45,148 nt of DNA, from IMG/VR virus record IMGVR_UViG_3300031228_000013, positions 1 to 45,148 of that record; one strand, 5' to 3'. The position numbers and the translations under genes were made by a program. Below are positions 1 to 45,148 of the stretch, piece after piece. The notes beneath the pieces were generated by a model. It ran no database searches, was not told where the DNA came from, and worked only from the letters and a program-made list of their open reading frames with translations. Positions within the stretch are counted from its first letter, which is position 1. Each line of letters starts with the position of its first letter. This stretch comes from a virus. Its lineage: Duplodnaviria; Caudoviricetes.

Positions 1-126
1 CGGTCTACAAATGGTCTATATGGAATAGTGAAACCTAGCGAATAACAAAGTGTCTTGTACGTATTAAGAACACCGTTTCCATTCGTGTGGGTTCGCTCTA
101 AACCACCATCTGTAGTCCGTACGGGA
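1..126 (+). repeat. Terminal direct repeat, left copy (circular overlap containing attP arm and core)
   Basis: Identical to 45009-45134; sequences diverge right after ...TAGTCCGTACGGGA. Confidence 0.97.
111..126 (-). other. att core (attP): copy of host tRNA 3' end, TCCCGTACGGACTACA
   Basis: Same 16-mer forms the T-stem 3' strand and acceptor 3' strand of the tRNA fragment at the right end; near the integrase on the circular map. Confidence 0.8.
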
Positions 127-185
127 CCAACACCCGGTCCGATATCATGCTGATTGTTAATTGATTATACGCTGTTTTATATACG

Positions 186-204
186 CGGTCTACAAATAGT
201 CTAC
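186..204 (+). promoter_or_regulatory. Putative integrase arm-type binding repeat (partner at 1-19 / 45009-45027)
   Basis: CGGTCTACAAATAGTCTAC vs CGGTCTACAAATGGTCTAT, direct repeats on either side of the att core, each with two GTCTA units. Confidence 0.6.
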
Positions 205-620
205 GGTAATTTTGTGAATACCTGGTCCTGAAGTGTAACGGGATCACTGTCCGCCATCTCAATTATCATCGTGTAGACCTCCAGCATGTCGCGGGTTTTC
301 AGGTGTACTCTATTATGTAGCATGGTAAGCTCTATCCACTGCTGATCACCGCCACCGAATACTTTGATTTCTTCATAACCAGTGTTGACCGCGAATCTTT
401 CGAATAATTGAACCTCGTAATCCAGGGCTTCGCTGATGCCGGGGTATTCGATACTGACGTTCTGGAAGGTCAGATCCTCGTCAATGTCAAAGGAGACTTT
501 CAGCTGCAGGTCTGGATTGTCCAGGTGCCATGATCCTACAAACGGATCTTGTGTAGATTGTGGATCTTCCTCCTGACAAGCGGCAAGGAGAAGGATAAAC
601 GGCAGGATGTAGTTTTTCAT
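201..620 (-). CDS. Lipoprotein (possible lipocalin-like beta fold); candidate superinfection-exclusion/lysogenic conversion protein
   Basis: Signal peptide with lipobox LAAC; DPFVGSW motif; position next to attP. Confidence 0.7.
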   Translation of the reverse strand: MKNYILPFILLLAACQEEDPQSTQDPFVGSWHLDNPDLQLKVSFDIDEDLTFQNVSIEYPGISEALDYEVQLFERFAVNTGYEEIKVFGGGDQQWIELTMLHNRVHLKTRDMLEVYTMIIEMADSDPVTLQDQVFTKLP

Positions 621-787
621 ATTATTGGCTTTTGAATTGAATTTAGGGCTATTTCCCGGGCTTTATCCATCCCTCCAACCGCCTCTACTGATGATTTCCG
701 GGGATATATTGTCAGGGTTACTTTCTTGTCTTTAATGGAGGGGCGACCCGATCCGGGTCGCTTTCCTCCGTGTGTTTTCTTTCTCAT
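617..787 (-). CDS. 56-aa small basic protein with GGxRPGSGRP (AT-hook-like) motif; not in ORF track
   Basis: MRKKTHGGKRPGSGRPSIKDKK...; ATGA overlaps with both neighbours. Confidence 0.75.
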   Translation of the reverse strand: MRKKTHGGKRPGSGRPSIKDKKVTLTIYPRKSSVEAVGGMDKAREIALNSIQKPII

Positions 788-1104
788 TTTTTAACTGCCA
801 GAATAAAGCTACCGCAGCAGTTATAAACCTCAATGCCAGTAAACAGGATGTCCTCGTAGGACTTTAAATAATCCCTTGACTGGCCTACAAACCACGCTCC
901 GGCGATTCCTAATGTGTGCTCTGTATTATTAATATTGCCGGGTGTGGCAGCCTGAAAAGAGGCTGAACTATCAGATTCAACCATATCACTCATGCTGTTA
1001 AACCTGGATTTGGTGGTTATAAACAAGTTTTCACGGTTCTTTTTTACAAATGACTTAACGGTTGCCATTGTGATTTTCCGGGGTTGTGTTGCTGTTGTAT
1101 TCAT
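784..1104 (-). CDS. Hypothetical phage protein (start reassigned to ATG 1104)
   Basis: Open frame; ATG lies just downstream of promoter at 1129-1160. Confidence 0.75.
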   Translation of the reverse strand: MNTTATQPRKITMATVKSFVKKNRENLFITTKSRFNSMSDMVESDSSASFQAATPGNINNTEHTLGIAGAWFVGQSRDYLKSYEDILFTGIEVYNCCGSFILAVKK

Positions 1105-1128
1105 AGCTGTTTCGTTTAATTGTTGAAT

Positions 1129-1160
1129 CAAAGATACAGCGTCTAACTTGAATATGCAAA
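1129..1160 (-). promoter_or_regulatory. Bacteroidota housekeeping promoter driving the leftward 1104-201 operon
   Basis: Minus strand TTTG (1160-1157), 20-nt spacer, TATCTTTG (1136-1129). Confidence 0.75.
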
Positions 1161-1345
1161 TATTTTATCAAGTATTTTCAGATTATTTTTTATTCGGAAA
1201 CAAAAAGGTAACATCCGGAAGATTTCTCACCCCTAGGGGTTGCTTTTTTAAGGGACTTTTTTTTATTTCAAATCCCGCCCTTGAAACCCACCCCTGTTCA
1301 CCCGGCGGCTTTAATCTTATCTTTCCACCCTTCAATCCTACTGTT

Positions 1346-1525
1346 ATGGCCAAGTCTAATCAAAACCGACTTATCCACTCATTGTCTAATGCTGGGATAA
1401 GCCCCCATGTTATAGCTCAATTTCTCAAGCGTTCTATAGCAGCCTTAAAGAAAAACAAACAGGGCGCAAAAGCGCAATTCGAAATCGCACAAGCAAAACT
1501 TTTATTATTTCATTTATGCCCTTGA
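1346..1525 (+). CDS. Possible 59-aa hypothetical protein convergent on the repressor
   Basis: MAKSNQNRLIHSL...; weak TATCTTTC element at 1318-1325. Confidence 0.35.
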   Translation: MAKSNQNRLIHSLSNAGISPHVIAQFLKRSIAALKKNKQGAKAQFEIAQAKLLLFHLCP

Positions 1526-1959
1526 CGGCAATCATCCAACTCTTTTTTTAGCCTTTGTATTTTTTCGTCCTGGTCCTCAATGATCCTATTGGCTTTATTG
1601 AGGTTATCGATATAGATATCCAAATACTCAGGGGATGGCTTCTTCTCCTTTAAAAGCCCCTTTCCTACAAGTGTAATATTTTGCTTTATATTTGTTCCAC
1701 GGGAAACATTTCTTTCCCTTTCAAGATCTAGTATATCATCCCCAAACACCCGCCCCCAGTTCTTTAAAAACTCACCCTTTGGTCTGGATTCGCCGCGTTC
1801 ATAATGGCTTAGCTTCACAGATTCCCGCTTAATATCATCTTTTTCAGTAAATCCCAATTTGCGACAAACCGCCGCCTTACCCCCGTATTGCTCTATTAAG
1901 GCCGTCATCACTTCCGATAAGGAAATATTTTTCAACTTTTTCTTTCCTTTTGTTTGCAT
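1510..1959 (-). CDS. XRE-family HTH prophage repressor (CI-like) with C-terminal coiled coil
   Basis: KAAVCRKLG...LSHYERGESRP HTH signature; divergent from the early operon. Confidence 0.75.
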   Translation of the reverse strand: MQTKGKKKLKNISLSEVMTALIEQYGGKAAVCRKLGFTEKDDIKRESVKLSHYERGESRPKGEFLKNWGRVFGDDILDLERERNVSRGTNIKQNITLVGKGLLKEKKPSPEYLDIYIDNLNKANRIIEDQDEKIQRLKKELDDCRQGHK

Positions 1960-1983
1960 GGAAGGAAATATTTATTAGGTTTG
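1953..1983 (+). promoter_or_regulatory. Rightward early (PR-like) Bacteroidota promoter
   Basis: TTTG (1953-1956), 19-nt spacer, TAGGTTTG (1976-1983). Confidence 0.75.
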
Positions 1984-2019
1984 TACACTATAAGACAATA
2001 TAAGACAGAACGAGACAAT

Positions 2020-2217
2020 ATGAAAAACGGCAAACAAACCCAGGTAAAGAAAGGTGTAGGATTTCGGCAAATACGTGAAGTAAAGCCTTCAAGAAAGACC
2101 TATAGCAATGTGGAGATATACCGCGCAAAGAAGCAGGGAGAGGGTGTGGATCTGAAGATTTCAGAGGCAGCAGTTGAACTGATTGAAAGGGGACTTGAAG
2201 CGGAGGGCATCGTATGA
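2020..2217 (+). CDS. Cro-position small DNA-binding protein (start reassigned to ATG 2020)
   Basis: First gene after PR; basic; ISEAAVELIERGL helix resembles ribbon-helix-helix proteins. Confidence 0.6.
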   Translation: MKNGKQTQVKKGVGFRQIREVKPSRKTYSNVEIYRAKKQGEGVDLKISEAAVELIERGLEAEGIV

Positions 2218-2462
2218 CTCGCATAATCCCCATGCGTTCAGAAGGACGCTACGAAAGCAAAGACCTGGAACGCCTGGTAAACGAGCTATACGAACATCAG
2301 CAGCATAAAGAGGTTATGCACGCAAAAGAAGCAGCGGCATTTTTAGGCATCGGCCTTACCTCCTTATATAAGTGCAAAGATATCCCGCATCATACCCTTC
2401 CTGGACTTGAGGGCCGAATATATCTGAAAGACGAATTAATCGACTTCATAAAGCAGCACTAA
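2214..2462 (+). CDS. Excisionase-like HTH (HTH_17/AlpA type) protein
   Basis: MHAKEAAAFLGIGLTSLYK...IPHH...RIYLKDELIDFI. Confidence 0.75.
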   Translation: MTRIIPMRSEGRYESKDLERLVNELYEHQQHKEVMHAKEAAAFLGIGLTSLYKCKDIPHHTLPGLEGRIYLKDELIDFIKQH

Positions 2463-2662
2463 TGACCACCTTCAAATACAGCCTGGGACAAAAAGTATTC
2501 GACAAATGGAGTGATGAATTCACAACTGTAATTCAAAAGAGGGTAGAGTATGGACGTCCTTATTACAGACTAGAAAATGGAAGTATAAGGATTGAGGGTC
2601 AACTGTATGGAGAAGAGGATTTTATTAAACCCATTGAAACTTTTAAACTATCGCAAATATGA
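2462..2662 (+). CDS. Hypothetical phage protein
   Basis: Coupled ORF. Confidence 0.7.
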   Translation: MTTFKYSLGQKVFDKWSDEFTTVIQKRVEYGRPYYRLENGSIRIEGQLYGEEDFIKPIETFKLSQI

Positions 2663-2826
2663 AAAACGAATTTGAATTTTTTCCAATGATTCGACTGGCA
2701 TGGTTTCGGGAGGATCGCGCATTGTTATTTCAGTTTTGGTTCGCCTTCTGGATTGGAAGCTGGTGGGTGGTTAGTGGCACAAGGGCCTCAAGGATAGGAA
2801 ATGAAAAGCGATTTTCTATTCACTAA
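2659..2826 (+). CDS. 55-aa Trp/Phe-rich hypothetical protein; not in ORF track
   Basis: MKNEFEFFPMIRLAWF...; ATGA overlap with the upstream gene. Confidence 0.55.
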   Translation: MKNEFEFFPMIRLAWFREDRALLFQFWFAFWIGSWWVVSGTRASRIGNEKRFSIH

Positions 2827-2916
2827 AATCATTGCGATAGTACCTCCGGCGGCGATAGCATCATAAGCCGGGGGGAATCGCTTAACCCATTGAAAACTTT
2901 AACAAACTATAAAACC

Positions 2917-3176
2917 ATGAAAGAATTAATGTTATTACTCTCAGCGGCATTGCCTGAAGATTTACTGCTATCTCAATTAAAGTCCGCTCTAACTGAATAC
3001 GAGTTAGCCCATCGAAACAAACACGCGGCGGTCTTTCAATGATTTGCATGATGTTCGCAACTAAGGAGGCCTCGGAGAACACGCCGGGCGGAGTTGACGG
3101 GATGCTTTCTCGTATGGACAAAATGGAAAAAGGCATGGGTCTCATGGATGTTAAGGAGCATAATAATAAAGGTTAA
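2917..3176 (+). pseudogene. Hypothetical gene split by an apparent 1-bp frameshift near 3008
   Basis: MKELMLLLSAALPEDLLL...EYELA stops at 3042, while the -1 frame continues PSKQTRGGLSMICMMFATKE...KG* to 3176. Confidence 0.45.
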
Positions 3177-3189
3177 CCCCCCTACCCCT

Positions 3190-3528
3190 ATGGAAACTCT
3201 CAAACAAACAGAAGGTAAAACAGATAATGAATTACTTGCTAATCAGGACTTGATCGATGACTTCATGGGTCGAGAACATTGGCGAATGCACCCTAACCAT
3301 GAATGGGTTTCCTATCACAACGATTGGAACAGGCTCATGCCTGTAGTAGAGAAGATCAACAGCCAGGACGGCTACTCTGCAATTCATATCGACCACGATC
3401 AGGCATTTATCCACTTCAGTGAGACCGAGCGTATGGTTGACTTCCTGAAAGAAGATCACGGCTACTTTGGAATGATCTATCAGGCTGTAGTCACTTATGT
3501 AAAATGGCTTAAAACTCAACATAAATAA
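3190..3528 (+). CDS. Hypothetical phage protein (YHNDWNRLMPVVEKI motif)
   Basis: Start reassigned to METLK ATG 3190; motif common in Bacteroidota phage early proteins. Confidence 0.75.
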   Translation: METLKQTEGKTDNELLANQDLIDDFMGREHWRMHPNHEWVSYHNDWNRLMPVVEKINSQDGYSAIHIDHDQAFIHFSETERMVDFLKEDHGYFGMIYQAVVTYVKWLKTQHK

Positions 3529-3529
3529 A

Positions 3530-3883
3530 ATGGAAACTCTCAAAATCTCCTACCGTGGACACACAATAGAACCCGACTATCGGAATCCTTATTCCAGTAA
3601 GCCTGAATACATGTACTACCCCACAGAAGAAGGTCCAGACCATGACTATGATCTTGTAGGAGAAGATTACAAGTACTGTGGTAACTGCGGATGGGCTGAC
3701 AGCATCGAAGAAGCTAAGGATGCCATAATGGAAAAAATAATGGAGGCTAAGCCTTATCATGTGGTAAAGACAACATTCGGAATGCTGGAGTATTGCTTCC
3801 CATGGCTTTCGGAAGCTACTGGATTTCAAAAGACATGGGGCGGAGAATTGCTTCCTTATGGCCAACCAATCTATAACCCGTAA
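3530..3883 (+). CDS. Hypothetical phage protein
   Basis: Coupled ORF starting METLK. Confidence 0.75.
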   Translation: METLKISYRGHTIEPDYRNPYSSKPEYMYYPTEEGPDHDYDLVGEDYKYCGNCGWADSIEEAKDAIMEKIMEAKPYHVVKTTFGMLEYCFPWLSEATGFQKTWGGELLPYGQPIYNP

Positions 3884-3891
3884 AACAATCC

Positions 3892-4050
3892 ATGGCAACG
3901 TTACCTGAACCGGATTTTGAGGATGAAGAAATCGACGACGATACACCAGATTATTACCTCTGTAATTGCTGTGGGTACACTTGCGTTACAAATCACAACG
4001 GATGGGGGTGCCCTAAGTGTACCGCGCACATGGAACCACAATATTATTAA
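3892..4050 (+). CDS. 52-aa acidic zinc-ribbon protein; not in ORF track
   Basis: MATLPEPDFEDEEIDDD...CNCC...CPKC. Confidence 0.7.
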   Translation: MATLPEPDFEDEEIDDDTPDYYLCNCCGYTCVTNHNGWGCPKCTAHMEPQYY

Positions 4051-4080
4051 AACCTTGGTGAACTAATAAACGCTTGACTT

Positions 4081-4371
4081 ATGGAAACAACTGAAAAACG
4101 CATTTATCTAAACGCAGATCAGGCGAAGTCACTTCTATCTGATCAGGATTTTATACACACTTTCCGCAACCCGCGAGGTATGATGATCGGATGTGATTGG
4201 AGTAAAGAGAAACTTATTCAAGCCATCGACGAAGCGCCGGAAAACCATATTGAAATCGGCGGAGAACTATGTATGCGAATGGGTCACGGATTGGTGATAT
4301 ATATCGACGGTCCTTTATTCGTGGAGGTTGACAAAGACCAAATCAAAAAACTTGAATCTGAACTTTTATAA
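4081..4371 (+). CDS. Hypothetical phage protein
   Basis: ORF within early operon. Confidence 0.75.
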   Translation: METTEKRIYLNADQAKSLLSDQDFIHTFRNPRGMMIGCDWSKEKLIQAIDEAPENHIEIGGELCMRMGHGLVIYIDGPLFVEVDKDQIKKLESELL

Positions 4372-4375
4372 CCCC

Positions 4376-4663
4376 ATGGACCACACAACACGCTTACTAA
4401 ACGCCTCTATCGCCAGGGAAGAAAATAAACATCTAAGATCAGAGTTTAACATCACTCAGGATCTGGCCCTGCAAATAGTGGATCTGAAAAAAGAGCTTCA
4501 AAAGGCACAGGAACTACTCCGGCCCTTCAATGAGCTAGCTGCTGAAGTTCTTTATAACTCAACCTGGAAAGACGAAACCGTGGTATACTTTAATAAAAAA
4601 GAGATCACGCGAACGGATTTACAGGCTGTCTCTGACTACTTCATGAATAAAGCATTTAAATAA
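4376..4663 (+). CDS. Hypothetical coiled-coil protein
   Basis: Start reassigned to ATG 4376. Confidence 0.7.
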   Translation: MDHTTRLLNASIAREENKHLRSEFNITQDLALQIVDLKKELQKAQELLRPFNELAAEVLYNSTWKDETVVYFNKKEITRTDLQAVSDYFMNKAFK

Positions 4664-4671
4664 AAACTCTT

Positions 4672-5226
4672 ATGGAAAATACACAATCAAACGGGAATGG
4701 ATTTGATTTCCTTCCTGAAAATTACGAAGCCCCACAAGGTAACTCAGGTTACATGAAATTTCAGGATGGCGAAAATAAATTCCGCATCCTATCAAAGCCA
4801 ATCATTGGCTGGCTGGACTGGAAAGATAAAAAACCCTTTCGGTTCCGGTTTAAAGATCGCCCGGAAAAGCCTATGGGAGATAAGCCTATAAAACATTTTT
4901 GGGCTTTCCTTGTCTGGAATTACTCTGCCGACGCTATCCAGGTTTTGGAGATCACGCAGGCCACAATTCAAAAACACATTCAAGATCTGAGTAAGGACGA
5001 TGAATGGGGAGCGCCTTTTTACTATGACATCAAGGTAACCCGTAAAGGCAAGGAACTGGATACGGTCTACAGTGTTACGCCATCTCCAAAAAAAGACCTC
5101 TCGGATGAAATAAAGAAAGCCGCATTGGAAAAGTCCGCTAACCTAGAGGCTTTGTTTGAGGGTGCCGATCCCTGGATTGTGACAGGGGAACAAACTGAAT
5201 ACGCTTTTCAGTCCTTACCATTTTAA
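4672..5226 (+). CDS. Putative single-stranded DNA binding/annealing protein (gp32-like phage family)
   Basis: YMKFQDGENKFRIL...FWAFLVWNY...YDIKVTRKGKELDTVYSVTP; C-terminal LPF tail; next to exonuclease. Confidence 0.55.
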   Translation: MENTQSNGNGFDFLPENYEAPQGNSGYMKFQDGENKFRILSKPIIGWLDWKDKKPFRFRFKDRPEKPMGDKPIKHFWAFLVWNYSADAIQVLEITQATIQKHIQDLSKDDEWGAPFYYDIKVTRKGKELDTVYSVTPSPKKDLSDEIKKAALEKSANLEALFEGADPWIVTGEQTEYAFQSLPF

Positions 5227-5228
5227 TC

Positions 5229-6005
5229 ATGTTCGCTGAATATCCTGAATCAAGATTTGTCGCTTTAGATATGGAGCCGCGCGTTGGAAACTTTACCAGC
5301 GGAGAAATCGCGGCCCTCATGTCTAAAGGGAAAGGAAGTCCTTACGGCGCTCCATACTATTCCTACATCGAGGAAAAGAAAATGGAGCGTCGACTAGGTC
5401 GCGTATTGAGGGGGGATGTTTTTGCCCGCCCGCTGACATGGGGGCATTTATGTCAATACAGAGTATTTGATTTACTCGGGGATCAATACACCCCCTGTAA
5501 TAATAAGCCCCTGGATCACCCTACAATTCCATACTGGAAGGGAACACCAGATGCCACCAGGACGGTAGTGGAGCGGAATACTGTGGTAGAAGTCAAATGC
5601 CCCGAGACATTGAAATCATTTTGCCTGATCGTGGACTCCTGGAAAAAAGGCGGAATTAACGAGATCCGTAAAAAGCATAAGGACGGGGATAAATTCTATT
5701 GGCAGATCGTCAGTAATGCTATTCTCACCAAATCAAAATACGGTGAACTGGTCGCATACGTGCCCTATCAATCTGAACTGGAAGCCATCCGGGAAATGGC
5801 GCAAAACTTCGACGGAGAAAAGCAAGCCCGCTTTCTGTGGATCGCCTCGGCTTATGATGACGAATTGCCCTTTGTAAAAGACGGCGGATATTATAAGAAC
5901 CTCAATGTAATGCGGTTTGAAGTCCCTGTCGCTGACAAGATGGCCCTGCATTCCAGGGTAGAGGAAGCCGGAAAAGAATTATCTGACATAAACCTTTTAA
6001 CATGA
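5229..6005 (+). CDS. Lambda-exonuclease/YqaJ-like PD-(D/E)XK nuclease
   Basis: FTSGEI, WG, GTPD, VEVKCP and YWQ motifs in the expected order. Confidence 0.8.
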   Translation: MFAEYPESRFVALDMEPRVGNFTSGEIAALMSKGKGSPYGAPYYSYIEEKKMERRLGRVLRGDVFARPLTWGHLCQYRVFDLLGDQYTPCNNKPLDHPTIPYWKGTPDATRTVVERNTVVEVKCPETLKSFCLIVDSWKKGGINEIRKKHKDGDKFYWQIVSNAILTKSKYGELVAYVPYQSELEAIREMAQNFDGEKQARFLWIASAYDDELPFVKDGGYYKNLNVMRFEVPVADKMALHSRVEEAGKELSDINLLT

Positions 6006-6163
6006 CTACAGAAATCGAGAACATCAGACTAAAGGAAGCGTTAAGTGACCTTATTAACGCCACCAAAAAATATAAAGTTGGCGTTGCCCGAGAAACGCTT
6101 TGGCTCACAGAAAATAAAGTTTATCGAAAAGCTGAAGCCGCCCTCTCCGAAAAGAAAGACTAA
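6002..6163 (+). CDS. 53-aa hypothetical protein; not in ORF track
   Basis: ATGA-coupled, MTTEIENIRLKEAL... Confidence 0.65.
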   Translation: MTTEIENIRLKEALSDLINATKKYKVGVARETLWLTENKVYRKAEAALSEKKD

Positions 6164-6313
6164 ATGACTATGTACGGCTTAAATAAACCCAACAACCCTA
6201 GATTCACCGTTTACTTCTGGAAGTGGGCTGTACTGTCATTCCTTGGATGTCTTTTTATTTTTTTCCTTATCTGTTACATGGCTGCTGCTATTGGTAATTA
6301 TATTTTGAAATGA
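6164..6313 (+). CDS. 49-aa single-TM peptide; not in ORF track
   Basis: Hydrophobic WAVLSFLGCLFIFFLICYMAAAIG; coupled on both sides. Confidence 0.6.
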   Translation: MTMYGLNKPNNPRFTVYFWKWAVLSFLGCLFIFFLICYMAAAIGNYILK

Positions 6314-6591
6314 TGAGACATAATTACATGCAATTTTATTATCAGTGTATGGAGAGTGGGTGTTTGCCTGACAGGGGGTTATGTCATTCAATCGGCGATC
6401 CTAGAAGAAGTGCGATTAATCCAGGGTTGTGGGTTTTTACAAATAAGGACCTGCAATTATTTGAGCCTATAGAACCACAACTGCACTATTGGGGATGTGA
6501 AGATTATGTGTCTTATGATATAACACACGGCTTTACCCCGTTACGACAAACTATCGTCCTATTTCTCGCAGCCATGAACAACGAATTATGA
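6310..6591 (+). CDS. Hypothetical phage protein
   Basis: Coupled ORF. Confidence 0.7.
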   Translation: MMRHNYMQFYYQCMESGCLPDRGLCHSIGDPRRSAINPGLWVFTNKDLQLFEPIEPQLHYWGCEDYVSYDITHGFTPLRQTIVLFLAAMNNEL

Positions 6592-6764
6592 AAAACCGCC
6601 GCTACCAGCCGCAATTCGGAGACCCTGACCCTAGGCCTTTAGTAACATGGAGAGAGGTATTATTTGGTATTCTCTTTCTGTTAATAGGTGTTGCGGGGAT
6701 GGTATGGATAGCTCTACAGGGAGCAGAGATAGATCATAATGTTAATCAGTTTTTGAACCCATGA
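6588..6764 (+). CDS. 58-aa single-TM protein; not in ORF track
   Basis: VLFGILFLLIGVAGMVWIAL; ATGA overlaps on both sides. Confidence 0.65.
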   Translation: MKNRRYQPQFGDPDPRPLVTWREVLFGILFLLIGVAGMVWIALQGAEIDHNVNQFLNP

Positions 6765-6979
6765 CAGTAATGACAGAAACCGAGTTGAAGCCTGAGTACA
6801 CATGGACTCCCCGATTTGGTGTAATGGTCAGCCTTCCGTTAGGATTGATTAATTACCGGGCACTGGAGGAAGCCAGCAAAGGAATAGAAGCTGAGATTGA
6901 AACCGAAACTTCATCCTACAGGAAGGAAAAGTTATTCAGGATAAAGAAGGATATTAAAAAAATACTGAGAGGGGTATGA
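6761..6979 (+). CDS. Hypothetical phage protein
   Basis: Coupled ORF. Confidence 0.7.
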   Translation: MTVMTETELKPEYTWTPRFGVMVSLPLGLINYRALEEASKGIEAEIETETSSYRKEKLFRIKKDIKKILRGV

Positions 6980-7308
6980 GCCAAGCTGAAATACAATTTG
7001 GGAGACTGAACAGGGACGCCGGCATGAAACGCGCTATCGATCACGCTAATGCCGTTGAGCGCGGATGGGAAGAGATGGCCTTTGATTTTTTCACCAATGT
7101 ATTTCTAAAGCACCACAAAGGGACTTTCATGTGTGAGGATTATAGGGCAGCGTGTAAGGGAGTAGTTCCGGATCCGCCATCCCTGAGAGCTTTTGGACAC
7201 ATTATAACCAAAGCAAAAAGAAGGGGATTGATTACAAGGGTGGGGATAAGATCGGTAAAAAATAGCCGCGCTAATTGTGCGCTGGCTACACTATGGCATA
7301 GAACTTAA
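6976..7308 (+). CDS. Conserved-type hypothetical phage protein (winged-helix-like, PPSLRAFG motif)
   Basis: GMKRAIDHAN...FMCEDYR...PPSLRAFG...AKRRGLI. Confidence 0.7.
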   Translation: MSQAEIQFGRLNRDAGMKRAIDHANAVERGWEEMAFDFFTNVFLKHHKGTFMCEDYRAACKGVVPDPPSLRAFGHIITKAKRRGLITRVGIRSVKNSRANCALATLWHRT

Positions 7309-7312
7309 AACC

Positions 7313-7471
7313 ATGAAACAAAAAGCTAAAAAATACCTCCTTGATGAATCCGACCTTGAATGGATTGTTGAGGCCCTTAATGAAGGGTATTCAAAAAAGC
7401 AATTAGCAAAGCAGTATAAAATATCAGTCAGACAATTGAACGCTGAACTGAAAGGAGATAAAGAAACTTAA
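7313..7471 (+). CDS. Small HTH protein
   Basis: LNEGYSKKQLAKQYKISVRQL; start reassigned to 7313. Confidence 0.65.
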   Translation: MKQKAKKYLLDESDLEWIVEALNEGYSKKQLAKQYKISVRQLNAELKGDKET

Positions 7472-7486
7472 CAAATAATATAAATC

Positions 7487-7939
7487 ATGAAAATTTACGT
7501 TGCGTCATCTTGGAGAAACAAATATCAACCTGAAGTAGTCAAAATACTCCGTGAATATGGTCATGAAGTGTATGACTTCCGAAACCCAGCGCCAGGAGAA
7601 AACGGTTTCGCATGGTCTGATATCGACCCTAATTGGGAGCAGTGGACGCCGGGCCAATGGCGCGAAAACCTTGAACATCCCATTGCCTTACATGGTTTGA
7701 AAAGGGACTTCGATGCAATGAAGTGGGCGGAAGTTTGTGTATTGGTAATGCCATCAGGGAGATCAGCACACACTGAAGCAGGCTGGATGAAGGGGGCTGG
7801 TAAAACCGTTTATGCGTTAGTGTTCGACAACTGTGAGCCGGATTTGATGTATAAGGTATTCGATGGTATTTGTGTTTCGATGGAAGAATTGATCGAGACA
7901 ATAGAGACAATTAAAAACTTAGTCAGGGACGCTGACTAA
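7487..7939 (+). CDS. Nucleoside 2-deoxyribosyltransferase-like protein
   Basis: KIYVASSW...D...SGRSAHTEAGW motif pattern of the NDT-like superfamily. Confidence 0.7.
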   Translation: MKIYVASSWRNKYQPEVVKILREYGHEVYDFRNPAPGENGFAWSDIDPNWEQWTPGQWRENLEHPIALHGLKRDFDAMKWAEVCVLVMPSGRSAHTEAGWMKGAGKTVYALVFDNCEPDLMYKVFDGICVSMEELIETIETIKNLVRDAD

Positions 7940-7940
7940 T

Positions 7941-7985
7941 AAGCCGGGGGCCACGTGAGCGTTGAATCTCTCCCCGGCTTTTATT
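7941..7985 (+). terminator. Stem-loop with U-tract immediately 5' of the tRNA-like element (terminator or processing leader)
   Basis: AAGCCGGGG...CCCCGGCTT followed by TTATT. Confidence 0.5.
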
Positions 7986-8202
7986 GACGAGGTGGCGGAA
8001 TTGGTAAGCGGTGGATCTCCTAAGATAAAGTGAAGCCGCAGACGTAATGGGACGTAATCGAGCAACGGCCAGAAATGGCGAACGGATGTTTCACCGGGAT
8101 AGCGGGTTTCGTTCTTACTGAAAAGCAACACGGCTCTTTCCTTAAATGGATTCACGCGAGTTTGCCCATCTATCCATGCAGGTTCGAATCCTGCCCTCGT
8201 CA
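7986..8202 (+). ncRNA. tRNA-Leu-like RNA with a ~135-nt domain replacing the anticodon arm
   Basis: Acceptor GACGAGG/CCTCGTC plus A73; TGGCGGAATTGGTA D region; T arm GCAGG-TTCGAAT-CCTGC; ATGGAT/ATCCAT variable-arm-like helix. Confidence 0.75.
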
Positions 8203-8253
8203 CAAACTTAAAAAAGTATAGGGAATAGACCTCCACTTTTTTAAACTCATGGT

Positions 8254-8871
8254 ATGAAAGCATTTATTCTACATCACGCCAACAGGGCAATCAAAGATTT
8301 TGCATGGGGTCAATATACCGGCGACTTCTATCGTGTGAAAGATGCTATCCTACGAAAGTACGGCAAGGCTGTAGGTTACGACATACAGCATATTGAAGGT
8401 AAGAAGTGTCGGTCGTGCGGCGGAAAAGGTTATCACCCGAGATATTCATATCACCCCCCTTACAATGTTTATGATTACGCAGACTGCTGGCATTGCTGGG
8501 GAGGGTGGTATAAGCAGCCACAATGGATATGCCTTGAAAGAATTGCCTTTGATGGATACATCTTCCACCGCCCATTGAAACGTGAGCTATGTGTAAAGAA
8601 CCCTTTCACAGCGGAGGAACTTGGATGGCAGGTATCAGCAACGCCAATTATTGCCGGATACATAGAACACAATTCCACATGGTTCGGAAAATATGCCATA
8701 GCTATGATAATGATCAATACGCCCGACTTCCAACTGATCTGCAAGCGTATTTTGAAGGAGTGGAAATGGTATTGGCAAAGCAAGCGCGACCGTGTTGTAA
8801 GGCGCTTTAAGAAAAAGGTTGTCGTTAAAATCGCAATAGAAGATTGGGCCGGTGAAGATTTACCATTTTAA
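8254..8871 (+). CDS. Hypothetical protein with DnaJ-like CxxCxGxG zinc finger
   Basis: CRSCGGKG...CWHCWGG; ends EDLPF. Confidence 0.75.
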   Translation: MKAFILHHANRAIKDFAWGQYTGDFYRVKDAILRKYGKAVGYDIQHIEGKKCRSCGGKGYHPRYSYHPPYNVYDYADCWHCWGGWYKQPQWICLERIAFDGYIFHRPLKRELCVKNPFTAEELGWQVSATPIIAGYIEHNSTWFGKYAIAMIMINTPDFQLICKRILKEWKWYWQSKRDRVVRRFKKKVVVKIAIEDWAGEDLPF

Positions 8872-8891
8872 CCTATTACCCACTATAAAAA

Positions 8892-10256
8892 ATGGACTAT
8901 CAGTCTTTCATTGAAAATAAACGCCATTCGATTGGAAACTTTGGGATCAATCCTACTTACCTGCCGGATTGCATGTTTGATTTTCAGAAATATCTGGCTG
9001 AATATTCAATTAAAAAAGGACGTTGTGCAAATTTCATTGATACCGGATTGGGTAAGACACTGGATGAACTTGTACATGCGGTCAATTACATAAGGCACAC
9101 CAACAAGCCGGTTTTAATTATTACGCCTTTAGCGGTCGCATTTCAATTTATTAAAGAGGCTGAAAAGTTTGGGATTGATGATATCGAATACTCCAAAGAT
9201 GGCCGGTACAAGTCAAAGATAGTGGTTTGTAATTACGAGCGGTTAGGATATTTCAGCCCTTCGGACTTTGAATGTGTGATCCTGGATGAATCGTCAATCC
9301 TGAAAAACTTTGAAGGCGCAATAAAGAATCAGGTTACCTCTTTTTTAAAGCGGGTTAAATATCGTTTTCTATTCACGGCCACGCCTTCACCTAATGACTT
9401 CATCGAATTAGGCACAAGTTCGGAGGCTTTAGGGTACATGGGTTATACTGATATGCTTACCCGGTTCTTTACAAATAACGAGGACACAATCAGCCCGCAG
9501 CACATCGGAACTGAATGGATTTTAAAGGGGCACGCAAAGGAAAACTTTTTCAAATGGGTGAGTGGATGGAGTATCTCAATGCGGAAACCTTCCGACCTTG
9601 GATTTGACGATAGTAAATTTATTCTCCCTGAATTAATAACAAACTATCATTCGGTTAAGAATGAAAACAATATGGTTATTAATGGGCAGATCATGCTTAT
9701 TAACACCATCGCCAGAAGTCAATCCGAAATTCAAGCCGAAAACCGGGCAACGATTGAAAAGCGATGTGAGCGCGCTGTAGAATTGGCCGCCGGGCATAAA
9801 ACATCTGTGTATTGGTGTAATCTTAACCCGGAAGGCGATCTCCTGGAAAGTCTGGATAAGAACGCGGTCCAACTTCACGGCAGTATGGACCTGGATAAGA
9901 AAGAAGAAATATTACTAGCCTTCGCCAATCAGGAAATTGATAAGCTAATCACAAAGGCAAAAATCACGGCCTTTGGGTTAAACTGGCAGCACTGCAATCA
10001 TACGGTATACTTCCCGACATTCTCGTATGAGAGATACTATCAGGCTATCCGTAGGTTTTGGAGATTTGGTCAAAAGAAAGATGTGATTGTCGATCTGGTT
10101 TTTTCCGACGGTCAAAAGCGGGTACTAGATTCCCTGCTGGTTAAAACAGAAAAGGCCAATCAATTATTTACCAAACTGAACAGCAGTCTTCACCAATCAT
10201 TTGAGATTAAGTCCAAAGAATTCAACCAAGAAATTAAACTCCCTGTATTTATATGA
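8892..10256 (+). CDS. SF2 (SNF2-like) helicase
   Basis: DTGLGKT Walker A, LDESS Walker B, TATP motif III, QAIRRFWRFGQ motif VI. Confidence 0.9.
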   Translation: MDYQSFIENKRHSIGNFGINPTYLPDCMFDFQKYLAEYSIKKGRCANFIDTGLGKTLDELVHAVNYIRHTNKPVLIITPLAVAFQFIKEAEKFGIDDIEYSKDGRYKSKIVVCNYERLGYFSPSDFECVILDESSILKNFEGAIKNQVTSFLKRVKYRFLFTATPSPNDFIELGTSSEALGYMGYTDMLTRFFTNNEDTISPQHIGTEWILKGHAKENFFKWVSGWSISMRKPSDLGFDDSKFILPELITNYHSVKNENNMVINGQIMLINTIARSQSEIQAENRATIEKRCERAVELAAGHKTSVYWCNLNPEGDLLESLDKNAVQLHGSMDLDKKEEILLAFANQEIDKLITKAKITAFGLNWQHCNHTVYFPTFSYERYYQAIRRFWRFGQKKDVIVDLVFSDGQKRVLDSLLVKTEKANQLFTKLNSSLHQSFEIKSKEFNQEIKLPVFI

Positions 10257-11242
10257 AAGTTTACTCTGTGAAAGATCAGCTTTTGACTGATGATTATTCG
10301 ATTTACAACGGTGATTGTATGCACGTCCTTCCAATGCTACGGGATGAATCGATAGACCTGTCAATCTATTCCCCTCCGTTTGCCGGGCTGTATAATTATT
10401 CTAGTTCTGAAAATGATTTCTCCAACTGTGAAAGCAAAGAACAGTTCATGCAGCAGTATGAATTTTTGATTGCTGAAATCGGAAGGGTAACCAAACCCGG
10501 GCGCATCACTGCGGTACACGTTACCAACATCAAAGATTCCAAAACTGGGGATATGTGGGAGTTCCCACATGAAGTTGTAAAACTCCATCGTAAACACGGA
10601 TTTAACTGGAAAGATCAAATTACAATATGGAAAGAGCCTTTGAAAGTTCGTATGCGTACAATGGTGCGGTCCTTAATGCACAAACTAATTGTTGAGGATT
10701 CGACGGAATGTTTTACAGCTATGCCGGACTATATTCTAACATTCAAAAAGAAAGGCGATAACGCGGTGCCGGTAACCCATCCGGTAGGGCTGTCTGACTA
10801 CTTCGGAGAAACACCAATCCTTCCTGAGATGGTGGAAAAATATGGAACGTTTGATCAACTCAAAAAGAAGTACACCGGGCACACGGATCCAAAAACAAAT
10901 AAGCTATCGCATATTATATGGCAGCGGTACGCATCCAGCGTGTGGGATGATATCCGAATTGACAACGTACTTCCATTTCGGGATAGTAAAGATGAAGATG
11001 ACGAAAAACACGTACACCCCTTGCAGCTTGATGTAATTCAAAGGGTAGTGGAATTGTATTCTAATCCTGGTGAAGTTGTCTTATCTCCATTCATGGGTGT
11101 GGGCAGTGAGGTGTACGGGGCTGTAAGTCTTGATCGGAAAGGTATAGGTATTGAACTCAAAGACAGTTACTACAAGCAGTCGGTAATGAACCTGAAAGAT
11201 GTGAAGCGTGTAAAAGAAAAATCCCAACTACAATTAATATGA
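10253..11242 (+). CDS. DNA amino-methyltransferase (N4-C/N6-A, beta-type order)
   Basis: SPPF catalytic motif N-terminal to PFMGVGS SAM motif; HVHP..LQ; GIELK. Confidence 0.9.
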   Translation: MKVYSVKDQLLTDDYSIYNGDCMHVLPMLRDESIDLSIYSPPFAGLYNYSSSENDFSNCESKEQFMQQYEFLIAEIGRVTKPGRITAVHVTNIKDSKTGDMWEFPHEVVKLHRKHGFNWKDQITIWKEPLKVRMRTMVRSLMHKLIVEDSTECFTAMPDYILTFKKKGDNAVPVTHPVGLSDYFGETPILPEMVEKYGTFDQLKKKYTGHTDPKTNKLSHIIWQRYASSVWDDIRIDNVLPFRDSKDEDDEKHVHPLQLDVIQRVVELYSNPGEVVLSPFMGVGSEVYGAVSLDRKGIGIELKDSYYKQSVMNLKDVKRVKEKSQLQLI

Positions 11243-11271
11243 CCACCCAGTTTATAAAAGGAGGAAAGTAA

Positions 11272-12027
11272 ATGGCTAAAGAGGATTTCTGTTTTACATA
11301 TTACGACGGTGACGCGGCCAGGGACACAACCCACATGAACCGGCTGGAAAGGGGCGCATATCACGATATAGTTATTTCTCAGCGGAAGTTTGGTCACCTA
11401 ACAGGCGCCCAGGTTACGAAGATCCTCGGGCGTGACTTTGATGAATGCTGGCCGGCTATTGAACTGATTATGATTAAGGACGCGGATGGTAAATTTTTTA
11501 TTGAGTGGTTGGATAGGTCTATTTTGAAAATGCAGGCGCATTCCAAAAAGCAAAGCGAGAACCGGAAAGGTAAAACCAAAATTAACCAAACAGGAACCAA
11601 ACAGGAACCAACATTAAACCAAACGCAACCTTTAGAAGATGGAGATGGAAATGGAAATGAAGATGGTATTGAATTAGAAAATAAAAAAGAGTCGCACGAA
11701 AATGATCCACGTGAAACTGATTCAGAGACGTTGGGGGATGTTGAATTCTGGACTTCACAAGTCCTCGATGGTAATGATGCCTACTTTTTGAATATGGTTC
11801 GCAATGCCTCGATCATCCTCAATGGACAACTTGAGAATCTGGCGCGGGATCATCTCGGAAAATGTGCACGGTACAACTGGCATGAGCGCATGACCACACA
11901 GCAAGCGTTCCGGCATAGCCTTCTGAATTACATCACGGAGAATCTTAAAACAGCAAAGGATAAACAAAATGGAAAGCCATCCGTCACACTCGCAGAACTC
12001 CAAGCCCTCAGAAAAGGGGATGTATGA
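11272..12027 (+). CDS. Replication initiator, DUF1376/YdaU-like
   Basis: FTYYDGDAARDTTHMNRLERGAYHDI N-terminus and low-complexity linker. Confidence 0.7.
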   Translation: MAKEDFCFTYYDGDAARDTTHMNRLERGAYHDIVISQRKFGHLTGAQVTKILGRDFDECWPAIELIMIKDADGKFFIEWLDRSILKMQAHSKKQSENRKGKTKINQTGTKQEPTLNQTQPLEDGDGNGNEDGIELENKKESHENDPRETDSETLGDVEFWTSQVLDGNDAYFLNMVRNASIILNGQLENLARDHLGKCARYNWHERMTTQQAFRHSLLNYITENLKTAKDKQNGKPSVTLAELQALRKGDV

Positions 12028-12670
12028 ATTCTTCCATGACGAATTTCAAAGCCTCAGGGCAAAAACCGGCATCCGGCAGTGGGAGCAATTGAACGATCAG
12101 CCTGATTCAGCAAAGGTTATCCACGACCATATTCAATTCATGTGCAAAGAGTGTGATAAGCCCCCGTTCCATGTGGTGGACGCCAAGGTCAAGCAGCGGG
12201 TTATTTCACGCGCAATCGTCGAGGATGGGGATTTCATAGGGCTAAACGCAAAGTTCGTCAGGAAGGCTTTAAACGCCTGGTGGATGGTGAACCGCGACCG
12301 GGTTATGGAGGCGCTGAATGATCATAAGATTGCGGACAAAATCCAATTAACCCCGGAGCAAAGCCGTAAGATCGATGAAATAGCAAACCGGTATATCGCT
12401 GAACTTTTGCAAGGTGGCGGACCAAGGCCGGTTCCCGAGGTTGAGAATGCGGAAAAACAAGGCGCTGAATGGACAAGTGATATAGAGAGAAGGGCAATCC
12501 AGTATCCCAAAACTACACCCGAGCAAGCCGCCGCCCACGAACTCCACCTGGAATACGTCCGCCGGAACTACGACAAGTACACAGCAGAGAAATTATCAAA
12601 CTGGATCCCGGAATCAGAATGGTTAGAATCTCTATCACAGGAAGAAAAAAATCAAATAACAAAAAGATAA
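11969..12670 (+). CDS. Hypothetical protein (possible initiator partner)
   Basis: Long ORF overlapping the initiator end. Confidence 0.7.
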   Translation: MESHPSHSQNSKPSEKGMYEFFHDEFQSLRAKTGIRQWEQLNDQPDSAKVIHDHIQFMCKECDKPPFHVVDAKVKQRVISRAIVEDGDFIGLNAKFVRKALNAWWMVNRDRVMEALNDHKIADKIQLTPEQSRKIDEIANRYIAELLQGGGPRPVPEVENAEKQGAEWTSDIERRAIQYPKTTPEQAAAHELHLEYVRRNYDKYTAEKLSNWIPESEWLESLSQEEKNQITKR

Positions 12671-13239
12671 TGGATGAGATAAAATTTGCTAACGGTAATT
12701 TTCTCTATGAGGAAAACGGTTCATATTTTATAAGGAATAAGGAAGGTCAAATCGAAAAGGTTGTTAAAAATAGATTTAAACACAACCAAATCGTAAAGAC
12801 GGCCACCGGGAAACATTTCTCACACAAGTCATTTACCAGATTGATTGATCCCACATACATTCCTAGTCGTGGCTGGTGTTATGGTGAAAATTATATTTCA
12901 AGAAACAGACGGGGTGGCGGATGTGGGTTTTCTTTTGAGGAAGATATGTATGAAGAGATTACAAATCCGGCAGATATACTTTATGCAGAGAGATTTAACC
13001 TTCAGATACAAATTGATTATTTGAATAGCTGCCTGAAAAAATCTACTGAAACGTTAGAGAAAATTGAATTTGCCCTTTCGGTGGCCGTTCCTGATTATAC
13101 AAAAGTAATTGATGCCTGTAATCAATGCGGCGAACTTTATACACATAAGAATGAGGGGAATGTAAATGCCGCTATCTGTAAAAATTGTCGAGTATCACAG
13201 GAAGAAAAACAAAGGATAATTAAACACATAAAACCATGA
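12670..13239 (+). CDS. Hypothetical protein with C-terminal CxxC...CxxC (start reassigned to 12670)
   Basis: TAATG coupling; CNQC...CKNC. Confidence 0.7.
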   Translation: MDEIKFANGNFLYEENGSYFIRNKEGQIEKVVKNRFKHNQIVKTATGKHFSHKSFTRLIDPTYIPSRGWCYGENYISRNRRGGGCGFSFEEDMYEEITNPADILYAERFNLQIQIDYLNSCLKKSTETLEKIEFALSVAVPDYTKVIDACNQCGELYTHKNEGNVNAAICKNCRVSQEEKQRIIKHIKP

Positions 13240-13430
13240 AACGATTATTTAAAGTAGTGTTCGACTCAAACGAAAAGGACGGAGATTTTATCACAAATGC
13301 CGACTCGGTAAATGTTATAGCTGACGATGCGGAGAAAGCAATCCGAAAAGCCAAAAAGCATGTCGAGGAAAATAAACTGAATTACGTAGTCAATTCGGTA
13401 GTGGTGATTGGAACTATTGATGTGGACTAG
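13236..13430 (+). CDS. Hypothetical phage protein
   Basis: Coupled ORF. Confidence 0.7.
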   Translation: MKRLFKVVFDSNEKDGDFITNADSVNVIADDAEKAIRKAKKHVEENKLNYVVNSVVVIGTIDVD

Positions 13431-13462
13431 AAGGATAATAATCTCTTAAACCAGTAGAAGAA

Positions 13463-13711
13463 ATGACAAAGCTTGAACAGGAAATTTACCAATCCCTTTT
13501 AGTGCATGAGGGGATTGAAGGAGTTGAGGATGGAAATCCGATCAGCGCCGGAATATGTGAGAGTCACGCCAAAGCCGCCGCCGAAGTAGCAAAGAAGTAT
13601 ATCGAAGGGGCCTTGGAATCATGCGCTGTACTAACATATATGCAGCGCCAGCATGGGAATTGGCCACGGATTAAAGAAAAATGGCTTAAAGAAAATGGCG
13701 TAACAGAATGA
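13463..13711 (+). CDS. Hypothetical phage protein
   Basis: ORF within operon. Confidence 0.7.
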   Translation: MTKLEQEIYQSLLVHEGIEGVEDGNPISAGICESHAKAAAEVAKKYIEGALESCAVLTYMQRQHGNWPRIKEKWLKENGVTE

Positions 13712-13869
13712 CCCGCTCATCTCAGAAAGAACAATCAAAACCGGTTAAGGTATTATCACCGGAAGAAAGAGTAAAAGAAGCTCTAAAGGCTATGGGCCAT
13801 TACTTTGAACTGGATAAAAAGCAGGTGAAGTTTTATATCAGGCAGGTGGAATTAAGTGGAAAGTTATGA
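13708..13869 (+). CDS. 53-aa hypothetical protein; not in ORF track
   Basis: ATGA overlaps at both ends. Confidence 0.65.
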   Translation: MTRSSQKEQSKPVKVLSPEERVKEALKAMGHYFELDKKQVKFYIRQVELSGKL

Positions 13870-14120
13870 AAGCGAAGAAGAAAATAGAAATCACAGAAAA
13901 GCAGGCGATGCAATTTAATCGTATGTTGGTAGTGTTGAAACGCATAAAAAGATACCAAAGTCCTAACCGATTACGGCGGACATCCCAGAGAACATGGGGA
14001 CTTGATTTCGAGGAAGCTTTAGAGATGTCTTACGAGAATATACAAACTGAAGCCGCCGCAGGTATTAAAGGAATTAAACGCATTGAGATATGTACTGCAT
14101 CAACCATCCCGACAGAATAA
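13866..14120 (+). CDS. Hypothetical phage protein
   Basis: Coupled ORF. Confidence 0.7.
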   Translation: MKAKKKIEITEKQAMQFNRMLVVLKRIKRYQSPNRLRRTSQRTWGLDFEEALEMSYENIQTEAAAGIKGIKRIEICTASTIPTE

Positions 14121-14542
14121 CGGAAGGAACAACGGATAAGTGTGCCTCTTGCAACCGGATAGAACGTAAAGCCGCCGCCGTCCGTCCTTCGGATAATAAC
14201 TCACCCATTGAAAAAAGATCCGCTAAAGGTAAGGAAGTAGACCGTAAGTATCTCACAAGGTTAAGAACTTGGAAGCGCGGGAAAAAATGTGTTGCCAATT
14301 TCATCCATGAATGCTCCGATCAGATCACCTGCCACCATCAGCATGGCCGTAGTGATGATGCCTTTCACGATGAGGAAGCCGCCGAAAAGGGTATAGTCCT
14401 GACGCTGGATGAAAGATGGTGGCTGCCTGTATGCCTTGACGCTCACCGGTATATTACCGATCATCCGGACTTCGCCCGTGAGCACGGATACAGTTATTCA
14501 CGATTATCGGATTTAGTTCCAATGAAAATGAGAAACGAATGA
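14090..14542 (+). CDS. HNH/His-Me finger nuclease-like protein (NinG/Ref-like)
   Basis: C...C...CHHQHGR...WLPVCLDAH pattern. Confidence 0.55.
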   Translation: MYCINHPDRITEGTTDKCASCNRIERKAAAVRPSDNNSPIEKRSAKGKEVDRKYLTRLRTWKRGKKCVANFIHECSDQITCHHQHGRSDDAFHDEEAAEKGIVLTLDERWWLPVCLDAHRYITDHPDFAREHGYSYSRLSDLVPMKMRNE

Positions 14543-14946
14543 GAATATATAACGCCATTGTTTTACTGGACGAAGTTGGCGACCCGTTAAAGCATTTCGC
14601 CACCAAAGTTGAAAAGCAAATTAAGACGATTGAAACACGGATGAAAAACATGATCCCGGAGGGCGATATAGTTATCTGTTGTGGTGCGGAGAGCATGACA
14701 GTAAATCGTTGTAAGGCATTATGTATCGTCTATGTCGCCAAAGGCAGAAGGATGACTGCCGAAGATGAAACAGCAGCCTGTATTGAGGCTACAGACAAAC
14801 AGGGTAATGTAAGATGGGCGTTTCCTTTATCAAATTGGAGATACTTCAGCCGGAAGTTTGAGTTTTCAAAGCGGTATGTCTCAGGGTCGTTTCAGAGTAT
14901 TTTTCAAATCAGCATCCCGGACGATGTGCAAATAATAAACGAATGA
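14539..14946 (+). CDS. Hypothetical phage protein
   Basis: Coupled ORF. Confidence 0.7.
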   Translation: MRIYNAIVLLDEVGDPLKHFATKVEKQIKTIETRMKNMIPEGDIVICCGAESMTVNRCKALCIVYVAKGRRMTAEDETAACIEATDKQGNVRWAFPLSNWRYFSRKFEFSKRYVSGSFQSIFQISIPDDVQIINE

Positions 14947-15041
14947 CCAAGCGCCCCGACAACGAATGCCTCTGTGGCCGGTCGAAAGATAACCCGAAGC
15001 CTTCCCGGTGTCATTGGTGTCCATTCAAGATAAAAAAATGA
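14943..15041 (+). CDS. 32-aa Cys-containing micro-protein; not in ORF track
   Basis: MTKRPDNECLCG...CHWCPF; ATGA-coupled at both ends. Confidence 0.5.
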   Translation: MTKRPDNECLCGRSKDNPKPSRCHWCPFKIKK

Positions 15042-15121
15042 ACCCTTTCACAACCATTTGTTTAATCACCCTCCTGATATTGGCCTATGCCTTTTGGGAT
15101 GAAAACTTTAGAAAGGAATGA
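15038..15121 (+). CDS. 27-aa TM micro-protein; not in ORF track
   Basis: MNPFTTICLITLLILAYAFW; ATGA-coupled at both ends. Confidence 0.5.
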   Translation: MNPFTTICLITLLILAYAFWDENFRKE

Positions 15122-15978
15122 ACCCAAAATTTTACATAGACCAACAGGGGATAGTTAAGTACATAGCTGACTGTCCAGAAGAACCGCAAGTCTGCATGGC
15201 TTACGTGATTAAGTCGTGCCTTTATACAGCGTGTACATGCGATCCATTGCAAAAACAATACGAGCGCGACCTCCAAGCCGCAAAAGATTCGGCTGTGCCT
15301 TTTGTTGCGGGATCGATCTGTAAAATAGGCGGGCTGAATAATGCAAAGCCCGACTCCCTCCACCCCCTTCCTGATAACTACCGAGTAGAGGTGAAAGAAG
15401 TTAAAACCGGAGGAAGAAGCGTTAAAGATGCTAATGGTATCCCTTACGATTACCACACCTATTTTGAGAAACTAGCCTACATCCTCCCAACAAAAGAACC
15501 TATGAAAGAATCCTGCACTTATCCGCATTGTAATTGTGTGAACTGTGATTGTGACGATGTGAAAGCAGACGAAGAAAGCGGAATGTATGAAGATGGCTGC
15601 GCCTGTGGTTGGTGCGGGAAAAAGTACAAAGTAGATTTCATGATCCCGGATGAGTTATGGGAGAAAATTTCTAGCCATAATCTTCTATGTGGTCACTGTA
15701 TTATTGATCGGATAGAACGCCTGAATCAATTCGGAGCATTCCAATTAACAGATTTAGGAGACACAGCAGGGCCAGTTATAGAGGGTCAGGAGGAACTAAC
15801 CGTTGCGGATATAAAACAATTCATTGACCGCGAACTAGGCGGCTACAAAGTTGTCCATATAGGACACGCGCATAAGGTTATTGACAGACAATTCATATAC
15901 GAATCCGATGTAACAAGCCTTGCCTTGGAATTATTACAAGCGTTCAAAATAACCCGTAGAGATAGTGGAAAAGACTGA
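15118..15978 (+). CDS. Cys-rich mosaic hypothetical protein
   Basis: Several Cys clusters incl. CGWC...DELW...LLCGHCI. Confidence 0.7.
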   Translation: MNPKFYIDQQGIVKYIADCPEEPQVCMAYVIKSCLYTACTCDPLQKQYERDLQAAKDSAVPFVAGSICKIGGLNNAKPDSLHPLPDNYRVEVKEVKTGGRSVKDANGIPYDYHTYFEKLAYILPTKEPMKESCTYPHCNCVNCDCDDVKADEESGMYEDGCACGWCGKKYKVDFMIPDELWEKISSHNLLCGHCIIDRIERLNQFGAFQLTDLGDTAGPVIEGQEELTVADIKQFIDRELGGYKVVHIGHAHKVIDRQFIYESDVTSLALELLQAFKITRRDSGKD

Positions 15979-16165
15979 CAACTTCCCCGGAACTGGAAAA
16001 GATGGTTATTACGCTCACCAACTGGACAAAATCCACGACCTGACGCATAAGAACAATACTCTTCAATCAAGAATAGCCGAACTAGAATCCGATAACACCG
16101 CCCTCCGTCAGAGAATAGAGAAAATGAACGACTACCTTAGAAATAATGGTATGGAGCCGTTTTAA
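15965..16165 (+). CDS. Small coiled-coil protein
   Basis: Heptad LQSRIAELESDNTALRQRIEKM. Confidence 0.65.
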   Translation: MEKTDNFPGTGKDGYYAHQLDKIHDLTHKNNTLQSRIAELESDNTALRQRIEKMNDYLRNNGMEPF

Positions 16166-16184
16166 GCCGGAAACCGGCTTTTTT
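16164..16184 (+). terminator. Intrinsic terminator ending the early arm
   Basis: AAGCCGG-AAA-CCGGCTT followed by T-run. Confidence 0.8.
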
Positions 16185-16206
16185 AGGGAAATAGGCATAG
16201 TTTTTT

Positions 16207-16300
16207 TATCTTTGTTCCGCACGGCTGAAGCAACTATATGCCGTGAAAGGACAGAAAAAAGGGATTACCCAGGTTTGCCAGATGTGGGTACCCTTTTTTT
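16207..16300 (+). ncRNA. Candidate small RNA with its own promoter, hairpin and terminator
   Basis: TATCTTTG at 16207-16214; CACGGC/GCCGTG hairpin; terminator stem with T-run. Confidence 0.45.
16255..16300. terminator. Bidirectional intrinsic terminator at the end of the late/lysis operon
   Basis: AAAAAAGGG-AT-TACCCA...TGGGTA-CCCTTTTTTT. Confidence 0.75.
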
Positions 16301-16784
16301 ACTTAATTCCAACGATCCACGCCCGGATAGCCGCCCAAAACATAGCCCCGAGAACGAAGCCGATCAGCAGCGCCAGGGCAAAAAACTTGGCATAGTACCA
16401 GAATCCACGCGGGGTCTTGATCTCTGTTTTGACCGCTACCGGAACCCGGACCGTGATCGTGTCCGGCGGACATTCGGTGTTTACGTAAATTTCCTTTGTG
16501 ATGGTGTCAATTTTCAGCCGTGTGATGACTCTGTCCTTTTCTACGGTAATGGTGTCCCGGAAATGATCTACGCTAAAAACCGTGTCAATTTCGATTTTAG
16601 GGGTATGTACGGTAATGGTTTTGAATACGGTGTCCCGGTTAATGATAGCGCCTTTGATCTCGGCCTTTTTTAGATGCTTTTGGGCTTTGCGGAGATGGTG
16701 ATTTACGCCACATCCCCCCATGCCGAAAAGCAAAATAATCAGGACAATTAACCCAGCCAGTAAGGTCCAGTCTTTGCGTGTCAT
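16299..16784 (-). CDS. Unimolecular spanin-like lipoprotein
   Basis: Lipoprotein signal ending GGC, beta-rich middle, C-terminal TM helix; last gene of the lysis cassette. Confidence 0.65.
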   Translation of the reverse strand: MTRKDWTLLAGLIVLIILLFGMGGCGVNHHLRKAQKHLKKAEIKGAIINRDTVFKTITVHTPKIEIDTVFSVDHFRDTITVEKDRVITRLKIDTITKEIYVNTECPPDTITVRVPVAVKTEIKTPRGFWYYAKFFALALLIGFVLGAMFWAAIRAWIVGIK

Positions 16785-16787
16785 TTT

Positions 16788-17039
16788 TTAATTATGCTCA
16801 TAGTCGTCCTCAGTTCCAGGATCGGGCCGTTGAAATTTGGTTTTTGTCTGGAGCTTTGAGCTGTCCTTTGAAAGAATAGAGTTCAGCGTCATTACCGACC
16901 CGGTGGCTATTACCCACTCCTGAGTATCAATAATTTTCGTTGCATACATATAAAGCAATACGCCGTAGACAATTCCTTTGAGGATCATTAGCCAGTGGAT
17001 TTGGAGGCGCTTTTTCATTTGGTGAAAAATGTATTTCAT
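16788..17039 (-). CDS. Holin-like membrane protein
   Basis: Two hydrophobic segments, charged C-terminus, lysis cassette. Confidence 0.55.
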   Translation of the reverse strand: MKYIFHQMKKRLQIHWLMILKGIVYGVLLYMYATKIIDTQEWVIATGSVMTLNSILSKDSSKLQTKTKFQRPDPGTEDDYEHN

Positions 17040-17044
17040 ATTCC

Positions 17045-17254
17045 TTATTGTTTATCCCGTTCAGATTGTTCTTTTTTTTCTTCGGCTTGCCCTTCCGCCC
17101 TGGCTAGTTTTTTAGTCGACTCCATGAGTTCACCCATCCGTCCGTTGATCTGCTTTTGCATCTTTGCTAATTTGATGGCCACATACGCCGAGATGGCCGC
17201 CGTTATAATCGGTATGACTGTATTAAGTAGTGCTATGATTACATTGTCGCTCAT
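17045..17254 (-). CDS. Holin/antiholin-like TM plus coiled-coil protein
   Basis: N-terminal TM; lysis cassette. Confidence 0.55.
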   Translation of the reverse strand: MSDNVIIALLNTVIPIITAAISAYVAIKLAKMQKQINGRMGELMESTKKLARAEGQAEEKKEQSERDKQ

Positions 17255-18000
17255 AAACTCGCCAAAAACTCCGCGAACTTAACTTTCAACCTCTCAATGA
17301 TATCCCCATCCGCGTTTGGGCTTTTTTTATTTGATACCTTTTGAAATTTCATCCAGTCGTAAACGCCGTACTCCGGTTTCAGAAAATAATTCCAGGCGCC
17401 GTGGCCCCACATTCCAACTTCAGAAAAGAGTATTTGCGATCGCCCCGCCAGATTGTTCACTGCCTCGACCATGCGCTTGGTGATGATCTGATTTACAGTC
17501 GGGTCATTCTCTGCATGTGCCGCCCAACCCGGGATACCGTCAGCAACTAAGACGTTAGCTTTTGACGGATCGTTTCCCCCTCCGCATATCGGAATTATAC
17601 AGGCTAGTTTTTTCACGTGTTCCGGGCTTTGCGCATAGGTCCATACCCCGAGGCCTCCAAGACTTATACCCATCAGTGAAATTCTGTTCACATCCACCGG
17701 GTAGGTTTTTTTGCAATATTCGATCACTTCGTCGATTTCCTGTATTGACCAGGCGCTCGACGGGTTCTGCGGGTGAATGATTATCTTTGGCTCTCCGATG
17801 TTCACGCCGTCCTGGAGCTGTTTCAATGGGCCGTGCCTTAAAACTAATTTCAGATTTGTTCCTACTTCCCCGATGCCATGAAGGAATACTAACAAAGGTA
17901 AATTACTACCTGGTGGCACGCTGATCATTGCCCTCATTCCTATAGGGCCGTCTGTTTTTATTTCTTGCATGTTTATTATAGTTGGATCAAAGTCGATCAT
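17251..18000 (-). CDS. Alpha/beta-hydrolase (esterase/peptidase-like)
   Basis: PLLVFLHGIGE, nucleophile elbow GISLGG, D (ENDPTV) and H (GHGAW) triad. Confidence 0.85.
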   Translation of the reverse strand: MIDFDPTIINMQEIKTDGPIGMRAMISVPPGSNLPLLVFLHGIGEVGTNLKLVLRHGPLKQLQDGVNIGEPKIIIHPQNPSSAWSIQEIDEVIEYCKKTYPVDVNRISLMGISLGGLGVWTYAQSPEHVKKLACIIPICGGGNDPSKANVLVADGIPGWAAHAENDPTVNQIITKRMVEAVNNLAGRSQILFSEVGMWGHGAWNYFLKPEYGVYDWMKFQKVSNKKSPNADGDIIERLKVKFAEFLASL

Positions 18001-18521
18001 ACCAAATCCGGAAAAGATTTAATCCTATTAAGCCATCCTTTCAAAAACACTTTCATGGATGGCTTCCTTTCAGCTAAATCCTGATAGTAAATTATCCTGG
18101 CCTGTTTGTATTTGTTATAGACTATTAATTCATTGCCGCAGTTTATTGCAGCGAGCGTTTTAGGGCCAAAGATTCCATCATCTTTAACATTGATAATCCT
18201 TTGTATTAATTTGATCCCGTTAGCGCCCATATTCACGTACCCATCAAAAAGGATATTAGCAATTAATTGGCTTTCGATTTTATCGCCCTGCATCCTATCC
18301 CAAAACCTACGCTTGTATACTTGTTTAGCTTCCGCTTCCGTTAATCCTTTAATATCAACGTCACCGATGCCATCCCCGTCAAGATCAACAAGTCCGTCAA
18401 CCTTTCCGTCAAGGCGGTCGGTAATTCCTCGGTTTGTTTCTCCTCCTGGGTCAGCGGGATGATGAACATACCCACCTTCCCAAACAAGTGTATGCGGTAT
18501 TGCTATGTCGAATTTTGCCAT
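17997..18521 (-). CDS. Endolysin, glycosyl hydrolase family 108 with peptidoglycan-binding domain
   Basis: WEGGYVHHPADPGGETNRGIT; DGIFGPKTL; FLKGWLNR. Confidence 0.92.
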   Translation of the reverse strand: MAKFDIAIPHTLVWEGGYVHHPADPGGETNRGITDRLDGKVDGLVDLDGDGIGDVDIKGLTEAEAKQVYKRRFWDRMQGDKIESQLIANILFDGYVNMGANGIKLIQRIINVKDDGIFGPKTLAAINCGNELIVYNKYKQARIIYYQDLAERKPSMKVFLKGWLNRIKSFPDLV

Positions 18522-18528
18522 TATTATT

Positions 18529-18771
18529 TCATTTTACGTATTTTATAGGGAAGACTTTCTCTTTAAGCGCCTCAATATCGTTTTCGTTCTGTTCAATCTT
18601 TTGGGCGTGAATTGCTTTATGGATTTTAAGGTCCGTCACATCTACCCCTAGCTTGTCAAGTGTTTTTACCAGCCTGCCGCCAACCCATTTCAGAATTGAG
18701 ATAACCGCTATAGCTAAAGCGAGGGATAACCCGTAATAAAAATATGAGTCCGGTAGATTAGGTATTTCCAT
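18529..18771 (-). CDS. Holin-like TM plus coiled-coil protein
   Basis: N-terminal TM directly upstream of the endolysin. Confidence 0.55.
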   Translation of the reverse strand: MEIPNLPDSYFYYGLSLALAIAVISILKWVGGRLVKTLDKLGVDVTDLKIHKAIHAQKIEQNENDIEALKEKVFPIKYVK

Positions 18772-18825
18772 AATTCAGGGTTATCCGCTTACCAAGCCTT
18801 TGTTTTAATTGTGTCGCCGTCCATT

Positions 18826-18996
18826 CTAGTTATCTTTTATACAATCCGGGCACGGGCCTTCTTTGGAAATATCATTGAACAAATAGCTTCCCTCTGGCAA
18901 CTTATCAACCTCTTTTAAATCCACATAAGAGGCGACCCCTGTTCCTTGGCAAAAAGGGCAAATAGTTTCGTTCAATATGACTGAGAGGGTAAGCAT
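18826..18996 (-). CDS. 56-aa zinc-finger protein; not in ORF track
   Basis: CPFCQGTG...CPDC; TAATG overlap with the tailspike stop. Confidence 0.6.
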   Translation of the reverse strand: MLTLSVILNETICPFCQGTGVASYVDLKEVDKLPEGSYLFNDISKEGPCPDCIKDN

Positions 18997-21284
18997 TACG
19001 GTAAACTTGTAGCTGTTTTAAGATTTTCAACTGCTGTTCTTAAAGTTGCTTCATCAGTATCGTCCACACGGTCAATCCTGCCCTCTATTGCCATTGCCGC
19101 GATGCTGTTGTGGGCTGCGGCGGTGACTGTTCCGCTGGAAGCGGCTATATTTCTCGCCCCCGAAAGAACATCACATGAGATTGTGGGTGTTACTGGCGTC
19201 GCTGCGTTACTCGTTTTTGTTCCGTCCTTATAAAGCACATCATTAGTTCCATCGTATGTGTGGACGTACAATCCCTTCCATTGTGCATTCGTAAAGTTTA
19301 CACTCGTGCCGTTGTAATGCCGTCTTGTTCCTACTGTTGAGTTAACGGGCTGTAATTCATGGAAGGCTGCGCTGGCACTTAATACTCTAGCCCCGAATAC
19401 TCTCGGTGTTCCCGTGGTTAGGCTTTCTTCTGAAATATATATGTACTGGGTCAGGTCTGTCTCTATGCCTGAATACTCGTCTGTTTTATACCCATCGTTT
19501 ACGTATGACGCTCCATCGCTTTTCCATCCAAGCAAATTTGTCCACGGCACAACCCTTGTGGTGGTCCCTAGTTGTATGCCGCGCAATTTTACAGACGGGT
19601 CTATAACATTTACCCGCAAGCACCCGCGCGAACCAAAAGCAGTGAAGTATAAGGTTTTATGACGAGCGAGCAACGAGCCTAAATCTGTCAGGTAATCATC
19701 CAAGGCATCGCATTGTGCCTCTGTCGGTAAAGGATTCCCAAGTTCAACACAACGATCCATCCATGCTTGAAGTGTTTCACTGTATCCGGTTAGTTCGTTA
19801 GGATAATTAGGTAGTCCGGTATTACCTGAAACCGTCAGGTCTGTGCCCTCTGTCCAATCACCATTCAACGGTGAAATAACAGGGCTTACTATTGTGTTTC
19901 CGGTAAACACCAAATCCTCGTACCCTGTAACATACGTTAGCCCGTATTTGGTTGTGGTGGTCGCGTCGTTACCTAGCGTGGAGTTTATAATCTGAACACC
20001 CGTCCCGCTTCCAACCAGCGCCACCGCTGACCCTGTAAGACTTGTCGATCCATTGTCCACAATTTCGCAGTTGCTATTAATCACCACATTGCTTGATCCG
20101 TTTATCTCAACACCGTCTGACTTCCAGCCCGAAACGGTTGTGCCGGTTATCGTTACGTTCGTGGTGTCCCTTACCCATATTCCAGGCTCGCTGTTGTCTG
20201 TTGTGCTGGGCGTAATCTCGCAATCATCAATAAGAACGTTTGTGGGATCATCCATTCCGGCATCACTGTTATAAATGTAGATTCCGTTCCCTGATTCAGC
20301 GGTTACTCTTCTGAAAACACAGCCGTCCACATTTGCTCTAACCCTTGCGATATATGTTGAACTTGCGCTATCTCCAGTAATGGTTATGTCCTCAAATAGT
20401 AAATCGTCGTTAGGATTTCCGACGACCTGAGAATCAATAAATATTACAGCCCCGCTCCCGTTGTCTGTGATGGTTCCATTTTTAATGGTTATGTCGTCGT
20501 TTCCTTCGTTGGCGTTCCCATGATCGTGAATTGAAATAGCGGGGCATTTTGTCTCCCCGTCAATAGCAAAACCATTAATGGTCAATCCATGAACCCCATC
20601 ATTAATCTCAATACACTCCTTTGCGATAGTCTTACCTACCGTGAGGTTTGTTACTGTGACGTTAAAGGTTGAATTTGCCCCAGTTGATCCGTCCAACATA
20701 CCCACGCCGCTTCCCCCGACTTTCAGGTTTGCGGACATTGTGTTATAAATAGCAATGTTATCTAAAACAGCCCCGTTACCCCGAACACAGATACCATTTC
20801 GGGTCATGTTCTTTGCTGTCACATTGGTTATCCTGATATTAGAAGCATCCCCCTTAACCTCAATACCGGAACTTCTTTCCGTTAAATCCGCATCGCTGCC
20901 GGAACTATAAGCCCAATCAGGATCGTCTACTAGCCTACCATCTAAAGTCAATTTATCAAACCTCATATTTGACCCGCCTGTGTAAAAAATCCCAGTGCCT
21001 AGACCCAACTCAGCATCATCAACATCAGGTTTTATAATCACACCCGCCTCAGATTCACCGTAAACCCAAATATTTGAAGGGAGTAATATTGCCTCAGAGG
21101 TGATATAAGTGCCATTCGGGAAGTACATTATTTTTGTTCCTGGCAATGCGTCTAAAGTCGTAATCATTGCAGCCAAAGCGGCGTAATCATCGGTTACCCC
21201 ATCACCCGTAACTCCGTAATCCAAGACTGTAAAGGCTTCTCCTCCTGTATTAGAATAGTAGTGTGTTATTAAAGCGTGGTGCAT
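18996..21284 (-). CDS. Tailspike / polysaccharide depolymerase, pectate-lyase-like beta-helix
   Basis: VLDYGVTGDGVTDD...YFPNGTY motif and repeated Asn/Gly beta-helix coils. Confidence 0.85.
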   Translation of the reverse strand: MHHALITHYYSNTGGEAFTVLDYGVTGDGVTDDYAALAAMITTLDALPGTKIMYFPNGTYITSEAILLPSNIWVYGESEAGVIIKPDVDDAELGLGTGIFYTGGSNMRFDKLTLDGRLVDDPDWAYSSGSDADLTERSSGIEVKGDASNIRITNVTAKNMTRNGICVRGNGAVLDNIAIYNTMSANLKVGGSGVGMLDGSTGANSTFNVTVTNLTVGKTIAKECIEINDGVHGLTINGFAIDGETKCPAISIHDHGNANEGNDDITIKNGTITDNGSGAVIFIDSQVVGNPNDDLLFEDITITGDSASSTYIARVRANVDGCVFRRVTAESGNGIYIYNSDAGMDDPTNVLIDDCEITPSTTDNSEPGIWVRDTTNVTITGTTVSGWKSDGVEINGSSNVVINSNCEIVDNGSTSLTGSAVALVGSGTGVQIINSTLGNDATTTTKYGLTYVTGYEDLVFTGNTIVSPVISPLNGDWTEGTDLTVSGNTGLPNYPNELTGYSETLQAWMDRCVELGNPLPTEAQCDALDDYLTDLGSLLARHKTLYFTAFGSRGCLRVNVIDPSVKLRGIQLGTTTRVVPWTNLLGWKSDGASYVNDGYKTDEYSGIETDLTQYIYISEESLTTGTPRVFGARVLSASAAFHELQPVNSTVGTRRHYNGTSVNFTNAQWKGLYVHTYDGTNDVLYKDGTKTSNAATPVTPTISCDVLSGARNIAASSGTVTAAAHNSIAAMAIEGRIDRVDDTDEATLRTAVENLKTATSLP

Positions 21285-21315
21285 GGTTTCTCTCCTTTTA
21301 TAAAATGAATGGTTT

Positions 21316-21924
21316 TTAAATAACCTTATATCTGAAGGTGAACCACCATTGTTTCTCTGCTGTGTTTGCTGTGGCTAGATAAATAACTTCCGCTTGCTCC
21401 ACAGCTCCAAGGGTTGTTGTGCCTTTAATGATCCCGGCTTTATTGGTACCTGCGTGCTCATTGGCCACTCCTGCTAATTCATAATCATTTGCAAAATTTG
21501 AATTCACAGGAAGTGTAAGTCTTACGACAGTTGATTCCGTGGGGCCTGTTGTGGTAGCATCTATCCTTAACGACCCGTAAACCGTAACATAATTGCCTAT
21601 CCTTGTCCAGAAAGAAAGTTGCCCGGTACAGCTATCCACGTTTGTTACCGCTGTGGCTGTTGGTGTGTACTCTCCTGCTGTTGCTCCTCCGGCGGCTACC
21701 TGGCTATCCACATAAGCCTTTACACTCTGCTGAGTAGGTACAGCCTCATCACTGTTGGACGTCATGTCGTCTTCGTCTAACACATCATCTTCCCATAAAA
21801 CAGATGAATCGGCATGGTCGCCGTGTTGGTCGCGGTGGTCAAGTTCTTCAATAGCCCCGGAAGTGTTGTCTGCGAACCTCGACCCCGCTACTGTTTTTAA
21901 TCCCGATCTATCTCTTACTGCCAT
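21316..21924 (-). CDS. Tail fibre/adaptor protein
   Basis: SNSDEAVPTQQSVKAYVD fibre motif; gene position. Confidence 0.65.
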   Translation of the reverse strand: MAVRDRSGLKTVAGSRFADNTSGAIEELDHRDQHGDHADSSVLWEDDVLDEDDMTSNSDEAVPTQQSVKAYVDSQVAAGGATAGEYTPTATAVTNVDSCTGQLSFWTRIGNYVTVYGSLRIDATTTGPTESTVVRLTLPVNSNFANDYELAGVANEHAGTNKAGIIKGTTTLGAVEQAEVIYLATANTAEKQWWFTFRYKVI

Positions 21925-21930
21925 TGTCTT

Positions 21931-24900
21931 TTAATTATATCCTGATGAATGTCCTGAACTGTGCGCACGGCCTGATGTGCTGCCCCCTTGATTTGTTCCC
22001 CCTGTGTCTATTCCCGCAAGGGAGATGTAGGTTTTTGATTGCTGCATTAATTCCAGAATTGCGGTGCGGTTTTTCTCATCCGATTGGTAGTCTGTGATTT
22101 GATACATTTCCTCAATATCACTTCCATCGGGGCTAAATTCAGTCACGGCATAAGTCCTGTCACCCGTTCCGGTTACGTGCTTGAAAAAGAATCCCACCCG
22201 GTCAATATCTCCCGGAGCGAAAGCAATGTGATTAATAGCATAAGTTCCGGAGGTGGACCCTGAAAACGTGTTCAGTTTTTCTGCATGGATAATATCGGCC
22301 CCCCGATAGAAAACTGCATAAAAAATATCTTCCCTGTCTCCGGTTGAGGCAATAGTAAGTTCTCCGGTGATCGCAATATATCCGCCTGAGTTAGTGACGC
22401 TCTGGTAAATCTTTTGAGAATCTTCGGCACCTGAAAGGACTACCTGCGCCGCGCCACTGTTCCACGTGAAGGCTTCCCCGGTTCCAGCCTGTGACCATCC
22501 AGATAGATCGCTGGTAAACTCTGTGTTACTCAAAGAAAGGTTCGACCCTGCTTTAGTTAATTTCAGATAGTTCTTTGTTCCAATCCTTTCAAACTCATTA
22601 ATAAAAGAACCGGTCAGCCTGAATGTAGGGGCTGAGTGATTTCCGCCAATGACCTTCAAAAGGATATGCGTAAGGGGCAGGGATTCCGATATTCCTGATC
22701 GCGACCAGGTTTCCGTAGGTGTTCCGTCTGACAGCTTGAAGTAGTTGTTGTACATATTTTTCGCGTTCGTCACGTCGGGAACATCGAAATTATACAGGTC
22801 TACTTCCAGGGTTTCGGTTACGTGTTTACTGACTTCCAGGGAAATGGTATCTTCGGTTGGCGGTGGCTGGCCGTTAGGGAGCGCATCGATCGTTATGTCA
22901 TCTACATAGAACTTCCGATCTACTCCCCGGCGGTTCCCTACAGGGTTATTTTCCAGCGTGGACCCGATTTCCCACCAAATCCACGGGTTTGTGGTAGCGT
23001 TGAAATCATTCGGGCGAACTATGCCGTTATCAGGATCATCGGCGGCGGCTGAATCCCTCAACTCATAGAAGATCCGGCCATAGTTTGTTACTGATCCAGT
23101 GGTCTTATGGTATCTGGAATCAAGACGATAGTCGTAATTTATTGTGGCCGTAACGAGGCCACGGAGGTCAGATAGCCCCGACGTTCCACTTGATGGATCT
23201 TGGTTGTCGTCTGCCGCTGGCGGTAGGCCATAATCGTAAAACTCTGAAGCATAAAAATAAATCCTGAACTGGATTGTGGTATCGACTATTTCGTCGGTTT
23301 CTGGTGTGGGCACTAACAATTCAAAGGTTTGTAATGAATTGTTGATGCTCGGGTAAGCCCTGAAAATATGTTCTGTTGTGTCCCAATCTGAATCATGCTG
23401 CAAATAATCCGATCCTATTTTCACCATGAACCTCAGAACCATAAATGGATATTCGGTTTTTGACGAAGTGGAATGCTCAAATCTTATTTTTAACTCGTCG
23501 TTCGGGCCGTACTGATAGGGTTTAGATGCAGACTCGATATAAGCGTTTCGCAAGTTACCGGTCCATGAATCCGCTGAATAATAGAACGCCCCCACGCTAC
23601 GGGTTAAATCCTCCTCTCCTGAAATAGCCAGTCTTTCTGTATCTCCCCGTCGCCCAACGATAACGCGGCCAAAACTTACCCCTGACACTCCGCTTGGTTG
23701 TCGTAAGGTCCAGCCATTAAACCCTTCCTCCGATTTAAAAACCCCTTGCGCCTTAATCTCTATTTCTGATTCAGGGGCAAGTAAATCCTCTTTCTCAAAT
23801 CCACCGGCCACGATAGATCCGATGTAGTTAAACTTTCTACTCAATGAAATCTTCCCGTAAGCAGGCACGATTTCCATTGAATGATCTGAATTTATCAAAG
23901 CTACCCGGTCAGTTTCGGAGGGCGCTTTAATGTTCATGACTACGTCAGCCGTTCCGTTGCTTTCGTAATCCCCATCTACATCAAATATCCTGTAATCATA
24001 CCCTTCGTGCGCCCGGTCAATTTCTTCTATTAACCATTGGTTGTCTGACTGAACTATCCTGGCCCCGAAAGGCTTTAAGATGCTTTCCAAAACTTGCCAG
24101 CATGAAAACGGATCTGTGCCATCACGGTAACAGGATACATCGATATAGGTCTGATCTAGCGGATCGTCTTCCGGATCGGTGTCGTGGTTGGTCTCGAAAA
24201 TGTTAATACCAGACCTTATGGAAAGCTCAAGGCCCGTTTTCTTCATGACATGGGCAATAACCTTGATAAGTTTCAGGTTGCCATACATTGGGTTTCCGTT
24301 ATCGTCGGCGAAATCTATCTTTTCAAGATGCCGGACGTTATCGCTGATTTGAAACTCTGTGTAATACGGTGCGGCTACAAAGTCCTCGCGGTAGATGTTA
24401 GGCTCAAAAAATCCCTGCCACACTTCTTCAAATCCCCCTCCGTCGTCCACCTCGTAAACAGCCCTGTATCTTTTATTGTCCTGCGTGAATAAAGGCAGGA
24501 ATTGATAATCTTCTTCCGAGGCAAGGCTAAGCATTGCTCCTGTCGGGTGTACAGGCGTTAGTTTATTATTTAGCTCTCCGGCTTTTGGTTTGTGGATATG
24601 AAAAGGCGAGGGCGCTCCTGCGTTGATCTCCACAAGTGATCCCGGATATTCCCTTTCGTATATCCGCACTCTTTGGGTCATGGTGTTGCCTCCTATGGGT
24701 ACGGCGTCCCATGTAAACCGGTAATGTTCAGCCACGGCCGGCTTATACAATACCGTTACCTGCTTTTGAGTGGTGCAATCATTGGCATCTTTAGCGAATA
24801 TGGTCCAGGTTCCTGGAATCATCCCGGTAAGCACACCGGTTGTATTACTCATGGCCGCGTAGGATTGCAGGCCATTCAGCCCGTACTTTACCGTACCGTT

Positions 24901-25347
24901 TGAACTTGTGGCCTCAACCGTTACTGTTCCTCCGTCTGTTAAGTTAGTGGCGTGAGTTATCACCGGAGCGCCCACCCATGCAATATCGCACACCGCCCCA
25001 CCTCCTGTAGCGCATACCGGACTGTCTGCCGTGGTCCTGAGTTGCGCGTAAGGGTAGAACGGATAAAAAAGAAGCATTCTAAACCATTTCAGATCATCAC
25101 CGGAGCAAAATGAATATCCCGCTACAGCATATTCACCTTCAAAAGATGTTGCCCCTGATAGATAATAGTTCGTGTCTAGCTCTCCGAAATGCGCCCCCGG
25201 AGATCCGGCAAAGACACTATTATTTTTCTTAACTACTATTGCGCTGGTTGAATCATCCCAATAAGTATCTATCACATCAAAGGCGCTAAAGTCCGACGAT
25301 GAGGGTGGATTATGAATCATGACAGAAAAAAGGAGTAGTTGCGCCAT
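21931..25347 (-). CDS. Large tail tip / distal tail protein with a SprB-like Ig repeat
   Basis: Directly follows tape measure; LESILKPFGARIVQSDNQWLI hub-like segment; PGTWTIFAKDANDCT. Confidence 0.7.
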   Translation of the reverse strand: MAQLLLFSVMIHNPPSSSDFSAFDVIDTYWDDSTSAIVVKKNNSVFAGSPGAHFGELDTNYYLSGATSFEGEYAVAGYSFCSGDDLKWFRMLLFYPFYPYAQLRTTADSPVCATGGGAVCDIAWVGAPVITHATNLTDGGTVTVEATSSNGTVKYGLNGLQSYAAMSNTTGVLTGMIPGTWTIFAKDANDCTTQKQVTVLYKPAVAEHYRFTWDAVPIGGNTMTQRVRIYEREYPGSLVEINAGAPSPFHIHKPKAGELNNKLTPVHPTGAMLSLASEEDYQFLPLFTQDNKRYRAVYEVDDGGGFEEVWQGFFEPNIYREDFVAAPYYTEFQISDNVRHLEKIDFADDNGNPMYGNLKLIKVIAHVMKKTGLELSIRSGINIFETNHDTDPEDDPLDQTYIDVSCYRDGTDPFSCWQVLESILKPFGARIVQSDNQWLIEEIDRAHEGYDYRIFDVDGDYESNGTADVVMNIKAPSETDRVALINSDHSMEIVPAYGKISLSRKFNYIGSIVAGGFEKEDLLAPESEIEIKAQGVFKSEEGFNGWTLRQPSGVSGVSFGRVIVGRRGDTERLAISGEEDLTRSVGAFYYSADSWTGNLRNAYIESASKPYQYGPNDELKIRFEHSTSSKTEYPFMVLRFMVKIGSDYLQHDSDWDTTEHIFRAYPSINNSLQTFELLVPTPETDEIVDTTIQFRIYFYASEFYDYGLPPAADDNQDPSSGTSGLSDLRGLVTATINYDYRLDSRYHKTTGSVTNYGRIFYELRDSAAADDPDNGIVRPNDFNATTNPWIWWEIGSTLENNPVGNRRGVDRKFYVDDITIDALPNGQPPPTEDTISLEVSKHVTETLEVDLYNFDVPDVTNAKNMYNNYFKLSDGTPTETWSRSGISESLPLTHILLKVIGGNHSAPTFRLTGSFINEFERIGTKNYLKLTKAGSNLSLSNTEFTSDLSGWSQAGTGEAFTWNSGAAQVVLSGAEDSQKIYQSVTNSGGYIAITGELTIASTGDREDIFYAVFYRGADIIHAEKLNTFSGSTSGTYAINHIAFAPGDIDRVGFFFKHVTGTGDRTYAVTEFSPDGSDIEEMYQITDYQSDEKNRTAILELMQQSKTYISLAGIDTGGTNQGGSTSGRAHSSGHSSGYN

Positions 25348-27272
25348 TACGCAAAGCGGCCCCTCCTGTAGCCTTCTTTTGTAGCTGTATACACAAGATC
25401 ATATCCACGTGTGTGTCCTGTTATTCTCACCCCCATTTCCGAAGGTGTGCGCCCTGGTGCCGATCCGCTGAATCCACCACCTACACCACCGCCACTACCC
25501 CCAATTTTTGAGAATAACCCCTTAACCAATCCAATTCCTGCCGCAGCTACGGCCACCTTTGCAAAAGGGAAAGGCGTGGAAGGATCTTTAATGGCCGATG
25601 CGATCATTGCAGCAATGGACTGTCGTAGGTACAGTGTTATGATTTCCTCTGTAACCTTAGCCAGCCCCTGCGCGAAAGACATTGTACCGTTGAGCATTCC
25701 TTCAAAAGCAGATCCTATAGCCTCACCCATCGTTACCGCCATCTCTGCGGTTGCGTGCATCTTGTCGAGCTGCTCCTCGCGCAAGGTGTTTAGGTTTGCA
25801 AGGCTTGTGGCTAGTTCTTCGTTGAGTTCTATTTCTTTTACAATCCCATCAACTGGATTATCAAGATCAAGTCCCATGCTGGACAGCGGGTCCATATTAA
25901 TATCACGGTGATAGAATTCATCACCGATATCAACACGTCCGCCGCTTTTACTCTTATCTACTCCGGGAGTCTTAAAGCTGATTTTTTTAAGCAGATCTTG
26001 AACTAACTTATCAATCCTTTCTTGCTCCTTCTTTGCTGCCTCAAGCCGTTGCGCTGTTGCTTTAAGTTTTTTCAGGGCCGCGTCCCATGCCGCGTTCGGA
26101 TCTTCATCTTCTCCGAATGCGTCACGTATCGCGTCCTTATCCATCTGCTCAAGCCATTCGCTCATGCGCTCGCCTTCATCGTTGACGCGGGACATATGCT
26201 CACCGTACTGCTTCATAACCGATCTCCCACCGGTAAGAAGCTGAATAAATTCAGTTGTCCATACTACAACATCACTCATAGGACCGGTGCCTTCTCTGAA
26301 CTGGAGTATTAGCCCTTCCCACGCTGACTTTAACCTGGTAACATCACCCCATAAGTTATCCTGAATTACTTCAGCCATCTTATCCGAAGACCCTGTCGCA
26401 CGGTCTAGTTCAGATGTAAACTCTTTAAGTTTGCCGGTGTTATTGGAGAGGACTAATAAGGCTGTCTGCGCGTATCTTCCGACCTCATCGAAGGCATCGG
26501 ATAAACTTAATCCCTTCTTTCCTAACTCATCCAGCCGCTCCTGAAGAGGCCTGCCGTCATTGGATAGCTCCGCAAATATTCGGCGTAGGGCAGTTCCCGC
26601 CTGGCTTCCTCTAATACCATTATCCGCAAGTATACCCAGCAATGCCGTTGTTTCTTCAACGCTTGATCCGGCAGCCCTGGCAATAGGGGCAACGTATTTC
26701 ATCGATTCGGTGAAGAAATTCAGATCTAAAGCCGAGCGATTAAAGGACAGCGCCATCACGTCCACCACGCGTATAGTTTCTTTGGCGTCTAATCCAAAGC
26801 CACGCACAGTGGCACCTGCGATGTCTGCTGATTTTGCAAGGTCCTCGCCCGTGGCTGCGGCCAGCGAAAGCGTAGCCTCTGTGGCGTCGAGAATCTCATT
26901 TGTATTGAATCCTAACCTTCCGTAGGCCACTTGTAATTGCGCGACCTCTGAGGCTGTGAACTTGGTCGCGCCTCCTAACCTGATGGCATCGGATTCCAGG
27001 GCGGCAAATTCTTTTCCTGTTGCGCTGGTAATGGCCTTAACGGTGGACATCTCTTTTTCAAAGTCACCCATCACATTAACAGTGAATTGAAGTGCCCGAG
27101 CAGCTTCAAACACTCCAAATCCTACGCCGAAGGCTCGTAATGTATGGTTGAGGCTTTGAAGAGATTTTTGGAAGGCCATCGACTGCGCCTGGGACTTCCT
27201 CATAGCGGAATTGAACCTCGCGTTGTTCGCAGAGATTTGAACCGCCATCCGGGCTAACACATCATTTGCCAT
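25347..27272 (-). CDS. Tape measure protein (TP901-type core), 641 aa
   Basis: FEKEMSTVKAIT, TKFTASEVA, LADNGIRGSQAGTALR. Confidence 0.92.
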   Translation of the reverse strand: MANDVLARMAVQISANNARFNSAMRKSQAQSMAFQKSLQSLNHTLRAFGVGFGVFEAARALQFTVNVMGDFEKEMSTVKAITSATGKEFAALESDAIRLGGATKFTASEVAQLQVAYGRLGFNTNEILDATEATLSLAAATGEDLAKSADIAGATVRGFGLDAKETIRVVDVMALSFNRSALDLNFFTESMKYVAPIARAAGSSVEETTALLGILADNGIRGSQAGTALRRIFAELSNDGRPLQERLDELGKKGLSLSDAFDEVGRYAQTALLVLSNNTGKLKEFTSELDRATGSSDKMAEVIQDNLWGDVTRLKSAWEGLILQFREGTGPMSDVVVWTTEFIQLLTGGRSVMKQYGEHMSRVNDEGERMSEWLEQMDKDAIRDAFGEDEDPNAAWDAALKKLKATAQRLEAAKKEQERIDKLVQDLLKKISFKTPGVDKSKSGGRVDIGDEFYHRDINMDPLSSMGLDLDNPVDGIVKEIELNEELATSLANLNTLREEQLDKMHATAEMAVTMGEAIGSAFEGMLNGTMSFAQGLAKVTEEIITLYLRQSIAAMIASAIKDPSTPFPFAKVAVAAAGIGLVKGLFSKIGGSGGGVGGGFSGSAPGRTPSEMGVRITGHTRGYDLVYTATKEGYRRGRFA

Positions 27273-27645
27273 CCTTTTTTATCTTTGACCCTAACAGTTC
27301 CTTTGCCTCTTTGAATGAAAGGGGCTTTTCATTCTTACTTTCTTCATCCTTATCAAAACTCAACTTCACCAGATCAAAAGGCCCGAAGTCTCCGCCGCCT
27401 GCTTTCTTAAAGTTGACTCGCATGAAAGGGACCCATAATGCCCTGGTTCGTGCCCACTCCTGCTCCTGCTTTAGTTCTTCAACACGTCCTTTTTCTTTAA
27501 GCGCCGCGATATATATCGAGCAGTCATGCCAGCTTAACTCCCAAAACTCGGAAGGCTTTATATCGAAGTTTGCGACTACGTTTTTACAAACGTCCTCTAT
27601 TCCCCAGCCCCGGTCTGGCTCGTCGCCGGGGCCTTCAGGTTTTTT
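27262..27645 (-). CDS. Tail assembly chaperone C-terminal part, reached by -1 frameshift; not in ORF track
   Basis: Open -1 frame KKPEGPGDEPDRGWGIEDV...IKPSEFWELSW...KDGK*; slippery A AAA AAC at 27645-27639 plus downstream 7-bp hairpin. Confidence 0.8.
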   Translation of the reverse strand, partial: KKPEGPGDEPDRGWGIEDVCKNVVANFDIKPSEFWELSWHDCSIYIAALKEKGRVEELKQEQEWARTRALWVPFMRVNFKKAGGGDFGPFDLVKLSFDKDEESKNEKPLSFKEAKELLGSKIKKDGK

Positions 27646-27947
27646 TCGAAGTAGCTTTTAAGGCCATCGCCCAGGATCGCCAAGGATTTTTGCAAGCCAA
27701 TATCATATACCCAATCAGCCACATCACTGGAATCGAAATCCACTTCAATCTTTTTTACCTTCGCGTAATCCAGCGCGGCACCATAGAAAATATTCAGGAT
27801 AGCAAGCTGATCACCCTGATTCATTTTTTTGAATAGTTCACCTGCCTTACATCCGTCCTCACGCTCGCCAAGGGCAATGGCCCTCGGTCCAAACTTGAAT
27901 CCTCTTTTTTTACCGTTGATCTCTACTTCCTGAATACCATCAAACAT
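27597..27947 (-). CDS. Tail assembly chaperone (start reassigned to ATG 27947)
   Basis: Between tail tube and tape measure; VEINGKKRGFKFG. Confidence 0.8.
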   Translation of the reverse strand: MFDGIQEVEINGKKRGFKFGPRAIALGEREDGCKAGELFKKMNQGDQLAILNIFYGAALDYAKVKKIEVDFDSSDVADWVYDIGLQKSLAILGDGLKSYFEKNLKAPATSQTGAGE

Positions 27948-27957
27948 AAAAGACAGA

Positions 27958-28362
27958 TTAAGTGTGTGTTCCGAGTGACCATGTTCCCCGGATGTTGATT
28001 GTTCCACTGTAGGTTACAGGGGCATTCACCGGACCGGTCCATGTGAGTTGATTGATTGCTGCACGCGCCGCCTGGATGTAATCACCACCCCCACCGGTTA
28101 CACTCATCCGGATGGCTATTTCTGTTTTGTTCTTATGCGCTGCCGCGACCTCGGGAAAACCATAAGTTGACTCCGTTTCGTGCAGACCTTCAAACGTGAT
28201 CTGTGCGGTATTACCACCTGTCAGGGAATCATACGCCCCGTCATTATCCTTGCATATCGCCGGGATTTCCTCGTTAGTAGATGAGAACTCCGAATTTGTC
28301 AGACAGCCTATTGCCACATCATTCACGTACAGCAGCAAGGCGTTACCTTTTATTTTTGTCAT
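27958..28362 (-). CDS. Major tail tube protein
   Basis: IKGNALLLYV...IGCLT...VTYSGTI siphovirus tube pattern; synteny. Confidence 0.8.
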   Translation of the reverse strand: MTKIKGNALLLYVNDVAIGCLTNSEFSSTNEEIPAICKDNDGAYDSLTGGNTAQITFEGLHETESTYGFPEVAAAHKNKTEIAIRMSVTGGGGDYIQAARAAINQLTWTGPVNAPVTYSGTINIRGTWSLGTHT

Positions 28363-28541
28363 TGCCTTCTATTATTTTTTGGTTTGAAAAACTCTGTTTT
28401 AACTTTCTTTTGTGGGGGATATTCACCCTCATATCTTTCAGCAAAGCCCTCCTGAATGATTTGCTTTGCAGTCGTGTCAAATACTTCAAGGACCGTTCCT
28501 ATAGGCCACGTTCTCCACTTTCTTAATAACCTAACTTTCAT
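28359..28541 (-). CDS. Small structural-region protein
   Basis: MKVRLLRKW...GTVLEV...AKQIIQEGFAE; coupled. Confidence 0.65.
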   Translation of the reverse strand: MKVRLLRKWRTWPIGTVLEVFDTTAKQIIQEGFAERYEGEYPPQKKVKTEFFKPKNNRRQ

Positions 28542-28941
28542 CCACCTGCGCTTCAAATGAACTTATCTTAGCGTATAGACTGTACTCTTTGTCATACGCT
28601 TCCTTTTCGTTTACGTAGCGGATGTCGTCGAACTTTACGCTATTGTGTGTTCCCCCGTTTGGTAAGGATAGGGCCGTGATCACCGCCGCGTTGATACTTA
28701 CTCCTGTGTCGTAATTCTTATCAAACGAGTACACATCGTATGAATAGTCGAAGGTTGTTGGTGCGCTGCCCTTACAATCTATCGGCGTTCTTCCGGTCTG
28801 GATCACAACGATGTAAGGCGACTTCTCAGGAAAGGGACAAACCACGGGATAGACTTTGTGCTTGTCACCAGCCGTATTCTGCCCGATCAGGTTTTTAACC
28901 CCTGTGTTGTTTTTCAATATGTGCGTGATGCCCTTAACCAT
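28531..28941 (-). CDS. Tail terminator/completion protein (DUF3168-like)
   Basis: KVYPVV...PYIVV...DVYS; synteny. Confidence 0.75.
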   Translation of the reverse strand: MVKGITHILKNNTGVKNLIGQNTAGDKHKVYPVVCPFPEKSPYIVVIQTGRTPIDCKGSAPTTFDYSYDVYSFDKNYDTGVSINAAVITALSLPNGGTHNSVKFDDIRYVNEKEAYDKEYSLYAKISSFEAQVDES

Positions 28942-29389
28942 GTCGTTTTATTGTCCTTCTCATGAACCGAAGTAGTGCCCGGCTCAAATGTTCTGATATT
29001 GAACTCTGAACCCTTCCTTTCGTCTTTATCCAGCTCGGAAGAGCAAAAGGTCTTTTCGGCATTACGCCCCTGTTCGCTCCTTTGTACTTCCGCGGTCCGG
29101 TCCCGTACTCCACCAGGTGCGCCGCGTACCCCTTGTACCTTCCGCGCCGTGGCCCTACATTGATCTCTCCGAGTGCTCCTGACCTTGCGAAAGGCGTTTT
29201 GATTACTCCGATGGAATCAATGAGGTTTCCTGTTGGCCCTTCCGGGGCGCTTAACTTCTCCGCCCGAACAAGTACCCGCGCCGCCGATGCGTGTGCGGTC
29301 TGAAGTAATCTATGATTGATTTGTAAGGGCAACCCCCGTAGAACCTTGTCCACATCATGGTGCCCAGTTAATACCATCCTCACGTCCAT
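28934..29389 (-). CDS. HK97 gp10-family tail-component protein
   Basis: APEGPTGNLIDSI...AHLVEYGT...MPKRPF. Confidence 0.85.
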   Translation of the reverse strand: MDVRMVLTGHHDVDKVLRGLPLQINHRLLQTAHASAARVLVRAEKLSAPEGPTGNLIDSIGVIKTPFARSGALGEINVGPRRGRYKGYAAHLVEYGTGPRKYKGANRGVMPKRPFALPSWIKTKGRVQSSISEHLSRALLRFMRRTIKRHG

Positions 29390-29742
29390 AGCTCATTGTT
29401 TAGCACATTGGTCATTATTACCAGGTACCCTTCACGTGAACTCATGTGCTCACTCACTCCGATGATCTGGTAGACCTGTGTTTTATAGACCAATCGGTTG
29501 TCTATGGTTATATCCTCCCGGTAATCCACTATCCATTCAATCCGCTGCCCAAACGTCACGCGCTCCGCGTCGATAATAACATCGCCTTTCAAGTCCCTGC
29601 GCCTGGCCGCTACCGTCGGATCTGTGTCGACCTCAATCCATGCGTCGATATGGTCAGCGTTGGACGCTCCGATACTGAGATCCTTTTTTATAAAGGTTAT
29701 CTCCCTATCCATTTCACCGCGTCTTATGCTGGACTGTAGCAT
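29380..29742 (-). CDS. Head closure (SPP1 gp16-like) protein
   Basis: GEMDREITF...YREDIT..NRLVYKTQVYQI. Confidence 0.8.
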   Translation of the reverse strand: MLQSSIRRGEMDREITFIKKDLSIGASNADHIDAWIEVDTDPTVAARRRDLKGDVIIDAERVTFGQRIEWIVDYREDITIDNRLVYKTQVYQIIGVSEHMSSREGYLVIMTNVLNNELWT

Positions 29743-30374
29743 ACCTCTCTCCCTTTTGCTTTAAAATGTTCCCAGGGCCATATATTTACCTCACTCTTAA
29801 AATCCATTGCTAGTTGACCTTCGTACGCCACTGTCTTGGGGAATGCTTTTATCTGAATCATGCGGTCGAACATATTGTCGTCGAGACATTTGTTTAAATC
29901 CCTGGGGTACAAATTCCCGTTCATTTCCTCCACCACATCACGTCTTATGCACTTTCCAATTCCAAGTATTGAGTAGCCGTAATTCACTTCGCGGGCTTCA
30001 TTGGTTCCGAACTTCACATACGTCACCGTGTTGATGCCGAAAAACTTCTCCTTACTTTCAAAGAACGGCTGATAGTAAACGTCTATCAGTTTTGTTTTTA
30101 TCACGTCGTCGCTATTCATCATCATCAGGTAATCCCACTTAGCCTCAAGGGCGCGACGAATGCCCTTGTTTATCTTTCCTCCCAATGGCTTGTTGTCGGC
30201 GTATGTCCAACTAAACCCGTAGGAATTACAAATAGGAATATATCCGCCCTCACTCAACACACACAAAACCCGGATTTCATGTTTGCTTTCTGTTATGAGT
30301 TTTTTTAATTCCTCAAAGCAGAACTTTGTTACTTCCGGCCTTTTCCACAACGGTATAACTATCTGTATTCTCAA
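29724..30374 (-). CDS. GT-A fold (family 2-like) glycosyltransferase
   Basis: IQIVIPLWKRPE, NKPLGGKINKG, DYLMMMNSDD. Confidence 0.75.
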   Translation of the reverse strand: MRIQIVIPLWKRPEVTKFCFEELKKLITESKHEIRVLCVLSEGGYIPICNSYGFSWTYADNKPLGGKINKGIRRALEAKWDYLMMMNSDDVIKTKLIDVYYQPFFESKEKFFGINTVTYVKFGTNEAREVNYGYSILGIGKCIRRDVVEEMNGNLYPRDLNKCLDDNMFDRMIQIKAFPKTVAYEGQLAMDFKSEVNIWPWEHFKAKGREVCYSPA

Positions 30375-30994
30375 AACTGATAAAGTTTATAAGAATGGAT
30401 CAAGTCCGTTATGTAAGAGGGTATTTTTGTAACCATCGTTCCGGCCCCGATAACGATATCACTCCTGTTCTCGTAATAGTTGCCTATCAAGAGCTTCATT
30501 CCGTGCTTAATATCTTCCGGAATTGCAGACGCTGCCGCACCGTACCCAGCTGTAAAAGCTATCTCTATTGCATCCGGTCGCCCGTGCTGCAATTCCGGAA
30601 AAGTGGCGTCATACTTTCGTACTATTCGCCCAGGATCAGTGTTTGTGACGACCCAGTAAAAGTCATTTTCTGTGAGTGTCTGCTGTGTGCCGTTTATGTC
30701 GTAATATTTAACCAGCGGACTAGCCAACACTTCCGGCGGTCCTACTGCATACGTTTCTACTTGCAGATTCCCGAAAGGAATTAACATTTCGTGTTTCCAC
30801 CGGTTGTAGTAAACCTTCCAGCTTTGAGTAATCAGAGCGCGGTTCAGATATCTTTCGATCTGTCGCCGCGCCGTGGCTACCAAAGTGCCGATGTAGGTAT
30901 CTTTCGAAGTTCCGGACACATTTAAATGTGCCTTTGCTTCATCTGTTGTAATCGGTTCTACCGCTGGCGGCGTTACTAAAACTGTTTTATGCAC
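30371..30994 (-). CDS. Head-tail connector (gp6/gp15-like adaptor)
   Basis: EPITTDEAKAHL...RALITQ...FTAGYG...IPEDIKH...YYENR. Confidence 0.9.
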   Translation of the reverse strand: MHKTVLVTPPAVEPITTDEAKAHLNVSGTSKDTYIGTLVATARRQIERYLNRALITQSWKVYYNRWKHEMLIPFGNLQVETYAVGPPEVLASPLVKYYDINGTQQTLTENDFYWVVTNTDPGRIVRKYDATFPELQHGRPDAIEIAFTAGYGAAASAIPEDIKHGMKLLIGNYYENRSDIVIGAGTMVTKIPSYITDLIHSYKLYQF

Positions 30995-31091
30995 GGGTAT
31001 GTACTTTCCTTTGTTTTGGTTTGGTCTTAGGTTTTTTAGAAGATCCCGCCTTTTCTTTTTGCGGGATCTTCGGTTTTTTCTTAACCACCAT
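30987..31091 (-). CDS. 34-aa Lys/Pro-rich micro-ORF after the capsid gene; not in ORF track
   Basis: MVVKKKPKIPQKEKAGSSKKPKTKPKQRKVHTRA; overlaps the connector start. Confidence 0.45.
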   Translation of the reverse strand: MVVKKKPKIPQKEKAGSSKKPKTKPKQRKVHTRA

Positions 31092-31097
31092 AAAACT

Positions 31098-32402
31098 TTA
31101 AGTAGTGGAAACCCTCAGGTGTTTGATCGGGTGAGTGCCCGCGTCAAGCAAGTCACCATCCCACCGCCAAAACACCACAAAACCAACCTCATCAGTATCG
31201 CCGAAGCGCTCATTCAGCCTAACCATTCTCATGGCCGCAACTTTCCGGATGATGTACTTTTTGAAGTCTCCGAAAAGGGCAATCTTTTTATTGTCATCCG
31301 CAGAGCTTTCTGCGCCGACAAAAGATGCCATATGCTGATTGATTGTGTACTTATAACCTAAGATGGTTGCCGGCGCTCCATCCCTGAAGGAAGGAAGCCA
31401 TAAAGGCCGCAAGTCAGTTGAGGAAACGGAAAGCTTTTTCGCTGCTTTCAACACATCGTCATGAAACATAAACCGTGTTCCTGGCCTGCCGCGATATCCA
31501 GGATCAACCGAATGCTCAAGATTAATGAAGTCATTCGCGCTCACTGCGCCGTCAGCTTCAGTATGCGCTCCGTTGGGAGCGGCCACAGCCACGCCTTTTG
31601 GTTTGGTCGTCCCATCGGCGGTTGTAAACGCCCTGTTCCCGCCACGAAACATCCGCTCGGAAAGCATTTCTTTAACAAGTCCAGGCATATCAAAAGCGCT
31701 GTCCTGAATCAATTCAGACGACACGCGGATAAGTCCGGACGTCCATTTGTACGCCTCAAATGCTTGGCTCGCGTCGGTTAACTTCACTGCACTTGTCTCA
31801 GCGTTTGCGGCTTCGGACAATTGATAGGATTCGTTTGCAGTATCATTAATGGTAGGCCAATCCACAGGGTTACCGGTCGTGGTATTCCATGTTCTCGCAG
31901 CCTCAAACATTCCACCGAAAGCGAGTACTGCCTTTTCAAGTTCAGCCTGAAATCCTTGCGGAATAGTATAACCCCCGGAACCATCCGTGGTTGATTGTTG
32001 CGCGGCCCGCACAATACCGAATTGTTTCAGTTCCTGGTCAATCCACGAGCTGTCATCTTTGTCGGCCTTAGCAGGTTTCATGAACTCTTTCAACTCAGGA
32101 GATACCGCCCCCGTGCTCATGAATTCACGGATCGCAATTTTCTCCAGTTCGTTTCGCTGCTCAGGTGTTCGCGCTGCTGACTTCAAGGTCTTTTCTACTT
32201 CCTTTACTTCCTCCGCCTCTTCGATTTCTTTTTTTTCGAAATCTTCAGCGGCTTTTGCTTTCGCCATGAGGGAATCAAACTCTTTGTTCCACTCATCGAA
32301 TTTTACATCTTCCTCCGGAGTGGTCGTTTCCTTTGCATACAGGTCTTTAATATCCCGGTATATTTTCTCCGCTTTTTTCTTTAGTTCTTGACTTTTTGCC
32401 AT
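31098..32402 (-). CDS. Major capsid protein, HK97 family, with N-terminal delta/scaffold domain
   Basis: Coiled-coil N-terminus; GGYTIP; VSSELIQDS; ILGYKY; FGDF. Confidence 0.95.
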   Translation of the reverse strand: MAKSQELKKKAEKIYRDIKDLYAKETTTPEEDVKFDEWNKEFDSLMAKAKAAEDFEKKEIEEAEEVKEVEKTLKSAARTPEQRNELEKIAIREFMSTGAVSPELKEFMKPAKADKDDSSWIDQELKQFGIVRAAQQSTTDGSGGYTIPQGFQAELEKAVLAFGGMFEAARTWNTTTGNPVDWPTINDTANESYQLSEAANAETSAVKLTDASQAFEAYKWTSGLIRVSSELIQDSAFDMPGLVKEMLSERMFRGGNRAFTTADGTTKPKGVAVAAPNGAHTEADGAVSANDFINLEHSVDPGYRGRPGTRFMFHDDVLKAAKKLSVSSTDLRPLWLPSFRDGAPATILGYKYTINQHMASFVGAESSADDNKKIALFGDFKKYIIRKVAAMRMVRLNERFGDTDEVGFVVFWRWDGDLLDAGTHPIKHLRVSTT

Positions 32403-32404
32403 TG

Positions 32405-33127
32405 TTAAATGAATTTTAATTCTTGTTCCATTATTACCATTCTCTTATCGAGTCTCTTTTTGTTTTTCTCCACATGTTCAACTTGCTTATCAGTTACCTT
32501 GCCCTGGACATGGTCGAGTACTTCCTGAATTGACATTTGCCGAACATCTTTCATACTTACATCTTCAGGCATGAATTGCATTAGATAACCTAGTGCGGCC
32601 TCTGTGTGGTTGGCGAGTGAGCGTCCTACAGCCTCCGGGTTGGATGGGATATTTACGATTGAAAATTCGAGCAGTTCCTGTCCTGCGAAGTGGTAAACCT
32701 CATCGATAACGTTCCCTTTTTCATCCAGCGTCTTTTTTAGTTCACCGGTGCCGCGTTCCAGGAATCCTACAGAGGTGGCGCGCAACGTTCCATTCAGAAC
32801 CTTGCGGAATATTTTTTCGGCTTGCGGATTGATGTCCTTAGTTTCAAAGATCACTTCACCTATCAGTAGGTCCTTTTCAATGAATGCGCGACCCGGGCCG
32901 AGTACGTCGTCAGGGTTGGCGGCCAGACACATATTTCCACCGTATACGTTGTGTTGATATCCGACAATAGGATTACGGTTGAAATTGTCTAACTCCCACC
33001 CCTTCATATTCAGGATACTGTCGTGGCGGTCGCGGGCTGCGGAAGAAATAATAAATTCCACCGTTCTGGTCTCTTCCGCTTTCGCCCGGTCAAACTCCCT
33101 TATATTTCCAAATGCAAATTTTTTCAT
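32405..33127 (-). CDS. Prohead maturation protease (HK97 family)
   Basis: DRH...NPIVGYQH...SVGF...ELLEFSIVNIPSNPEA. Confidence 0.92.
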   Translation of the reverse strand: MKKFAFGNIREFDRAKAEETRTVEFIISSAARDRHDSILNMKGWELDNFNRNPIVGYQHNVYGGNMCLAANPDDVLGPGRAFIEKDLLIGEVIFETKDINPQAEKIFRKVLNGTLRATSVGFLERGTGELKKTLDEKGNVIDEVYHFAGQELLEFSIVNIPSNPEAVGRSLANHTEAALGYLMQFMPEDVSMKDVRQMSIQEVLDHVQGKVTDKQVEHVEKNKKRLDKRMVIMEQELKFI

Positions 33128-34386
33128 GCTGCTTTGTCTTGTTTTGGCTCCGGCTTCTCGCCTAATTTTTCAACCGGAAGCATAGTGCTATTCATAAAGA
33201 ACTTGTTGATCTCCTCGGTACCTTCCATCGGCCATCCTTCGGCCTCGCGGGGTTCTGTCGGTCTGAGTATTCCGGTTTGCACGCCTTGATTGTAGACCTC
33301 GTACCTGGTTTTGATGTCGCCTTTGATAAGGTCGTCGAGGTTGAACTGTGACATGTACTTGCCGCGCTCACCTTCAAAGAATAGCTTACGGTCGATTTCC
33401 TGCTGGAATCTTATAGCCCACGGCACCGCTACATCCTTTGCGAATGAGCGGTCCTGAGATTCAATATTTGAGTAGTTTGCGTTGTCGAGAATACCGACTT
33501 TGTGGGGCGGCATCCGGAACCATCCACAGACTTCGGTTTGATCGAATTTTTTAGATTCAAGGAATTGCGCGTCGTTCTGTGAAACGGTGAGTTGCTGATA
33601 CTTTACCCCTTCCTCCAGGACGATCGTTTTAAATCGATTCTTTGATCCGGAATGTGCTTTGTTGAAACTTTCTTCGACGTTGGATCTTTCCTTTAGTCCA
33701 AAGTTTCCAGGTGTCATAAGCACGCCCGAGGCTTTGGCGCCATTGGCGTAGAAAGCGCCCTCCTGCTGAGTTTTTGCAATGGTGTTACCCAGGCTTTCGC
33801 GCTGAAGTGTGGCCGTGCTGAATCCGATTAATCCACTGGTCCCAAAGTTTTTCAGGTGGATCATGTCGTCGGCCATGATTATTTCAATCCTGCCTTCGTT
33901 TAGCCATTCATAATAGAGCTTACCGCGCTCGGTGAGCTTTGGGGTAACATCGTAGGCCTCCAGGATTTTTAATTCTTTCGCGTTGGCGAAGCGGTCGCGG
34001 ATGATCTTTGAGTAACCATTGCCCCAAGTTGTGGCCCAAATGAGCATAGCTTGAACCCATTCAAAGCGATTGTAGTAAGGGGACGGTTCGGCGTGAAGGA
34101 GCCAGTAATTTGGGTGTGATGTGTTTGCGCGGGTGGCCTTACCGACTTTCTCAACGACTTCAAGATCCATCGAAGCCATCGTTTCGCCGATGACTTTTAC
34201 GCATGAGAAATAAGTACTTGTGCTGAGTGCCTTCTCTTCATTTACAAGGATCTTGGCGGTGGTTTTTTGTCCATCGTCCATTGAATCCATGAAATGAGAC
34301 AGGGAAGTGGATGGATTTTCCAGCGAGGCGCGAAGCTCCGGGTAGAAATAAGAAAGGGTATGCCTTATAAACCCATTTTTGCCCAC
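33124..34386 (-). CDS. Portal protein, HK97 family
   Basis: WGNGY, DMIHLK, VLEEGVKYQ, DAQFLE, FRMPPHKVG, YSNIE. Confidence 0.95.
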   Translation of the reverse strand: MGKNGFIRHTLSYFYPELRASLENPSTSLSHFMDSMDDGQKTTAKILVNEEKALSTSTYFSCVKVIGETMASMDLEVVEKVGKATRANTSHPNYWLLHAEPSPYYNRFEWVQAMLIWATTWGNGYSKIIRDRFANAKELKILEAYDVTPKLTERGKLYYEWLNEGRIEIIMADDMIHLKNFGTSGLIGFSTATLQRESLGNTIAKTQQEGAFYANGAKASGVLMTPGNFGLKERSNVEESFNKAHSGSKNRFKTIVLEEGVKYQQLTVSQNDAQFLESKKFDQTEVCGWFRMPPHKVGILDNANYSNIESQDRSFAKDVAVPWAIRFQQEIDRKLFFEGERGKYMSQFNLDDLIKGDIKTRYEVYNQGVQTGILRPTEPREAEGWPMEGTEEINKFFMNSTMLPVEKLGEKPEPKQDKAA

Positions 34387-34441
34387 CTTGTGAATTGCTT
34401 TTCACAAAGCACAGCAGTATAACTAAGTCTTTAGTGCAACA

Positions 34442-34867
34442 TTATTGCATTATGGATAGGAGATTTTTAGCGGATTGCTCTACGGGGTGGGTTGAATCAA
34501 GTATAAATATTTCCCGATACCATTTGTTGCGGCGTTCGGTTATTCTTTGCACTATTTCTTCACAGATCAAGGTGCCGCCTTTTAACTTCTCTAGCGGCCA
34601 ACCATGGCGCCCACGCTGATGCGCCCTGATGTCGCACACTTGGGCGGGGGATTTTATCAGAACTGCCGGGCACCAGGTTATTCCCCGGGCGTGGATCATT
34701 GGCAGCATACGGGTCATTACGTGTTTGGGGTCGACCCCAAGGCCCCAGGCTAGCAGCAACATCTGTAACGGGCCTTCCTCCACGGCTTTAAAGTCGGGGT
34801 TTATTTTTTTTACCTCCTTAATGATTGTGGATTTACCGGCGCCAGGAAGTCCGAATACTTCAATCAA
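34442..34867 (-). CDS. Small P-loop kinase (NMP/sugar/APS-kinase-like)
   Basis: IEVFGLPGAGKST Walker A; RxxxR lid (RAHQRGR). Confidence 0.7.
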   Translation of the reverse strand: MIEVFGLPGAGKSTIIKEVKKINPDFKAVEEGPLQMLLLAWGLGVDPKHVMTRMLPMIHARGITWCPAVLIKSPAQVCDIRAHQRGRHGWPLEKLKGGTLICEEIVQRITERRNKWYREIFILDSTHPVEQSAKNLLSIMQ

Positions 34868-35393
34868 AGCAAAAGATTTTATATTGCCCCGAAACTGTGA
34901 CCGCCTGGAAATGTAAACGCGCTGTTGCTGACAAAAAGATGTCCTGCGCGTGAATAAGATGAGCGGATTTGAACGGTTTTTCCTCAGAATCCAGCGTAAT
35001 ACCCACTATCAGGCACTTTGAAACGCGGTTTAACTCTTTTACCGCCGCGATCATGTCTTCCCGCGAAAACCAGTTTAAAAGACGGATACACACCGCGACA
35101 TCGAAATATTTATCCCCGAACGGCAGGTTTTTGACATCCCCTGTCAATAACTCGCCCCATTTCCCTTTTTTCTCTGCTTCTTTGAGCATATCCGGGGAAA
35201 TATCCAGCCCGACTGCCTGAAATCTGGTGTAAAGCGGGAAAAATCGACCTGTCCCCACTGGACAGTCGAGCAAAACCCCGCTTTTATCCTTCAAAAACTC
35301 TTGCACAATGTCATTTTCTGCAATCCAATCTGACTGAGAAATACGTTTAGCTTCGTAAGCCTGAGCGCGTGCGCCTGTGTATGTGTACTTCAT
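34860..35393 (-). CDS. Class I SAM-dependent methyltransferase (Methyltransf_11-like)
   Basis: LLDCPVGTGR, GLDISPDML, GDVKNLPFGDKYFD. Confidence 0.88.
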   Translation of the reverse strand: MKYTYTGARAQAYEAKRISQSDWIAENDIVQEFLKDKSGVLLDCPVGTGRFFPLYTRFQAVGLDISPDMLKEAEKKGKWGELLTGDVKNLPFGDKYFDVAVCIRLLNWFSREDMIAAVKELNRVSKCLIVGITLDSEEKPFKSAHLIHAQDIFLSATARLHFQAVTVSGQYKIFCFD

Positions 35394-35986
35394 AGCTTTA
35401 TAAATTCATCCCAGGTTATGAGGTTAAGGTATTTGTGCCGATTTCTATCAAATTCTACCCATGGCATTTGTGATATCCCCCAATTTACCCGAGTCCAATC
35501 TTTATTATTACGGAATACCATACAGCCATTATCAATATTCACGGTGTGTCGATCCGTTTCATCGTAGCCGTACATCGCCGCCGCCAGCCTCCACACGTCA
35601 CCATTCCAATGCCCGCGTTCCGTTGGTCTTGGCACTATTGTATGTTCTTCTTTGAGTGGGTTGCAATCGTGCAAGACGATAAACCCGTTAGGGGATAATA
35701 CTTTCAGCGCGTTCTCGAAGTCTTTCTTTACCTGTTCGGCGGTGTGTAGGCCGTCAATAAAAATAAGATCGAATTGCTCGATGCCTAAGAACGTAGTTGA
35801 TTTGAAAAAAGAATCACTTGTACCCAACACCGTAGCGCGCGCGTTCGGGTCAGGATCGACGCTAACTTTGTGCTTGCATCTGATCTTATCAAAGTTCAAT
35901 TCCGGAACCTGAACGCCGATTTCAAGGTAGCGTTGAAGATTGTATTTTTCTGCTAAATGGTTTAGTAGGTCTGTGCGTGTCTTCAT
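35390..35986 (-). CDS. Class I SAM-dependent O-methyltransferase (Methyltransf_24-like)
   Basis: YLEIGV...FDLIFIDGLH...GFIVLHD. Confidence 0.88.
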   Translation of the reverse strand: MKTRTDLLNHLAEKYNLQRYLEIGVQVPELNFDKIRCKHKVSVDPDPNARATVLGTSDSFFKSTTFLGIEQFDLIFIDGLHTAEQVKKDFENALKVLSPNGFIVLHDCNPLKEEHTIVPRPTERGHWNGDVWRLAAAMYGYDETDRHTVNIDNGCMVFRNNKDWTRVNWGISQMPWVEFDRNRHKYLNLITWDEFIKL

Positions 35987-36417
35987 TTTCTAAAAGAATT
36001 ACATGGTGTTAATTTTACCGGATCATGTCCTAATTCAGCCAGCATTTTATTAAGATCCTCCTGCAAGTGATCGAACCGTAAAAGAAAATCAACTTCGCAG
36101 TCTAAAAAATATTCATTCGGCTTAATCATTAACCCGATATTATCGGCTCCGCGCTCAATGATTTTTTCAACAAGAAAATCTAAATCTTGCGCGTGTTTTT
36201 TATAATCTTCCGGCAGCCTCCATCCGAATGTACTCCTTATTCTATCCTCATATTTACGGGAAGTGGCGAATAATTTATAATCCGGGAAATGCTTACGATA
36301 ATACGATGCCGGATAGTGTTTGTCTCTAACTTTTAAATTCATCCCTCTTACAATACTTTGCCCTGCCGTGCGCGGGATATGACAAAAGGCTAATTTTCGT
36401 TTTTCACAAATTGGCAT
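35983..36417 (-). CDS. Sulfotransferase family 2-like protein
   Basis: FCHIPRTAGQSI PAPS-loop; R...RIRS; DFLLRFDHLQEDL. Confidence 0.7.
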   Translation of the reverse strand: MPICEKRKLAFCHIPRTAGQSIVRGMNLKVRDKHYPASYYRKHFPDYKLFATSRKYEDRIRSTFGWRLPEDYKKHAQDLDFLVEKIIERGADNIGLMIKPNEYFLDCEVDFLLRFDHLQEDLNKMLAELGHDPVKLTPCNSFRK

Positions 36418-37097
36418 TATTTCAAATTAAAGTGATATTTTCTTGAATTTATCCCTACGTATGGATCGAGTACTGAGCCGATATCCACAAACGTATGAGG
36501 ATAATCTTCAAAAGAAGAAATTAAAACCTCACTCATCATTGAGGCTGCCAAGAGAACCACCGCGTTGTTGATACCCTCCACGTGAAACGCTACCTGTTGT
36601 CGGACATGCTCATACTGTGTCCAGCAGTTTAGATTTGGAATGACGATATGAACACATTCTTTGAAGAAATCCGCGAGGTGCGCAGGACCTACCAAAATAA
36701 TATACCGGCCCGCGAGTGCGTTAATAAATTTATCCAAACATCCTTCTATGCTGGCGTTGTGTAGTACGTCGGCGTTGTAAAGTGTTTTGAAATGCCCAAA
36801 GTAACTATTAACATCTTCCGGAATATGGCTAATGGATAATGGTTGTATTCCCACCATATAATTTGGTTCCTGAATAATAGTTTGCCGCAGCGCCGCGCCC
36901 ATATTTGGGAAGTAGGAATGATTGTCACAGTTCTGACCTATCTTCCCGTTCATGCAGTAAATTTCCCCGTCGCCGTAGCGGGCGAACTTGAATACAATGC
37001 CGTCTTTTAGACTGGCTGTCATCATAGAATACGTTACCTGCCAATGTTCCAGGCCGGTAATATTCCAAATGCCACGATCATCTTTTATTGCTTGCAT
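36417..37097 (-). CDS. GT-D fold (DUF1792-like) glycosyltransferase
   Basis: FARYGDGE motif; IILVGP; VDIGSVLDP. Confidence 0.65.
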   Translation of the reverse strand: MQAIKDDRGIWNITGLEHWQVTYSMMTASLKDGIVFKFARYGDGEIYCMNGKIGQNCDNHSYFPNMGAALRQTIIQEPNYMVGIQPLSISHIPEDVNSYFGHFKTLYNADVLHNASIEGCLDKFINALAGRYIILVGPAHLADFFKECVHIVIPNLNCWTQYEHVRQQVAFHVEGINNAVVLLAASMMSEVLISSFEDYPHTFVDIGSVLDPYVGINSRKYHFNLK

Positions 37098-37761
37098 ACA
37101 CTTCTTTTAATTTTTCGTTTCTCCAGGGTTTGTGTAAATGGGGGATGTGTATAAATTCCTTTTGTGTTGTGTAATCCCACTTAATACCGTCATGCACTCC
37201 AGGGTGTTTCCATTGCGCGTATCCGAAGGCCACCTGATCGCGGGAGCTCCATTTTTCTACTTCGCTCCACCATGTTTCACAAAAATTAACCACACGCATA
37301 TCTTTTTGTCGCATTAGGATGCCTGATGATATTAGCCCATTATTTTTCGGTATTCCTATGTCCTCATAGTGTGCATACTGGCGGGCTAACGTTCCCGGAT
37401 CCCCCTTTTTAGCCCTCATACAAGAAATAATATCAGCAAAAAGGCAGTCGTCGAACGGGTGCTGTACCGTTGTGAATGGTGATTTAAACCTTCTCCACCA
37501 TCGGTTAAGGTCAATATTTATCACAAAAGTCGCGTCGATCCATAGCGAAAATTCCGTTTCCATGCACTTATGAAAGTTTATTTTGTACCAGCGTGCGGTT
37601 TTTACCGGGTCGTTATTAATTAGTGGGACTTTTTTTATCTCCCATACAGGGCTTTTGATGTCCTGATCGGTGAAACAGACGTATTTCCAGTGCTGAGTAG
37701 TGAAGAAAGGCTCTTTCAGGTCGTCATAACTTCCGAAGATGGCGGTATAGCAGGTTTTCAT
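37078..37761 (-). CDS. DUF616 (TOD1/MUCI70-like) GT-A glycosyltransferase
   Basis: YTAIFGSYDDL, YVCFTD, SLWIDA, HP...C, SRDQVAF. Confidence 0.8.
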   Translation of the reverse strand: MKTCYTAIFGSYDDLKEPFFTTQHWKYVCFTDQDIKSPVWEIKKVPLINNDPVKTARWYKINFHKCMETEFSLWIDATFVINIDLNRWWRRFKSPFTTVQHPFDDCLFADIISCMRAKKGDPGTLARQYAHYEDIGIPKNNGLISSGILMRQKDMRVVNFCETWWSEVEKWSSRDQVAFGYAQWKHPGVHDGIKWDYTTQKEFIHIPHLHKPWRNEKLKEVYASNKR

Positions 37762-37964
37762 TTACCGGCGCCTTTTGCCATATTCTCTTTTATAATCTTT
37801 ATGGACTGACTGATGTAATGCATAGGCACCGATGTTGTTTTCTGTCCAATAAATGCAGGGGCAACCTCATCACAATATTTATCTAAATGCGATTCCAGTA
37901 AATCAAACGCCTTGTTTACCTCAGACAAAATTAATTGCTGTGCTTTCTTTTCATTTTTGTTCAT
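37758..37964 (-). CDS. Hypothetical protein
   Basis: ATGA-coupled at both ends. Confidence 0.65.
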   Translation of the reverse strand: MNKNEKKAQQLILSEVNKAFDLLESHLDKYCDEVAPAFIGQKTTSVPMHYISQSIKIIKENMAKGAGK

Positions 37965-38494
37965 AGTAAATGTGTTTTATCTGTGATATTATTTAATCGG
38001 TAACTGTGCCAGACATAAACTGAGTCCATCCGGTATATTTTCTTCCCCCTCTCAAGTACATTTGCTGAAAAGTCGTTATCCACCCCCAGACACCTGCCAC
38101 TCTCGGAAAACTTGATCTCGCGCCATGTTTTTTTGCTGATGAGCATAAGAAACCCGCTGATGTGGTGCTTTATGTCTGTAACTTTTATTCCAAATCGTTT
38201 TTGATTGTAAGCCCGGTCCTGATGATATTTTATGCAGGTGTTCTCATTTACCCTGCCGTCTAGCAGCTGATCTACAGCCAGTGGGTGAATACGATTTGTT
38301 AGGCATGTGAATATACCCGTCTCCGGGAAACTACGTACGTACTCGTACATTAAACCGATAGCGTCCGGCGTTAGGAATAGAACATCGTGGTCGATAAGAC
38401 AAACCCAGTCGCGCTCGTCGATATCTTCAAATGCCTGGTTATAAGCCCGGCCCAAATTCTTATCCAGGGCATAGGGTGTTTTCACGTGAATCAT
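37961..38494 (-). CDS. GT-A fold glycosyltransferase
   Basis: NLGRAYN...WVCLIDHD (DxD)...SGFLMLISKKTW...GVDN...YVWH. Confidence 0.78.
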   Translation of the reverse strand: MIHVKTPYALDKNLGRAYNQAFEDIDERDWVCLIDHDVLFLTPDAIGLMYEYVRSFPETGIFTCLTNRIHPLAVDQLLDGRVNENTCIKYHQDRAYNQKRFGIKVTDIKHHISGFLMLISKKTWREIKFSESGRCLGVDNDFSANVLERGKKIYRMDSVYVWHSYRLNNITDKTHLL

Positions 38495-38742
38495 TTTTTA
38501 TTACGTTGTGTTTTTACGTTCCGGAAACTATTGTAGTCCGAGTACTTCCTTTTTCCAAATACCTGTTCGTGGAATATCTCTACCTTTTCATAAGCCTCCA
38601 TGTACGTTGTTGAAGTCCCCATCTCGCTAAAAAATACTTCCTCAAATCCCGCCGCCGTCATTGTGGAATTTGTAAGAAGATCTCTTGAGATTGTTGCAAC
38701 GTTCTCCTTAGAACCGTCGGTATAGATGTAAGTATATTTCAT
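38491..38742 (-). CDS. Small protein following terL (possible DNA-binding late regulator)
   Basis: EAYEKVE...FGKRKYSDYNSFR helical motif; ATGA-coupled to terL. Confidence 0.6.
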   Translation of the reverse strand: MKYTYIYTDGSKENVATISRDLLTNSTMTAAGFEEVFFSEMGTSTTYMEAYEKVEIFHEQVFGKRKYSDYNSFRNVKTQRNKK

Positions 38743-40319
38743 ATTGTGATTACCCCCCTTTCAGAATATACGCTTGTCGGCGGAATGTCCACCATCCATT
38801 CATTGACTGCCATTGCCATGCTTACCCAGGGGTCGATTTTCTTTTCGTCCTTGGGTTTGACTATTTTTATGTTTCTCTCGTCGTCCTCCTTGATTAAAAT
38901 ATTATCGAAGGTCCAGGTAACTACCGGGTTGCCGGAGTGTAAAACCTTCGCGCTCGTGATCATCTCCTTTGTTTTCTTCAGAGCGTTGGAAAGCCCTTTG
39001 CCCTGGCGGTTAATCATGACCGGTACGCCGTGTTTCTCCTGCAATCTGGCGGCAAGATCCTTTGCGTTCCACTCGTCATATCCCATCATCCGGATATAGT
39101 TCGTTTCGTTTATTTGTAGTATCCGGTCCTCGACTAGTGTAAAGTCGATGTTGTTCCCGGGTACAATGGTGATGTGCCCGTCTTTGGCCCATAGATCGTA
39201 ACGGATGTTGAATTTTTTCTGATAATCATCGGCAGCTTTTTCCGGGATCCAGATATTCCAGAACGGAATAATGGTTTCGGTCGCCGAGTCGTAGTATAAT
39301 TCGCAAAGTGAGGTAAGGTCGGAAGTAGACGAAAGGTCAAGGCCCAGCCAGACAAACTCCCCGTGATAATCTTTGCGTGAAATTTCTTCATTGACAAGCG
39401 AAGTCCAATATTCAGTTTTGATCCATTTGGTTTCTGAACTTGTCCACTGGCCCAGCCTCAGTCTCCGGAAACTGTTTTCATTGGCCGGGTCGTTCTCGAC
39501 CTCTTTTGCTTCAGCTTCGATACTTTCCCGCAGGTTTTCGGAATAGTCGTATAGTGGGTTGCAGCTTCGCCATGTCTCCGGCGAAAGGATGTCAGCTTGT
39601 GGGTCGCTCTCATATATTACACACCAATAAGAATCATCTTCAATGGATCCGGATAATAGTTTTTGTGAGTAGGAATAATGGTAGTAGCAGATTGAAAGTT
39701 TGTCCGTCCCGGGCGTGGTGATCATGATCCCCAGTGGGTTGGAACGCTGGCCGGTGGACGTGTTCAAAGTGTCGTACAAGTCCCTGTTTTTTGCTACGTG
39801 AAGCTCATCATAAATCCAGGCGTGGGAGTTGAAACCGTGTTTGGTTTCGGATTTAGAGGTGATTTTCTTGATGAATGAGTCTTTGTATGTAATGGAGGCG
39901 GTGAACACTTTGGCGGCCTTCCGGAGCACCGCGTCCTTCTCCACCATCTTTTTAGCCGCAGCGAACAAGAGGCCGGCCTGCTCATCATCCCCAGCACAAT
40001 TATAGATCTGTGCTGAATTCTCGCCATCGTTGAAAAGCAGGCCATTTTCGACCCCGGCCATCATGGTTGTTTTGGCATTTTTTCGCGGCATTTGGATGTA
40101 AGCCTTGCGGATCAGGCGCTTGCCATTGTCGCGTTTCAGACCGAAGATTGGGCGTAGAATCTCATTTTTGAAGGTGTCAGGGAGGATAAGAGGCTCGCCG
40201 GAAAGATCGCCCTCGACGTGCCGGCAGTGCTTTTCAATGAAGGATATTTTTTCATCGGCGGCCTTCGCGTCGTACCTGTACTTTTTCTTTAGCGTCTCAA
40301 ATCTTTCTAATGCCGTCAC
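38739..40319 (-). CDS. terL: Terminase large subunit
   Basis: PRKNAKT Walker A, YDELH Walker B, ITT, GLDLSSTSD nuclease, KIDP. Confidence 0.96.
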   Translation of the reverse strand: MTALERFETLKKKYRYDAKAADEKISFIEKHCRHVEGDLSGEPLILPDTFKNEILRPIFGLKRDNGKRLIRKAYIQMPRKNAKTTMMAGVENGLLFNDGENSAQIYNCAGDDEQAGLLFAAAKKMVEKDAVLRKAAKVFTASITYKDSFIKKITSKSETKHGFNSHAWIYDELHVAKNRDLYDTLNTSTGQRSNPLGIMITTPGTDKLSICYYHYSYSQKLLSGSIEDDSYWCVIYESDPQADILSPETWRSCNPLYDYSENLRESIEAEAKEVENDPANENSFRRLRLGQWTSSETKWIKTEYWTSLVNEEISRKDYHGEFVWLGLDLSSTSDLTSLCELYYDSATETIIPFWNIWIPEKAADDYQKKFNIRYDLWAKDGHITIVPGNNIDFTLVEDRILQINETNYIRMMGYDEWNAKDLAARLQEKHGVPVMINRQGKGLSNALKKTKEMITSAKVLHSGNPVVTWTFDNILIKEDDERNIKIVKPKDEKKIDPWVSMAMAVNEWMVDIPPTSVYSERGVITI

Positions 40320-40383
40320 TTGATAGTATACCCGTTTTCAACTATATTTACAGTTGAAGGTATAGGTATAGTACAAGGTATTG

Positions 40384-40408
40384 GCCCCGTTGGTAGCGGG
40401 GCTTTTTT
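40384..40408 (+). terminator. Antisense-oriented intrinsic terminator between terS and terL
   Basis: GCCCCG-TTGGTAG-CGGGGC-TTTTTT on the + strand. Confidence 0.55.
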
Positions 40409-40868
40409 ATTTCAGCAGGCTCATTTCCTTGCCTTCTTTCTTCGCTGCTAACGGGATCTTTTGAACATCCAGCGGGCTAAACCCGAACTTCGCCCCGTAT
40501 TTATCGATCACTTTCGTGGCTTCTGACAGCACAGCCAGCGATGGATTCTGAACCCGGTACACCTGGCCTTTCGTCCCGATCTCTTCAATGATAAAACCCT
40601 CATCCATTAAGCTGTTTTCAGCCGTCCGGGCCATCCATACCGCCCAACAATACCGCCGCAGTGGCTCGAGACACGCTTTCGCTAGGTACCCCGCTTTCTT
40701 CAAATCATGGCAGCGGTCATTCCAAAACGACTGTAGCGGATAAGGCCACCCCGCCGGACATGCCGGCATCCGTTCCCCGCTCCATTCCTCCAATTCTACC
40801 GGTTCGACCTCCTTAGAGGGTTCGAACGTCCCTTGCATTTCCTTCTCTTCCTTCGTTTTTGCCCTCAT
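40407..40868 (-). CDS. terS: Terminase small subunit, P27 family
   Basis: LRRYC...EGFI...QNP...KFGFSP; between HNH and terL. Confidence 0.88.
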   Translation of the reverse strand: MRAKTKEEKEMQGTFEPSKEVEPVELEEWSGERMPACPAGWPYPLQSFWNDRCHDLKKAGYLAKACLEPLRRYCWAVWMARTAENSLMDEGFIIEEIGTKGQVYRVQNPSLAVLSEATKVIDKYGAKFGFSPLDVQKIPLAAKKEGKEMSLLK

Positions 40869-40904
40869 ATAGCCCTTTTATAACTAAAAATTTAGTTTCA
40901 AACA

Positions 40905-40975
40905 TTGCGTGCGGGGAATTCCTGCTGCTCTGCGGTCTGCCAGTTTGGGAATCGCCGTGATTTTAGTCCCCCCTT
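40905..40975 (-). other. Probable cos (packaging) region
   Basis: Non-coding gap between HNH and terS with G-run, A-run, then GACCGCAGAGC on the minus strand, as in HNH-associated cos phages; cut site not determinable. Confidence 0.45.
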
Positions 40976-41005
40976 GGGTTGCTGTCTTGTTGTGGGAATA
41001 TATCA

Positions 41006-41308
41006 TCATCTTCTTTCCTCCTTGGTCTTGATTGAATGGCATGATTTACTTAATGCCTGCATATTAACAGTATCAAATGGATCTCTCCCCATGATTGTAA
41101 CCCATATTACCAATGGTATGATGTGGTCGGTTACTTCGCTTCTCTCTGTTAGCCCTATATCAAGGCACATCTTGCATAATGGGTTAGCCTTTCTGAATGC
41201 AAGTGATGTCTTTGTCCATCGTGCCGATTGGTAGAAAGCCCGGAAATTTCCGCCCTGTCTGTGGGAAGTAGGGGCACTATTATCTCGTCTACGGTTAAGA
41301 GTGGGCAT
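41006..41308 (-). CDS. HNH endonuclease (terminase-associated, HK97 gp74-like)
   Basis: FYQSARW...NPLCKMC...VTDHIIP...NMQALSKSCHSIKT. Confidence 0.9.
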   Translation of the reverse strand: MPTLNRRRDNSAPTSHRQGGNFRAFYQSARWTKTSLAFRKANPLCKMCLDIGLTERSEVTDHIIPLVIWVTIMGRDPFDTVNMQALSKSCHSIKTKEERR

Positions 41309-41319
41309 TGAACCAAAGA

Positions 41320-41604
41320 TTATTCTGTTTTGTTGTCTCCATGCGGTGGCTGACTATCATTTTGTTTGGCTTTTAGTAAATCAGAGACGTCGACAAACAG
41401 CTCTATCCTTGCCCTCGGTGGCTCATTAATACGCTCAATGATGGTGCAATGGAGTTGTTTTGGGACTATCTCACCGTTGGGCATGGCCAGTAAGAAGTGC
41501 GTACCGTCTGATACGATCTTACAAACAGGGCTTTGGAATGTCCTGTTGTGGTTGGTTGACCACTTCTCGAACCCAATTAAATAGCCGAATATCTTGAATG
41601 TCAT
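41320..41604 (-). CDS. Hypothetical protein
   Basis: ORF within operon. Confidence 0.6.
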   Translation of the reverse strand: MTFKIFGYLIGFEKWSTNHNRTFQSPVCKIVSDGTHFLLAMPNGEIVPKQLHCTIIERINEPPRARIELFVDVSDLLKAKQNDSQPPHGDNKTE

Positions 41605-41759
41605 TCCTTCTCCTTTAACCGTTCCAAACCTCGTTTATAGGCCTTTAATGCTTGATTATTGGTGGAAATGTTCTCTTTTATGAGCTTCATTTTCTTTTGA
41701 TCGTCGGCGATTTCTTGCTCGATGGCCTCGATCTTTTGTTCTAGTAGAGATGTGTCCAT
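41601..41759 (-). CDS. 52-aa coiled-coil protein; not in ORF track
   Basis: MDTSLLEQKIEAIEQEI...; coupled at both ends. Confidence 0.65.
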   Translation of the reverse strand: MDTSLLEQKIEAIEQEIADDQKKMKLIKENISTNNQALKAYKRGLERLKEKE

Positions 41760-42130
41760 TATTTTAGCGCATTGTTAATTGCCTGTTCCATTTTCTGCCT
41801 CTCGTTGGCTTCATTAATCATCCGGTCGATATAAGTCTCTGCTTGTTTTATAAAGCCATCGATTGTGCTCGCTACGTGTTTGTGATCTGACGTGGTATAT
41901 ACACCCTGACCGTCAGGGTATCTGACATGAACCTCAAGGCTGATGTATCCATTATGACGATAATCATTATAATCATCGTCTTTATCTTCAACGGTCCAAA
42001 TTTTATAAGTATACCCGCGATAGGTTCTCATTCGCCCTAATTCCGGCTTCTCATCACCATGTTGCCTTCTCTGCATCTCAGCGGTAGTGGGCCAAAAGAA
42101 CCAAAGTATTGCCCTCAAAAATTGTTTCAT
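41759..42130 (-). CDS. Hypothetical protein
   Basis: Coupled ORF. Confidence 0.7.
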   Translation of the reverse strand: MKQFLRAILWFFWPTTAEMQRRQHGDEKPELGRMRTYRGYTYKIWTVEDKDDDYNDYRHNGYISLEVHVRYPDGQGVYTTSDHKHVASTIDGFIKQAETYIDRMINEANERQKMEQAINNALK

Positions 42131-42294
42131 TGCTTATTTATTAAGTCTCTTATCCATTGCCATGCTATCCGATGATGAGAGGGAACAGACCTTAATGGCT
42201 CATTTAGGATTTTAAACGCGTAAGCCTCCGACTCTTTACGTTCCTCCGGCGTCAGTTCCGCTAATGTTTTGCCTTTAAATGTTAGGGCTTTCAT
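42127..42294 (-). CDS. 55-aa hypothetical protein; not in ORF track
   Basis: MKALTFKGKTLAELTPEER...; ATGA-coupled at both ends. Confidence 0.6.
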   Translation of the reverse strand: MKALTFKGKTLAELTPEERKESEAYAFKILNEPLRSVPSHHRIAWQWIRDLINKQ

Positions 42295-42629
42295 CCTTTA
42301 TTAATAAGGTCTCTTATCCTTGCGGCTTCTTCAAAATCTTCACGGTCGAGGGCGTCTTTCAAGCGTTGTTCTATTGATACTTTCTTGTAAATCTCGTCGC
42401 TATGGCTTATAAACCTCAGGTCTTCCGGTGTTAGTCCTACGCAGTATTTGAGGTAGTATGTGCTTAGTAGTTCTGGATTTATTCCGTAGGCAGACATTAT
42501 TTCTCGCTTCTGTTTTTCCTGTTTTCGCTCCGCTTTCTTTTTACTCTGATTATACAGATAAAATGACAAGGCAATCATTACCGCCATCCCTGTGAATAAT
42601 CCTGAAATGAATAGAGCCATAGAATGCAT
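42291..42629 (-). CDS. Membrane-anchored protein with C-terminal UvrB/UvrC (UVR) motif
   Basis: N-terminal TM; LKDALDREDFEEAARIRDLI. Confidence 0.7.
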   Translation of the reverse strand: MHSMALFISGLFTGMAVMIALSFYLYNQSKKKAERKQEKQKREIMSAYGINPELLSTYYLKYCVGLTPEDLRFISHSDEIYKKVSIEQRLKDALDREDFEEAARIRDLINKG

Positions 42630-42630
42630 C

Positions 42631-42873
42631 TTATTTATCGAATTGCCGCATGTTGATATAGATAAGCGTCCCTATCCGGGTGAGTTTAATTTCTCCGCGC
42701 TTCTCTGCTCGCCAAATTGTGATTCTTGATATCTTTTTCTCTTTACAGAAATCAACTAACGACACAAGGGAATCTGTTCCGCTAGGTGTCTGCCGCGCTA
42801 ATTCCTCTCTGACAATTTGCCGGATAATATGCTTGAAAGAATCTACTAAAGAATTGTATAAAATTTTATTCAT
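42631..42873 (-). CDS. Excisionase-like HTH protein
   Basis: QIVREEL...FCKEKKISRITIWRAEKRGEIKLTRIG. Confidence 0.7.
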   Translation of the reverse strand: MNKILYNSLVDSFKHIIRQIVREELARQTPSGTDSLVSLVDFCKEKKISRITIWRAEKRGEIKLTRIGTLIYINMRQFDK

Positions 42874-42884
42874 CCTGCTAATTT

Positions 42885-42929
42885 AAAAAAAAGACAGCCC
42901 GGGCCGACTCTCAACGACCCAGGACTGCC
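42885..42929 (-). terminator. Intrinsic terminator ending the integrase operon
   Basis: Minus strand GCAGTCCTGGGTCG...CGGCCCGGGCTGTC followed by T8. Confidence 0.65.
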
Positions 42930-42973
42930 TTAAACCCCACTACAAACTATTTTTTAATTTCATTGTGCTTTTC

Positions 42974-43336
42974 TTAGTTGCTTATCTTCAATTCCTCGCC
43001 TGTTAGAGCGAAATACAGATTCTGTAGTTGGTGGACGAACTCAATTTCGGCATCTTCATACTCGTTATTATAGCAGCGAGTCCATTTCCCATTTTCAAAA
43101 TGAATCACGTACATCATCCCCGAAATCCTGTAAGTGGTCGTCTGACTTTCTACTCTTTTCTTAAACCCAAACTTCAATAGCCATTCTTCTGTGAGGGGGA
43201 TGGGTTCAAAATGATCCTCTATGAGCGCTTCATGGATCTCGTCGACATCTATCAGACAGACATTTAGCCCGGTGACCTTTACAGCATTGCCTCTGTAGTA
43301 AATCCAATTCCCGATCCTTAATTCTGATGCTTTCAT
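42974..43336 (-). CDS. YopX-like Bacteroidota phage protein
   Basis: ELRIGNW...EPIPLTEEWLLKFGF...VHQLQNLYFALTGEEL. Confidence 0.8.
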   Translation of the reverse strand: MKASELRIGNWIYYRGNAVKVTGLNVCLIDVDEIHEALIEDHFEPIPLTEEWLLKFGFKKRVESQTTTYRISGMMYVIHFENGKWTRCYNNEYEDAEIEFVHQLQNLYFALTGEELKISN

Positions 43337-44652
43337 TGTGCTTTTCTTAAAGTTTTTGTTTCGATGCCTTTAAGATACGATTCAGCAACGTACAATTCCG
43401 CCCTGCCCAGGTAATGGCGTTCGATTGTTTTTATTGACGTGCCGGTAAAATCACTGATCACTTTCACTGGAACGCCCATACCGCCGAGGATCGTAATAAA
43501 GGACCTTTTGCCTGAATGGCTGCTGATGTATTCCCACTTCTGGCCTGGTATCCGGATCTTCTTATTTCCTTGCCAGCGTTCGATGTAGATTTCCTGAGTG
43601 ATGCCGGCCAACTTGCAGATTGTTTTGATGTGCTTGTTTAAGTGCTGTTCGCTCATGGAGGGGAGTTGTCCGCCGTACTTTTGAACGATGTCCACAACCG
43701 GGGCGCAGAATCCAACTAACGGGAGTTGGACTATTTTTTGCTTTTGGCGGCTGCCTTTCTTTTGGTGGATTTCCCAGGTGCCGGTGGCGATGGCAAGACT
43801 ACTGATTCTCTTAACATCAGAGATTCTTTGTCCCGTTCTGCAAGCCACTGAAAGATAGTCTTTCGCAATTCTAAGATGGCTTTTCCCTTCTCCGAATCTG
43901 AGCGCTTCAATTCTTTGGAGTTCATCTAATGTCAGGCTTATAATTGGATATTCTCGTTTTATAATCTCCCAGGACTTGTAAGAAGGATTAACCGGGTAAC
44001 CTCTTTTTTCAGCCCAATGGCAAAGAGTTTTGATGTGCGTGATATACTTGTAAACAGCATCATCAAATAATCCAATGCGATGTACAGGGTTATCACTGGC
44101 AAACATAGTAAGTACGCCGCTAGCGCTATCGTGCCTAAGATCAAAGCCAGTATAAAGCGGGTTGTCCGAATTATAGAGGAACTCTTTGAACCCGTCGTAA
44201 AAATTGAAGTCCAGTTCATCGAATGTGAGTTTAGGATTAAACGCCTCCAACTTCTTCAATATCGATCGGTACATTTTTACCGTCGTGCTTTCTTTCTCCC
44301 TGGAATACTGCGCAATTAACAGACCGAGGGTATAGATTACCGTTTTTTTTTCATCGGTGGGCGCATGGCCCTTCACTGCCTTCGTGATCAAGACTTTCAG
44401 GTCCGGACCGCTGGCCGCTTTGTTGTCGCGCCAAATGTCCAAAAGGTCAGCTTCGATGCTCGAGAGGTGCCGGTTGATGCGATCATGTTGTTTTTTGTGT
44501 TTGGAAGAAACGCGCTGTCCTTCCCACATGGTCGGGGGAATGTTCTCACCGGTGGAGAAATCCAGTGGCCCGGTTTGGGTTGAATAGAAACGAACAACGA
44601 TAAGGCTGATCGCTGCTTTGGGATTTTTGAGGCGGAATTTTACTGAGGCCAT
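43333..44652 (-). CDS. int: Tyrosine recombinase / phage integrase
   Basis: Arm-binding N-terminus (STGENIPPTMW), SAM-like domain, TGQRISD, SSHSGKRSF, ERHY. Confidence 0.93.
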   Translation of the reverse strand: MASVKFRLKNPKAAISLIVVRFYSTQTGPLDFSTGENIPPTMWEGQRVSSKHKKQHDRINRHLSSIEADLLDIWRDNKAASGPDLKVLITKAVKGHAPTDEKKTVIYTLGLLIAQYSREKESTTVKMYRSILKKLEAFNPKLTFDELDFNFYDGFKEFLYNSDNPLYTGFDLRHDSASGVLTMFASDNPVHRIGLFDDAVYKYITHIKTLCHWAEKRGYPVNPSYKSWEIIKREYPIISLTLDELQRIEALRFGEGKSHLRIAKDYLSVACRTGQRISDVKRISSLAIATGTWEIHQKKGSRQKQKIVQLPLVGFCAPVVDIVQKYGGQLPSMSEQHLNKHIKTICKLAGITQEIYIERWQGNKKIRIPGQKWEYISSHSGKRSFITILGGMGVPVKVISDFTGTSIKTIERHYLGRAELYVAESYLKGIETKTLRKAQ

Positions 44653-44981
44653 GAGTGGATGATTTTGGTTGGTGATGCGATCTCAAACAAAGCCTCTCTC
44701 GCCTCCTTTAAAGTATCAAACTTCAATGTTAGGCACTCAAGAAAAACATGACCGTCCTGCGGCTGGCCATAAACATCCAATGTAACCCACTCATTGCGGT
44801 ACGCTTGTTTCCCGTACCATGTCAGTCCATCACGTACTTTGATTAATTTTTCTGGGTAAAATCCACGGCGGGTTTCTGTTATTCGGTAAGTACCCTCAAT
44901 AATAATCTCGCGTTGTTTTGAGATTAGTCCTCTAAATTCAGGAGAATTGGTTGGGGTAATAAATGGTTTCTTTTTAGCCAT
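44640..44981 (-). CDS. Hypothetical protein between att and integrase (start reassigned to ATG 44981)
   Basis: Overlaps the int start; follows a promoter element. Confidence 0.65.
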   Translation of the reverse strand: MAKKKPFITPTNSPEFRGLISKQREIIIEGTYRITETRRGFYPEKLIKVRDGLTWYGKQAYRNEWVTLDVYGQPQDGHVFLECLTLKFDTLKEAREALFEIASPTKIIHSWPQ

Positions 44982-44990
44982 ATTGCTGTT

Positions 44991-45019
44991 CAAATATACA
45001 GCAGATATCGGTCTACAAA
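44991..45019 (-). promoter_or_regulatory. Promoter of the integrase operon
   Basis: TATATTTG at 44998-44991; TTTG at 45019-45016 (17-nt spacer, slightly short). Confidence 0.55.
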
Positions 45020-45134
45020 TGGTCTATATGGAATAGTGAAACCTAGCGAATAACAAAGTGTCTTGTACGTATTAAGAACACCGTTTCCATTCGTGTGGGT
45101 TCGCTCTAAACCACCATCTGTAGTCCGTACGGGA
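45009..45134 (+). repeat. Terminal direct repeat, right copy
   Basis: Identical to 1-126. Confidence 0.97.
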
Positions 45135-45148
45135 ATCGAACCCGTGTT
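45119..45148 (-). tRNA. 3' part of host tRNA, probably tRNA-Glu (integration target); 5' half lies outside the window
   Basis: Reverse complement AACACGGGTTCGATTCCCGTACGGACTACA = variable loop, ACGGG-TTCGATT-CCCGT T arm, acceptor 3' strand; resembles bacterial tRNA-Glu 3' ends; anticodon not visible. Confidence 0.75.

Follow-up and report, generated by a model that had tools for sequence, protein, structure and literature searches.

A 217-nt gene of a temperate soil phage (7986-8202, plus strand, in the window, i.e., the whole 45,148-nt stretch of viral DNA analysed here) has the outer frame, or shell, of a tRNA-Leu around a long middle that lacks an anticodon stem-loop. On balance, we read this gene as giving rise to a host-processed, likely leucylated carrier RNA that does not decode and whose exchangeable insert would act on a host factor. 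The parts of this reading are not equally firm. That a discrete processed RNA is made from the element is probable; its leucylation, judged from the nucleotides that it carries, is somewhat favoured, and so is the existence of a host target proper to the insert, while a defence system as that target is a tentative suggestion. The element is among the largest members of a widespread, uncatalogued phage gene group, being the seventh longest of 88 cluster representatives that range from 101 to 230 nt, a range bounded by the search span.

The outer frame of the element can be followed nucleotide by nucleotide on the plus strand. The 5' strand of the acceptor stem (7986-7992) forms seven of seven Watson-Crick pairs with 8195-8201, and the 3' strand is completed by the discriminator A73 at 8202 (8195-8202 together). 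U8, G9 and the D arm occupy 7993-8011, with A14 at 7999, A15 at 8000, G18G19 at 8003-8004 and A20a at 8006, as numbered by hand against the class consensus. A47 and U48 (8176-8177) are unpaired as in tRNA-Leu, and the T arm (8178-8194) carries U54, U55, C56, and A58. The acceptor stem, discriminator, U8-G9 with a Leu-type D loop and T arm had all been proposed in a first-pass annotation of the sequence and are confirmed here, together with its tandem GACGTAAT, which the window contains at 8041 and 8051 only. The D stem is weak, with two Watson-Crick pairs (C11-G24 and G12-C23) and G10 opposite G25. CCA is not encoded, and is likewise missing after six of the seven host-type tRNA-Glu ends among the matches listed. 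A loose shell pattern finds this element alone in the window and nothing in 100 dinucleotide-shuffled windows; neither this pattern nor ARAGORN reveals another tRNA gene in the window, and ARAGORN without its intron option makes no call on the element itself. The annotation had left room for a known Rfam family, none of which matches at gathering score; at E<=10 the T arm alone scores (14.4 bits). Compared with a decoding tRNA-Leu, the element has the 7-bp acceptor, the T arm and the D loop with G18G19, and it lacks a 5-bp anticodon stem with a 7-nt loop after the D arm.

Regarding the middle, folding energies were computed with the tRNA core held fixed and the D stem either kept or left free. 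It had been proposed that a single domain of about 135 nt, folded as one long irregular helix, replaces the anticodon arm only and that ATGGAT/ATCCAT forms the variable-arm helix. All the complementarities named for this fold are present, but their arrangement is 4-8 kcal/mol worse than a model with two expanded arms (-54.6 versus -58.5 kcal/mol with the D stem kept, -54.3 versus -62.0 kcal/mol with the D stem free), and the ATGGAT/ATCCAT helix would consume U48, the Levitt partner of A15. The earlier inner fold is probably wrong, and both the anticodon and the variable arms appear to be expanded. A third fold, pairing 8013-8018 with 8148-8153, reaches -58.2 kcal/mol and lies within 0.3 kcal/mol of the two-arm model when the D stem is kept, and a model B, in which one helix continues into the T arm, reaches -57.3 kcal/mol.

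In the two-arm model, domain 1 (about 85 nt, 8011-8095) takes the anticodon-arm position, with a closing stem predicted by constrained folding between 8010/8011-8015 and 8090-8094/8095 and with no anticodon loop; this stem of 5-6 bp is not dominant in the ensemble. Two hairpins are predicted inside the domain, a small one made from the GACGTAAT repeat (8042-8055, pair probability about 0.8) and a GAAA-capped one (8068-8079, pair probability 0.93-1.0). Domain 2 (79 nt, 8097-8175) takes the variable-arm position as an irregular helix of 6+4+5 bp, 8097-8112 with 8156-8175, enclosing 43 nt. This is the best-supported inner helix (pair probabilities 0.57-0.8; z -1.35 for the domain alone), and it ends two bases before the T stem, like the variable arm of a true tRNA-Leu. 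The middle of 166-171 nt is not more stable than its shuffles (z +0.95 and +1.28; -0.52 for the whole element), and no aligned family was found for the insert that could test the predicted fold by covariation. The strands of the earlier long helix, 8021-8038 and 8131-8144, fall in separate domains and are partly unpaired, so that they could still pair with each other, and the helix may survive as an inter-domain contact. A Lys(CUU)-like anticodon stem-loop (8107-8123) lies inside domain 2 and competes with the variable-arm helix.

The element belongs to a class of long Leu-type shells that was collected by scanning viral contigs for a D motif with a T loop 91-211 nt downstream. The scans returned 79 loci, plus at least 120 of about 290, and the loci hold 162 distinct elements, of which 99 with a D-to-T distance of at least 55 nt are taken as long elements; nearly all of these are on phage contigs. 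Because the search patterns themselves demanded the bases of the D and T loops, these are not evidence. The acceptor is closed, with six or seven of seven pairs, in 90 of the 99 (seven pairs in 85), using 53 different 5' strands, while random 7-mers close in 1.4% of cases; the nine elements without a closed acceptor, several of which are tandem tRNAs, were left out of later counts. Among the features that were not imposed, A73 is found in 73/90, U48 in 85/90, and a GACGC D strand in 71/90 elements. A73 is missing in 17/90 class members versus 1/57 short controls. Across the class the D-to-T distance varies from 55 to 184 nt and the inserts of the 90 elements fall into 76 clusters, none of which shows a canonical anticodon arm.

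In an enlarged set of 101 elements in 88 clusters, with at least one tandem artefact (L318) kept in, 35 clusters have exactly two bases between the end of the last predicted arm and the T stem, versus 12.4 in shuffles (p ~3e-9); the same two-base geometry is seen in 38/55 short controls of tRNA-Leu size. The first arm, by contrast, starts at random positions and not at a fixed one. The predicted folds thus indicate that variable-arm geometry has been retained in the class and anticodon geometry lost. A73 is weakly associated with this geometry, as it is found in 29/35 clusters with the two-base spacing versus 38/53 without it. Conservation of insert length and covariation among homologues had been put forward as a test of the first-pass annotation. 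Neither the length nor the sequence of the insert is kept among relatives, while the shell does covary; because of this covariation, the variability of the insert is regarded as the defining trait of the class and not as decay.

Shells of this type are also found in named genomes. A genome scan gave 16 matches, 13 of them long shells, with seven in records titled Bacteroidota or Rhodothermaceae; one long shell is in Bacteroides phage BS-TP2, where it carries no annotation. The gathering score of RF00005 is passed by 8 of 40 other long members tested, and not by the 217-nt element. Allo-tRNAs have an acceptor of 8 or 9 bp together with a T stem of 4 or 3 bp (as described in part of PMC5389517), while the element has the 7/5 arrangement; in the accessible text of a review that covers allo-tRNAs, the word 'phage' does not appear (PMC7609411). 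Unusual arrangements were also encountered during the scans. L362 (~415-625, plus strand) shows a shell with a D-loop insertion, an expanded middle and an imperfect acceptor. In L001 (1290-1525, minus strand), two shells with middles of 60 nt and about 30 nt stand in tandem, one of them with the unusual D variant of the element (AAGCG). In L228, two long shells in tandem are preceded, at a distance of about 220 nt, by a Type II hammerhead ribozyme (401-475).

Some inserts are found intact on different shells. One insert of 121-124 nt is carried by three shells that differ in their acceptor stems and have two T stems between them, and in its three sequences six predicted pairs are altered on both sides. 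Another insert is found on two shell types and contains a possible pseudoknot pair with three pair types. Elsewhere, a single shell type houses different inserts. The inserts of the class are slightly more stable than their shuffles (mean z -0.67, with 9/90 below -2), and they contain 14 hairpins of the GNRA or UUCG type versus 6.5 +/- 2.8 expected. No non-tRNA Rfam family was found inside the inserts of 40 loci tested out of about 100. Inserts are presumably swapped through recombination within the D- and T-loop sequences, which are near-invariant, and the single-strand-binding-like and exonuclease-like proteins encoded in the window (4672-6005) could drive such swaps. A gut-phage-type insert family represented by L183, L194, and L206 (alignment A1, columns 64-68 with 96-100) likely contains a pseudoknot, one pair of which occurs as three pair types.

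As for the element itself, no close DNA relative of its insert was found in annotated phages, where the matches are limited to the shell ends, nor in plasmids or viral contigs. Among 41 matching metagenome contigs, the element is present in L313 only, where it is identical to the window. A 27-nt match in 1/401 genomes lies in apparent coding sequence and was taken as chance; L330, with the most similar shell and a common 12-mer, and L188, with a stretch of 23 nt, have the best local scores out of 100 and were not counted as homologues. In the soil metatranscriptome runs X3 and X4, a 222-nt contig aligns without loose ends to 7997-8192. It runs unspliced from the D loop to the T arm and stops near both predicted termini, which gives a weak hint, read from contig sequence, of a discrete RNA made by a relative of the element; contigs cannot reveal the ends, strand or level of an RNA. 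The X3 and X4 contigs agree in length, in depth (2.5) and in their differences, and may amount to a single data set. In both runs, cover is missing from the element's flanks and over most of 1-20000, which is not evidence because the flanks of the relative may differ.

The differences listed for this RNA contig, 24 extra letters and three substitutions, are within 8010-8045 and none is listed from 8046 on; a further three substitutions have no listed position. The listed change is confined to domain 1 and the edge of the D stem, and the variable-arm domain is kept. The GACGTAAT hairpin has one base changed and one pair broken. Read by hand, the changes break the helix of the first-pass annotation in register and permit an 8-bp pairing to the same 8137-8144 strand, and they are compatible with both alternative folds.

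Maturation of a tRNA involves RNase P, 3' trimming and CCA addition. The element is co-oriented with the genes on either side of it in the rightward operon of this temperate phage, and host RNase P would cut its 5' end from the early/middle transcript, the trailer would be trimmed and CCA added. As regards charging, the sections of an E. coli review that deal with leucine identity list A73, A15-U48, G18G19, A20a, G18:U55, G19-C56, and U54:A58, and describe the anticodon arm as dispensable for leucylation (PMC9976931). By sequence comparison, this full set is present in the element. LeuRS would then charge the RNA through these conserved determinants, and EF-Tu may shield its 3' end; the product would be unable to decode and would display two RNA domains. 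The same sections of the E. coli review report no correlation between variable-arm folding and leucylation (PMC9976931), hence the geometry kept by the class may serve folding only, whereas for Aquifex LeuRS the variable arm's orientation is presented as a determinant in the part of that study consulted (PMC2377443). The loss of A73 in 17/90 members and its weak association with the geometry suggest that charging is not universal in the class. The insert would be replaceable, as seen in other class members, by the presumed recombination route; finally, and with the least support of all the steps, it would bind a host protein, most plausibly a defence component. A search for a target of the insert or a link to defence gave none. 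The first-pass annotation had offered a possibly leucylated mimic or a tRNA scaffold among its options, and these are supported.

A broader extension of this reading is doubtful at present. Phages of Bacteroidota and others would run a modular RNA-effector system in which a leucine-tRNA chassis, selected for LeuRS recognition and not for decoding, is the cassette slot for swapped domains, each domain being a charged, EF-Tu-protected anti-defence aptamer or decoy and the 217-nt gene being a two-domain member. If true, this would be the RNA counterpart of the accessory anti-defence proteins of phages, and if the inserts are effectors, they would form an untapped natural library of RNA aptamers on a ready-made expression scaffold.

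The main rival to a carrier RNA with an active insert holds that the tRNA shape is itself active, as a decoy or sink for factors that bind the elbow or acceptor (tRNA-attacking nucleases, LeuRS, EF-Tu), with the middle as tolerated filler that offers no cleavable anticodon. While improbable, it would account for a strongly conserved shell around a hypervariable middle (76 insert clusters in 90 elements) and for an insert in the element that is no more stable than its shuffles. Against it, some inserts stay intact, with compensatory changes, across different shells, tetraloop hairpins are enriched in inserts, and a filler of 170 nt is costly if 30 nt would do. The element does have the Lys(CUU)-like stem-loop, but such loops are at chance across the class (4/76 versus 3.0).

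It is less probable still that the gene is cis-acting punctuation, where RNase P and 3' processing would divide a polycistronic early mRNA and control how much is made from the downstream gene, with the RNA as a by-product. The co-oriented position between genes with an ATG 51 nt on fits this, as do the ORF starts at most 60 nt downstream in 49/90 class members and the 65/90 members without another tRNA call in their locus of 0.7-3 kb (a tRNA is nearby in the other 25/90). However, the shell is missing upstream of all 13 relatives of the downstream gene examined (33-56% identical), a minor contig of run X1 shares the stretch 8152-8210 and then runs into a different flank, and conserved inserts are unnecessary for processing alone. 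A Leu-type shell is likewise absent from the 78 loci of the relatives of the upstream gene, so that in relatives a shell accompanies neither of the two neighbours.

A decaying tRNA-Leu into which random DNA was inserted is very unlikely. The weak D stem, with G10 opposite G25, an insert that is unstructured by folding energy and the lack of a close DNA relative in the collections scanned would be expected from decay, but the acceptor and T arms are perfect, 85/99 long elements have seven of seven acceptor pairs with varied sequences, and the RNA relative has kept its variable-arm domain. The argument of the first-pass annotation against simple decay gains from the covarying shell and these perfect arms. 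An intron-containing tRNA that is spliced to a normal one is largely refuted. The ARAGORN intron option calls a tRNA-Lys(ttt) interrupted at position 32 by an intron of 144 nt, and this segment has a U before it and G as its last base, a pattern shared with group I introns. This call is mismatched to the Leu body, on which the spliced loop, read by hand, would carry A32 and G37; no group I or II Rfam family matches at E<=10, and the RNA contig of the relative is unspliced. To our knowledge, the smallest group I introns are about 200 nt, well above 144 nt. The same option overlaps 73/90 class members with scattered anticodons, including a stop. This is a trap for annotation, as most members are miscalled by intron-aware tRNA finders as spliced tRNAs whose anticodons are arbitrary. 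Resemblances to the group I R, S, and Q motifs were set aside, since the order of the motifs is wrong. A rescue RNA of the tmRNA type with leucine identity, which the first-pass annotation had listed, is suggested by tRNA-like ends around a long middle and by the helix that runs into the T arm in model B, and is hardly credible given C3-G70 instead of G3-U70, no tag-like frame in three translations nor one common to the class, and neither an ARAGORN tmRNA call nor an Rfam tmRNA match.

Stable tRNA-like RNAs of phages are known already. T5 RNA1 and RNA2 (AY543070, 30501-30644 and 32959-33083) are annotated as 'tRNA-like stable RNA with unknown functions' and measure 144 and 125 nt versus 217 nt for the element. 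Like the element, RNA1 combines a D arm of Leu type with an expanded arm where an anticodon arm would be, an acceptor-like stem, and a variable hairpin that ends two bases from the T stem, i.e., a tRNA frame with an expanded middle and no anticodon arm; the T arm of RNA2 is near-identical to that of the element. In contrast, the T5 RNAs belong to a cluster of tRNAs in a lytic E. coli phage, and the element is a lone shell in a temperate genome, outside any tRNA cluster. The discriminator of RNA1 appears to be U when read by hand, and similarity between the inserts was not seen, with no T5 row among the best 20 of 299 blastn matches. The T4 species 1 and 2 RNAs (rnaC and rnaD; NC_000866; 139 and 119 nt) are described, in the relevant parts of three papers, as small stable RNAs from the tRNA region with an unexplained function (PMC9697503, PMC12685909, PMC3014915). 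A perfect T arm, like that of the element, closes the rnaC stretch, but the annotated rnaC and rnaD stretches have no Leu-type D loop. The GenBank coordinates of rnaC appear shifted, the strand that pairs with its 3' end being in the rnaD stretch (L324:209-347, read by hand).

Among cellular and artificial RNAs, bacterial class II tRNA-Leu (RF00005) shares all the outer-frame and leucine-identity nucleotides with the element and has a variable-arm geometry like the predicted one, while the element differs in its 217 nt, its lack of an anticodon stem-loop and its score below Rfam gathering. tmRNA (SsrA) also has tRNA-like ends around a long internal region; the element differs in retaining the D arm and in having no Ala identity, no tag frame, and no Rfam or ARAGORN match. 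In the engineered tRNA scaffolds of Ponchon and Dardel, foreign RNA replaces the anticodon arm, and acceptor, D and T arms are enough for processing and protection, according to the portion of the article available (PMC3753655). As presented there, the scaffold is artificial with one insertion site, whereas the element is natural, has a Leu frame and two expanded arms. No description of the wider class was found in the literature searched, which excludes most subscription papers, the original T4 and T5 RNA work included. New here are the fold with two arms, the variable-arm geometry shared across the class and the hint from RNA. With the element and about 100 counterparts, the T4 and T5 RNAs become part of a broad class and are no longer oddities; this class keeps leucine-identity bases and variable-arm geometry, drops the anticodon arm and exchanges inserts.

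The window is a temperate siphophage-like genome that encodes an integrase (43333-44652) and has its head and tail genes on the minus strand; an early/middle operon runs rightward on the other strand. Its ends overlap by 126 nt (1-126 versus the last ~140 bases) and a contig of run X1, possibly the run from which the window comes, joins them into a circle; the genome is circular and probably complete despite a completeness estimate of 72%. The 3' end of a tRNA-Glu adjoins the integrase (45119-45148, minus strand) and is the probable attachment core. Among 401 genomes sampled from the phylum to which G001, a Draconibacterium record, belongs, 11 match it with at most one mismatch over 28 nt, and the three matching host-type loci checked are all tRNA-Glu. 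A Bacteroidota host, as presumed in the first-pass annotation, is likely from these matches, the genomes compared being all from one phylum; the best terminase matches are only about 34% identical and give no pointer to the host.

The element is located 46 nt 3' of a nucleoside deoxyribosyltransferase-like gene (7487-7939) and is followed on the same strand by a 205-aa gene without a name. A predicted leader hairpin with a loop of 20-22 nt and a U-rich run (7941-7985, plus strand; z -2.84 for 7915-7990) directly precedes G1. No sigma-70 or TANNTTTG promoter site was found on the plus strand from 6740 to the element, an antisense ORF (7919-8263) has no PHROG, Pfam or homologue match, and antisense targeting of the phage's own genes is not indicated, with 10 shared 10-mers versus 14 expected and none of at least 11 nt. 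A methyltransferase, a sulfotransferase-like and two glycosyltransferase genes are clustered on the minus strand between terminase and portal (34860-38494), possibly as a module for virion or DNA decoration. At the end of ORF 7487-7939, the stretch 7921-7937 reads AGTCAGG-GACGC-TGACT, an 8-bp hairpin that joins the commonest acceptor strand of the class directly to the D 3' strand and this to a partner strand, and may be a collapsed shell or chance.
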